In this document: positions 1 through 34,256 of the stretch, in pieces
Position numbering within the stretch: the first letter of the stretch is position 1
How the letters are laid out: each line of letters starts with the position of its first letter
Assembly (NCBI GenBank): GCA_964388985.1
Contig: CAYMCJ010000003.1
Coordinates: forward strand, 1,190-35,445
DNA: 34,256 nt
Source of the DNA: an uncultured Gammaproteobacteria bacterium
GTDB lineage: Bacteria; Patescibacteriota; Patescibacteriia; Patescibacteriales; CAYMCJ01
Direction: 5' to 3'
Made by a program: the position numbers and the translations under genes
The notes under the pieces: generated by a model
What the model saw: the letters and a program-made list of their open reading frames with translations, nothing else
What the model was told of the DNA's origin: nothing
The model's database searches: none

Positions 1-29
1 ATTGTTAATTTATTTAATTCCATAATTTA

Positions 30-65
30 GCCACAAATTACAAATATTATACGAATTTACAAATA
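30..65. repeat. Family A repeat arm (left, flanking the GxxExxY gene)
   Basis: gccacaaattacaaatattatacgaatttacaaata. Confidence 0.8.
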
Positions 66-113
66 GATTATAATAAATTTATACTCAATAATAATAAAAA
101 ATTAATAGATAAA

Positions 114-497
114 TTATAAATTAAGTAATCTATAAAACTTTACACCTGTAGATGTAAAATTTACCAGTATTGCTAATTTTAAATTTGTTACTTTTAAATA
201 TGACTTTATCTGCTCGATATTCTTTTTTGAATAGTAATCTCCTCTTTTTATTTCTATAATAATTTTTCCCTCAACTAAAAAATCTAAAAAATTTCTACCC
301 ACAATATCACCTTTGTATTTTATCCGATAATATACTTGTTTTCTATAAGATAAACCCCTGCTTTTAAATCCGGCTTCAACAGCTCTGCAATATACTTTTT
401 CTAAATGCCCATAGCCAAGTTCATTATATGTCTCAAACATTACTCCGATAATTTCATAGCTTAACTCCTTATAAACTATTTTGTTCCCTCCTTGCAT
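114..497 (-). CDS. GxxExxY-family protein (PD-(D/E)XK nuclease fold)
   Basis: 127-aa ORF. It has the G-x2-E-x2-Y signature (GHLEKVY) near the N-terminus and a D...E-x-K core (DFLVEGKIIIEIK) as in PD-(D/E)XK nucleases. Family name recalled as TIGR04256. The start codon abuts repeat arm 498-534. Confidence 0.8.
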   Translation of the reverse strand: MQGGNKIVYKELSYEIIGVMFETYNELGYGHLEKVYCRAVEAGFKSRGLSYRKQVYYRIKYKGDIVGRNFLDFLVEGKIIIEIKRGDYYSKKNIEQIKSYLKVTNLKLAILVNFTSTGVKFYRLLNL

Positions 498-534
498 ATA
501 TTTGTAAATTTGTACTTGATTTGTAATTCGTGGC
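498..534. repeat. Family A repeat arm (right, flanking the GxxExxY gene)
   Basis: tatttgtaaatttgtacttgatttgtaattcgtggc is built from four ATTTGTA-like heptamers. It touches the GxxExxY start codon and the gatC stop codon. Confidence 0.8.
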
Positions 535-839
535 TATTCTAGTACCCTCTTTACCCTTACCTGCCCGTCTTCCAGCTCCGGCGCTTCGGCCAGAGCTTTC
601 TTTCTTTCTTCAGAATCCCAATCTTTAATCTTATCTTCACGCATTATATTTTCCAGCCCGGTTACCTGCGCTGTCGGCTCTATTTCCTTAGTATCAACTT
701 CTTTTAAACGGTCTATATAATTTAAAATATCCGACAACTGACTGCCGTATTTTTTTAACTCAGCCTCACTTAACTCTAACCGAGCCAATTCCGCAATATG
801 TTTAATTTCGTTTTTGGTTAACTTCATAATAATGTCCAC
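534..839 (-). CDS. gatC: Asp/Glu-tRNA amidotransferase subunit C
   Basis: The translation LTKNEIKHIAELARLELSEAELKKYGSQLSDILNYIDRLKEVDT follows the canonical GatC pattern. The track start at 839 is GTG; the ATG at 827 (MKLTKNEI) is the more likely start. Confidence 0.88.
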   Translation of the reverse strand: MDIIMKLTKNEIKHIAELARLELSEAELKKYGSQLSDILNYIDRLKEVDTKEIEPTAQVTGLENIMREDKIKDWDSEERKKALAEAPELEDGQVRVKRVLE

Positions 840-908
840 AAATTACGAATCCTATACAAATTTACAAATACTCTATACATAAATTTGTACTTAATTTGTA
901 ATTCGTGG
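836..908. repeat. Family A inverted doublet (gene-less) between gatC and ligA
   Basis: ccacaaattacgaatcctatacaaatttacaaata, a 10-nt spacer, then aaatttgtacttaatttgtaattcgtgg. Confidence 0.8.
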
Positions 909-909
909 A

Positions 910-3431
<2,522 letters not shown>

Positions 3432-3550
3432 TATTATTTGTTTAATTTATTATAAATTAACACAAATTACTTTTTAAAAAATAAAATTACTATTATTTCT
3501 CCCTTATATTTATCATATTTTTGCGGGATTCTGTTAAATAAATCATTGTA

Positions 3551-4114
3551 TTATTCGTAATAACGGGATGAGACTGTTGTCTGCATTATTATTTCCTGGC
3601 CATGCATCTCTTTTCCGATTGCTTTAATCTTCATTTTCATGGTCGCGGTCGGCTGACCGACTGATGAATCCCCCTGGATAAAAAATTTTAAATCACTGAC
3701 TTCAATCTTGCTGGATGTAACATAGCCGGAATTACCATTACGGCTGATTTCTAATCTAGAACCATCTAATTGATAAGTTACACATTCATCATGATAATTT
3801 TTAAAATACAGGCTATCGCTATCTGCGTTAACGCCGTAAACACTATTAAGGCCGCAAGCGCCATCATCTTTTTGCGCCATTCGCATCTCTTTGGATATCA
3901 TCTCAAAAGCATAACGCATACTTTCCTGCACATTTTGCGCTGATATAGCGTTTCTTTGCCCCTCAATAACCATCTTAAAAGTCTCGGTGGCTATAAGCAC
4001 AATAACCGAAAATATGGCTACTGATACAACCATCTCAAATAATGACGTCCCCTTTTTATTTTTATATATTAAACTTAACATAAAATAAAATTTAAAATTA
4101 GAAACTACCGCCAA
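3551..4114 (-). CDS. Prepilin-type N-terminal cleavage/methylation domain protein (PilW-like by position)
   Basis: 187 aa. Prepilin motif G|TSLFE followed by a hydrophobic helix. The likely true start is M12 at 4081 (MLSLIYKNKKG|TSLFE), which removes the overlap with the upstream gene. The PilW-like label is positional inference only. Confidence 0.6.
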   Translation of the reverse strand: MAVVSNFKFYFMLSLIYKNKKGTSLFEMVVSVAIFSVIVLIATETFKMVIEGQRNAISAQNVQESMRYAFEMISKEMRMAQKDDGACGLNSVYGVNADSDSLYFKNYHDECVTYQLDGSRLEISRNGNSGYVTSSKIEVSDLKFFIQGDSSVGQPTATMKMKIKAIGKEMHGQEIIMQTTVSSRYYE

Positions 4115-4611
4115 TCATACAATACAGTATCGGCTACATAATTATAAATGTTGCCGCGGTCCGGCCATTCAATTCGGCAGGAAACATTGATATGTTCCGT
4201 GTCTGACTCGGTAATAGTAATTAACCGACTGAAATTACTATCGGGTTCACTAACGTCATATAAATAAAATTCTTCTCCGGTATTGGTTTTAATCTGCAAT
4301 TTAGCTTCTTCCATCCCGGAAACACTATTAATATATCCGGTATAATCATTAACATAATTTCCAGCCGTTAAACCATCATTCCAGATTATTCCGTTCAGCC
4401 AATTATTATCCCGTTTATTTCTAATGAGTTCCAAACCTTCCTGCGCTAACTGTGAAGCTATTAAATTATTTTTATTAACATATTGAATTTGTATATTTTG
4501 TACAACCAAAGACATAATTCCCACCAGGCCGGTGGCAATAATAAAAATAACCGTAATTATCTCTAAAATTGAAAAGCCATATTTCATTGTTATATTGTTA
4601 TATTGTTTCAT
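4105..4611 (-). CDS. Prepilin-type minor pilin (PilV-like)
   Basis: 168 aa. G|FSILE motif plus a hydrophobic helix (IITVIFIIATGLVGIMSLVV). Two candidate ATGs (4611 and 4587) lie in a duplicated tcattgttatatt segment. Confidence 0.62.
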   Translation of the reverse strand: MKQYNNITMKYGFSILEIITVIFIIATGLVGIMSLVVQNIQIQYVNKNNLIASQLAQEGLELIRNKRDNNWLNGIIWNDGLTAGNYVNDYTGYINSVSGMEEAKLQIKTNTGEEFYLYDVSEPDSNFSRLITITESDTEHINVSCRIEWPDRGNIYNYVADTVLYDWR

Positions 4612-4623
4612 TGTTATATTATT

Positions 4624-4778
4624 AAATCACAAATCCAAAATTACAAATAATAAATAAATCCAAAATTGCAATAACCAAAATTCAAAACAAATTTTATTTT
4701 TTAAGTTTTAAACATTTGAATTTCGGGTTTGTGATTTATTTGTTGTTTGGTACTTTGAATTTGTAATTTTTATCCCCT
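4624..4778. repeat. AT-rich imperfect inverted repeat with ACAAAT-type units (degenerate family A-like)
   Basis: aaatcacaaatcc..aaaattacaaat..aaaattcaaaac on the left is mirrored by catttgaattt..gggtttgtgattt..gaatttgtaattt on the right. Boundaries are approximate. Confidence 0.5.
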
Positions 4779-4781
4779 TGG

Positions 4782-4801
4782 ATTCCCGCTTTCGCGGGAA
4801 T
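4782..4801 (-). repeat. GC-rich 8-bp hairpin with GAAA loop
   Basis: Minus strand ATTCCCGC-GAAA-GCGGGAAT. No adjacent T-run, so it is not a canonical terminator. It generates the spurious FPRKRES peptide in ORF 4708-4908. Confidence 0.6.
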
Positions 4802-4904
4802 GACAATAGTGAGACATTAACATTATTAAGCTGTAAAAAATTTTTACCATAAAATTTAAAAACCATATAGCCATATAACAATATAATCATATAGCAATAA
4901 AATT

Positions 4905-5486
4905 TCAATCAATGACATCAATTAATCCTAAAAAATTAACTTCAATCGTTTTTACGGATTCCCCGTCGCTTAATTCTATTTGCACCAAATTATTATTAGA
5001 ACCGCTACTGTCAATAATCCAAATGATTGGGTCGGGCGGCTCAAAACTAATATCAGCCGAACTACCGCTTCCAATAATAATATCATTTATTTTAACGCCG
5101 GCCGGCAAGCTTATTGTCTCGTATTCTTCGGTTAGTTGATTACAAATTCCGTCTCCGTTAACATCGGCAAAAACAATATAATTTTCCGGGTCTAAAACAG
5201 AAAAATGTATTCCCCACCCTCCCTTAGGGGCGTCACTATCAAATTTTTTCAGACCAAGGGAATAATTCTGGGCAAATCTTATGTCGCTGGCCAATTTTTG
5301 GGCGGACATAATCAGTTCAGACCGCTTCTTTGTGCCATGATAATTAGCCAAAAAAAGACTGGAAATCATCGCAATAATGGAAATTCCCACTACAAATTCA
5401 ATAAGCGAAAAACCACGCCTCTCATTCTTTAAAAAAATACTAAATTCAGAGAAAAAAAATTTTTTGTTTTTAATTTTTGTATCCAT
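4905..5486 (-). CDS. Prepilin-type minor pilin (GspH/FimT-like)
   Basis: 193 aa. G|FSLIE motif and a hydrophobic helix, then SAQKLASDIRFAQNYSL, which resembles GspH/FimT-type pseudopilins. A TATAAT lies 5 nt upstream of the ATG. Confidence 0.65.
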   Translation of the reverse strand: MDTKIKNKKFFFSEFSIFLKNERRGFSLIEFVVGISIIAMISSLFLANYHGTKKRSELIMSAQKLASDIRFAQNYSLGLKKFDSDAPKGGWGIHFSVLDPENYIVFADVNGDGICNQLTEEYETISLPAGVKINDIIIGSGSSADISFEPPDPIIWIIDSSGSNNNLVQIELSDGESVKTIEVNFLGLIDVID

Positions 5487-5496
5487 AACTTATTAT

Positions 5497-5656
5497 AGGA
5501 CTGTCGCCGAGTGCGCTTTTGAAGCGAAAATTTAAAAAATCAAAAAAAATTTTATACAATCTTTGAGGTTTACCTGAAAGTTAAACTAAAAAAAATTAGA
5601 AAAAATTTTACTGATTTTTTGGATTTATAGCCAAAACGATATTCGGCGACAATCCC
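5497..5656 (-). repeat. Family C stem-closed ~160-nt element, copy 2 (upstream of the FimT-like gene)
   Basis: Its reverse complement aligns over its full length with 23772-23938 (shared blocks ttttggcta, taaacctcaaa, tttcgcNNcaaaagcgca). The terminal arms 5497-5514 and 5639-5656 pair. Confidence 0.75.
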
Positions 5657-5848
5657 ATTATATATTTTACCATATTCTAAACAAAAATAAAAATCCCAAA
5701 TTAGGGATTTTAATGTAAAAACCAAACAAGACAAACAAAATGAGTTAATATTTAAAATTAAACTACCACCGGCCAGGCCGGTGGAATTACCGGCGATATG
5801 GACTTTGTCCTGCGATAATAAAGCTTCTCTGTCATTTCGGAACCAGCA

Positions 5849-5968
5849 CACCGTCACCCTGGAGCGCAGCGATAGGGTCCCGAAATATTATAGTTAGTCA
5901 TTTTAAAATCTCTTTCTCTTTCCGCCGGGATTCTATCGCTCCTTGCAGCCGCTCCAGAATGACGGTGG
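5849..5968. repeat. Long imperfect GC-rich hairpin (~30 bp of pairing, 43-nt AT-rich apical loop)
   Basis: caccgtcaccctggagcgcagcgatagggtcccg pairs with cgggattctatcgct..ccgctccagaatgacggtg. Confidence 0.6.
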
Positions 5969-5991
5969 GAAAACCCCGAGGATAACAAGAG

Positions 5992-6030
5992 AAAAAACTG
6001 ACTTCGTCCGCAATATGTAACCGTGGACGA
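5992..6030 (-). terminator. Candidate intrinsic terminator after the GW-repeat gene
   Basis: Minus strand TCGTCC..GGACGA stem, then agtcag, then TTTTTT. An additional CCGAC-gaa-GTCGG hairpin lies at 6031-6043. Confidence 0.45.
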
Positions 6031-6084
6031 CCGACTTCGTCGGTGGATTTCTTTATTTATTAAATTTTATATTTTAAAACTCAA

Positions 6085-7326
6085 TTATTTAACCTCTCTC
6101 CATTTCGGTAAATCAGGACATGGATTTATTGACACTGTTTCGCTGGATATTCCTTCTGTTTCCGCGACTACTTTATAATAATATATCATTCCCGACCCGA
6201 TATTATTATCTTCATATTCATAATTACTTTGGCCGGAAACATAATCAACTGTAGCTATCGGACTGCCCCACGGCTCCGCTCCTGTCTGATTTCTAAAAAT
6301 TTTATAATAATCAATCCCTGAACCGATTTGTGTCCAGGTTAAAACAACCCGGTCACAATTAAAATCAGTTATACCGCCCAAAACCGGGGGACAGTAACTT
6401 GTGGCTCCGCTGGCAATATTGCTCCAGTCAGAATCATTACCGCCTTCGCCCAGCGCCTTAACCCGAAAATCATAAATTGTGCTTGGCGGCATAGAAATTA
6501 TGCAATAATTTACATTAATGCCCGTGCTACAACCCGACAAATTATCCCAAAAACTTCCGCCGTCACTACTATACTGACCTTGAAATCCTATTTCATTGTC
6601 GGAATTATCAGTCCAGGTAAGCCGCATAACAGTGCACTCGGAAGCATTGGCCGTTAGATTCGTCGGCGCCAACGGAACCGGACTGTCATAAATTACTTTA
6701 TAATCGGAGCTGGCGCAAGAACTATCATTTAAACAATTAAAACTAATCCAACCGACTCCAGTATCGTTGTCATTCCTGTTCCAGGCCCAACCGCTAAACT
6801 CGCCTGAAACATTGTCAATTATTGTCCCATCGCTCCAGCTACCGCTCATTTTAATCCAGCCGTCATCTCCTAAGGACAAAATTTTTGCCCAGCCGATAAC
6901 TACCTCCGTTACTCTGTCATAATTTGTTGAATTCGGGGGAAAACCGGGGTAAGGCGCGTCAGGAGAAAAATCTATCCAACCGACATTGGAGCTCCAGGCA
7001 TAACCGGAAAAATTCCCTGTTACCGGGTCAATACTTACTCCATAATCAAATGCCCGGATGGTTGAATTGTCGCCCCCGCAACCATTAACCATCGCATCGG
7101 TATCAACAAACCCATTATCGTCCGTATCACAATCCGTTGAATTAAAACTAATCCAGCCATAATTTTCGCTCCAGGCAAAGCCGGAAATATTATCGTTCGC
7201 GCTGGCCTCGGCAATTTCATAATCGTTCTGGAATTTATAAAAAACAATACCCGAACTAATTAGTATCGCTAATAAAAAACACGCTAAGCCGATTATCCAA
7301 GTTTTTAGTTTAAAAAAATCACACAT
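6085..7326 (-). CDS. Membrane-anchored surface protein with GW aromatic repeats and two FN3-like modules
   Basis: 413 aa with an N-terminal TM helix. Four copies of a G(F/Y/W)AW-x(3-8)-GWI-x-(F/M) motif (GFAWSENYGWISF, GYAWSSNVGWIDF, GWAKILSLGDDGWIKM, GWAWNRNDNDTGVGWISF). Two fibronectin type III-like modules follow (APTNLTANA..LTWTD, PPVLGGIT..LTWTQ..YYKIFR). Confidence 0.7.
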   Translation of the reverse strand: MCDFFKLKTWIIGLACFLLAILISSGIVFYKFQNDYEIAEASANDNISGFAWSENYGWISFNSTDCDTDDNGFVDTDAMVNGCGGDNSTIRAFDYGVSIDPVTGNFSGYAWSSNVGWIDFSPDAPYPGFPPNSTNYDRVTEVVIGWAKILSLGDDGWIKMSGSWSDGTIIDNVSGEFSGWAWNRNDNDTGVGWISFNCLNDSSCASSDYKVIYDSPVPLAPTNLTANASECTVMRLTWTDNSDNEIGFQGQYSSDGGSFWDNLSGCSTGINVNYCIISMPPSTIYDFRVKALGEGGNDSDWSNIASGATSYCPPVLGGITDFNCDRVVLTWTQIGSGIDYYKIFRNQTGAEPWGSPIATVDYVSGQSNYEYEDNNIGSGMIYYYKVVAETEGISSETVSINPCPDLPKWREVK

Positions 7327-7367
7327 ATTGTTTTTTTGAAATCGCCAGATGGCTAAATGGCATTTAT

Positions 7368-7724
7368 TTATATTAAATGCGGCGCAAAAATAATAATTCC
7401 AATAATAATCGCTATGATGGAAGCGAGCATTACGGCCGCGGCCATAATATCCTTTATTTCCTTGACATAACCGTTAATTCTCGGCTTTAAAACATCGGTT
7501 ATTCTCTCAACCGAGCTATTTACTATTTCCATTAATATAACCAGACCAATAACTAAAATTAAAATTATCCATTCCAACCGGCTTATTTTAAAATATAAAC
7601 CCAATAAAATTATTATTAAACCAACCAAGCTTTGGATTTTTAAATTTTGCTCTTCGTGAAATGTCTTAAATAATCCCCGAAAAGCATATTTAAAACTCTT
7701 AAATAATCTCTTTATTTTAATCAT
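7368..7724 (-). CDS. dgkA: Diacylglycerol/undecaprenol kinase family protein
   Basis: 118 aa with three hydrophobic segments and the conserved E-x2-NS-x-E motif (MEIVNSSVE). It sits in the classical position next to ybeY. Confidence 0.85.
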   Translation of the reverse strand: MIKIKRLFKSFKYAFRGLFKTFHEEQNLKIQSLVGLIIILLGLYFKISRLEWIILILVIGLVILMEIVNSSVERITDVLKPRINGYVKEIKDIMAAAVMLASIIAIIIGIIIFAPHLI

Positions 7725-7758
7725 AAATGGTTAATTATAATAATCAACATACAACACT

Positions 7759-7830
7759 CAATATTCATTCAACTCTCAATATTATAATATTCAATTGGAT
7801 ATTAATTTATTTAATATTGAATGAATATTG
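7759..7830. repeat. Family B AT-rich repeat (AATATTG heptamer units), self-complementary
   Basis: caatattcattcaa (7759-7772) pairs with ttgaatgaatattg (7817-7830). 7793-7826 is the reverse complement of 9392-9426 (one mismatch by hand). Confidence 0.65.
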
Positions 7831-7841
7831 GATATTGAATA

Positions 7842-8240
7842 TTACAATTGACTTATAATTTTTTCCCCCATCTTTATCATTTTCTCTTTTTCCCCGGCCG
7901 TATCATCGTCATAGCCCAGCAAATGGAGCAAACCATGAACCAAAATAAACACAAGCTCCTGTTTTGTATTATTATTAAATTTTTTCGCTTGTCTTTTTGT
8001 TTGGCTGTAATTAATTATTACTTCTCCTAAAAAATCCTCATCGCCGACAAAGGCCAAAACATCGGTTATTTTATCTATCTTTCGATATTTTTTATTCAAC
8101 TGGCGAATTTTTTTATCCCCGACAAAGGCGATTGACACTGTATATCTCTTTCTTCCCTTTACATTCAAAAACTTTTCACTAACTTTTTTAATAAGCCTTA
8201 AATCAATATTACTTCTTGTCTTGTTGTTTATCTCAATCAT
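7842..8240 (-). CDS. ybeY: rRNA maturation endoribonuclease YbeY
   Basis: 132 aa with the H-G-x-L-H-L-x-G-Y-D motif (VHGLLHLLGYDDD). The third metal-binding His is replaced by Asp. Confidence 0.9.
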   Translation of the reverse strand: MIEINNKTRSNIDLRLIKKVSEKFLNVKGRKRYTVSIAFVGDKKIRQLNKKYRKIDKITDVLAFVGDEDFLGEVIINYSQTKRQAKKFNNNTKQELVFILVHGLLHLLGYDDDTAGEKEKMIKMGEKIISQL

Positions 8241-8274
8241 TTTAATAATTTTACAATAAAAAGAACTTTAATAA

Positions 8275-9315
8275 TTAACTTTCAATATTAAAACTTTTAA
8301 TAAACATATCAAAAATATTTTTATAAATCAGCGCGTCGTCAACTTCGGGTCCGTAGGTCAAAACAAAAAGGTATTCATTTTTAATATCCGACAAATAAAC
8401 TACCAGTTCGTCATCGCTTTTCAAGCCGTGCCAGCTATCAGTATCAATTATTTTACCCTCATCTATTTCATCAAGCTCAAACTGTTGTTTATACCAATCA
8501 TCAACCAACTGATTATCAACATTGGGACGCACAATTATTTGAAAAAAACTATTATCATCCGATTTAAACATAACCGAGTCCTCCCCGCCCATATTAATTT
8601 TCTGCCAGCCAAGAGGATAATATACATTGTAGCCGAATGTTTTATTATAATATTCCAAAATATTTTCATTATCAACCAACCTGCCTTTACCGGTTGGATT
8701 ATAAAAATTTATTAATTCGGTCAGGTCATCGTATCCGTCCCGGTCGCTATCTTTCATGGAGCTGCTGCACCCCAATAAAATTTCCTCTTTATCAAACAAA
8801 CCATCTCCGTCGCTATCCTCGTTGGTGACAATTGTGCCGGGTAAAGTTGAAGTTGCCTGAAAATCTATCTCGGGTTCCATGATTTTGTCGGTCGTGGTTG
8901 ATGTATCCGGCTCAATTAAAGTGGGTAGCCCTTCTTCGGTTGTGGTTGAACCGCTATCCTTCCCAGGGCTCTCTTGCTTATCATCGGAAAATTCTTCAGA
9001 CTTTTCTCCGGTATATGTTTCACTATCCTTATTAAGCGGCTCTTCTTTTTTCTCCGTAGAATTAAAAAAATAAAAATAAACCAAAATACTGGCAACAATA
9101 ATAAAAACTATTCCGCTAATAATAATAGCCGACCCGGCCCTTTTTGCTTTTTGAGACTGGGGATTTACAAATCGAAATTTTTCCGGCATCACATGGACGG
9201 CTATATTTTTATTAATTTTATCTTCGTATTCCTCTTCTTTTTTTTCATATTCCTCTTTTTTTGCTTCCTTTACGGTCTTGTTTCCAATTTCTTTCTTTTT
9301 AAAAAAATTAAACAT
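8275..9315 (-). CDS. Membrane-anchored protein with acidic linker and thrombospondin type 3-like Ca-binding repeats
   Basis: The track ORF runs to 9402, but its first 29 codons cross AT-rich repeat DNA, so M30 (MFNFFKKKE, 9315) is the likelier start. One TM helix (AIIISGIVFIIVASILVYFYFF), an S/T/E-rich linker, DSDGDGLFDKEE and DSDRDGYDDLTE repeats, and a C-terminal globular part. Confidence 0.65.
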   Translation of the reverse strand: MFNFFKKKEIGNKTVKEAKKEEYEKKEEEYEDKINKNIAVHVMPEKFRFVNPQSQKAKRAGSAIIISGIVFIIVASILVYFYFFNSTEKKEEPLNKDSETYTGEKSEEFSDDKQESPGKDSGSTTTEEGLPTLIEPDTSTTTDKIMEPEIDFQATSTLPGTIVTNEDSDGDGLFDKEEILLGCSSSMKDSDRDGYDDLTELINFYNPTGKGRLVDNENILEYYNKTFGYNVYYPLGWQKINMGGEDSVMFKSDDNSFFQIIVRPNVDNQLVDDWYKQQFELDEIDEGKIIDTDSWHGLKSDDELVVYLSDIKNEYLFVLTYGPEVDDALIYKNIFDMFIKSFNIES

Positions 9316-9391
9316 ATATTTTATATTAATAAACAACATCCAATGATCAAATTCCAAACAAATATCAATAATAAAATATTCAATACCAAAA

Positions 9392-9426
9392 CATTCATTC
9401 AATATTTAATAAATTAATATCCAATT
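9392..9426. repeat. Family B AT-rich repeat, second copy (inverted)
   Basis: cattcattcaatatttaataaattaatatccaatt. Confidence 0.65.
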
Positions 9427-9537
9427 TAACATTGGAACATTGAGGGTTGATAAATATTGAATTTTGATTAATTTAATATTGTTTGATTATTGGTGCTTAA
9501 TTATTGATTATTATAAATGAATATATTATTTTATATC

Positions 9538-10548
9538 CTAAGCCTGTTTGGGATTATATCCATTTTTTATTTCTTCACCGTCTAAATAACCGTCGCCGTC
9601 AGTATCGGCCTTAAGCGGATCGGTTTGGTATGTTTTAACTTCTTCATAATCGGATAACCCATCAATATCGGTATCAATTTTAAGAATATCGGTTCCAAAT
9701 CCCTCTTCTTCGCTATCCAATAAGCCGTCGCCGTCAGTATCTTTCTGACCTGTATAATCATCTCCAACTTCGTTTAACCCATCGCCAACTTCTTTATTGA
9801 TCGGCAGCTTCAGCAGTTTACCTTCTCCTTTGGGATTGTTTCCTGCTTTAATCTCTTCACCGTCTAAATAGCCGTCGCCGTCAGTATCGGCGTTAAGCGG
9901 ATCGGTTTGATATACCTTAACTTCTTCCCGGTCAAACAAGCCGTCGTCATCAGTATCAACGCTATTAATATCAATCCCCAATTCTTTTTCTTCTTCATCG
10001 GTTAAACCGTCGCCGTCGGTATCAAGCAATTTATTTTTTTCACTTTTTGGTTCTTCGGCTGTATTTTCGACGGTATCATAATTACTCTCGCCGCCGATAG
10101 CCTGATTATCGTCTTCGGCTTTATTAATATTATAGCTGTCTTCATTTTTCTGAAGCGGCGAAATAAAACTAAGCTTGCTTAAACCCCAAAAAATTATTAA
10201 AACACCCGCCAAAAGGCCCACTATCATTATAGCAAAAATAATAATCTTTTTCACGTTTTCTTTTTCCAATACATTTCTTTCTTTATAATCATTTTTTAAT
10301 CCCTGGCTTTCTAATGCTTTTAGTTTAAACAATCCCGGCTTTTCCCGGTCAGCATTTTTATCGGTCTCGGAAAAAATATCTTCAACCGGCCTATTTGATA
10401 AATTAGCCGCGCCTAACCGCGCCTTTTGATTATTTTCATTATTTAAAGGCTGCCCCGCGCTCTTTAACTCCGGTTTGACCAACCTATCGCCGACTATATC
10501 ATTTTTATTGTTTAAATTATCAAACATAAAATTTTTTATTAAAGACAA
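9538..10548 (-). CDS. Membrane-anchored thrombospondin type 3-like (DxDxDG) repeat protein
   Basis: 336 aa. One TM helix (IIIFAIMIVGLLAGVLIIFWGL), then six DTDGDG(L/Y)xDxEE-type repeats, with an internal duplication (VKVYQTDPLNADTDGDGYLDGEEIK / VKTYQTDPLKADTDGDGYLDGEEIK). Confidence 0.75.
   Translation of the reverse strand: MSLIKNFMFDNLNNKNDIVGDRLVKPELKSAGQPLNNENNQKARLGAANLSNRPVEDIFSETDKNADREKPGLFKLKALESQGLKNDYKERNVLEKENVKKIIIFAIMIVGLLAGVLIIFWGLSKLSFISPLQKNEDSYNINKAEDDNQAIGGESNYDTVENTAEEPKSEKNKLLDTDGDGLTDEEEKELGIDINSVDTDDDGLFDREEVKVYQTDPLNADTDGDGYLDGEEIKAGNNPKGEGKLLKLPINKEVGDGLNEVGDDYTGQKDTDGDGLLDSEEEGFGTDILKIDTDIDGLSDYEEVKTYQTDPLKADTDGDGYLDGEEIKNGYNPKQA
9572..9645. repeat. Intragenic 74-bp near-identical duplication, copy 1
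   Basis: tcttcaccgtctaaataaccgtcgccgtcagtatcggccttaagcggatcggttt... recurs at 9854-9927 (offset 282 bp). Confidence 0.8.
9854..9927. repeat. Intragenic 74-bp near-identical duplication, copy 2
   Basis: See 9572-9645. Confidence 0.8.
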
Positions 10549-10588
10549 CCAAACAACTGCTTAATCACTTTTTAATATTAATAATATT

Positions 10589-11575
10589 CTACGGCCCAAT
10601 AAGGCAATAGGCCTGCTCCGGCGGAGTTACTAAATTAGCATAACCGGTTTCCAACACGGCGCATATTCTATAGGCCAAACCTTCGCTGTCCGCGATGTAA
10701 GTATACACAAAGCTGCCATTCGGCAAAACCGGAGGACTAGAAGTGGAAATTGTTCCGGCAAAACTTTTTTTGCTCTCATCCCAACAAGTAGTGACATTGT
10801 AGTTATAGGTCTGATTGCAATAAGAGGTTGTTGCCGGACAGCATTCTCCCATTTTATTAATCGGGTCAACCGGCATAATTATATCAAGTTCCTCGGCTAA
10901 TTCTTCCTGCCAACTCGGCCAAACTGATGTTGTTCTACTTGACAAGTATGTTCCGGCCTCCAATTTTGGATAATAACCATTAGTACTTGAGGCTATTTCT
11001 AAATTTATTTTAGTTTTGGCCAAATCAGCTAATCTTTTAGTATCACGAATAATTTTCGCTTTCTGACTTTGGCAATATTCACCAAGCGGACAATCCGAAT
11101 TGTAAATACATTTTTTTGTATTGGTTAACGAGCACTCTCCGGCGCCATAAATATCAAAAATATTATAATTAAATTTCCAATTGGAAATGAGATGACTAAT
11201 AATTTCCAAAGTTTCCTGCTGGGCATCCTGATTATACGAGATTAAATAAATATTGGTATAAAATTCATTATTATCGCTAATATTAGCTGCGTTAACATAA
11301 ACTGTCCTGCCTTCGCGCACTGCTTCATATCCGTCAACAATTAATGATTGCGTAGAGCCGGAAAAACCTTGTTTTTCATACCAAAGCAAGGGAGAATAAT
11401 GTTCCGGGTTGGGAACTACCCGCACGGCAATGGCGTCAAAACTGCTTTCCGCCAAAACATCATTTGTATTTGTATTTTCCGGATAACAAAAAAATAAAGC
11501 AAAAAACAACAGCAATATTAAAAATAACATTTTAACGCTTAATTTAATTTTACTTTTTGACAAATTAAATCTCAT
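10589..11575 (-). CDS. Secreted Cys-rich hypothetical protein
   Basis: 328 aa. Signal-peptide-like N-terminus (MLFLILLLFFALFFCYP) and a Cys-rich mature part. No enzyme motif recognised. It lies 21 nt downstream of the 2052-aa gene. Confidence 0.65.
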   Translation of the reverse strand: MRFNLSKSKIKLSVKMLFLILLLFFALFFCYPENTNTNDVLAESSFDAIAVRVVPNPEHYSPLLWYEKQGFSGSTQSLIVDGYEAVREGRTVYVNAANISDNNEFYTNIYLISYNQDAQQETLEIISHLISNWKFNYNIFDIYGAGECSLTNTKKCIYNSDCPLGEYCQSQKAKIIRDTKRLADLAKTKINLEIASSTNGYYPKLEAGTYLSSRTTSVWPSWQEELAEELDIIMPVDPINKMGECCPATTSYCNQTYNYNVTTCWDESKKSFAGTISTSSPPVLPNGSFVYTYIADSEGLAYRICAVLETGYANLVTPPEQAYCLIGP

Positions 11576-11596
11576 AAACCAAATTTTAGGTTCTTA

Positions 11597-14500
11597 TTAA
11601 TCTTCCGGGGTTGCATTTTTTTCTTCTGTCGAATTGCTTTCGGACCCGTCAAGACTGATTGATTTAACTATAAAATAATAGGTTGAATTATTTATTAAAT
11701 TATTAATAATCTGCGGATTGACGGCTGTCCCGGGCGTACTGGTGGGAACCTCCTGAGTATACGGTCCACCCTCGGCTAAACCATAATAAATATTATATTC
11801 CGCCACGCCAACGCCGTCGCAACTCCAGGTCAATTCAGCTTCTCCGTTGCCGCCAACAATGCTTAAATTATTCGGAAAACTAAACGGTCTGGCGCTAACT
11901 TCATTTGAAAAATCAATATTTTCATACCAATCCGCATTGACTGATTTTACCGCAAAATAATAAGTCAGGCCGTTTGTCAAGCCGCTAATAATCTGTGGGC
12001 TGACGGCTGTCCCGGGCATAACACTTTCCTCATGATTGCTATAATTACCCGGATTCAAGCCATAATAAATATTGTAGCCACCAGCTCCGTCAGCCGCCTC
12101 CCAGCTTAATTTTATTTCCTGGTCTCCAATTTTAACAACACTAAATCCGCTAACAGAGGAAAATGGAATGGCTGATTCATAATCAATATCGCTTTCATTG
12201 CCATAAATATCATAACCAACTATACCAAAACAATATTCTACGCCGTTCATAAGACCGGACACGCTTGTTGTATTAATAGCGGTCGCGCCGGGCATGGCCG
12301 GTGCTGAAGCTCCAAATTTTACACTTTCATCACATATACCGCTTTTAGCTTTATAATAAATCCTAAAACTAATTGCATCACCATGGCTATTATCTTCCCA
12401 CACTACATCAACCTTGCTATCTTTCGGAGTTATAGAATCAATAACCGGGCCGTCAGGAGATTCAGTATCTTTTGGGGTGGCGGAAACCTCGTTTGAATAT
12501 TCGCTTTCAGCTCCGCTGGCATACTCGGCCGTAATCACAAAATAATAAGTTGTGTTATTAGTTAAATTATCAACAATAAACGGAATGACGGGTGAATGCG
12601 CCCGAGGGGTAGAAGTTGAATACGAATAAGAGCCAGAATTAATCCCGTAATATATATTATATTTATCCAAAATCTCACCGGCCGGAGGCGTAATCCCACT
12701 CCAAATTAAGGCCGCCTTATTTCCCTGCGCCAAAGATGAATTGGTGGTAGTAGCCAAATTTATCCCCGAAGCATTTGGTAATTCTTCCCTGAAAAAATAG
12801 GACTCTTTTAATAAACTATATTCACAAAAACCTTCCCCGCAAATATCTCCAACCCCCTGGCCGATACAATTATATTGAGAATCGGTACATTCCAAATTAG
12901 CGCCTCTTATAATGGTGTCGTCGCTTAAAATTGCGGGCAAATCATCGGCTGTGCCAAATCCGCCTGAATCACGGCAATAATATAATTCATAATTGGTGTT
13001 GAAGCAGCCCTGGTCAGAAATAGTGCAGTTAGCGGCCGTATCTTGCCACGGTGCCCAGGTACCGTCATCTCTGATTGGCGGCCAAGGATTCTCGCAAACA
13101 AATACTCGCACCGTTGATGTGCCCGTCTTAGAGCCTCCTCCGGAAACATTAGCGGTAGCATTAATAAAGGTTTTGCCATCGGTAACGCCGCTTTGCGCTA
13201 TAATTAACTGCGAACTGCTGGCGCTATCAAAAGGAACATTGGCGGGAAACATATAGGCGGAGGTTGTGGCTACAATACTTCTATTGTCTATTGACCAAAT
13301 CCAATCCCACCACCGGCCTTCAACCGGCACAATAATCTGCCGGCCGGCCATCTCCGAAGCCGATGCCTTAGCAACAAAAACCTTATCACTGTCTTTAGCG
13401 GTATCAAAAGTAGGGTCATCTGGATTATAATCATTTTCATTAAGATCATTCTTTGTTGTCTGAAATAAATATGGATTTGGCTCTATTTCAACATCATTAA
13501 TCTGGCAAAAAGTGGCGTCATATTGCGTACTATAAGTAGTAAATTGCCAAATATATGAATTAGTAAAAGTCAAACCATTAAATTCGGAAGCATCGCTTAT
13601 GGGACTGCTGGTGGCATTCATGCCCACATCCCAATGGCTCAATACGCCGCTATTGCTATCTAAATCTTTATCTCCTTTTATAATAACATAATACTTCCTG
13701 GAGGCAGCCATTAATTTATTGGGAGAAAACGTTAATTTGGTCTTTTTGTTTGCTGTTTGTTCTCCGCTAACAACGCCTTCAATAGCGCAATAATTATGGT
13801 CAGGGTCAGACAGTTCGGCCAAAACGCTTTTTCCTCTAAATATTGAAATAAATTTATTTTTAAAAGTTCTGATAACTTTATTAAAAATTTTAACGAAAAT
13901 ATTTCTTTTGACCGGCAATTCTCCGTTAAAAGCCAAATAAACCGTCCCGCCGGGGCACATTTCCTCTTCGTAATCTCCGATAACAATTACATTGCCCGTA
14001 AAACTGTTTATATCCATTTTTTGGTCAAAAGTAGCCGATATCTGCGCATTACGGCAAACGCTATCGGTATTGTTGGCCGGCATAATGTTTTCTATATAAG
14101 GTCTGGTTCGGCAGCAGGTATCAGAGCCACAACCAGCAGCCTCAATGTCTCCGCAATGACTATCTTGACCGCAGCCGCAACAAAGCCCGCGCTCATCAGT
14201 CTGAGCAGTACAGGGTTCAATGTTTGACTGGCATTTTAACTTTGTTGTCGCGTCTCCGGTAACAATCTCTCCGCATTTATCATCACCCGGGTCGCAACAG
14301 CAACGACAATCAGAGCCCGATTTGTCCAAACAATCCAAATATTCACCGCAACTATCCAAGCCGGTCTGGCACATGGGCGGGTCAAGGGTTTTTTTACATT
14401 CTGCTCCTATGGGATAAGCCGGCCCGGCAATACATTTCGCTTCACAAGTGCTGGTGGCCGTAAATACCCTGCCGGTAGAACTGGCTATTTTAATATAATC

Positions 14501-17500
14501 AGGAAATAATCCATAACACCCATTGGCAAAATTTTCATCGCAGCGATAATAAGCGCAATAATAATCAGTTGCATTGGCCGCTCCCTCTAATTCTTGAAAA
14601 CCCGACTCTCCCTTGCAATTATCAAAATTCATCGCGTCAACACAACAGGTAGTATGATGAAACGAACATAAATTAGTAGTTGACAACTGATTACAATCAC
14701 TGCAAATACCGTCGGGGTAGCCATCGCCGTCATTGTCATCACCGACATTAACATCACAAAATTTTCCAGTGCTGGTAGTACAATTACAGGCCTGGTCTGA
14801 TAAAATTTGTTCTGTGGCCGATATGGCTCCATCTCCATTGCTGTCAATCCGGCAACCGGAACAATGTCCATAAGTATTGGTATCAACACTGGCCGCGTCA
14901 CTGCCGCAATTTCCCGTACAACTTAAAGTGGCGCAACAATCCTGACTGGCATTACTAATCCGGCAGCAGCATTCGCACTGGTTGATAGGAGTATTATACT
15001 CGCATATATCTGAATTACAGCTTGAGCCGGCCGGACATACTTCCCCGCCGATATAGCACTTGCCTTGATTGTCCGCCGCTCCCTCCGCTTCACAGTCAAA
15101 ACCACTGCTGCACGGATTACAGACTTGAGGGGTTGACGGGGTTAAGGCTGGGTCTACCAGGGTACACCAGCCGTTAACAGCCAATTCCCAATTGCTATTG
15201 GGGCAGCTTTTTAGCCCGGGATTAATCTGCCAATAATAATTGGCTCCAACCTGTCGGCATTGAGCGCCGGTATAACCGGCCGGCAAACTGATAGAGTCGC
15301 CGCCAATCGCAAATGAGGCCCCTTCGTAAACAGAGCAGGCGGTTGTTAGAGCGCCACTATCCGCTCGGCATTTATTGGCTAACGCGTCAAAGACGCAATT
15401 GGTCCCGCATTGGCTGCCATATCTGTCGCTACAATAATTATTGCCGCAAACGCCGGCGCTGGTTATACGCCCCAGGCTGCATTGTCCTTTGGAATTTGGG
15501 CAAAACTCATTTTCGGCGCAATGGCCGGTTTGCAAAGCCCAGCCCAAACAGCTTTCGGCTGGAGTTGAAGGCGGCGTTGTTGAGCCGGTGCTAAAATCCC
15601 ATTCATAAACAGAGCTGGCTATCAAAGCATAACACTCATCAATGTCTGATTTGCATCTCCCTTTAAAAGTCCCGCCGGGACAACAAACATTACCAGTCCC
15701 GCAATGCTCGTCCTTGGTGCAGGTTCCAATATTAAAATTTAGGCCATTACCAGCTGTCCCCGATGAGCCTTTTACTATTCTAACCGGACCGCTTATAGCG
15801 TTCTGCTGAATAGTGGTGGTGACTTTATACGGCTTAATACCGGCCGTAACGTCAGGGTCCAGACCCCAAAAACCAATATTGACTCCGCCCTGGTCTTTAT
15901 TTAAATGAAACCTTACCTTGCTGTTTATATTGTCAAAAGTGTCAAAATATTCTCCCCATAAACTGATTAAATCATTATTTTGCCCCATAACCGGATCTAT
16001 TTTACATAAACTCGGAGTCAAGGTTAAGCCGCTGTCAACTTTAAATGAACTTGGGGTGGTGCTGCCGGTATCTATGGTCCAGGACCCAATTGTCATTGTT
16101 ATAGTATAATTTCCGCCAGCTAAACCCTCGGGTACTTTGATAATTACCTGGCTATCGCTCCAAAAACTATCAGCGCAAACATCGGGAAATTCATAGTTAG
16201 CCTTAATTCCGTTAATATTTCCAAAATAAACCTGGCTGGTTCCTTGTATATTTTTAAAACCAGTTCCATAAATTGTAACATACTGGCCGAATGTGCCTTG
16301 GACCGGGTCAAAAGAAGTAATATAGGGACCACTATACGGCTCGGCCTCTTTGGTAAAATTCAAATAATTGCTGATTGTATTATTGTTGCTTTTGATAAAA
16401 CTAGTGGTTTTCCCAACCTTAATGTTGGGAACATCCGCCCGGACGGTCATGGCGCCATTATATATAAAATTTAAACCATTGACATGGTTCGTATAATCGC
16501 CAAAATTAACAACGTCATTGCTTAATAAATTAATTCCATAATAAGCAACCGTATCATTCATAATCCCATGATTGGGGTTTAATTTACAAAGTCCCGGTCT
16601 TGATATGCTATTTACTAAAAAATCAGATATAGACGGGCCAATATTGTCATTGGTTGCATCTTCTCCGTTTTCAGCCGTTATTTTAATCGGACCCTTGGCA
16701 GCTCCGTTTGGCACCACGACCACAACCTGACTGTCGGTCCAACTGGTATCACAGTTAGGGTTGGCCGAACTGGCCAGTTGAGCCTCAATAAACCCGGTTC
16801 CGTTCCAAAATGAGATGGTGCTGGTGCCTTCTGAATATTCTTGAAAATATCTTCCTCTGACTGCAACTAAATTTCCTACGGCCCCGTTTGGAGTAGTTGT
16901 ATTGCAAGTTGAAGGAGCGAGGCCCGAACAGTCGCCATTGCTTTGACAGGGTAAATTTATATCCCCATCACAAAATCCGCCCGTAGGGCTTACGTTCTCA
17001 ATTACAGGGTTGCCCAGACAAATACAGCCTTCCTCAATATCGCAATGCAGGTAAGCGCCGCATAAATTATCATCCGTCTGACAAGCGGCCGTGCCGATAT
17101 CGCTGTCACAATCATCGCCGTAGCCGCCGCCGTCTTTACAAATGCAAGCCCCGGCATCGCAATATTGCCCGTCGGCGCAGGCGGTATTGTCCGCCTGACA
17201 ACCGAGTTCCATAGTATTTCCATCGCATGATACCGGCGAAACCGGCCCGCAGGAAGCGCAAACTAAACCGGCGCAAGACCCCCAATAACCGCTGGCCTGA
17301 CAGGTTCTTGTTCCCTGACTGATTACTCCGCACAAGCAGCTTCCACAAGATTGGGTGGCGCCAATCGGACTGCATGATTCCATATAAGGTGTTACTGCTT
17401 CTGATAATTTATTCAAAACAAAACTGACGATTGCGAAAGCGGATAAAATTATTATTAATCCAATTATCGCCCCGGTTAACAACTTTTTGGCCTTTTCAAC

Positions 17501-17755
17501 CTTTTCCGCGTTTCCTTCCGAAGTCATATACAGCCAGCCGCCGTAAATTATCAAACCAACCGCGATAATTCCCAAAAATCCCAGGGCTATCCTGATAATA
17601 TTTACGGCTACTGTCCGCGGGTCTGTTTCTCCCAACCCGATATTCTGGCCATAGCCAACACCCACGTCAACTTCTGCCAAAACGAAATCAGCTATTACAA
17701 AAACAGATATAAAAACAGTAAATATAATTATAAAATTTTTAATTTTTTTAGACAT
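11597..17755 (-). CDS. Giant surface protein: pilin-like two-helix N-terminal anchor + Cys-rich, IPT/TIG, Ig-like and FN3 modules
   Basis: An uninterrupted 2052-aa ORF. The N-terminal signal/TM is followed by the hairpin IALGFLGIIAVGLIIYGGWLYMTSEGN..AIIGLIIILSAFAIVSF. Three IPT/TIG-like modules (PVIENVSPTGG, PYITSFDPVQG, PSLCKIDPVMG). A central Cys-rich core with CxCCC motifs. An SbsA/Big_5-like Ig module (RPYIENIMPANN). Four C-terminal FN3 modules. Confidence 0.85.
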   Translation of the reverse strand: MSKKIKNFIIIFTVFISVFVIADFVLAEVDVGVGYGQNIGLGETDPRTVAVNIIRIALGFLGIIAVGLIIYGGWLYMTSEGNAEKVEKAKKLLTGAIIGLIIILSAFAIVSFVLNKLSEAVTPYMESCSPIGATQSCGSCLCGVISQGTRTCQASGYWGSCAGLVCASCGPVSPVSCDGNTMELGCQADNTACADGQYCDAGACICKDGGGYGDDCDSDIGTAACQTDDNLCGAYLHCDIEEGCICLGNPVIENVSPTGGFCDGDINLPCQSNGDCSGLAPSTCNTTTPNGAVGNLVAVRGRYFQEYSEGTSTISFWNGTGFIEAQLASSANPNCDTSWTDSQVVVVVPNGAAKGPIKITAENGEDATNDNIGPSISDFLVNSISRPGLCKLNPNHGIMNDTVAYYGINLLSNDVVNFGDYTNHVNGLNFIYNGAMTVRADVPNIKVGKTTSFIKSNNNTISNYLNFTKEAEPYSGPYITSFDPVQGTFGQYVTIYGTGFKNIQGTSQVYFGNINGIKANYEFPDVCADSFWSDSQVIIKVPEGLAGGNYTITMTIGSWTIDTGSTTPSSFKVDSGLTLTPSLCKIDPVMGQNNDLISLWGEYFDTFDNINSKVRFHLNKDQGGVNIGFWGLDPDVTAGIKPYKVTTTIQQNAISGPVRIVKGSSGTAGNGLNFNIGTCTKDEHCGTGNVCCPGGTFKGRCKSDIDECYALIASSVYEWDFSTGSTTPPSTPAESCLGWALQTGHCAENEFCPNSKGQCSLGRITSAGVCGNNYCSDRYGSQCGTNCVFDALANKCRADSGALTTACSVYEGASFAIGGDSISLPAGYTGAQCRQVGANYYWQINPGLKSCPNSNWELAVNGWCTLVDPALTPSTPQVCNPCSSGFDCEAEGAADNQGKCYIGGEVCPAGSSCNSDICEYNTPINQCECCCRISNASQDCCATLSCTGNCGSDAASVDTNTYGHCSGCRIDSNGDGAISATEQILSDQACNCTTSTGKFCDVNVGDDNDGDGYPDGICSDCNQLSTTNLCSFHHTTCCVDAMNFDNCKGESGFQELEGAANATDYYCAYYRCDENFANGCYGLFPDYIKIASSTGRVFTATSTCEAKCIAGPAYPIGAECKKTLDPPMCQTGLDSCGEYLDCLDKSGSDCRCCCDPGDDKCGEIVTGDATTKLKCQSNIEPCTAQTDERGLCCGCGQDSHCGDIEAAGCGSDTCCRTRPYIENIMPANNTDSVCRNAQISATFDQKMDINSFTGNVIVIGDYEEEMCPGGTVYLAFNGELPVKRNIFVKIFNKVIRTFKNKFISIFRGKSVLAELSDPDHNYCAIEGVVSGEQTANKKTKLTFSPNKLMAASRKYYVIIKGDKDLDSNSGVLSHWDVGMNATSSPISDASEFNGLTFTNSYIWQFTTYSTQYDATFCQINDVEIEPNPYLFQTTKNDLNENDYNPDDPTFDTAKDSDKVFVAKASASEMAGRQIIVPVEGRWWDWIWSIDNRSIVATTSAYMFPANVPFDSASSSQLIIAQSGVTDGKTFINATANVSGGGSKTGTSTVRVFVCENPWPPIRDDGTWAPWQDTAANCTISDQGCFNTNYELYYCRDSGGFGTADDLPAILSDDTIIRGANLECTDSQYNCIGQGVGDICGEGFCEYSLLKESYFFREELPNASGINLATTTNSSLAQGNKAALIWSGITPPAGEILDKYNIYYGINSGSYSYSTSTPRAHSPVIPFIVDNLTNNTTYYFVITAEYASGAESEYSNEVSATPKDTESPDGPVIDSITPKDSKVDVVWEDNSHGDAISFRIYYKAKSGICDESVKFGASAPAMPGATAINTTSVSGLMNGVEYCFGIVGYDIYGNESDIDYESAIPFSSVSGFSVVKIGDQEIKLSWEAADGAGGYNIYYGLNPGNYSNHEESVMPGTAVSPQIISGLTNGLTYYFAVKSVNADWYENIDFSNEVSARPFSFPNNLSIVGGNGEAELTWSCDGVGVAEYNIYYGLAEGGPYTQEVPTSTPGTAVNPQIINNLINNSTYYFIVKSISLDGSESNSTEEKNATPED

Positions 17756-17776
17756 TATTTTGAAATCCTAAACTTA

Positions 17777-20437
17777 TTACGGGCAGCTACTGTCGGGCGT
17801 TAATGTTCCGCTACAGCATGACGGCAAATAATCATTGGCTCCGAAACAGGCCGGCCCGGCGCTTGGCTTAAAACAATTTTGATAAATATCTTTGACTCCA
17901 GAACCCGCCTGCGTCCTGTAACTGGTAGCATCGGAAAATAATGAATGTCTTATATATACCTTAGTCCAATCCGCCTCCCCATCGGGCGGGGCGTTGTCAA
18001 TATTTTCTTTGGCTATCCAGTAACCAAGCGGATCGCTGGTAAAATTCCATATATTTAACAATTGATGCAAAATATTCTCCTGACCGTTAAAAATATAAGT
18101 GCTGCCTGTTTTTAAACTGCTTGACATCATTAACTCCGGCTTAGCATTATTATTAAAATCAATCTCCACCGGTTCGGATAATGAAACTCCCGCGCTATTA
18201 TGGGCCGGTCCGGTTGAAGTGATAACCGGCGGGGTTAAATATATTTTATCATTAATAAAAAATGACCATTTGTAATTATCGCCGAATGAAGAATCGGGCG
18301 AGTTCTCATTATAAAAACTAACCGGACCGTCCGCATCAAAATCCCTGTTTCCATCCAAAGAATTTAAAGCCGCGTCCATAATGCCATCCAAAGGTAAACT
18401 GGCCAAAGGATAATTTGTTCCATTACTATTCTGACAAACCGTATGGCAGGTATTAAACGGCGTTCTGGTTGAACAATCATTGTCGCTGGCGCAGGCGTCT
18501 AAATTAGCGGCCACCAATTCCATTTTTAAATTGCTGTTTTCCGGCAGACAGTAAATATCCTCCCCGCAGGCATTAACTCCGCATTTATTATCACTTATAA
18601 ATTCAACTGTCCGATAGATATTGGAAATCATAAATTTCCCCTTTAGGCATGCCTCTCCGTTACATTGAAAAAAATCATCGCCGCTGCAATTTCCGGAAAC
18701 ACATATTACCCTGATATAATCCTTAATATCTTCCGCTTCTCCGGAAACCGTTATCGGCATAATCGCTTCATTAAAATTCGCCTGAATAATGGCATTCCTT
18801 GATTTATCCTCCCGGCCATTAACTTTGGTGGTTGTTTCTATATCCACTCCGCCCGACATGGCTTTAATTTCAAAAGCGCCGCCGGTATTAGAAGCTGAAT
18901 TATATAGACTGCTTGAGGTTAAAGCTATATTGTTGCTGGCTGAATTGGCCGCTCGGGCCGTAATGGCCACAATATTACCGGTCGCCAAAGTAAAAACATC
19001 CGGATGAATTGGCGAACCGGCCGAGCCGATGGCAGTCTGAATATTAATGGCCGTATTATTAACCGTTATTCCTTGCTGAATTTGGTTTCCGCTTGGAGTG
19101 CCGGAAACAAAAGTATAAACAGTATTTCCAACCGTTAAAGTATCCGATTGTTTTTCCGCGCTCACTCCTATGGTCCAGCTATTGCCGATTGCAAAGCTAC
19201 CATCAGTCGGAGCCAGGGTAAGTCCGCAACCCAAAGAAGCTATGTTATCGCTAACATCATCACCGCTGACCAGGCCGGTTATACCGCCAACGTTGGCTGT
19301 GTTTGGAGTGCCGGCGGAAATGGAAACCGTTATTGTACCGTCCGCTTGACAATTATAAGTCCCACTGACCGCGGCGCTCTCACTCCCGCCCTGCGGGATT
19401 ACCGCTCCGACAACCGCCGACTGATAAATATTAGGATTATTTTTAACAACAATACTGCCTCTGGCCTGCTGAGCCGGCGTAGTAGTGCTAACTTCATCCA
19501 TTTCATTGTCAGGCGCCGGAAATACCCCGCCTAATTTAACCTGAGGCGGGGTTAAATCAATCTTGTTGCTAATCTCAAAATTCCACTCAAAGTAGTCGGT
19601 CCGACAATTCTTAAAAACCGGCTGACCATCTTTTTTAAGAATATCATTGGATAAATAAACAGAGTACCAAATATATTCAGAGGCCGAGCCCAAATAATTT
19701 ATTGGCATAAACACAAATGTCTTTTTGTCTTTGGTTATAACATTTACTTCGGTAACCTGGCTGTTGCAAGGGCCGTCTTCAAGACAAACGTCTCTCTCGT
19801 TGGTATGAAATATTTTAATATTATCACTTACAATATTATCATCGCCATCGCAAATATCTTTTCCGCAAATCGTTTTTAAATCAATTTCTTCTTTAAAAGT
19901 AACTATTATAATCGTATTTCTGGGAACTTCCGGATTAGTCTGGCCGGGTTCGGGATAAACAGACTCAAGCGAGCAAGCTCCTAGGGCTCCCAATCCGCCA
20001 GGGGTACCCGGGGGACCGGGCGGACCGGGAGAAGAAACGCTTTCGCTAAGCAATTTGCTAATAATAAAACTAACAATTGCAAAAGCGGATAAAATTATTA
20101 TTAAGCCAATGATCGCATTTTTTAGAACTCTCTTGGCGACTAATATTTTCTCTTCATTGCCTCCGCTGGTCATCCACAGCCAGCCGCCGTAAATTATTAT
20201 TCCGACTGTTACAATTCCTATAAAACCAAGGGCTATTTGAACAATCCTGGCCGCTATAACTCTGGGGTCATCTTTGCCTAAACCGATTTTATCAGCATAT
20301 TCCGCTCCCACATTTACCGCCGCCAAACAAAAATTAGGCAATAAAAAAATAACCATAAACAATATAAAAATTGCAAATATGGTTATTTTTACTCTATTAT
20401 ACTTAATTTTATTTATTAAAAAATTTAATTTTAACAT
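17777..20437 (-). CDS. Large surface protein with the same pilin-like N-terminal anchor, Ig-like modules and Cys-rich C-terminus
   Basis: 886 aa. The first ~120 aa are paralogous to the 2052-aa neighbour. A Gly/Pro linker follows (PGPPGPPGTPGG), then Big_5/SbsA-like segments (SLESVYPEPGQTNPEVPRNTIIIVTF) and a Cys-rich tail ending SCCSGTLTPDSSCP. Confidence 0.85.
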   Translation of the reverse strand: MLKLNFLINKIKYNRVKITIFAIFILFMVIFLLPNFCLAAVNVGAEYADKIGLGKDDPRVIAARIVQIALGFIGIVTVGIIIYGGWLWMTSGGNEEKILVAKRVLKNAIIGLIIILSAFAIVSFIISKLLSESVSSPGPPGPPGTPGGLGALGACSLESVYPEPGQTNPEVPRNTIIIVTFKEEIDLKTICGKDICDGDDNIVSDNIKIFHTNERDVCLEDGPCNSQVTEVNVITKDKKTFVFMPINYLGSASEYIWYSVYLSNDILKKDGQPVFKNCRTDYFEWNFEISNKIDLTPPQVKLGGVFPAPDNEMDEVSTTTPAQQARGSIVVKNNPNIYQSAVVGAVIPQGGSESAAVSGTYNCQADGTITVSISAGTPNTANVGGITGLVSGDDVSDNIASLGCGLTLAPTDGSFAIGNSWTIGVSAEKQSDTLTVGNTVYTFVSGTPSGNQIQQGITVNNTAINIQTAIGSAGSPIHPDVFTLATGNIVAITARAANSASNNIALTSSSLYNSASNTGGAFEIKAMSGGVDIETTTKVNGREDKSRNAIIQANFNEAIMPITVSGEAEDIKDYIRVICVSGNCSGDDFFQCNGEACLKGKFMISNIYRTVEFISDNKCGVNACGEDIYCLPENSNLKMELVAANLDACASDNDCSTRTPFNTCHTVCQNSNGTNYPLASLPLDGIMDAALNSLDGNRDFDADGPVSFYNENSPDSSFGDNYKWSFFINDKIYLTPPVITSTGPAHNSAGVSLSEPVEIDFNNNAKPELMMSSSLKTGSTYIFNGQENILHQLLNIWNFTSDPLGYWIAKENIDNAPPDGEADWTKVYIRHSLFSDATSYRTQAGSGVKDIYQNCFKPSAGPACFGANDYLPSCCSGTLTPDSSCP

Positions 20438-20461
20438 GGGGAAACATTAATTTAAAATTAG

Positions 20462-20490
20462 TTGACTAATCCACAATAATATTATTTAAT
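20462..20490 (+). promoter_or_regulatory. Candidate sigma70-type promoter for rel
   Basis: TTGACT, 17 nt, TTTAAT, located 40 nt upstream of the ATG. A GGGG-containing SD follows. Confidence 0.5.
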
Positions 20491-20493
20491 GTT

Positions 20494-20502
20494 ATTATAC
20501 CA
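20494..20502 (-). promoter_or_regulatory. Candidate extended -10 promoter for the surface-protein module
   Basis: Minus strand TGgTATAAT, about 55 nt upstream of the 886-aa ORF start. Confidence 0.4.
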
Positions 20503-20529
20503 TAAATTAAACTTAAGGGGCAAATAAAA

Positions 20530-21993
20530 ATGACAATTAATCAAATTATAAACAAAGTAAAAGAAAACTATCCGAAAGCGGATACGGATTTATTGGTGTC
20601 TGCTTACAATTTTGCCGCCAAAGCCCATAAAAATCAAAAAAGAAAAAGTGGGGAACCGTACATTGAACATAGCCTGCACACGGCCTTTTTATTGGCGCAG
20701 ATTAAAGCGGACATAAATACTGTCATTGCCGGCATCCTGCATGACATTCCGGAAGATACTGAAATGGACCTTGAATCAATTAAAAAAAATTTTGGTGAAG
20801 AGATTGCCAGTTTGGTTGAAGGCACCACCAAATTAAGCAAGATAAAATATCGCGGCGTTGAAAGATACCGGGAAAGCTTAAAAAAAATGTTTTTAGCCAT
20901 GGCGCACGATATCCGCGTTATTCTAATAAAATTTGCCGACCGACTGCATAATTTAAGGACTTTAGACGCTCTTCCGCCGGAAAAACGTCTGCGCATAGCC
21001 AAGGAAACCATGGAAATTTATGCTCCCATAGCCGGACTGCTCGGCATCTGGCGATTAAAATGGCAACTGGAAGATTTATGCTTTAAATATCTTTACCCGG
21101 AAGAATTCAAAAAAATTGAATATAAATATGAAGTGGAAAAAAAAGTTGAACAAAATCAATATATTAAAAAAATAAAAAATATTTTAGGGCAAAAATTAAA
21201 ACAGGAAAAAATAAATTTTAGAATAGAGGGAAGGTTTAAGCATCTTTACAGTATTTTCCAAAAAATGCAGTCCAAAGACAGAAAATTTAATGAAATCTAC
21301 GATGTCTTCGCTCTGCGGATAATAGTCCCTTCCGTATCCGACTGTTATAAAGTTTTAGGGATAATTCATTCGCTCTGGAAACCAAAAATTAAACGTTTTA
21401 AAGATTATATCTCCGTTCCAAAACCAAACGGGTACCGCAGTCTGCACACGACTGTTTTCGGTCCGGAAGGAAAAGCAACCGAATTTCAAATAAGAACCGA
21501 AGAAATGCATGAAGAAGCGCTTTATGGGATTGCCGCCCATTGGTATTATAAAACCGACACTGGCAAGGAGGAAAAAATAAAGAATCCCGACTGGATAAAA
21601 AAAATTTTAAATGTTCAACGGGAAGGGATAGATACCAATGAATTTATCAAAAAAATAAAATTTGATATTTTTAAAAACTATATTTTTATTTTTTCTCCTG
21701 ACGGAGACATTTTTGAATTGCCGGAAAAATCAACCCCAATTGACTTCGCTTATGCAGTCCATACGGATATCGGCAATAAAGCGGCCGGCGCCTTGGTAAA
21801 TGACAAAATTACAACGTTGGATCACACTTTAAAAAACGGGGATTTGGTTGAAATTATTATTGAAAAAAATCGAAAAGGGCCAAATAAAGACTGGTTAAAA
21901 TTCGTTCAAACCAACCGGGCTAAAAATAAAATAAGGCAATACGCGAAAAAATCAACCTTGGACAATATTAGAAAATTCATCGGCCGCACTTAA
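20530..21993 (+). CDS. rel: RelA/SpoT homologue, (p)ppGpp synthetase/hydrolase, short form
   Basis: 487 aa. HD hydrolase motifs (HSLHTA, HDIPEDT), synthetase motifs (RFKHLYSIFQKM, YRSLHTTV, EFQIRTEEMH) and a TGS domain. The ORF ends shortly after TGS. Confidence 0.93.
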   Translation: MTINQIINKVKENYPKADTDLLVSAYNFAAKAHKNQKRKSGEPYIEHSLHTAFLLAQIKADINTVIAGILHDIPEDTEMDLESIKKNFGEEIASLVEGTTKLSKIKYRGVERYRESLKKMFLAMAHDIRVILIKFADRLHNLRTLDALPPEKRLRIAKETMEIYAPIAGLLGIWRLKWQLEDLCFKYLYPEEFKKIEYKYEVEKKVEQNQYIKKIKNILGQKLKQEKINFRIEGRFKHLYSIFQKMQSKDRKFNEIYDVFALRIIVPSVSDCYKVLGIIHSLWKPKIKRFKDYISVPKPNGYRSLHTTVFGPEGKATEFQIRTEEMHEEALYGIAAHWYYKTDTGKEEKIKNPDWIKKILNVQREGIDTNEFIKKIKFDIFKNYIFIFSPDGDIFELPEKSTPIDFAYAVHTDIGNKAAGALVNDKITTLDHTLKNGDLVEIIIEKNRKGPNKDWLKFVQTNRAKNKIRQYAKKSTLDNIRKFIGRT

Positions 21994-22026
21994 TAACAGT
22001 TTTAGAAAACCAAATTTATTCCAATC

Positions 22027-22058
22027 AAAAAAACAGGTCAATTTACCTGTTTTTATTT
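22027..22058. terminator. Bidirectional intrinsic terminator between convergent genes
   Basis: aaaaaaaCAGGTcaatttACCTGtttttatttt. Confidence 0.7.
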
Positions 22059-22075
22059 TACCACGGCTTTTTTAC

Positions 22076-22885
22076 CTACTGCCAATCCGGTTTCAATATA
22101 TTTTCTAAATCCTTATTAAGAATATTAACCTCAACCACTCCGATAACGTAAGGACCGACCTGATAGGGATTAAAAATAAAAGTAATAAAATCCTTACTAA
22201 TAATAAAATACTTATAATTTTTTTCGTCAGGCAAAGCCCCTTCCCTAAACCAGCCATATTCCTTAAAGCGATTATCAAGTTCTCCAATTACATAATCGGA
22301 AATATCTTTTAAATAATCGGAGCCGCTAACAAACAAATCGCCCAGCTCAATAACGTCGCCGGTATTCAAATTAAAATTATAAGTAAAATCATTATTATTG
22401 GGGTGAGCCGCGCCCTTATAATAGTCTGACTTATTTATTAAAATTGAGACTGTTTTTTCCAACGGCTGATAATATTTATACCTAATCCAAAGCCCGCTTT
22501 TTTGTTCAACCGGAATATCCTCGGCCGCAAATTCGCTAACATTTTTTTTAAATTCCTCAGAACTGTTATCTATATCATCTTTAATTTTTTCATTGATTTC
22601 GGCCTGAATATCCGAATTTTCAATTCCAATAATTTCCGGGTATTCTATATCAAGCATATATTCTAAATTATTATCTTCTTTAATGGTTTTTGTTACGGCC
22701 GTAATTTGCTTTTTATTTTCAACCAAATTTATATTTTCCTCAGAGGCTTTATCGTCAGCTTGCCCGCGCCACAAAATAAATATAATAACCGCCAATAATA
22801 AAAAAATGCCTATCATTATATATTTTGAATAATCTTTTTCCGCTGTCCCTCCCATATTTTCAGATTGATTATTTTTCTTACTCAT
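22076..22885 (-). CDS. Membrane-anchored DUF4163/DUF3298 (RsiV/PdaC-like) domain protein
   Basis: 269 aa with an N-terminal TM anchor. DIEYPEI..IQAEINEKI and GAAHPNNNDFTYNFNLNTGDVIELGDLF match the pattern I recall for these paired domains. Confidence 0.6.
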   Translation of the reverse strand: MSKKNNQSENMGGTAEKDYSKYIMIGIFLLLAVIIFILWRGQADDKASEENINLVENKKQITAVTKTIKEDNNLEYMLDIEYPEIIGIENSDIQAEINEKIKDDIDNSSEEFKKNVSEFAAEDIPVEQKSGLWIRYKYYQPLEKTVSILINKSDYYKGAAHPNNNDFTYNFNLNTGDVIELGDLFVSGSDYLKDISDYVIGELDNRFKEYGWFREGALPDEKNYKYFIISKDFITFIFNPYQVGPYVIGVVEVNILNKDLENILKPDWQ

Positions 22886-22897
22886 ATAAATATCTTA

Positions 22898-23422
22898 TTA
22901 TCTTAATTTATATTCGGTTAGAAACCAAGCAACTGCGCCGGCCAAGGCTAAAATGCCCAGGATAATTATAATCCAAATTTTTAATTTTTTCTCCGCCGGC
23001 GTTAAATCAGCCCAGGTCCTTTTTTTCCATTTATCTTTATTAACCAAACCAATTACGAAAAATATTATGCCCATCGCAAACAAACCGTTAAGATTATAAT
23101 CATGCAAAAATGTTGCCGGTACCCCGGCTATTATCCAGATAAGTCCCATGATAAAAAAAGCGCGGTAATCCGGTCCGGGCCAGCTCTTCCCTTTAACAGC
23201 CATAATCGCCGCCACCGCTCCCAGAATCAATAAAACCGCCACAACCATTATTATCCAGGGCAGACTATCACCAAAAAATTTATCTTTGACAATAAACAAA
23301 AAAACGATAATTCCAACCAGAAAAAGGATTAAACCGATAATTATAGAATAAACCAGCCAATTATTGCCCTTAACCTCGCTTGTATTTTGCTCAACGGATT
23401 TTTTTATAATTTCTTTTTCCAT
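22898..23422 (-). CDS. Polytopic membrane protein, unknown function
   Basis: 174 aa with about five hydrophobic helices and no recognisable motif. Confidence 0.6.
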   Translation of the reverse strand: MEKEIIKKSVEQNTSEVKGNNWLVYSIIIGLILFLVGIIVFLFIVKDKFFGDSLPWIIMVVAVLLILGAVAAIMAVKGKSWPGPDYRAFFIMGLIWIIAGVPATFLHDYNLNGLFAMGIIFFVIGLVNKDKWKKRTWADLTPAEKKLKIWIIIILGILALAGAVAWFLTEYKLR

Positions 23423-23506
23423 AAAAAATTGTTATAATCTGACTTATGCCTTAAAATGAAATTAAATAATATTTAATTAAACGTCTACCTAAAATTATAT
23501 AATTAT

Positions 23507-23599
23507 CTACGAATTACGAATGTTTTACAAATCTACAAACACTAACGCAAACGTCTCAACTAATATTTGTAAATTTGTACTTAATTTGTAATTCGTGGC
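23507..23599. repeat. Family A inverted doublet (gene-less)
   Basis: ctacgaattacgaatgttttacaaatctacaaaca, a 22-nt spacer, then tatttgtaaatttgtacttaatttgtaattcgtggc. The right arm differs from 498-534 at one base. Confidence 0.8.
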
Positions 23600-23707
23600 T
23601 GATAAATTCAGACAAACGCGCAAGTCAATCAATCAATGTATTCTGTTTATATCTTACCTTATTTTTATAACCTTGTTAAGGCTAAATCCCAAAAATAAGC
23701 CCGATTG

Positions 23708-23736
23708 TTGACAAAATTTAATATTATTGCTATACT
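23708..23736 (+). promoter_or_regulatory. Near-consensus sigma70 promoter
   Basis: TTGACA, exactly 17 nt, TATACT. It sits 36 nt upstream of family C copy 1 and ~240 nt upstream of the zinc-ribbon ATG. Confidence 0.65.
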
Positions 23737-23771
23737 GCCAACATAATTAAATAATGTTTACGTTCTTTTTA

Positions 23772-23938
23772 AGGGACTGCCACCAAATGCCATTTTGGCT
23801 ACAATTTATAAAAATCCGGCCAAATTTTCCCAAAAATTTTTTAGCTTATATTTTTCATATAAACCTCAAAATTTATTGAAAAAATTTGTCTTGAATTTTT
23901 AAAATTTCGCGGCAAAAGCGCATTTGGCGGCAGCCCCT
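23772..23938 (+). repeat. Family C stem-closed ~165-nt element, copy 1 (upstream of the zinc-ribbon gene)
   Basis: Arms agggactgccaccaaatgc (23772-23790) and gcatttggcggcagcccct (23920-23938) pair at 17/19 positions and enclose an AT-rich interior. Confidence 0.75.
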
Positions 23939-23975
23939 ATTAACTAAATTTTCGTAAACAACACAAGAAAAGTAA

Positions 23976-24146
23976 ATGGATAACAAAGATTATTCCGGCG
24001 GACGCCCGATGGTTAAAGGAAACTGGACCTGTTCCAAATGCGGAGCGGAAATCACAGAACTTCCTTTTGAACCGGACGGAGAAAGACCGCTTTATTGCCG
24101 AGATTGCCATCAGCAAATGAGGCAAAGTCGTCCCAGACGATTCTAA
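23976..24146 (+). CDS. Small CxxC...CxxC zinc-ribbon protein (56 aa, not in ORF track)
   Basis: Hand translation: MDNKDYSGGRPMVKGNWTCSKCGAEITELPFEPDGERPLYCRDCHQQMRQSRPRRF. The C-x2-C / ELPF.P....RP.YC.DC layout matches the CxxC-x17-CxxC domain family common in CPR (here x18). It is followed by an intrinsic terminator and preceded by a consensus promoter. Confidence 0.75.
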   Translation: MDNKDYSGGRPMVKGNWTCSKCGAEITELPFEPDGERPLYCRDCHQQMRQSRPRRF

Positions 24147-24223
24147 TTATCGCCAGACGATTTACAAGAAACATATTATTTAGATAACTTTATTATCATC
24201 TAATATATTTCGAGAAAACGAAA

Positions 24224-24252
24224 GCCGCGCTTAGAGCGCGACTTTTGTTTTT
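24224..24252. terminator. Bidirectional intrinsic terminator (zinc-ribbon gene / ABC operon)
   Basis: CGCGCT-tag-AGCGCG is followed by acttttgttttt, with a T-rich tract on the other strand too. Confidence 0.7.
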
Positions 24253-24260
24253 GAAATATA

Positions 24261-24297
24261 TATTTGTAAATTTGTAGCTGATTTGTAAATTCGCAGG
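24261..24297. repeat. Family A solo arm next to the ABC permease stop codon
   Basis: tatttgtaaatttgtagctgatttgtaaattcgcagg. A very degenerate partner may lie near 24151-24185. Confidence 0.65.
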
Positions 24298-24304
24298 AAA
24301 ATCG

Positions 24305-25072
24305 CTAAACTTTTATTTTAGAAAAAAAATAACTGCCTAAACTTAAAATCACTATGCTAAAAATAAATAATACCAGAAAATCAGTCAACAGACTAAAATG
24401 CATCTGCCCGACTAAAGCTCCCCTGATGCCATCTACTCCGTAAGAAAGAGGATTAAGCGTGGCCACAACTTCTATGGCCCGGGGTAAATTATTTAAAGGG
24501 AAAAGCGCGCCGGACAGGAAAAAAAGCGGCATGATTAAAAAATTAATAATTAAAGGAAAGGCGTGCATATCCTCCAATAATGAACCAATAGCCGTACCCA
24601 AGGCCGTAAACAAGACGGCTATCAAAATCATAAAAACAAAAACCAATATAAAAGCCGGCGATAAAATCGGATTAAAACCAATAAATAAAGAAATTATAAA
24701 TACAATCAAGCCCTGGGCCAGGGCCACGGTGGCTCCGCCAAAAGTGCGGCCGAGCATAATTGACCAGCGCGAAACCGGCGCCACTAAAGTCTCTTTTAAA
24801 AAACCGAATTGCTTGTCGGCGATAACTTCTATGCCGGAAAACATGGCCGTAAAAATAATACTCATGGAAATTATACCCGGAGATAAAAACTGAAGATAAT
24901 CTCCGCCGCCGGCTTTTTGAAATATCGGCCCGAAGCCAAAGCCTAAAGCGACTAAAAAAAGCACGGGCTGGCCCAAAGAGCCGAGCATCCGGGCGCGCGA
25001 ACGCAAATAACGCTTTAGCTGCCTTAGCCAAAGTATATACATAACATTAATTATTTGTTTTATCTTTTCCAT
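24305..25072 (-). CDS. ABC-2 type transporter permease
   Basis: 255 aa with six hydrophobic segments. It overlaps the upstream ATPase gene by 13 nt. Confidence 0.85.
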   Translation of the reverse strand: MEKIKQIINVMYILWLRQLKRYLRSRARMLGSLGQPVLFLVALGFGFGPIFQKAGGGDYLQFLSPGIISMSIIFTAMFSGIEVIADKQFGFLKETLVAPVSRWSIMLGRTFGGATVALAQGLIVFIISLFIGFNPILSPAFILVFVFMILIAVLFTALGTAIGSLLEDMHAFPLIINFLIMPLFFLSGALFPLNNLPRAIEVVATLNPLSYGVDGIRGALVGQMHFSLLTDFLVLFIFSIVILSLGSYFFSKIKV

Positions 25073-25845
25073 AATTTTCTTCGTTGCCTTATTCGGTCTA
25101 AATTACTGCCGCTTTCCTGGCGGATGACCTTGCCGGTAAACGACAAAAAAGCATCTTCCAAAGAATTGGCGCCAACAGTTTCCATTAATTCTTGAGGGCT
25201 GCCCTGGGCAATAATTTTACCATGGTCTATAATGGCAATCCGGTCCGCCACCTTTTCGGCTTCTTCCATATAATGGGTAGTAAAAAAGATAGTAATATTT
25301 TCCATTTTATTAAGCTTTTTAATATAGTTCCAGATATGATTGCGGGTTTGCGGGTCAAGCCCCAGGGTTGGTTCGTCTAAAAATATAATTTTGGGGTGAT
25401 GCAGGAGCCCGCGGGCGATTTCCAGTCTTCTTTTCATTCCGCCGGAAAAATTTTTAACCAAATCATTTCTCCTTTCCCAAAGTTCAACGATTTTTAAAAG
25501 CTCTGCCATTCTTGTTCGCCTGATTTTTTTTGGCAGGCCGTATAAAACCCCGTGAAATTCAAGATTTTCCCTGGCCGTCAATTCGTCGTCAATGCTCGGG
25601 TCCTGAAAAATAATGCCGAAAGACCGCCTGGCCTTATTGGGTTCTTTGGCCGGATTATAGCCGTTTATTAAAACCTGCCCGGAAGTGGCTTTAAGCAGGG
25701 TGGTAAATATTTTAATGGTGGTGGTTTTACCGGCTCCGTTGGGCCCTAAGAAAGCAAAAATTTCTCCTTCTTTAACCGAAAAGGAGATATTATCTACGGC
25801 TATAAAACCGTTAAATTTTTTAGTTAAATTTTTGGCTTCAATCAT
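25060..25845 (-). CDS. ABC transporter ATP-binding protein (DrrA/ABC-2 exporter type)
   Basis: 261 aa. Walker A GPNGAGKTT, signature FSGGMKRRLEIA, Walker B IIFLDEPTLGLD, H-loop TTHYMEE. Confidence 0.93.
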   Translation of the reverse strand: MIEAKNLTKKFNGFIAVDNISFSVKEGEIFAFLGPNGAGKTTTIKIFTTLLKATSGQVLINGYNPAKEPNKARRSFGIIFQDPSIDDELTARENLEFHGVLYGLPKKIRRTRMAELLKIVELWERRNDLVKNFSGGMKRRLEIARGLLHHPKIIFLDEPTLGLDPQTRNHIWNYIKKLNKMENITIFFTTHYMEEAEKVADRIAIIDHGKIIAQGSPQELMETVGANSLEDAFLSFTGKVIRQESGSNLDRIRQRRKLWKR

Positions 25846-25898
25846 TTTTCTATTTTATCACATTTTCTAAAAATAAAAAAACCATTGGCCAATATTAT

Positions 25899-25927
25899 TT
25901 GACCAAAAAACTGTTTTATGATAATGT
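25899..25927 (+). promoter_or_regulatory. Candidate promoter for the 132-aa gene
   Basis: TTGACC, 17 nt, TAATGT (alternatively GATAAT). Confidence 0.45.
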
Positions 25928-25973
25928 CTTTTTAAATAAAACACACCTAACAACAAGGAGAAGGAGGAAAAAA

Positions 25974-26372
25974 ATGGCCGAAGAACAAATTAGACTTTCT
26001 CAAGAAGAAGAAAAAATGTTAGCGAAATTGCGGGAAAAAGCCTGGGGGCTTTTTGAAAGGGATAAGCGCTTTAAGCGTTCATATAAACCCCCGACAGAAA
26101 AAGATAAAAGGTGCTATCTCGTTACCACGCCAGACGGCGATAGTCTTTATATCACGGTTTGGCCCCGGTTAAAAGAGCTTAAACCGCCGAAAGAAGGCTC
26201 CAAAAAAATTATGGTGAAAGTGAAAATAACAGACATAGCCGGAGAATATCACTCGCTTGCCAATTTCAAATCATTTACCCGCTTTGGCTGGCCTGCCGTT
26301 AACGGCGATTTCGGCGTCATCGCCCTGCTGAAAGCCTGGTTCAAAGGCTTTGATTGGGAAAGGAAGAACTAA
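25974..26372 (+). CDS. Hypothetical protein
   Basis: The track ORF starts at a TTG (25899) that coincides with a -35-like TTGACC. The ATG at 25974 (MAEEQIRL) is preceded by aaggagaaggagg and is the likely start (132 aa). No motif recognised. Confidence 0.6.
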   Translation: MAEEQIRLSQEEEKMLAKLREKAWGLFERDKRFKRSYKPPTEKDKRCYLVTTPDGDSLYITVWPRLKELKPPKEGSKKIMVKVKITDIAGEYHSLANFKSFTRFGWPAVNGDFGVIALLKAWFKGFDWERKN

Positions 26373-26382
26373 ACCTAATAAC

Positions 26383-26494
26383 AAAAAACAAGACGACCCC
26401 ACAAAAAAAGGACCGTCTTTTTTATTTTATTTAAATTGTAAAAATAATTCAGCGGATGCCGCGGTAGTCCCTAATGAAGACTACCGCGGAACTA
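26383..26494. repeat. Family D ~112-bp module (bidirectional terminator + 11-bp hairpin), copy 1
   Basis: aaaaaacaagacgacccc..aaaaaggaccgtcttttttattttatttaaa, 45 nt, then ctaccgcggaacta. It is colinear with 27796-27911, including an equal-length spacer. Confidence 0.7.
26390..26427. terminator. Bidirectional terminator inside family D copy 1
   Basis: AAGACG..CGTCTT stem flanked by A-run and T-run. Confidence 0.6.
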
Positions 26495-26519
26495 AAAAAC
26501 ACCGCCAAATCGGGCGGTG
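26492..26519 (-). terminator. Intrinsic terminator of the 4-Cys gene
   Basis: Minus strand CACCGCC-cgattt-GGCGGTG-TTTTTT. Confidence 0.7.
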
Positions 26520-26556
26520 GTTTTATAAACAGAGAATAAAATATTAGATTTAAAAA

Positions 26557-26745
26557 TTATTTCTCCTCAAAATAATTGCAATGTCCGTTTGGATTTACTT
26601 CTCCATATTCGCTTAAAGCCTCTGCAAAAGATTTGTCTTTGGGAACACAAACATTCTTGCCGTCTTTTGATTGATATTGACCGCAATTTTTGCATTGGGT
26701 GGATTCATCCGCCCAATTTTCTACGTATTGTACATCGTCTGACAT
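26557..26745 (-). CDS. Small acidic 4-Cys protein, HiPIP-like pattern
   Basis: 62 aa. QCKNCGQYQ ... CVP ... EVNPNGHCNYF resembles the C-x2-C ... C ... V-x-x-NG-(W/H)-C-x-(W/F) layout of high-potential iron-sulfur proteins. No signal peptide. It lies 18 nt downstream of the AbrB-type gene and has its own terminator. Confidence 0.45.
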   Translation of the reverse strand: MSDDVQYVENWADESTQCKNCGQYQSKDGKNVCVPKDKSFAEALSEYGEVNPNGHCNYFEEK

Positions 26746-26763
26746 AAATTTATATTTAATTAT

Positions 26764-26979
26764 TTAATCTTTTGATAGCTTATTTACAAAATCACCCATA
26801 ACATCAATTTTTAAGAGATTAAAGCCCTTATTATCCCGCCTTCTGACAATAATAAGCCTATCTCCTTTTTCTATTTTATATATTTTACGCAATTCCATTG
26901 GGATGGCAATCTGCCCTTTATCGGTTACGGTTACCATGCCAAAATAGCTAATTTTACGCTTACAGACTCCTTTTTTCAT
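26764..26979 (-). CDS. AbrB/MazE/SpoVT-family DNA-binding protein
   Basis: 71 aa. MVTVTDKGQIAIPMELRKIYKIEKGDRLIIV is the swapped-hairpin (looped-hinge helix) signature. The start may be M15. Confidence 0.8.
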   Translation of the reverse strand: MKKGVCKRKISYFGMVTVTDKGQIAIPMELRKIYKIEKGDRLIIVRRRDNKGFNLLKIDVMGDFVNKLSKD

Positions 26980-27011
26980 ATGTTTTTGATTAATTAAGAT
27001 ATTTCTTACTT

Positions 27012-27039
27012 ATCTTACCACACCTATTTTTTTTGTCAA
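27012..27039 (-). promoter_or_regulatory. Candidate promoter for the AbrB-type / 4-Cys gene pair
   Basis: Minus strand TTGACA, 16 nt, TAAGAT. Confidence 0.4.
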
Positions 27040-27074
27040 GTTATATTATTTAAAAATATTCAAATTCATTTTCT

Positions 27075-27104
27075 AAAATAAAAAATACCGCCAAACCGGC
27101 AGTA
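27075..27104 (-). terminator. Intrinsic terminator of the Y1 transposase-like gene
   Basis: Minus strand TACTGCC-ggttt-GGCGGTA-TTTTTTATTTT. Confidence 0.65.
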
Positions 27105-27138
27105 TTTAAAATTACATTACATATATAAATTTCCCAGA

Positions 27139-27771
27139 TTATTGCGGTCTGATTTCTCCTCCAAAGGCGGACAGGCATTCAGCCGGATTATAATAAATAT
27201 ATCGCCTAATTATTTGTAATGATTTTTGTTGGCGGACAATATGGTCATAAAATGACCTTTGCCATTTAAATTCAGCCAACCCGGATTCATGAATCATTTT
27301 TGATGATGCGGTTTTAAACGCGCCAATTATATTTGATAATGATAATATTTTAAAATTATTATTATTTATATTGGCCGTGGTAGGGACAGGTCTAGACCTG
27401 TCCCTACCAAACCTGTCCCTACCAAACCTGTCCCTACGGCTACGGCTACGGCCCGCCGCATTTTTAATTTTTTCCGAATTTATTAAAACAAGGCCGTGCA
27501 TGTGATTCGGCATTATTATAAATTGATCCAATTCTATATACGGATATTGTTGTTCCAGCCACAACCATTGTTGTCGCGCTATTTTCCCGTATTTATTTAA
27601 TATTGTTTTTCCATTTTTTACCTCGCCAAAATATTTAATTTTGTCTTTTACGCAAATCGTTACGAAATAATATCCGTCCCGCGAATAATCATAACCTTTC
27701 AGCCGGTTTAATTTCCGGGTATGCATTGGTAAAATTATTTTTTTCGCCTCCTTATAATAATACATATTCAA
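27139..27771 (-). CDS. IS200/IS605-type Y1 (HUH) transposase-like protein (RAYT-like)
   Basis: 210 aa. HUH motif in IIMPNHMHGLV and catalytic Tyr context WQRSFYDHIV. The likely start is M17 (27723). The loop between the motifs is encoded by a palindrome plus tandem repeats. Confidence 0.8.
   Translation of the reverse strand: MNMYYYKEAKKIILPMHTRKLNRLKGYDYSRDGYYFVTICVKDKIKYFGEVKNGKTILNKYGKIARQQWLWLEQQYPYIELDQFIIMPNHMHGLVLINSEKIKNAAGRSRSRRDRFGRDRFGRDRSRPVPTTANINNNNFKILSLSNIIGAFKTASSKMIHESGLAEFKWQRSFYDHIVRQQKSLQIIRRYIYYNPAECLSAFGGEIRPQ
27379..27455. repeat. Perfect 30-bp palindrome followed by 3 x 15-bp and 3 x 6-bp tandem repeats inside the Y1 transposase-like ORF
   Basis: ggtagggacaggtct|agacctgtccctacc (27379-27408). 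(a/g)aacctgtccctac(c) occurs three times (27394-27437), then ggctac three times. All are in frame and encode RRDRFGRDRFGRDRSRPVPT. Confidence 0.9.
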
Positions 27772-27795
27772 ATAATATCACGTTTTATTTAAAAT

Positions 27796-27911
27796 AAAAA
27801 AACAAGACGATCCCCTTAAATAAAAAGGACCGTCTTTTTTATTTTCTTTAAACCACAGAGATGATTTAATAAATATCGCAGTAATTCCTGGCGGAGGCTA
27901 CTGCGGAACTA
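27796..27911. repeat. Family D ~112-bp module, copy 2 (overlaps the stop codon of the 288-aa gene)
   Basis: aaaaaacaagacgatcccc..aaaaaggaccgtcttttttattttctttaaa, 45 nt, then ctactgcggaacta. Confidence 0.7.
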
Positions 27912-28764
27912 GCTTTTTCCAATCATTTCCTTTTTCAGCTTCTTCTATAATATTAAATATATAGTTTACATCGTCTCTGGTGTTACTCCAAGTCTTGTTT
28001 GGATGCGATGTAAATAACTCTTCAAGTGCTTTTTCAACCTCTTGAGATTTTTTAATAAACTCAGGAGTAATTTGCTGTCTTTCAGCTTTAACAAAAAGAA
28101 GTAAAGTGGTTTTTAAAAAAGTCCATAATAAAAAATATAAAAGATTAATCCCAATTTCTAAAAATTTTTTATCAAATTTTAATTGTAAACCTATTGGCGT
28201 TTTTTGCCCCTCATCATTAATTTTTTTTACTTCTAAACCAATCTGATATGCTTTACTATGGGTTATCGCGGACATAAGAGAATAATATTTTTCCCAATCT
28301 AATTTTAATTCTTCTTTTAAAAATCCAGTTAAATTAAACTCTTTCGTTCCGTTTCTTTTTTTTATAAAAACTGAATATCCTTCATCTGGATAACAAGATA
28401 AATATATTACCCTAATTAATGATTCATAAATAGACCTACTTAAAATAACCGAATCTCCATAATGCCCCTTTAATAAAAGGTCAAACGAAGAATTAAATGT
28501 TTCTAAACTATATGCAACTATTAAAAATTGAATAGATTTGCTGGCGTGCCAAGTTTCTTTTTTAATATAGTTTACTTTATAGACTAACCGCGTTAATAGG
28601 TCAAAAAAATCCTCAAATTGCTTTACAAACCGTCCATAATCTTTTAAAACTTTTTTTGTGTGATCATTTTCATATTTATTTATATTAACAGCAACACGGC
28701 TTGCTGGCGTGCTACATAATTTGTCCATTTTATCTTTTAAATTTATCCTATCTTTTTGACTCAT
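27898..28764 (-). CDS. Hypothetical all-alpha protein (orphan, very AT-rich)
   Basis: 288-aa ORF with no catalytic motif. The segment LLLKGHYGDSVILSRSIYESLIRVIYL is only loosely reminiscent of DUF5677-type helical proteins (uncertain). Its composition is visibly more AT-rich than the neighbours. Confidence 0.55.
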   Translation of the reverse strand: MSQKDRINLKDKMDKLCSTPASRVAVNINKYENDHTKKVLKDYGRFVKQFEDFFDLLTRLVYKVNYIKKETWHASKSIQFLIVAYSLETFNSSFDLLLKGHYGDSVILSRSIYESLIRVIYLSCYPDEGYSVFIKKRNGTKEFNLTGFLKEELKLDWEKYYSLMSAITHSKAYQIGLEVKKINDEGQKTPIGLQLKFDKKFLEIGINLLYFLLWTFLKTTLLLFVKAERQQITPEFIKKSQEVEKALEELFTSHPNKTWSNTRDDVNYIFNIIEEAEKGNDWKKLVPQ

Positions 28765-28892
28765 ATATTTAATTAAGTGATATGATAAATTATTATATTT
28801 TCTGCAATTAGAGTTATATAAAATAAAGATTATCTAATTTATTTAAAATTTACCAATATCTTCTCTGTGTAACTGCTAATCTCTTTATAGCC

Positions 28893-28928
28893 AAAAACCC
28901 CTGCCTAAAAAAGCATGGGGATTTTCTT
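28893..28928. terminator. Terminator-like hairpin in a divergent intergenic region (orphan)
   Basis: aaaaaCCCCTGC..GCAtGGGGattttctt. On the minus strand it is followed by TTTTTGG. Confidence 0.4.
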
Positions 28929-28977
28929 ATTAATTTAACTTTAACATTCTAACAATTTCCAGTCAATAATAACAGAA

Positions 28978-29015
28978 AAGACACTCAGTTTCGGGTACCC
29001 GAAACTGAGTGTCTT
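28978..29015. promoter_or_regulatory. Perfect 38-bp palindrome (candidate operator) in a divergent intergenic region
   Basis: aagacactcagtttcgggt|acccgaaactgagtgtctt. It ends 10 nt before the extended -10 of the wHTH gene. Confidence 0.6.
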
Positions 29016-29025
29016 AAATAATCTA

Positions 29026-29034
29026 TGATATAAT
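29026..29034 (+). promoter_or_regulatory. Extended -10 (TGaTATAAT) giving a probably leaderless wHTH transcript
   Basis: The TATAAT ends 6 nt before the ATG at 29041, and no SD is present. Confidence 0.45.
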
Positions 29035-29040
29035 ATAAAT

Positions 29041-29760
29041 ATGGAAAACGAAGAAGCCTCCTCCTGCGCCAAGGCTACGGAGGATAAAAAAATTAATACT
29101 CCGCCTCCTCCGCCTCCTCCCGCGCCCACTTCAAAACCCACCCCTCCTCCGCCTCCTCCACCAGAGGAAAAAATTGAAATTGTCCCAAAAGCGGTTGAAC
29201 CTATGACGGAACCGCCCGCGACTGTACCGGCTCCGGTACCGGAAGAAGAAAAAGAGGAGCTGGTTGAACCACTGCCGGCTACGGCTCCAGCGCCGCTTGT
29301 AGAGCCGGTTGTGGAGCAAGCCAAACAAACTGTTGAGGAAGCCAAACCCGTGGCTGAACCGTTAATAAAAACAGAAAAAACAAAACCAGTTAAACCCTTG
29401 CCTGCCCCGACTCCGGCGCCGCCGATTGCGGAATCCGCTCCAACTCCTTTGCCGCCGGCTTCACCGCCGCCGCCGCCAATTCAGACACCTGATTCCTTTT
29501 CAGCTCGTTTTAAAGCCAGAATTAAAGAACTCTTAACTATTGCCAGAAAAAAACGACATAGCCAAATTGAAAAAAATGAAAAAATAATTATGGATTTTGC
29601 TCTCCAGCACAACCGGATAAATAATAAAGACGCCCGCGAAATCACCGGCCTGTCCGACGAACGGGCCAGATTCTATTTAAACAGGCTGGAAAAAGAAAAC
29701 CGATTAACGCAAATAGGCAAAAAGGGGCCAAAAGTATTCTATATGCCGCTTAAAAAATAA
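29041..29760 (+). CDS. Pro-rich protein with C-terminal winged helix-turn-helix domain
   Basis: 239 aa. The N-terminal ~150 aa are P/A/E/T low complexity (PPPPPPPAP, PPPPPPPEEK, ASPPPPPIQ). The C-terminus IMDFALQHNRINNKDAREITGLSDERARFYLNRLEKENRLTQIGKKGPKVFY is wHTH-like. An extended -10 lies 6 nt before the ATG, and no SD is present. Confidence 0.65.
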   Translation: MENEEASSCAKATEDKKINTPPPPPPPAPTSKPTPPPPPPPEEKIEIVPKAVEPMTEPPATVPAPVPEEEKEELVEPLPATAPAPLVEPVVEQAKQTVEEAKPVAEPLIKTEKTKPVKPLPAPTPAPPIAESAPTPLPPASPPPPPIQTPDSFSARFKARIKELLTIARKKRHSQIEKNEKIIMDFALQHNRINNKDAREITGLSDERARFYLNRLEKENRLTQIGKKGPKVFYMPLKK

Positions 29761-29777
29761 CCATATCCAGCCAAAAC

Positions 29778-29814
29778 AATAATTCCCCCGTACACACTGT
29801 ACGGGGGAATTATT
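29778..29814. terminator. Bidirectional terminator after the wHTH gene
   Basis: 16-bp stem AATAATTCCCCCGTAC / GTACGGGGGAATTATT followed by a T-run. Confidence 0.7.
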
Positions 29815-29848
29815 TTAATCAAACGGTTTCAATATCTATCTTGCTAAT

Positions 29849-29880
29849 AAAAAAACCGCATTATCATCTTGATAATACGG
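29849..29880 (-). terminator. Intrinsic terminator of rplK
   Basis: Minus strand CCGTATTATCA-agat-TGATAATGCGG-TTTTTTT, 30 nt after the stop codon. Confidence 0.7.
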
Positions 29881-29909
29881 CTCTGATTTGGTTGCCTGTC
29901 TTTTGTTGG

Positions 29910-30344
29910 TCAATCCACCTCAATCCCCATGCTCCTGGCCGTACCCGCTATTGTGCGGCAAGCGGCCTCAAGGTTGTCTGTATTTAAGTCCGGCATTTTT
30001 ATCCTGACAATCTCTTCCAGTTGGCGCCTGGTAATTTTGCCGGCCATAACACGGTTTGGTTCGCCCGACCCTCTGAATGTTCTGGCGGCTTTCTTTAAAA
30101 GAAACGAAGCCGGCGGAATTTTGGTAATGAAGGAAAAACTCCTATCGGCGTAAACGGTTACTACCACGGGGATTATCACCCCCACTTGGTCTTGGTCCCG
30201 TGTTCTGGCATTAAACTCCTTGCAGAATCTACTAATATCAACTCCGTACTGGCCCAGTTGCGGTCCGACTGGCGGGGATGGATTGGCCCAGCCGCCTTTC
30301 AGTTGCATCTTGATAATAGCTATCACCCTCTTCCCTTTTTCCAT
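29910..30344 (-). CDS. rplK: 50S ribosomal protein L11 (uL11)
   Basis: 144 aa. [41 protein letters not shown] and [12 protein letters not shown] match uL11. It is not flanked by nusG or rplA. Confidence 0.92.
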
Positions 30345-30392
30345 TTTTACCTCCTTCTTGGTTTAATTTTCCATTACGGCCCTAACCCAAAA

Positions 30393-30602
30393 TCACTCCT
30401 CCGGCGGGATATATTGAAACAACGTCCATCCACCAGACTTAATCGCGGTGGCGATCTCAGCCAGCGATGCCTCCTTATCTACTCCAAAACGGGACGCCCA
30501 CTTACGCAGATTAAATTCATTAAAAGTACTCCCCCCGAACGGTCGGTGTTTAGGATCGTTCAAATCCAAATTAAGACTACCAATAATAACAAATTGTTTC
30601 AT
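30393..30602 (-). CDS. Small hypothetical protein upstream of rplK
   Basis: The track ORF extends to 30647. The ATG at 30602 (MKQFVIIGSLNLDL) has an AGGAG 8 nt upstream, giving 69 aa. No motif recognised. Confidence 0.5.
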   Translation of the reverse strand: MKQFVIIGSLNLDLNDPKHRPFGGSTFNEFNLRKWASRFGVDKEASLAEIATAIKSGGWTLFQYIPPEE

Positions 30603-30710
30603 GTTTTCTTCTCCTTTTTGTATATGATTAATAAAATGAGCTTTCATTAACTTAAATAAATATTAATAAAAAAGCTTAACTTAAAAATATGCTTTTGTCA
30701 AATGCAAATT

Positions 30711-30872
30711 GCTGCACCGCAGGGCGTTTACCCTGCGGGCAGCCGTTGCCTGCGCCAAAAGCTTGAGGGCATCATTCGCACCGCGCCCGCCTTGACGCTG
30801 TCAAGCGGTCGGGCGGGTGTCCCGTCCCGCTCCTCGCGAGGGGCGGTGATAGCGCGGGTTCGCGAAGCGAAT
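30711..30872. ncRNA. GC-rich multi-hairpin island, candidate structured RNA of unknown class
   Basis: A 13-bp bulged hairpin at 30711-30743. Nested helices 30774-30779/30867-30872 and 30781-30786/30852-30857 enclose hairpins at about 30787-30816 and 30827-30846. Strand unresolved. Confidence 0.35.
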
Positions 30873-30889
30873 AACATCAATAAACGAAT

Positions 30890-33010
30890 TTAGTCTAACC
30901 TATGTTGTTTTTTGGAAAAGAGAGCAGTTGCGCGGCCGACTTTAAAATATGTAGTCAAATAAGCGCCTAAATATACCGCCAAAGCGATTAACCAGACATT
31001 TCTCATTCCTATAAGCATGGATAAATATTCCAAAAGTCCTCCCAGCATGGCTCCGATTAAATTCATTCCCAGAGCATAGCCGCTAAAATTTTCTTTTTTA
31101 AATAGTTTGCTGAAACAAACGGCCGCGAAAAATACCGGCAGGCCGATGAAAATTATGGACAACAAAATTCTGGGCAAAAAATTAAATTCTAAAAATAACC
31201 GCAGCGGAAAAAAATAATTAACTAAAATTCCGGCGCCCAAACCCGCCCAAGCCAGCCACAGGGGTAAAATGGCTTTTTTCATTACCAGTAAATTGGCCAA
31301 AAAAATCATAAATAAAACGGAAGAAAAAACAAAGGCATAAGTAACCCAGGTATTTCCGAAGAGAAGGGCTAAACGAACCACGGCCGCCGATTCCGTCAGG
31401 GCGAAACCCAGCCCCAAAAACAAATAATTTAATTTAAGGCCGGCTTTTAATTTTTCTCGCTTTCGCAGGATAAAAAATACGCCCAAAGCCAATAAAAAAA
31501 TAAAAACGGCAATGAAAATATATATTCTCGGCAGCATGGGATGTTCAATATATAAAAATGGCCAGTCATCATCGGCCGGAACAGCGGCTTTATACTCGGT
31601 TTTAATATTTATATCTTCATTAAATTCCGTTATGCCCGTAGCTCCGATAATTATCGTATTAAAAAGATAGGGCGTGTCCATTTTATAAAGCCGCAGCTGA
31701 GGACTAAAGGCGGGACTAACCGTGGAATATATTTTGTCGTAAAGCCATGGTTTAAAAACGGAATAATAAGAGGCCAGCAGGCCTTTGTCGTTCAATAAAT
31801 TTTTAATATCAAAAAAACTTTCTTTTGTGTACACATAATTTTCAAGCCTTAAGTTAGCCTGGCCGGCCAGAAGGGTTTGCGAATCAAGCGTGGCTAAAAT
31901 AATCAAATCGTATTTTTCAGAGCAGTTTCGGATATAATGGCGGGCGTCATCAACGACCGCCCTGACATTCGCTTCCTGATATGGCTGCGATGTATTTAAT
32001 TCCCGCCCTAGTTTTAAAATTACCGGGTCTATTTCCACGGCCGTAATTTTTTGGACATTATTCATCTCGGCAACGACAATATCATTGCCGGTGCCGGCCC
32101 CCAGAATTAAAACACTCTCGGGCGGCTCCCCGTTATGGTACTGGCGGTAAATATCGTAGGGAAAACTAAATTTAGCGGCCAGATCGTTAAATGACTGTTT
32201 AAATTTGGGGTTTTTATTTTTAAAATTTACGGCCAGCTGGTGAAAGCTTGAATTAACCCAAACATTTGTTCCGATTTCGTCAGTTTTGTATTGTATAAAA
32301 TAATAAGGGCTCCAGGTCCAGTTATTCGGAGAGGAGGCAAATAATAAAAATAAACAGCTTATTAATATATTTATCGTTCTGCTCTTACGGCTTTTTAATA
32401 TAAAATAGCTCCAAAGGCCGGTTCCCAGGGGTATCCATACCCAAGGCGGAATCCCCAGATAAGCTGAAAGAAAAAATATAAGAGTTCCCAATAAACTTCC
32501 GGCTATGTCCCAGCTATAAGCGGTCAGCCGGGGAAATTTATCCATGGTTGAAGCCAAATTTTGGCCCAAGGCGACAAAAGGAACGGCCGACAAAATAAAA
32601 ACTATAGCGGCGGCCGCGAATAAAGGCAGCCGGAGCGCTTGCCCGGAAATATTACTGTACTGAAGCCAATAATGGACGGTTTTGGCTTCCTCGTAAATCA
32701 CTATTCCTCTGGCTATAAAAATAAAAACGGCCATTAAAAAAAGACCGACCGGCAATAAAAATAATAACCGGCGGCCCCGGCTTAAAATGCAGCCCAAACC
32801 TAAACCGAAAAAACTAGCCATCAATATAAGATTAGTGAAATACGATATGGAGCGCACTTCCGCCGGAATCTGCCTGATAAAAGTCAGCTCAAGAGTTAAA
32901 ATAAAAAATGAGATGATGGCTATTCTCACGGGCGATGACGCAATTTTGGTTGATAAATTTATTTTATTCAAATGGTTGAGGTTAAATCTTTCTTGCTTTA
33001 AATTTAACAA
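30890..33010 (-). CDS. Polytopic membrane protein with spermidine synthase-like (class I SAM-dependent) domain
   Basis: 706 aa. Multiple TM helices sit on both sides of a Rossmann-type segment: VLILGAGTGNDIVVAE..ITAVEIDPVILKLGRE..VVDDARHYI..YDLIILATLDS. Confidence 0.8.
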   Translation of the reverse strand: MLNLKQERFNLNHLNKINLSTKIASSPVRIAIISFFILTLELTFIRQIPAEVRSISYFTNLILMASFFGLGLGCILSRGRRLLFLLPVGLFLMAVFIFIARGIVIYEEAKTVHYWLQYSNISGQALRLPLFAAAAIVFILSAVPFVALGQNLASTMDKFPRLTAYSWDIAGSLLGTLIFFLSAYLGIPPWVWIPLGTGLWSYFILKSRKSRTINILISCLFLLFASSPNNWTWSPYYFIQYKTDEIGTNVWVNSSFHQLAVNFKNKNPKFKQSFNDLAAKFSFPYDIYRQYHNGEPPESVLILGAGTGNDIVVAEMNNVQKITAVEIDPVILKLGRELNTSQPYQEANVRAVVDDARHYIRNCSEKYDLIILATLDSQTLLAGQANLRLENYVYTKESFFDIKNLLNDKGLLASYYSVFKPWLYDKIYSTVSPAFSPQLRLYKMDTPYLFNTIIIGATGITEFNEDINIKTEYKAAVPADDDWPFLYIEHPMLPRIYIFIAVFIFLLALGVFFILRKREKLKAGLKLNYLFLGLGFALTESAAVVRLALLFGNTWVTYAFVFSSVLFMIFLANLLVMKKAILPLWLAWAGLGAGILVNYFFPLRLFLEFNFLPRILLSIIFIGLPVFFAAVCFSKLFKKENFSGYALGMNLIGAMLGGLLEYLSMLIGMRNVWLIALAVYLGAYLTTYFKVGRATALFSKKQHRLD

Positions 33011-33127
33011 ATTCTATAAGTTTTTACAAACCCGCTGTTAACGGAGCAAGTATCACAACTTTTATAATGTAAAAATAAAAAAACGAATTTAGCCTGATTT
33101 ATGCTATACTATTAAAAACTAAAAAAT

Positions 33128-34174
33128 ATGAAAAAATACCTTTTTTTAATTTGCCTTATCTTAATATTACTCCCGGGCCACGTTAGCAATGGCTCCCATT
33201 ATGCCAGAAATAAAATCGGCTATATTTTATTGCAGGTGGAAGGGCATGGCGAGGCCTGGTATATTTATCCTAAGGACGGTAAAAGTTATTATTTGGGCCG
33301 GCCCAAAGACGCTTTTAATTTAATGCGAAAATTATCTTTAGGCGCCAGGCATGATTTTATCGTTAACACGGAAATTTTTCCCGAGCGTTTAGCCGGTCTG
33401 ATTCTTCTAGACGTAGAAAAAAACGGTGAAGCTTATTATATTTATCCGGCAAATCTGCGTAAATATTACTTGGGCCGTCCGGCTGACGCTTTTCGCGTAA
33501 TGCGCGAGTTGGGTCTGGGTATTACTAACGAAAATTTAGCCAATATTCCGATTGGCGATATTAATGAGCCAAAAATTGTCTTGCCAAAAACTGTCAATAT
33601 CAAACTCAAAGTCCCGTTTACTGCCCAGGCCCCATTCGGTGATTGGAAAAACCAGCGCCAGCAGGACGGCTGCGAAGAAGCAACCTCGCTGATGGCCATA
33701 AAATGGGCGCTTAGTCAGGAGTTAAATAAAGAAGAAGCTTTAAAAAATATTTTAGGGGCCTCTGATTACCTGCTTGAAAAATACAAGGAATATCGGGATA
33801 TAAGTTCGGCTAACACGATTGACTGGATTATAAAAGATTATTTTAATTATCCTAAAGCGGCTTTAAAAATGGATGTTACAGTTAACGATATAATTTATGA
33901 GTTGGAACAGGGCAATTTAATAATTACCCCGATGAACGGGCAAATTATGCATAATCCTTACTATACTTTGCCCGGCCCGGCCCGGCACATGATAGTAATA
34001 ATCGGTTATGATGCGGACAAGGAAGTATTTATCACTAATGATCCGGGTACTCGCAATGGCCAGGACTATAAATACGACGCTAAACTTCTTTTTAACGCTA
34101 TCCGCGACTATCCGACCGGTTATCACGAAATAATTAATAAAATTGAAAAAAATATGATCGTGGTCTGGAAATAA
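33128..34174 (+). CDS. Secreted C39-like (YvpB-type) cysteine peptidase domain protein with duplicated N-terminal module
   Basis: 348 aa with a signal peptide. Two ~45-aa repeats (ILLQVEGHGEAWYIYPKDGKSYYLGRPKDAFNLMRKLSLG / ILLDVEKNGEAYYIYPANLRKYYLGRPADAFRVMRELGLG). Candidate catalytic Cys in VPFTAQAPFGDW..QDGCEEATSLMAI and candidate His in RHMIVIIGYD..ITNDP. Confidence 0.75.
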   Translation: MKKYLFLICLILILLPGHVSNGSHYARNKIGYILLQVEGHGEAWYIYPKDGKSYYLGRPKDAFNLMRKLSLGARHDFIVNTEIFPERLAGLILLDVEKNGEAYYIYPANLRKYYLGRPADAFRVMRELGLGITNENLANIPIGDINEPKIVLPKTVNIKLKVPFTAQAPFGDWKNQRQQDGCEEATSLMAIKWALSQELNKEEALKNILGASDYLLEKYKEYRDISSANTIDWIIKDYFNYPKAALKMDVTVNDIIYELEQGNLIITPMNGQIMHNPYYTLPGPARHMIVIIGYDADKEVFITNDPGTRNGQDYKYDAKLLFNAIRDYPTGYHEIINKIEKNMIVVWK

Positions 34175-34193
34175 AAAATAATAAACATAATAT

Positions 34194-34228
34194 AAAACAA
34201 CTCTCTTCCGGAGAGTTGTTTTATATTA
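34194..34228 (+). terminator. Intrinsic terminator of the C39-like peptidase gene
   Basis: AAAACAACTCTC-ttccg-GAGAGTTGTTTT followed by atatt. Confidence 0.7.
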
Positions 34229-34256
34229 TGGAGTACCTTATGGAGCTATCTTATAA

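Follow-up and report, generated by a model that had tools for sequence, protein, structure and literature searches.

A cassette between gatC and gatA

At the left end of the window (the whole stretch of DNA that was analysed, 34,256 nucleotides) decoding runs on one strand throughout, in the order ligA, a gene-less pair of repeat arms, gatC, a small gene with one such arm on each side, and gatA. The window ends within the last of these, and the full gatA (PF01425) is to be seen on a longer public contig of the same strain, L019, which like L022 runs beyond the window's left edge. Public gene calls place the start of gatC at the ATG at 827. The arm-gene-arm cassette, about 0.5 kb in size, fits precisely between the stop of gatC (534) and the start codon of gatA (23-21) and therefore occupies an operon junction, which refines the position given to it in a first-pass annotation made from the letters of the window. 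Coordinates are collected in Table 1.

Table 1. Features of the cassette, its host genes and the related arms in the window
Feature	Position	Strand	Remarks
gatA (amidase subunit A), first 23 nt	1..23	-	host gene directly 3' of cassette
downstream (3'-type) arm	28..68	-	four ATTNGT units; 83% complementarity to the upstream arm
GxxExxY protein gene, 127 aa	114..497	-	PF13366 and TIGR04256 matches
upstream (5'-type) arm	496..536	-	four AC-N-AAT units, sense (-) strand
gatC	534..839	-	PF02686, E=1.4e-20; host gene directly 5' of cassette
gene-less doublet 1	836..908	-	5'-type arm 873-908, 3'-type arm 836-870; fills ligA-gatC junction
gene-less doublet 2	about 23504..23599	-	5'-type arm 23564-23599, 3'-type arm about 23504-23541; 22-nt loop
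solo 5'-type arm	24261..24297	-	without partner arm; 74% match in repeat search

A repeat search of the window returned the two arms as 41-nt sequences, 83% complementary and with 427 nt between them, and these are essentially the inverted repeats that had earlier been marked at 30-65 and 498-534 with 30 of 36 positions complementary. Each had been described as four heptamers, and each is indeed made of four AC-N-AAT units (ATTNGT when read from the other side) whose start-to-start spacing is approximately 8-11-8 nt. On the sense (-) strand the 5'-type arm reads CCACGAAT-TACAAAT-caag-TACAAAT-TTACAAAT. This arm extends at its outer end into the gatC stop codon TAG (536-534), itself part of an extended inverted repeat TAGCCAC...GTGGCTA, and the inner end of its 499-534 portion is a single nucleotide from the GxxExxY ATG (497-495), in agreement with the abutment of arm and start codon that had been claimed. 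At the other side, 6 nt separate the downstream arm from the gatA ATG. Within the window the 36-nt arm, with at most 3 mismatches allowed, is found twice where 0.00 occurrences are expected, and the two-unit core ATTTGTAAATTTGTA, with at most 2 mismatches, 8 times where 0.63 are expected, a number reached in 0 of 100 shuffles. Window positions 502 and 858, both within arms, are where short contigs from the same strain break off, as is expected of multi-copy repeats.

When the full element is folded as RNA the arms are predicted to pair, and the gatC stop and gatA start are thereby brought together. Both the full element and the doublets give long predicted stems, slightly better as sense-strand RNA. 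Hairpins of other families are also present in operon junctions of the window, at 4581-4903, 7746-7843 and 9390-9505.

The protein encoded between the arms

The product of the gene matches PF13366 (PDDEXK_3) with E=4e-29 and 101.7 bits, the cut-off being 22, and TIGR04256 (GxxExxY) with E=1.6e-29 and 102.6 bits, the cut-off being 35. The PD-(D/E)XK fold that the first-pass annotation named for this family is borne out by these matches, and structure prediction agrees: the AF2 model (pLDDT 91) has the topology H-H-E-E-E-H-E-E and its top Foldseek matches are Cas4 SSO0001, lambda exonuclease, the splicing endonuclease EndA and Hjc. The fold search thus returned generic PD-(D/E)XK neighbours only, and by sequence no relatives of solved structure were found.

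Both the GxxExxY and the PD-(D/E)XK motifs are complete (G30xxE33xxY36, D72, E82-I-K84 and Q96xxxY100). The QxxxY motif and the Foldseek neighbours are what we take to place the protein with the RecB-like nucleases. Among 89 homologues E33 is kept in all, Q96 in 88, D72 and E82 in 87 each, and K84 and Y100 in 86 each, and this active-site conservation persists down to about 30% protein identity. By its residues the protein is a catalytically intact, minimal RecB/Cas4-like PD-(D/E)XK nuclease, and the enzyme has been kept active, with its ORF under strong purifying selection.

What might such an enzyme do? In a 2012 survey of PD-(D/E)XK proteins the GxxExxY family was entered as 'Unknown', and in a full-text literature search GxxExxY/PF13366 was not linked to flanking repeats, to IVSs or to any function. 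Origin from a defence system or a phage was considered and rejected, as PADLOC defence models gave nothing significant (sub-threshold Cas4b and Csn2 only, E about 0.005) and there was 1 distant match in 2.9 million viral contigs.

Arms without a gene

The two doublets and the solo arm had been noted before, and they are confirmed, with the second doublet, earlier put at 23507-23599, now starting slightly further to the left and the solo copy now recognized as being of the 5' type. Doublet 1 is predicted to form a hairpin of -27.6 kcal/mol (z -5.7) and doublet 2 one with z -5.9, the range for the two being z -5.7 to -6.3. The 5'-type arm of doublet 2 is identical at 35 of 36 positions to the 5' arm of the GxxExxY gene. 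The solo arm, directly after the stop of an ABC-2 permease gene (24305-25072), does no folding by itself (z about 0).

The spacer in the middle of the arm is informative. All three paired copies in the window have YAAGT in the 5' arm, which is distinct from every 3'-arm spacer, and the 3'-arm spacers differ among the three. The shared 5'-arm spacer means that the three are copies of a whole polar unit. Elsewhere, gene-less doublets whose arms are cognate to a nearby GxxExxY gene occur in L006, L007, L068 and L055, those in L006 and L007 having a conserved loop sequence of their own. Near GxxExxY genes doublets number 9 and gene-bearing pairs 53, and elsewhere there are 0-1 doublets per 200-330 kb; the window has two in 34 kb. 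In 331 kb of the gatA loci of relatives there are only 15 AC-N-AAT arrays and 0 doublets, and the three forward-reverse array pairs present each enclose a GxxExxY gene. AC-N-AAT arrays are almost confined to the neighbourhoods of GxxExxY genes.

A consensus scan of the arms for promoters and terminators gave nothing above shuffles, and those two roles were rejected. An Rfam search gave no match in the window or in 20 related loci, and therefore none of those elements lies inside rRNA. The exact arm pattern had 0 matches in JGI metagenomes.

The same design in other phyla

Homologues from GTDB representative genomes provided 98 loci, of which 80 were the best 80 of more than 572 matches, with the consequence that more distant family members are under-represented. 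The phyla sampled include CPR/Patescibacteria, Bacteroidota, Nitrospinota, Verrucomicrobiota, Gemmatimonadota, Fusobacteriota and others. Enough flanking sequence was available for 92 genes, and for each of these the 200 nt on one side were scored against the 200 nt on the other for their best ungapped inverted repeat. In that sample, which includes the best 80 of the more than 572, the scores have a median of 16 and reach 15 or more in 62% of genes. This is to be compared with 0 of 172 shifted windows from the same loci, a mean of about 8 for shuffled sequence, and 6.5% scoring at least 15 when direct repeats are sought.

In the other loci too the arms are arrays of 7-8-nt units, with the core AC-N-R-A-W. 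Their density per 80 nt is 3.0 upstream, in the sense orientation, and 2.8 downstream, as the reverse complement, so that they face inward, against about 0.45 in the opposite orientation and in control windows. At least three inward-facing units on each side are present in 49 of 89 loci, a level found in 0 control windows and 0 times with opposite polarity, and at least two on each side in 65 of the 89. In the layout that is kept, a C-rich outer end is followed by two pairs of units, with a spacer of 4-5 nt between the pairs, and then by the ATG, the gap from arm to start codon being 0-10 nt in many loci. It is found also in cultured isolates, namely Cerasicoccus maritimus NBRC 105382 (L097), Gemmatirosa kalamazoonensis (L279) and Treponema saccharophilum (L281). 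The unit of gene plus inverted repeats is real and general across phyla.

The distant members L280 and L282 have arrays that are direct and not inverted, and around about a quarter of homologues arrays are absent. Paralogues within one genome (L007, and L004/L032) have their own arm variants; such paralogues are only 29-61% identical. The orientation of neighbours is strict: both are on the strand of the gene in 66 loci and both on the opposite strand in 0, with 12 mixed.

Relation to known elements

Judged by its architecture, the closest precedent of the window cassette is the ORF-bearing IVS of 23S rRNA. That of Coxiella burnetii is a 428-nt selfish stem-loop with a terminal inverted repeat of 28 bp, which RNase III cleaves, and with a loop that has a four-helix-bundle (S23p) ORF after three tandem copies of GACAGAT and one of GACAGAA; the heptamer copy number differs between strains, and the IVS is considered selfish, with a mobility that is not known (PMC4990558). 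Common to such IVSs (Coxiella, Leptospira, Brucella) and the window cassette are an insert of 0.4-0.5 kb, a stem of terminal inverted repeats, one small ORF in the loop, its sense orientation with respect to the host transcript, and tandem heptamers directly before the ATG. Even the Coxiella unit GACAGAT is of the AC-N-R-A-T class, as are the CACAGAT and CACAGAA units in the GxxExxY arms of L090, L093 and L094. However, the window cassette is between the protein-coding genes gatC and gatA and not in 23S rRNA helix 9, 25 or 45, its cargo is a PD-(D/E)XK nuclease instead of a four-helix-bundle protein, and its ORF is under strong purifying selection whereas the Coxiella S23p ORF is decaying.

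The first-pass annotation had likened the locus to the RAYT/REPIN and MITE pattern. What stands of that comparison is one nuclease-type gene with inverted copies of a dispersed repeat on its two sides, the presence of the same repeat in intergenic gene-less inverted doublets, and a long-lived, largely vertically kept existence. What does not stand is the rest: RAYTs are HUH/Y1 (IS200/IS605-like) transposases whereas in the window gene a RecB-like PD-(D/E)XK domain is the sole domain found, a REP is a short palindrome with a GTAG head whereas the window arm is a direct heptamer array that is not self-palindromic and pairs only with its partner, and REPIN doublets greatly outnumber their gene. 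Here it is the doublets that are the rarer (9 against 53), unlike REPINs or MITEs. With MITEs and ISs there are in common terminal inverted repeats and the existence of gene-bearing and gene-less versions with the same ends, but the window element has no known transposase class and no target-site duplication, is in strict co-orientation with host genes, and has no burst of near-identical copies.

Free-standing homing endonuclease genes include some of PD-(D/E)XK type, such as I-Ssp6803I, and with these the window gene has in common being a small, seemingly selfish nuclease gene that is sporadic at conserved host sites and has an inter-phylum spread. It differs in being without intron or intein and in being flanked by arrays of its presumed motif. 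Correia/NEMIS and other intergenic hairpin repeats processed by RNase III are operon-junction inserts that are co-transcribed and form long hairpins. To that extent, being inverted-repeat elements in operon junctions that fold as long hairpins, they resemble the present elements, but they are gene-less and lack the tandem-heptamer construction.

Junction occupancy and the pace of spread

The gatC-gatA junction was compared in 80 relatives, whose GatA is 54-74% identical to that of the window, the upper figure being that of the closest GatA among GTDB representatives, which do not include the window's species. The gap was measurable in 72, and in 35 of these the junction is empty (gap of at most 30 nt). 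In others it has heptamer-array hairpin doublets (L115, L129, L122, L137 and L173), a GxxExxY cassette (L105 and L147) or a four-helix-bundle cassette (L124 and L136), and in further relatives other small genes. The L105 and L147 GxxExxY proteins are 57% and 39% identical to that of the window, the corresponding figures for GatA being 74% and 65%. In L109 and L116 a GxxExxY cassette is directly upstream of gatC, which is the position of doublet 1 in the window. Many hairpins unrelated to these are also present at the gatC-gatA junction of relatives.

Insertion polymorphism, which had been named as a thing to look for, is thus seen between orthologous junctions, some empty, some with a doublet and some with a gene. 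At the population level it is not: every public contig with the window's proteins is from one strain, with at least 99.85% identity, and has the elements. Another element, P0053, is at one polA-holA site in 10 of the 10 places listed, of 22 contigs from many samples, and mobility is therefore slow at best. In L190 the P0053 cassette seemed to be inverted, but this proved to be an assembly artefact, the contig being a fold-back palindrome with the polA end on both sides.

At the three insertions in the window neither a target-site duplication nor a conserved target is visible. The flanks are TAG|..|CTAAATT, TATAAT|..|ACATTAT and TATCA|..|ATAATT, with no direct repeat. The small number of doublets, the divergence of the paralogues, the fixed P0053 site and the want of target-site duplications argue against fast or REPIN-like amplification. 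Mobilisation driven by the nuclease, in the manner of RAYTs and REPINs, is no more than plausible.

Recognition or pairing?

Are the arms no more than the two sides of a stem, or are they read by a protein? Around GxxExxY genes AC-N-R-A-W occurs 2.90 times per 80 nt against 0.43 in controls, and W-A-R-C-H-T is at background (0.21 against 0.24). A second set, of 73 CPR loci with PF05635/TIGR02436 ('23S rRNA IVS protein') genes for four-helix-bundle proteins, has W-A-R-C-H-T at 2.01 per 80 nt against 0.29, in forms such as TAACAT, GAAACAT and CATAAC, and AC-N-R-A-W at background (0.39 against 0.40). Those loci have the same inverted-array architecture, with inverted-repeat scores that reach 15 in 47% of them and in 1.4% of controls; their neighbours are co-oriented or opposed in the ratio 47:0. 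Four-helix-bundle proteins are not nucleases, and this life-style can therefore, in general, do without catalysis by the cargo.

Among the GxxExxY elements the unit subtype (ACNAAT, or CACAGAT/CGCGGAT) tracks the clade of the protein and not the taxon of the host. Of the Saccharibacteria, L090 and L095 have CACAGAT and L069 and L073 have ACTAAT, and Flavobacterium L102 has CGCGGAT where other Bacteroidota have ACGAAT. All units within one element are of the same variant, and the motif persists while the proteins diverge to about 30-40% identity. Among the 31 best-aligned elements only about 45-55% have a central spacer that matches between the two arms. Arm mismatches number 147, of which 81 are transversions, and those compatible with G-U pairing are 31 on one strand and 35 on the other, i.e., there is no sense-strand bias; selection for RNA structure was on these counts rejected. 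A motif that is kept, a spacer that is often non-complementary and the lack of a G-U bias point to sequence-specific recognition rather than mere pairing, and the specificity of the motif to the ORF family argues that it is the GxxExxY protein that does the recognizing. Most likely, then, the arms are binding sites for their own GxxExxY protein. The first-pass annotation had suggested that this protein recognises or mobilises the repeats: for recognition there is now the argument from the family-specific motif, while mobilisation stays a plausible suggestion, against which stand the few doublets, the old paralogues, the want of a target-site duplication and the use of the same design by a non-nuclease cargo.

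The reading that we favour, and to which about an even chance of being correct is given, is a layered one. The element at gatC-gatA would be an IVS-like selfish cassette consisting of a gene in a hairpin, its arrays would be putative cognate sites, and the nuclease would promote its spread. Each arm may be bound by about four protomers of the GxxExxY protein; the link between arrays and protein comes from the conservation of the motif beyond that of neutral or merely paired sequence, and from its being specific to the ORF family. The cassette would be transcribed by read-through, with the arms pairing in the transcript and the ORF looped out, and as the looping out would keep the upstream stop and the downstream start adjacent, the host operon would still work. 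Cleavage of the stem by RNase III, known from rRNA IVSs, may follow. The nuclease itself would cut at, or next to, the arrays, either as DNA duplex or as extruded hairpin, and such cutting could promote copying or retention of the cassette, via homing or via excision and insertion, at a low evolutionary rate. Gene-less doublets would be internally deleted, non-autonomous copies that have retained the sites.

Could pairing in RNA nevertheless be all that there is to the arms? A pure RNA-level element of IVS type, whose arms serve only as a stem cut by RNase III and whose nuclease is unrelated cargo, for instance from repair or defence, has the precedent of an IVS with an RNase III-cut stem (PMC4990558). 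It is in keeping with the 66:0 co-orientation with host genes, with arms that abut host stop and start codons, and with doublets and full element that fold into long stems slightly better as sense RNA. But a stem needs no motif, yet AC-N-R-A-W persists across phyla in an ORF-family-specific manner; a central spacer that is often unpaired, the even split of G-U-compatible mismatches (31 and 35) and the use of one unit variant throughout each element do not fit it either, and we consider it unlikely.

An autoregulatory operator also seems improbable. There, the GxxExxY protein, and in the sister class the four-helix-bundle protein, would sit at the arrays and repress or tune its own expression or the downstream read-through, and the elements would have spread by ordinary recombination or transformation and not through the nuclease. 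The family-specific unit code would follow, as would arms that abut the start codon with no space for a separate ribosome-binding site (0-10 nt at many loci), the use of the same design by a non-catalytic four-helix-bundle protein, and elements that are old and stable. Near-invariant catalytic residues would however be unnecessary for a repressor, inverted arrays on both sides and free-standing doublets are left unexplained, and the independent occupation of one junction by different lineages (L105, L147) needs an insertion mechanism. That the arms are host-beneficial REP-like hairpins, stabilising or terminating mRNA, into which an unrelated gene came by chance is very improbable: though several other hairpin families are in the window's operon junctions and many unrelated hairpins at the relatives' gatC-gatA junction, of 89 independent homologues 49-65 have arrays beside the gene, as 0 controls do, the relatives' 331 kb have hardly any AC-N-AAT arrays other than those that flank GxxExxY genes, and the arms are without terminator or promoter signature.

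Wider relevance

The GxxExxY family (PF13366/TIGR04256) is large, often multi-copy and without assigned function, and the ORFs of 23S rRNA IVSs have been without explanation since the 1990s. The single observation of heptamers in Coxiella was previously not generalised. Rather tentatively, the GxxExxY and four-helix-bundle proteins may be signatures of one previously unrecognised class of selfish element, each reading its own unit code (AC-N-R-A-T and W-A-R-C-H-T respectively). The class, the existence of which is to be taken as possible but doubtful, would be defined by a single small ORF between inverted arrays of 7-8-nt units. If that were so, its members would ride inside host transcripts, at operon junctions and in rRNA, GxxExxY would be a nuclease of a new kind, guided by arrays in homing or transposition, and the classical rRNA IVSs would be a special case that landed in rRNA. 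Further heptamer repeats that lack an explanation, such as cyanobacterial STRR sequences, might be relics of that system; a plasmid tblastn search gave no cyanobacterial matches.

The shared architecture, the family-specific motif and the co-orientation together make the protein-array function of both orphan families cheaply testable, and suggest a new class of compact selfish elements in the operons of genome-reduced CPR/Patescibacteria, of Bacteroidota and of other phyla. At a more practical level, the cassettes break metagenome assemblies at their arms and inflate the counts of 'hypothetical' genes in CPR genomes.

Inverted arrays beyond GxxExxY genes

Is bracketing by inverted arrays peculiar to GxxExxY genes? 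In genomes of the CPR, inverted arrays of 7-8-nt units also bracket genes for four-helix-bundle proteins, annotated as '23S rRNA IVS protein' (PF05635, TIGR02436), and they do so outside rRNA. The unit motif beside these genes (TAACAT, GAAACAT, CATAAC) differs from that of the GxxExxY cassettes, and in the CPR loci the genes have the same orientation as their neighbours throughout (47:0).

Both types of cassette often coexist in one genome (DMWY01000001.1, CAYNBD01, CAYPRN01, CAZQMX01, PEUE01 and JAUYLZ01), and in DMWY01000001.1 the GxxExxY cassette (L076) is ~3 kb from the four-helix-bundle one (L232). A GxxExxY cassette is also found directly downstream of a diversity-generating retroelement comprising bAvd, RT and a 149-aa ORF (loci L194/L195, 325-2881). 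Avd is itself a four-helix-bundle protein and a relative of the IVS protein. A GxxExxY gene adjoining an RT was also encountered in a paper on RT classification (PMC8934634).

Coordinates of the arrays, repeats and genes discussed
Feature	Location	Units or detail
Four-helix-bundle genes with flanking arrays	CPR loci L197-L276, e.g. L225 1192-1551, L213, L215, L248	
Four-helix-bundle gene with flanking arrays	relative's gatA locus L124 1111-1449	
Four-helix-bundle gene with flanking arrays	relative's gatA locus L136 1131-1469	
Second inverted-array family, arms	window 4581-4619 and 4865-4903	ATAACAAT / ATTGTTAT
Tandem arms	L003 2638-2917	4 copies, two alternating spacings
Tandem arms	L074 1164-1458	5 copies, ~58-nt spacing
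Tandem arms	L066 1880-2133	3 copies, 110-nt spacing
Third hairpin family, doublets	window 7746-7843 and 9390-9505	CAATATT / AATATTG
56-nt element, two copies on opposite strands	window 5498-5553 and 23881-23936	82% complementary
2052-aa ORF with internal repeats	window 11597-17755	

The gatC-gatA junction and the second array family

The gatC-gatA junction of relatives (L104-L183, locus position ~1200-1500) is an insertion hot spot, being empty in some and holding in others heptamer-array doublets, GxxExxY genes, four-helix-bundle genes, a DUF5674 gene paired with a 108-aa gene (L114, L120, L121), a 169-aa membrane ORF (L112, L117), a tRNA-like stretch (L158) or GC-rich hairpins. Those of L118 and L126 resemble a GC-rich hairpin of the window (~4779-4803, GTCATTCCCGCGAAAGCGGGAATCC), which lies in the 245-nt interior (4620-4864) of the second inverted-array family, between two pilin-like genes. 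The same interior holds a degenerate hairpin resembling the family A arms (~4630-4760), and tblastn found no four-helix-bundle remnant there.

Arm amplification and a fold-back contig

One side of some cassettes consists of several whole-arm copies in tandem (L003, L074, L066), so amplification of the arms themselves can occur.

In one public contig (L190, ena:ERZ4903185:k141_4554489) the GxxExxY cassette placed between polA and holA appears inverted relative to polA. True inversion was rejected, as the contig is palindromic, folding back on itself so that each side carries the polA end. The inverted arms seeded this assembly or library artefact, and such artefacts may be common around GxxExxY cassettes.

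Other repeats in the window

The doublets of the third hairpin family, at the dgkA-ybeY junction and upstream of a 375-aa ORF, show 87% complementarity to each other across 61 nt and enclose ybeY and that ORF. The 56-nt element, upstream of a pilin-like gene (4905-5486, minus strand) and of a small CxxC...CxxC ORF (23977-24147, plus strand), looks like a shared promoter or 5′-leader with a conserved GC stem. The 2052-aa ORF is probably a large surface protein and has no relation to the GxxExxY cassette; internal repeats of 195-nt and 30-nt units occur at ~9547-10023, in a neighbouring ORF, and at 14708.

Follow-up and report, generated by a model that had tools for sequence, protein, structure and literature searches.

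Two pilin-headed genes and their surroundings

The window, that is, the whole stretch of DNA analysed (34,256 nucleotides), contains two tandem genes for pilin-headed surface proteins, and all the features of both lie on the minus strand. Gene S (17777..20437) is an ORF of 886 aa and gene L (11597..17755) an ORF of 2052 aa, each starting with a signal peptide and then a hairpin of two helices, as described in the initial annotation. The Pfam domains identified were T4SS_pilin and two copies of Big_5 in S, and T4SS_pilin, two TIG, one Big_5 and three fn3 in L, in agreement with the domain mixes given there. In the AF2 models the signal-peptide helix is followed by a helical hairpin, which a disordered linker joins to a beta-rich body.

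In S the signal peptide (20321..20437, approximately aa 1-39) comprises a basic n-region and a hydrophobic h-region, with predicted cleavage after C-L-A and before A; in the model, aa 15-32 form a helix. The signal peptide is followed by the pilin hairpin (20042..20266, aa 58-132; PF18895 match at aa 60-125), with AF2 helices at aa 58-89 and 95-132, and by a Pro/Gly-rich flexible linker (19994..20041, aa 133-148) of sequence SSPGPPGPPGTPGGLG, with pLDDT below 50 and low conservation (0.31). The remainder is the predicted extracellular body (17780..19993, aa 149-886), a string of Ig-like beta-sandwich domains, Big_5 among them, modelled as all-beta with pLDDT mostly above 90 (mean of S, 88). 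The Foldseek neighbours of the full S model were FMG-1B, cadherins, ClfA and MpIBP, all of them generic Ig-chain or adhesin proteins, so that no specific ligand or function can be inferred from them.

In L the signal peptide comprises aa 1-27 (17675..17755; predicted cleavage after V-L-A and before E), the pilin hairpin aa 46-124 (17384..17620; PF18895 match at aa 48-113), with helices at aa 46-78 and 83-124 modelled at pLDDT 90-97, and the predicted extracellular body aa 125-2052 (11600..17383). A TIG domain was located at 16040-16327 (aa 477-572), Big_5 at 13976-14107 (aa 1217-1260) and the three fn3 domains in the C-terminal part, the best of them at 11930-12157 (aa 1867-1942). Cys-rich blocks occupy approximately aa 100-300 and 700-1300, the whole protein containing 111 Cys. 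The L body has no homologue by sequence in the PDB, and the two bodies do not align with each other, as was stated before (best BLASTP E=0.019). The C-termini of the two proteins are ...CCSGTLTPDSSCP and ...EEKNATPED, and an LPXTG motif, a hydrophobic segment and a basic tail are absent from both; neither protein matches the N_methyl motif (PF07963) of class III signal peptides. From their domain types, S and L are putative adhesin-like surface proteins.

Upstream of S, the best promoter-like site is located at 20494..20523 (minus strand; TTGCCC-18-TATAAT with TG in front, by consensus match only), within the divergent spacer common to S and relA/spoT. Downstream of L by 21 nt is a conserved gene for a secreted Cys-containing protein of 328 aa (10589..11575, minus strand), with no Pfam or NCBIfam match, which is syntenic and present in 28 related loci despite the short flank fetched. 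Next are a membrane-anchored protein with bacterial TSP3 (Ca-binding) repeats (9538..10548, minus strand; PF18884, E=4.7e-28), syntenic as well, and a membrane protein of 375 aa with a single span and a TSP3-like acidic motif (8275..9402, minus strand), followed by ybeY and dagK. These same genes are found downstream of the S-L pair in related genomes. The N_methyl motif was identified in separate genes of the window (3551-5486); any association of the pair with the type IV pilin-like genes at 2997-5486 was rejected, since these were syntenic with it in 0 of the 84 related loci fetched. Rfam and tRNA scans of the window were empty.

Family and topology of the heads

Against the profile PF18895 (T4SS_pilin), an accession that the initial annotation gave correctly, the full proteins scored 33.0 bits (L) and 29.2 bits (S) and the heads alone 37.7 and 33.7 bits, all above the curated Pfam gathering score of 26.6 bits taken as threshold, with a match spanning profile positions 7-71 of 71. 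PF18895 was also matched by 76 of 76 close head relatives. Thirty of these 76 also matched PF04956 (TrbC/VirB2; best E=3.5e-7), and a relative with eight hairpins reached 51.2 bits with this profile (cut-off 27.9). The head is therefore a genuine member of the T4SS_pilin/VirB2-like family, and the N-terminal modules of S and L are, by sequence, VirB2/TrbC-superfamily pilin hairpins of PF18895. The heads of S and L in the window gave no match to PF04956 at E<=1, and in NCBIfam only a sub-threshold match to NF045849, a mycoplasma ICE pilin-like family. The Foldseek comparison of the head model with the PDB returned generic helical hairpins only and no pilin in the top 50 (best E=0.099), a helical hairpin being too simple to discriminate, and the profile search of PDB sequences with the head had no match, so that neither links the hairpin to a solved conjugative pilin; these two results weigh on neither side of the pilin reading.

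The orientation of the head was assessed in 114 family heads. The residues at -3/-1 of the cleavage site follow the pattern A/V-x-A, and position -1 is Ala in 102 of the 108 heads in which it is occupied; the mature N-terminus is acidic (D+E 3.15 vs K+R 1.10), the hairpin loop is basic (K+R 3.75) and helix 2 is uncharged. By these statistics and the AF2 models, S and L present a signal peptide and two hydrophobic helices with a short basic loop, N-out/C-out, and the predicted topology places both bodies outside the cell and not in the cytoplasm. In this topology each protein carries a type-I signal peptide that, once cleaved, leaves an acidic mature N-terminus outside; helix 1 spans inward, the short Lys-rich loop is cytoplasmic and helix 2 spans outward. 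Because the C-terminal end of helix 2 is out in this orientation, the Ig-like/TIG/FN3/Cys-rich body, of about 80 kDa in S or 200 kDa in L, projects from the cell. A helical hairpin whose termini are both outside and whose loop is inside (lumen-facing in the pilus) is shared with VirB2/TrbC/TraA (PF04956) and with the archaeal CedA1/TedC pilins. Canonical conjugative pilins, however, are proteins of 7-12 kDa, and the heads of S and L match neither their profile nor, by sequence or Foldseek, any solved pilin. The C-terminus of F-pilin is not known to tolerate more than short peptide tags.

The linker of S bears on a reading that we consider highly improbable, in which the hairpin would only guide secretion and the body would be cut at the linker and released or passed to the cell wall, like an autotransporter or a processed pro-protein. 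The flexible, poorly conserved Pro/Gly segment directly after helix 2, and an in-frame stop that falls precisely between head and body in one related contig, are consistent with such a cut. L, however, lacks a comparable linker and runs straight into its Cys-rich domain, neither a conserved protease site nor a linked protease was identified, and Sec export needs the signal peptide alone.

Conservation of the pair and concerted evolution of the heads

S and L form end-to-end conserved orthologous families in a syntenic pair. The S family comprises 419 database homologues, the best 120 being all full length with 42-82% identity, and the L family 562, with lengths of 1462-2718 aa among the 120 listed. 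Among the 80 species-level genomes recovered, from Falkowbacteria and Buchananbacteria (class ABY1), about 57 have the S-then-L tandem, and the pair in the window is, on sequence grounds, a conserved and chromosomally fixed one of an ABY1-class (Falkowbacteria-like) patescibacterium.

The first head-only homology search, based on a word index, returned only proteins of 96-215 aa. That the fusion is rare was rejected as an artefact of this search and of truncated contigs, several of the 'short' matches continuing into S- or L-type bodies. By exhaustive search most close heads are fused to large bodies: 107 of the 150 closest head representatives exceed 500 aa, 47 of the 150 having an S-type and 63 an L-type body, the rest being short or multi-hairpin proteins. 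Four to eight tandem hairpins were found in single ORFs, which suggests that hairpins pack side by side. The nearest apparent stand-alone pilin, P0001, proved to be an S-type fusion broken by one in-frame TAA, the stop already mentioned, and so does not speak for a small major pilin cognate to the pair. The variable body and cassette exchange suggested by the initial annotation had to be abandoned, as the closest head relatives carry only S- and L-type bodies, each inherited vertically.

The other suggestion made there, that the heads undergo gene conversion or evolve in concert, is supported at the family level by quartets, codons and identical runs. The heads of S and L in the window share 68 of 113 residues (60%; BLASTP E=8e-41), and the earlier hand counts were reproduced exactly: 54 of 79 identical residues from IGLG to KL, 38 of 41 nt between 17430-17470 and 20076-20116, and 20 of 20 between 17531-17550 and 20177-20196, the two copies lying 2646 nt apart in both cases. 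The longest stretch of identity shared by these two heads is 23 nt; runs of at least 23 nt occur in 12% of the within-genome S/L head pairs vs 0.3% of the between-genome ones. Identity of S and L heads is 0.60 within a genome vs 0.47-0.49 between genomes, and in a quartet test of 1596 genome-pair comparisons 1498 were concerted, 97 orthologous and one cross. At identical residues, codon identity is 0.50 vs 0.42 expected (z of about 9.5, our own calculation, at the family level), the synonymous-site excess in within-genome S/L heads being significant for the family. In the window alone 34 of 63 codons are identical vs 27.4 expected, a marginal difference from which recent gene conversion within this pair is not demonstrable. 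The within-genome likeness could be explained by gene conversion alone, without co-assembly, a point against joint assembly of the two proteins.

The excess within genomes is greatest in the short exposed mature N-terminus (0.59 vs 0.28) and almost nil in the core of the signal peptide (0.25 vs 0.20), which looks like selection on the mature module. Concerted evolution, by gene conversion, co-selection or both, probably keeps the hairpins of one genome alike. In the S family the hairpin is also the most conserved part, with a pairwise identity of 0.59, followed by the loop (0.55), the body (0.46) and the signal peptide (0.27).

These figures bear on a passive anchor, a double-pass hairpin recruited from a pilin gene with no T4SS interaction or oligomerisation, where the likeness of the heads would result from gene conversion between tandem paralogues. 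The conversion signal at the DNA level is what would be expected of it, and so are the lack of machinery linked to the pair, the frequent occurrence of PF18895 genes unlinked to VirB4 and the generic helical hairpin seen by Foldseek. Simple anchors evolve fast, though, and between genomes the hairpin and loop are more conserved than the folded body; such conservation is not explicable by gene conversion, and an excess centred on the mature N-terminus and hardly reaching the signal-peptide core speaks against this reading too, which we regard as improbable.

A proposed shared assembly module and its T4SS context

As the hairpin is the most conserved part and is kept alike within a genome, a shared assembly module is proposed. 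We infer from both properties that the hairpin is more than a passive anchor, and we give about even chances to S and L being an adhesin-like fibre-protein pair whose hairpin docks both into a pilin-type assembly. The hairpin would dock S and L together in one assembly, which could be a membrane-embedded pilin platform or else a short VirB2-like fibre in which S and L come first, as tip subunits, and to which small pilins and an unlinked VirB4 system contribute. Such an assembly would serve to display the bodies, so that they can attach to a host cell or surface.

The machinery for such a fibre is not found beside the pair. The window encodes no VirB4, VirD4 or VirB6-type protein, as noted from the start, and no T4SS gene is linked to the pair, either there or in the related loci annotated with Pfam. 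VirB4 is listed, unlinked to the pair, for five genomes that carry it (Table S1, PMC12102498), and one of them also contains TrsD, T4CP and several VirB2-like genes (Table S3, PMC12102498); the 'VirB2' entries of that table for GCA_000997945.1 have no protein lengths, and S and L cannot be mapped onto them. In the pilin arrays holding close small relatives of the head there is no VirB4 within 10 kb. In cultured Patescibacteria, genes with a T4SS-pilin domain rank among the most strongly expressed of those with unknown function (PMC10936435), and in the one genetically tractable patescibacterium epibiotic growth requires the T4SS and its pilin array (PMC10633639, PMC12857230).

Among the closest known systems are the small VirB2-like pilins and arrays of Patescibacteria (Wang et al. 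2023, PMC10633639; Quinonero-Coronel et al. 2025, PMC12102498), which share with S and L the family PF18895, the phylum, the tandem paralogues, the signal peptide, the two helices with a basic loop and the presence of VirB4 in genomes with the pair. They differ in size and position, with approximately 100-200 aa and often beside virB4, whereas S and L have large folded bodies and no T4SS linkage. Paralogues within those arrays have a mean identity of 25% and a maximum of 54%, below that of the S and L heads, which evolve in concert. In design, S and L resemble PilB and PilC of Streptococcus sanguinis (PMC8179133, PMC9934059), where a filament-entering pilin module is joined to a C-terminal adhesive module. 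Those modular type IV pilins, however, belong to a different filament superfamily, with a class III signal peptide, a single N-terminal helix and passengers of tens of kDa. Long strings of Ig-like or FN3-type beta-sandwich domains on a monoderm surface are also found in ClfA and Cna (LPXTG/MSCRAMM), the conjugation adhesin PrgB and the RTX ice-binding adhesin MpIBP, and Gram-positive fibrillar adhesins and MpIBP were among the Foldseek neighbours of the S body. These proteins, however, are anchored C-terminally (sortase/LPXTG) or by type I secretion retention, and in S and L an N-terminal pilin hairpin would be the anchor.

VirB2-type pilins are seen as small subunits (about 7-12 kDa), and in VirB2-type pili such as F and T the hairpin loop faces the lumen. 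Monoderm T4SSs were thought to lack VirB2-type pilins before the work on Patescibacteria. A doubtful alternative is that S and L are true modular pilins, taken out of the membrane by a VirB4 machine and assembled with small PF18895 pilins into an extracellular VirB2-type pilus that the bodies decorate, sparsely or at its tip, as host-binding adhesins. It draws on the family membership, the pilin-like topology with the C-terminus outside, the strong conservation of the hairpin including its loop, the VirB4 and small VirB2-like genes of genomes with the pair, and the precedent of modular type IV pilins in another filament type (PMC8179133). Against it, a tight helical pilus would have no steric room for a folded, disulfide-rich body of 80-200 kDa on each subunit, no small pilin or T4SS gene adjoins the pair, and the close small relatives in arrays lack a nearby VirB4. 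Neither has any T4SS pilus yet been observed in patescibacteria, a 2025 review speaking only of a 'potential' one (PMC12857230).

The initial annotation knew of no described system with this architecture. In the literature searched only small pilins are described and no paper was found on the fusion of a pilin hairpin to a giant body, or on the pair, so in this respect the statement stands; hundreds of homologues, however, were already in public databases, where automatic annotation calls them 'pilin', 'IPT/TIG domain-containing protein' or 'Ig-like domain-containing protein', among other names. Counts of 'VirB2 pilins' or 'pilin arrays' obtained with HMMs in Patescibacteria may include such giants. 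It is unlikely that in S and L we have the first VirB2-type pilins of a 'modular' kind, giant adhesins built into, or priming, a monoderm T4SS pilus through hairpins kept polymer-compatible by gene conversion; if true, this would be the host-contact organelle of a major ultra-small epibiotic bacterial group. The pair is a clean case of module-restricted concerted evolution, with heads homogenised within the genome and bodies orthologous, and it shows that passengers of very large size can be borne by a pilin hairpin. An adhesin-like pair of 80 and 200 kDa with the same pilin module is a concrete candidate for host contact in these organisms.

The S and L proteins and their common head

Two neighbouring genes of the minus strand, separated by a spacer of 21 nt, encode the proteins S (17777-20437, 886 aa) and L (11597-17755, 2052 aa), each formed by a head, comprising a signal peptide and a pilin-type helical hairpin, and a long body. 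G+C across both genes (11000-20000) is 0.41-0.47, markedly above the 0.30-0.37 of the flanking genes. The first 125-137 residues of the two proteins share 68 of 113 positions (BLASTP, E=8e-41), and a recount from IGLG to KL returned the 54 identities in 79 residues of the initial annotation; its two DNA stretches (38/41 and 20/20 nt) were also reproduced, at a constant offset of 2646 nt. As had been claimed, the bodies (~750 and ~1930 residues) cannot be aligned with each other (best E=0.019). The proposed assignment of the head to T4SS_pilin (PF18895) held in the Pfam search: S and L scored 29.2 and 33.0 bits as full proteins and 33.7 and 37.7 bits as heads alone, over a curated cut-off of 26.6 bits, and the match spans positions 7-71 of the 71 of the model. 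Besides this domain, S contains two Big_5 stretches and 25 cysteines; L contains two TIG stretches, one Big_5, three fn3 stretches and 111 cysteines.

The model of S, built with AlphaFold2 from 87 homologues (mean pLDDT 88), comprises a signal-peptide helix (residues 15-32), the hairpin helices (58-89 and 95-132), a Pro/Gly linker that is disordered (133-148) and a body rich in beta structure, made of Ig-like sandwiches. The head of L modelled alone presents the same hairpin (helices 46-78 and 83-124, pLDDT 90-97). Charges and cleavage sites were counted over 114 aligned heads of S and L proteins of related genomes. A/V-x-A occupies positions -3/-1 before the mature N-terminus; 108 heads have a residue at -1, and in 102 of these it is Ala. 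Acidic residues prevail in the mature N-terminal segment (D+E 3.15, K+R 1.10), the loop between the helices is basic (K+R 3.75) and helix 2 is uncharged. Under the positive-inside rule, the acidic N-terminus and the basic loop predict N-terminus out, loop in and C-terminus out, which is the topology of membrane-integral VirB2-type pilins. Such a C-terminus would place both bodies outside the cell, in agreement with domain types that are extracellular and with the many cysteines; the cytoplasmic body named in the initial annotation as fatal to its reading is not the predicted one. Sec export, signal-peptide cleavage, a hairpin with its loop inside and an external body can thus be read directly from the sequences.

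Distribution of the pair and evolution of the heads

The search with full-length S identified 419 homologues. The best 120 are 41-82% identical, mostly over the whole length, nearly all of 826-1002 aa, with five shorter or partial exceptions, and annotated with PF18895 and PF13205 in almost all cases. For L there were 562 homologues, of 1462-2718 aa among the 120 matches listed. In metagenome loci and in a scan that took a single genome from each species (80 loci), the conserved order is relA/spoT upstream and divergent, then S and L, followed 3' of L by a ~320-aa secreted protein, a TSP3-repeat protein, a ~375-455-aa membrane protein, ybeY and dagK. The S-then-L tandem was identified by ORF and HMM analysis in 59 loci, or 57 without two that duplicate the same protein. 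By record title the carriers are mostly Candidatus Falkowbacteria, along with Buchananbacteria and 'Parcubacteria/Patescibacteria group', and the named genomes that were looked up belong to class ABY1 (PMC12102498, Table S1). The pair is Patescibacteria-specific, yet many contigs that bear it are deposited as 'uncultured Gammaproteobacteria bacterium' (L006, L007, L011, L014 and many others), and the labels Chlamydiae, Methylomirabilis, Bacillota and Helarchaeota occur on single contigs; mislabelling or mis-binning of these records is probable. The window's closest relative, with an S of 82% identity, has a 128-aa PF05635 gene (23S_rRNA_IVP, four-helix-bundle) between S and L (L088:6536-6922, L089:6381-6767), where the window has just the 21-nt spacer.

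An exhaustive HMM search with the head profile over 1.84 billion representative proteins returned 47,348 matches at E<=1e-3 and 394 at E<=1e-30. Among the best 150, 107 exceed 500 aa; 47 carry an S-type body and 63 an L-type body, leaving 40 short proteins, fragments and ORFs with tandem hairpins. The head subfamily is tied to two vertically inherited body types, so that cassette exchange, an earlier suggestion, lacks support.

After a simple old duplication, an S head would be expected to resemble foreign L heads at least as much as the L head beside it. The heads instead evolve in concert. Mean S-L head identity is 0.60 within genomes; between genomes it is 0.47 for S-L, 0.49 for S-S and 0.48 for L-L. 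The four-sequence test over all genome pairs grouped S with L of the same genome 1498 times, orthologues 97 times and cross pairs once, the orthologous grouping winning only among close relatives (orthologue head identity above ~0.65). Codon identity at identical degenerate residues within genomes is 50.0% (1799/3597), against 42.2% expected from the codon usage of each genome and 39.9% in between-genome controls, with 44 of 57 genomes above expectation (z ~9.5, calculated from codon counts). Runs of at least 23 identical nt are present in 12% of head pairs within genomes, against 0.3% of controls; the longest one shared by the heads of the window is 23 nt. Gene conversion of the heads, as initially proposed, is therefore supported across the family, but the synonymous signal of the window alone is marginal (34/63 versus 27.4 expected). 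Selection probably contributes too, since the within-genome excess peaks in the short exposed mature N-terminus (0.59 versus 0.28) and is almost nil in the signal-peptide core (0.25 versus 0.20).

Genomic setting and type IV secretion genes

As first annotated, VirB4, VirD4 and VirB6 are absent from the proteins encoded in the window, as is any other T4SS protein, and the annotated related loci contain no T4SS genes. Other genes of the window are chromosomal housekeeping ones: GatC, LigA, YbeY, DAGK, RelA/SpoT, L11 and an ABC transporter. Four small type IV pilin-like genes lie in a row (2997-5486, minus), two with the N_methyl motif, one with a sub-threshold PilV-like match and one without any; they adjoin a 413-aa FN3 protein with repeated 'GWISFN/GWIDFS' motifs (6085-7326, minus), and neither is syntenic with the pair in related loci. 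An ORF of 210 aa (27139-27771, minus) contains an IS200-like Y1 transposase domain of which just the C-terminal half is present; it adjoins a DUF5677 gene (27898-28764, minus) where the window is most AT-rich (G+C 0.30), and may be what is left of a mobile element. The ~880 nt of 23423-24304 contain no ORF of at least 62 aa on either strand, no Rfam family and no tRNA.

Five pair-carrying genomes are all VirB4-positive (PMC12102498, Table S1): GW2011_GWC2_42_12, Falkowbacteria RIFOXYA2_FULL_47_19, Falkowbacteria CG23_combo_of_CG06-09_8_20_14_all_49_15, HGW-Falkowbacteria-1 and Buchananbacteria RIFCSPLOWO2_02_FULL_46_11b. The first has TrsD and VirB4 adjacent, two T4CP matches and six VirB2-like genes (PMC12102498, Table S3). 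The machinery is therefore present in these organisms, but unlinked to the pair. Close small relatives of the head (~50% identity) occur in arrays of 4-8 pilin genes adjoining solute-binding protein and sugar-nucleotide or glycosyltransferase genes, with no VirB4 within 10 kb. The model of canonical conjugative pilins, TrbC/VirB2 (PF04956), is matched by 30 of 76 close head relatives and not by the heads of the window; the sequence link to canonical pilins is indirect. Structure and sequence searches of the head against solved pilins gave no informative match.

Role of the hairpin

Pairwise identity in the S family is 0.59 in the hairpin, 0.55 in the cytoplasmic loop, 0.46 in the body, 0.31 in the linker and 0.27 in the signal peptide. 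Plain membrane anchors do not present this pattern, with hairpin and loop above the folded body, and gene conversion is not its source because conversion acts within a genome. The pattern points to a specific interaction of the hairpin, and a purely passive anchor, which would not rank above its body in between-genome conservation, is improbable. Eight poly-pilins of 427-820 aa (P0213, P0218, P0237, P0240, P0244, P0253, P0300, P0214) contain 4-8 tandem T4SS_pilin hairpins in single ORFs, being six PF18895 stretches in P0213 and eight in P0237, which scores 51 bits on TrbC/VirB2. These ORFs suggest that hairpins pack side by side; with N-out/C-out preserved in every hairpin, their concatenation is consistent with the topology.

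Of the apparent stand-alone pilins, P0001 (119 aa) is the closest, with 60% identity to the L head. It stops at a TAA directly past which an S-type Big_5-like body runs on in frame (L087:150-1187, single contig). An interrupted fusion, a pseudogene or a sequencing error could account for this arrangement, as, possibly, could read-through. On a Kerfeldbacteria contig, a run of four adjacent T4SS_pilin genes opens with one for a 269-aa protein (L086:8056-8865) that has a weak T4SS_pilin match and the peptidoglycan-binding domain PG_binding_1, a further kind of passenger for this type of head.

The hairpin would then be a shared assembly module drawing S and L into one pilin-type structure, which would present their bodies, long and composed of Ig-like, FN3 and Cys-rich parts, for attachment. 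It could be a platform embedded in the membrane, or S and L could be the first (tip) subunits of a short VirB2-like fibre. Assembly and anchoring mediated specifically by the hairpin has about an even chance of being correct. Genuine incorporation into a pilus is doubtful. A packed pilus decorated stoichiometrically with passengers of 80-200 kDa appears sterically implausible, and sparse or tip incorporation is the only version considered viable. Release of the body after cleavage is very improbable.

In the papers searched, patescibacterial VirB2-like proteins are described only as small pilins and pilin arrays, the latter essential in Southlakia epibionticum, and adhesins such as PrgB are stated to be undetected in their dataset (PMC10633639, PMC12102498, PMC12857230). 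T4SS-pilin-domain genes are reported to be among the most highly expressed unknown genes of cultured Patescibacteria (PMC10936435). The modular type IV pilin of Streptococcus sanguinis, a member of an unrelated filament superfamily, comes closest in design (PMC8179133). The literature searched contains no description of a pilin hairpin fused to a giant body, of the S/L pair or of its concerted evolution, so the initial statement that no such system was described stands for the publications searched, but the proteins were already in public databases under automatic names, 'pilin' among them. The S/L pair, with its function inferred from sequence alone, is a real and widespread one that bears on the contact of ultra-small epibionts with their hosts.

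Follow-up and report, generated by a model that had tools for sequence, protein, structure and literature searches.

Miniature inverted-repeat transposable elements (MITEs) are small, end in terminal inverted repeats, are flanked by a target duplication, encode no transposase and form a long stem-loop (Delihas 2011, PMC3184786). The Correia/NEMIS, RUP, ERIC and Nezha elements are shorter than 400 bp, carry inverted repeats, a duplication and no ORF, are intergenic and form stem-loops at the RNA level (PMC3184786). The bcr1 element of the Bacillus cereus group is about 155 bp long and occurs in 11-130 copies per genome, with a distribution that is not conserved between relatives; it has 5-bp flanking direct repeats, an AT-rich target, a cruciform-like fold and compensatory changes, and no transposase has been identified for it (PMC3184786, PMC6542083).

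The element described here occurs twice in the window, i.e., the whole analysed stretch of 34,256 nucleotides from an uncultured bacterium of the Patescibacteria (CPR). These bacteria have tiny, streamlined genomes. The element is shorter than 400 bp, has terminal inverted repeats, a 5-bp duplication and no transposase ORF, and is present in many copies at non-conserved sites; the one trait not found is a cognate autonomous IS or a transposase with matching ends. As it has every feature of the definition given in PMC3184786, it belongs to the MITE class.

The nearest analogue in kind appears to be bcr1, the likeness being one of features and not of sequence comparison: both elements are about 155-165 bp long, multi-copy, flanked by 5-bp repeats and folded into a long stem-loop, with no transposase identified. 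However, bcr1 belongs to another phylum, is known to be transcribed and has a fixed TTTAT flanking motif that has been read as site-specific, whereas at least 26 pentamers flank the Patescibacteria element. For the Correia/NEMIS, RUP, ERIC and Nezha elements, a parent IS that matches at the ends is identified or strongly suspected, and their duplications are mostly TA or other; the element described here has a 5-bp duplication, and its parent IS was not found. The ends of the Tn3 family begin with GGG(G) and are about 38 bp long. The termini here measure 16-18 bp, not ~38 bp, and PF01526 was present in 0/24 genomes, although the Tn3-derived TIMEs/IMU share with the element GGG(G) ends, a 5-bp duplication and AT-rich targets (for IMU, PMC3184786). 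REPIN/REP sequences with their RAYT enzymes likewise consist of two inverted conserved units in a hairpin, with high copy numbers and compensatory changes, and an unlinked single-copy enzyme is conceivable for the Patescibacteria element too. To our knowledge, mobility of the REPIN or IS200/RAYT type leaves no target-site duplication, whereas duplications are present here, Y1 genes are anti-correlated with the element and the GTAG/CGTC tag is absent.

A literature search found no paper linking MITEs with Patescibacteria or CPR and none containing the terminal 16-mers, and the family is previously undescribed. We put the probability that the element is a MITE, a non-autonomous DNA transposon whose family is specific to a single order of Patescibacteria, at roughly 0.8.

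The window copies and their relatives in the same genome

Copy 1 (23773-23937, plus strand, 165 nt) and copy 2 (5497-5656, minus strand, 160 nt) were delimited by alignment and repeat search. The sequence-only reading had claimed that 23772-23938(+) and 5497-5656(-) align over their full length, and the comparison bore this out. The two are homologous from end to end (blastn E 1.8e-19, 73% identity), 24 of the leading 32 nt counted from GGG are identical with all eight differences being transitions, and the blocks TTTTGGCTA, TAAACCTCAAA and TTTCGCNNCAAAAGCGCA are common to both. The distances to the downstream ATG were also as described, 37 nt for copy 1 (ATG at 23976) and 10 nt for copy 2 (pilin ATG at 5486). 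The left terminal inverted repeat of copy 1 (23773-23788, plus strand), GGGACTGCCACCAAAT, has three changes relative to the consensus GGGACTGTCGCCGAAT, and the right one (23922-23937, plus strand) reads ATTTGGCGGCAGCCCC. Both copies fold end to end into one long hairpin, at -49.0 kcal/mol (z -5.0) and -47.8 kcal/mol (z -7.4), with 0/200 shuffles as good. The reported double changes in the terminal helix were recovered at columns 8:158 (U-A vs C-G) and 13:153 (G-C vs A-U). The interior of copy 1 contains no ORF of 60 aa or more.

Copy 1 is followed by a 56-aa treble-clef zinc-finger gene (PF23477; 23976-24146, plus strand) and copy 2 by a 193-aa type IV pilin-like gene with an N-terminal methylation (N_methyl) motif (4905-5486, minus strand). 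The near-consensus promoter noticed upstream of copy 1 is present at 23708-23736 on the plus strand; it is sigma-70-like, TTGACA-17-TATACT with TG upstream, and has 11/12 matches. Lake-metagenome contigs of many other organisms pile up at two places, with depth spikes to 75: at 23500-23605, where the DNA upstream of the promoter is rich in TACAAAT/TACGAAT heptamers, and at 24039-24073, a 35-nt piece inside the zinc-finger gene. A Y1_Tnp gene (IS200-like HUH, 210 aa; PF01797, E 5e-6) lies at 27139-27771 on the minus strand, 3.3 kb from copy 1. It has an in-frame repeat insert and ~112-bp direct repeats on its flanks, without MITE termini.

The sequence-only reading had proposed that copies be collected genome-wide and in relatives. 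The genome of the window (1.06 Mb in 82 contigs, 35.6% G+C, 83% complete) was searched with BLAST and then with an nhmmer profile, which yielded at least 12 copies of full length besides about 10 that are shorter or diverged, so that the window holds two of about two dozen; related genomes hold hundreds. The full-length copies are on contigs C64, C26, C15, C34 (two), C1, C3 (two), C46, C13, C28 and C4. Each of them also matches the profile on the opposite strand (E 1e-14 to 1e-22), which shows that the element is an imperfect palindrome over its whole length. Among the full copies, copy 1 has diverged furthest, with 63-76% identity to the other 11 in this genome; copy 2 shares 79-87% with the C64/C15/C26 subfamily, in which C64 and C15 share 95%. 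Both window copies are old insertions. The copies on C13 and C28 are identical and that on C4 is 99% identical to both. These three, 99-100% identical at unrelated loci and each with a perfect duplication, point to recent activity.

All copies in this genome are intergenic. Among the full copies, six precede a gene in sense orientation, three (C26, C34b, C28) lie antisense between two genes of the same direction, and two (C1, C13) are placed between genes that converge. Genes with their start facing a copy encode an ECF-type sigma factor, an HTH protein, a DHH phosphoesterase, a methyltransferase, a YibE/F membrane protein, the pilin and the zinc finger, with a further one located downstream of a MacB-type permease, and they are functionally unrelated to one another. 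An Rfam family had been suggested as a further check; at the gathering threshold there was no match, and the E-value threshold added only sub-threshold plant miRNA-precursor hairpins on both strands. A tRNA/tmRNA scan was negative.

Termini, target duplications and distribution

Every copy is bounded by 16-bp terminal inverted repeats, GGGNCTGTCGCCGAAT ... ATTCGGCGACAGNCCC, and these 16 nt are strongly conserved across lineages whose inner parts are unrelated. The element occurs as a whole-length imperfect palindrome of ~161-165 bp and in shorter forms down to 37-bp termini-only units, with an overall range of 36-235 nt, and encodes nothing. Among 85 non-redundant elements, taken from the genome of the window, from 20 contigs of G125 and from other Patescibacteria MAGs, 36 have an exact 5-bp flanking direct repeat, compared with 1.7% in a control that combined the left flank of one copy with the right flank of another. 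Flanking repeats of k = 4 or k = 6 gave no signal in this set. When 120 metagenome loci were added, groundwater metagenomes included, 69 of 179 non-redundant copies (39%) had a perfect 5-bp repeat vs 1.5% in the control (binomial P = 5e-76). The duplicated pentamers vary between copies, with GATAG, TGCAG and GATCT among the at least 26 different ones, and the target consensus is the AT-rich palindrome Y-ATWAT-R (T/C-A-T-W-A-T-A/G). These data show insertion at AT-rich palindromic targets with a 5-bp duplication, as would be expected of a symmetric enzyme whose cuts are staggered by 5 bp.

In the window, copy 2 retains a perfect duplication: ATTAT on the plus strand (ATAAT on the gene strand) at 5657-5661 upstream, with 5/5 identity in the gene-proximal copy at 5492-5496. 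The left flank of copy 1 reads TTTAA (23768-23772) and the right flank TATTA (23938-23942), a 3/5 match, and its duplication has decayed.

The 37-nt elements seen in G125, in G133, at loci L142 and L179 and elsewhere consist of two 16-nt termini and a 5-nt loop. In the class of elements shorter than 60 nt, to which these forms belong, 5-bp duplications flank 10/31. The 37-nt forms are either self-mobile or recurrent in-situ deletions between ATAC repeats of 161-mers.

A survey of 151 species-representative genomes of the order, using the terminus pattern with at most one mismatch, showed that 37 carry the termini, with 0 to 243 matches per genome and near 0 in the reversed-pattern control. The largest number was found in G125 (243 in 0.7 Mb), followed by G129 (126), G133 (42), G075 (34), G121 (25), G137 (22) and the genome of the window (20). 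At the peak this is about one terminus match per 3 kb, i.e., one element every 3-6 kb, and almost all contigs of the G125 assembly have both their start and their end within an element. Two of three genomes of the same family have no termini. Outside the order, an exact terminus match was present in only 3 of 300 genomes of the phylum, all of one genus. The named MAGs with copies include Candidatus Magasanikbacteria, Kerfeldbacteria, Azambacteria and several "Parcubacteria/Patescibacteria group" bins.

A 5.4-kb contig of G125 carries four elements where the 84%-identical orthologous stretch of G133, a genome of the same genus, has none. A clean empty site with a single pentamer was not seen among the comparable genomes, because the closest of them are only ~84% identical and their intergenic DNA is too diverged. 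More than 40 copies in G129, a genome of another genus, match the 161-nt copies of G125 at 91-95% identity, whereas the flanking DNA reaches 76-79%. This likeness indicates horizontal spread or strong constraint, and the family appears to move between genera. The window locus was found with the element in four lake-water metagenomes, all of them DNA runs; at the low coverage of these data neither element-skipping joints nor read-level polymorphism was seen, and exact-protein look-ups of the zinc-finger and pilin proteins, aimed at strains with empty sites, returned no record.

Two further differences were observed between G125 and G133. At L276 (G125:C10, 1810-1850), compared with L297 (G133:C27), a decayed mini-element lies in a coding-looking stretch that is highly conserved on both sides; the two differ in length by 18 nt, which would leave the reading frame intact. 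On the reverse strand of L297 (~3985-4057), three tandem CTCCCGCATATTGCGGGATCAATTTT hairpin units occupy the intergenic place where G125 has a 161-nt MITE. The CTCCCGCATATTGCGGGATCAATTTT units are a second, unrelated type of small palindromic repeat in this genus.

Fold constraint, the mobilising enzyme and rival explanations

The consensus fold of the 12 full copies from the genome of the window has 47 pairs with 94.4% of cells paired. Double changes affect 15 pairs, compared with 8.7 in column shuffles (0/500 as many) and 4-9 in slid-partner controls, which shows that the pairing is maintained. The covariation of the hairpin is real, but the changes separate subfamilies of the element and carry no RNA-strand bias. 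In the 16-nt termini of the 85 elements, changes in one arm (85) outnumber compensated ones (40), and 33 of the latter are at position 4, where they define A-, G- and T-type subfamilies. Mismatches of the A.C type (39) are not rarer than G.T (27). The excess of one-arm changes and the lack of a wobble bias do not suggest that selection acts on a single transcribed RNA strand. The two arms in G121 differ consistently at position 9.

For 50 elements of ~161 nt from many genomes, the consensus fold retained the terminal stem alone, since the inner parts are too diverged to align (pairwise inner identity drops to 44%). Inner pairing was measured instead as self-complementarity per copy, and the inner part proved ~71% self-complementary (53% in shuffles) at a length of 160-165 nt. 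Sister families in the genome of the window have the same ~100-nt core and other, but again complementary, termini (TAGACCTACTGCATAA, GAGACTGTTTAAAAAG, AGACCTCTTGCAAAAT). Their copies at C12:11538-11671, C24:11970-12122, C47:6552-6700, C10:10752-10918, C34:11625-11792, C29:10752-10911, C30:933-1099 and C11:20126-20311 share the core with its apex hairpin and TAAACCTCAAAAATT block, and these families show no clear 5-bp duplication. Two of the sister copies (C47:6560-6680 and C11:20134-20302) contain a nested GC-rich insert of ~30 nt, GCCAGCCTCGCCAGC...GGCGGGC, suggesting another small insertion-prone repeat.

The conserved length, the palindromy and the termini of the sister families argue that the element's own fold is constrained, and this structural constraint exceeds what a plain model of transposase-binding sites predicts. 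The "compensatory" changes of the closing stem reflect subfamily founders with symmetric ends together with the family-wide constraint on palindromy.

The search for the mobilising enzyme revealed neither an autonomous copy nor a terminus-flanked transposase among ~300 terminus pairs, which lie 36-235 nt apart; the exceptions to this spacing are separate elements around ordinary genes. The 929-nt pair of degenerate termini at L205 is a short element and a solo end around an unrelated ORF, the apparent 2.8-kb pair at G121:C59 consists of two separate mini-elements around a P-type ATPase gene, and the sole 1.8-kb pair, at L414, is an element split around or flanking a 495-aa secreted-protein (signal-peptide) ORF and not a transposase. 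Single termini near large ORFs in other MAGs adjoin genes for a CCA-adding enzyme, IF-2, GluRS, a P-type ATPase and glycosyltransferases, and no transposase. Viral contigs gave 32 single terminus matches, mostly in GC-rich phage DNA; the five low-GC ones (L224, L225, L240, L246, L252) show continuous gene-like sequence and no partner terminus, and their matches look like chance matches inside phage genes.

Tn3-type transposase PF01526 was absent from all 24 genomes examined, 12 of them carriers. PF01797 (Y1) was absent from the highest-load genomes G125, G129, G133, G075 and G137, whereas Y1_Tnp genes are abundant in the zero-copy genomes G001, G004, G008 and G009 and number six in the genome of the window. 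Across carriers and non-carriers, rve, DDE_Tnp_1 and IS1595 are patchy or absent and none tracks the element. With these five families searched, some top carriers have no recognisable candidate transposase. An rve-type IS in the genome of the window (C25:10676-11764, minus strand; 362-aa transposase) is bounded by inverted ends of its own (...ATGAGCCTGAA...) that bear no relation to the MITE termini, and weak rve matches in G125, G137, G129 and G121 fall on IS30-like or small integrase fragments, none of which has ends that match. At L305 (G125:C111, 145-752), an IS30-like transposase remnant (equivalent to aa 191-332 of the full G137 copy) ends exactly at the left boundary of a 161-nt MITE. 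Its N-terminal half is missing on the far side of the MITE, which suggests a MITE-associated deletion.

MAGs often lose IS copies, and many accepted MITE families are also without a known parent. The absence of a cognate transposase is thus weak evidence, and it lowers the certainty on the mechanism, not on the class.

Movement might instead depend on structure, the enzyme reading a hairpin, a cruciform or a single-stranded fold-back in place of a terminal sequence and being encoded once elsewhere in the chromosome, outside the repeats, like RAYT for REPINs; in a variant, the host would have put the hairpin to its own use, as a terminator, to stabilise mRNA or to bind a nucleoid protein. The maintained hairpin, with its 94.4% paired cells and 15 doubly changed pairs against 8.7, would fit, as would the conservation of length and palindromy but not of sequence, a core common to families with different complementary termini, the lack of a terminus-flanked coding copy in ~300 elements and the top carriers devoid of a recognisable candidate. 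However, 5-bp duplications that vary in sequence and share a palindromic target are what an ordinary staggered-cut transposase leaves behind, termini conserved despite unrelated inner parts fit sequence-specific binding, the covariation lies largely between a few subfamilies, the arms in G121 differ consistently, and the routine loss of IS copies from MAGs weakens the argument from absence. We regard such structure-dependent movement or co-option as improbable, and what credit it has it owes mainly to the constraint on the element's own fold. It is likewise doubtful, if somewhat less remote, that the element represents an orphan superfamily of hairpin transposons, in which an unlinked single enzyme, a domesticated or unrecognised nuclease or transposase, reads the fold-back plus a short terminal motif. 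If true, this would explain the sister families, the strict length of ~161 nt, the 37-bp forms and the 0.7-Mb genomes with more than 100 copies and no recognisable transposase.

A REP/REPIN-type element moved by an HUH tyrosine (Y1, IS200/RAYT-like) transposase is very improbable. It could invoke a hairpin doublet that resembles a REPIN and has compensatory changes, and enzymes at hand, the Y1_Tnp gene at 27139-27771 being 3.3 kb from copy 1 and one of six in the genome. Yet 39% of copies have variable 5-bp duplications, of which IS200/RAYT mobility leaves none, and Y1 genes are missing where the load is highest and abundant where there are no copies; both observations argue against this gene as the mobiliser, which moreover is not flanked by termini, and the termini do not start with the GTAG or CGTC tags of the REP superfamilies. 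The sequence-only reading had left the choice between a miniature inverted-repeat element and a structured 5' leader of a small regulon, and had named scattered orientation relative to genes as the observation that speaks against the leader. Both window copies are sense and just upstream of genes, copy 1 behind a strong promoter, and the fold is stable and covarying, which would suit a cis-acting riboswitch- or attenuator-like RNA. Nevertheless, the family occurs in both orientations, with three full copies antisense and two between convergent genes, and its neighbours are unrelated, so the regulon leader is refuted on the ground set beforehand. The match of the element to itself on the opposite strand, the target-site duplications, the range from 0 to more than 100 copies per genome, the missing wobble bias and the merely generic plant miRNA hairpins in Rfam agree with this, and the leader is left with next to no probability. 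The inverted-repeat half of the earlier proposal, in contrast, is upheld by the copy number, the termini, the 5-bp duplications, the patchy spread and the near-identical copies.

Local effects and meaning for Patescibacteria genomes

As a MITE, the element would be moved by a transposase supplied in trans that binds the termini and cuts with a 5-bp stagger, in a DDE-like manner. Copy 1 would have entered between the strong promoter and the zinc-finger gene, and copy 2 a TATAAT-like box upstream of the pilin gene. To judge from the position of the promoter, copy 1 would lie within a ~230-nt leader of the zinc-finger gene. Because it is situated between a strong promoter and that gene, its hairpin is probably in the 5' UTR, where it would be co-transcribed as a passenger. 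The gene-proximal duplication of copy 2 and the last base of the element read TATAAT, 5 nt before the pilin ATG; the duplication together with a terminal C-to-T change has restored this box on the gene side. Copy 2 probably inserted into a TATAAT-like box 5 nt before the ATG, and such an arrangement is typical of a leaderless gene.

The interest of the family lies in its very high local abundance in reduced genomes, the missing transposase and the unexplained conservation of its fold. It fragments assemblies, occupies promoter-proximal AT-rich boxes and puts hairpins into 5' UTRs. In scans of CPR genomes, its copies will be mistaken for riboswitches, leaders or terminators, and they are markers of strain-level variation. 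Somewhere in these communities there should be an enzyme that recognises GGGNCTGTCGCCGAAT and cuts with a 5-bp stagger.
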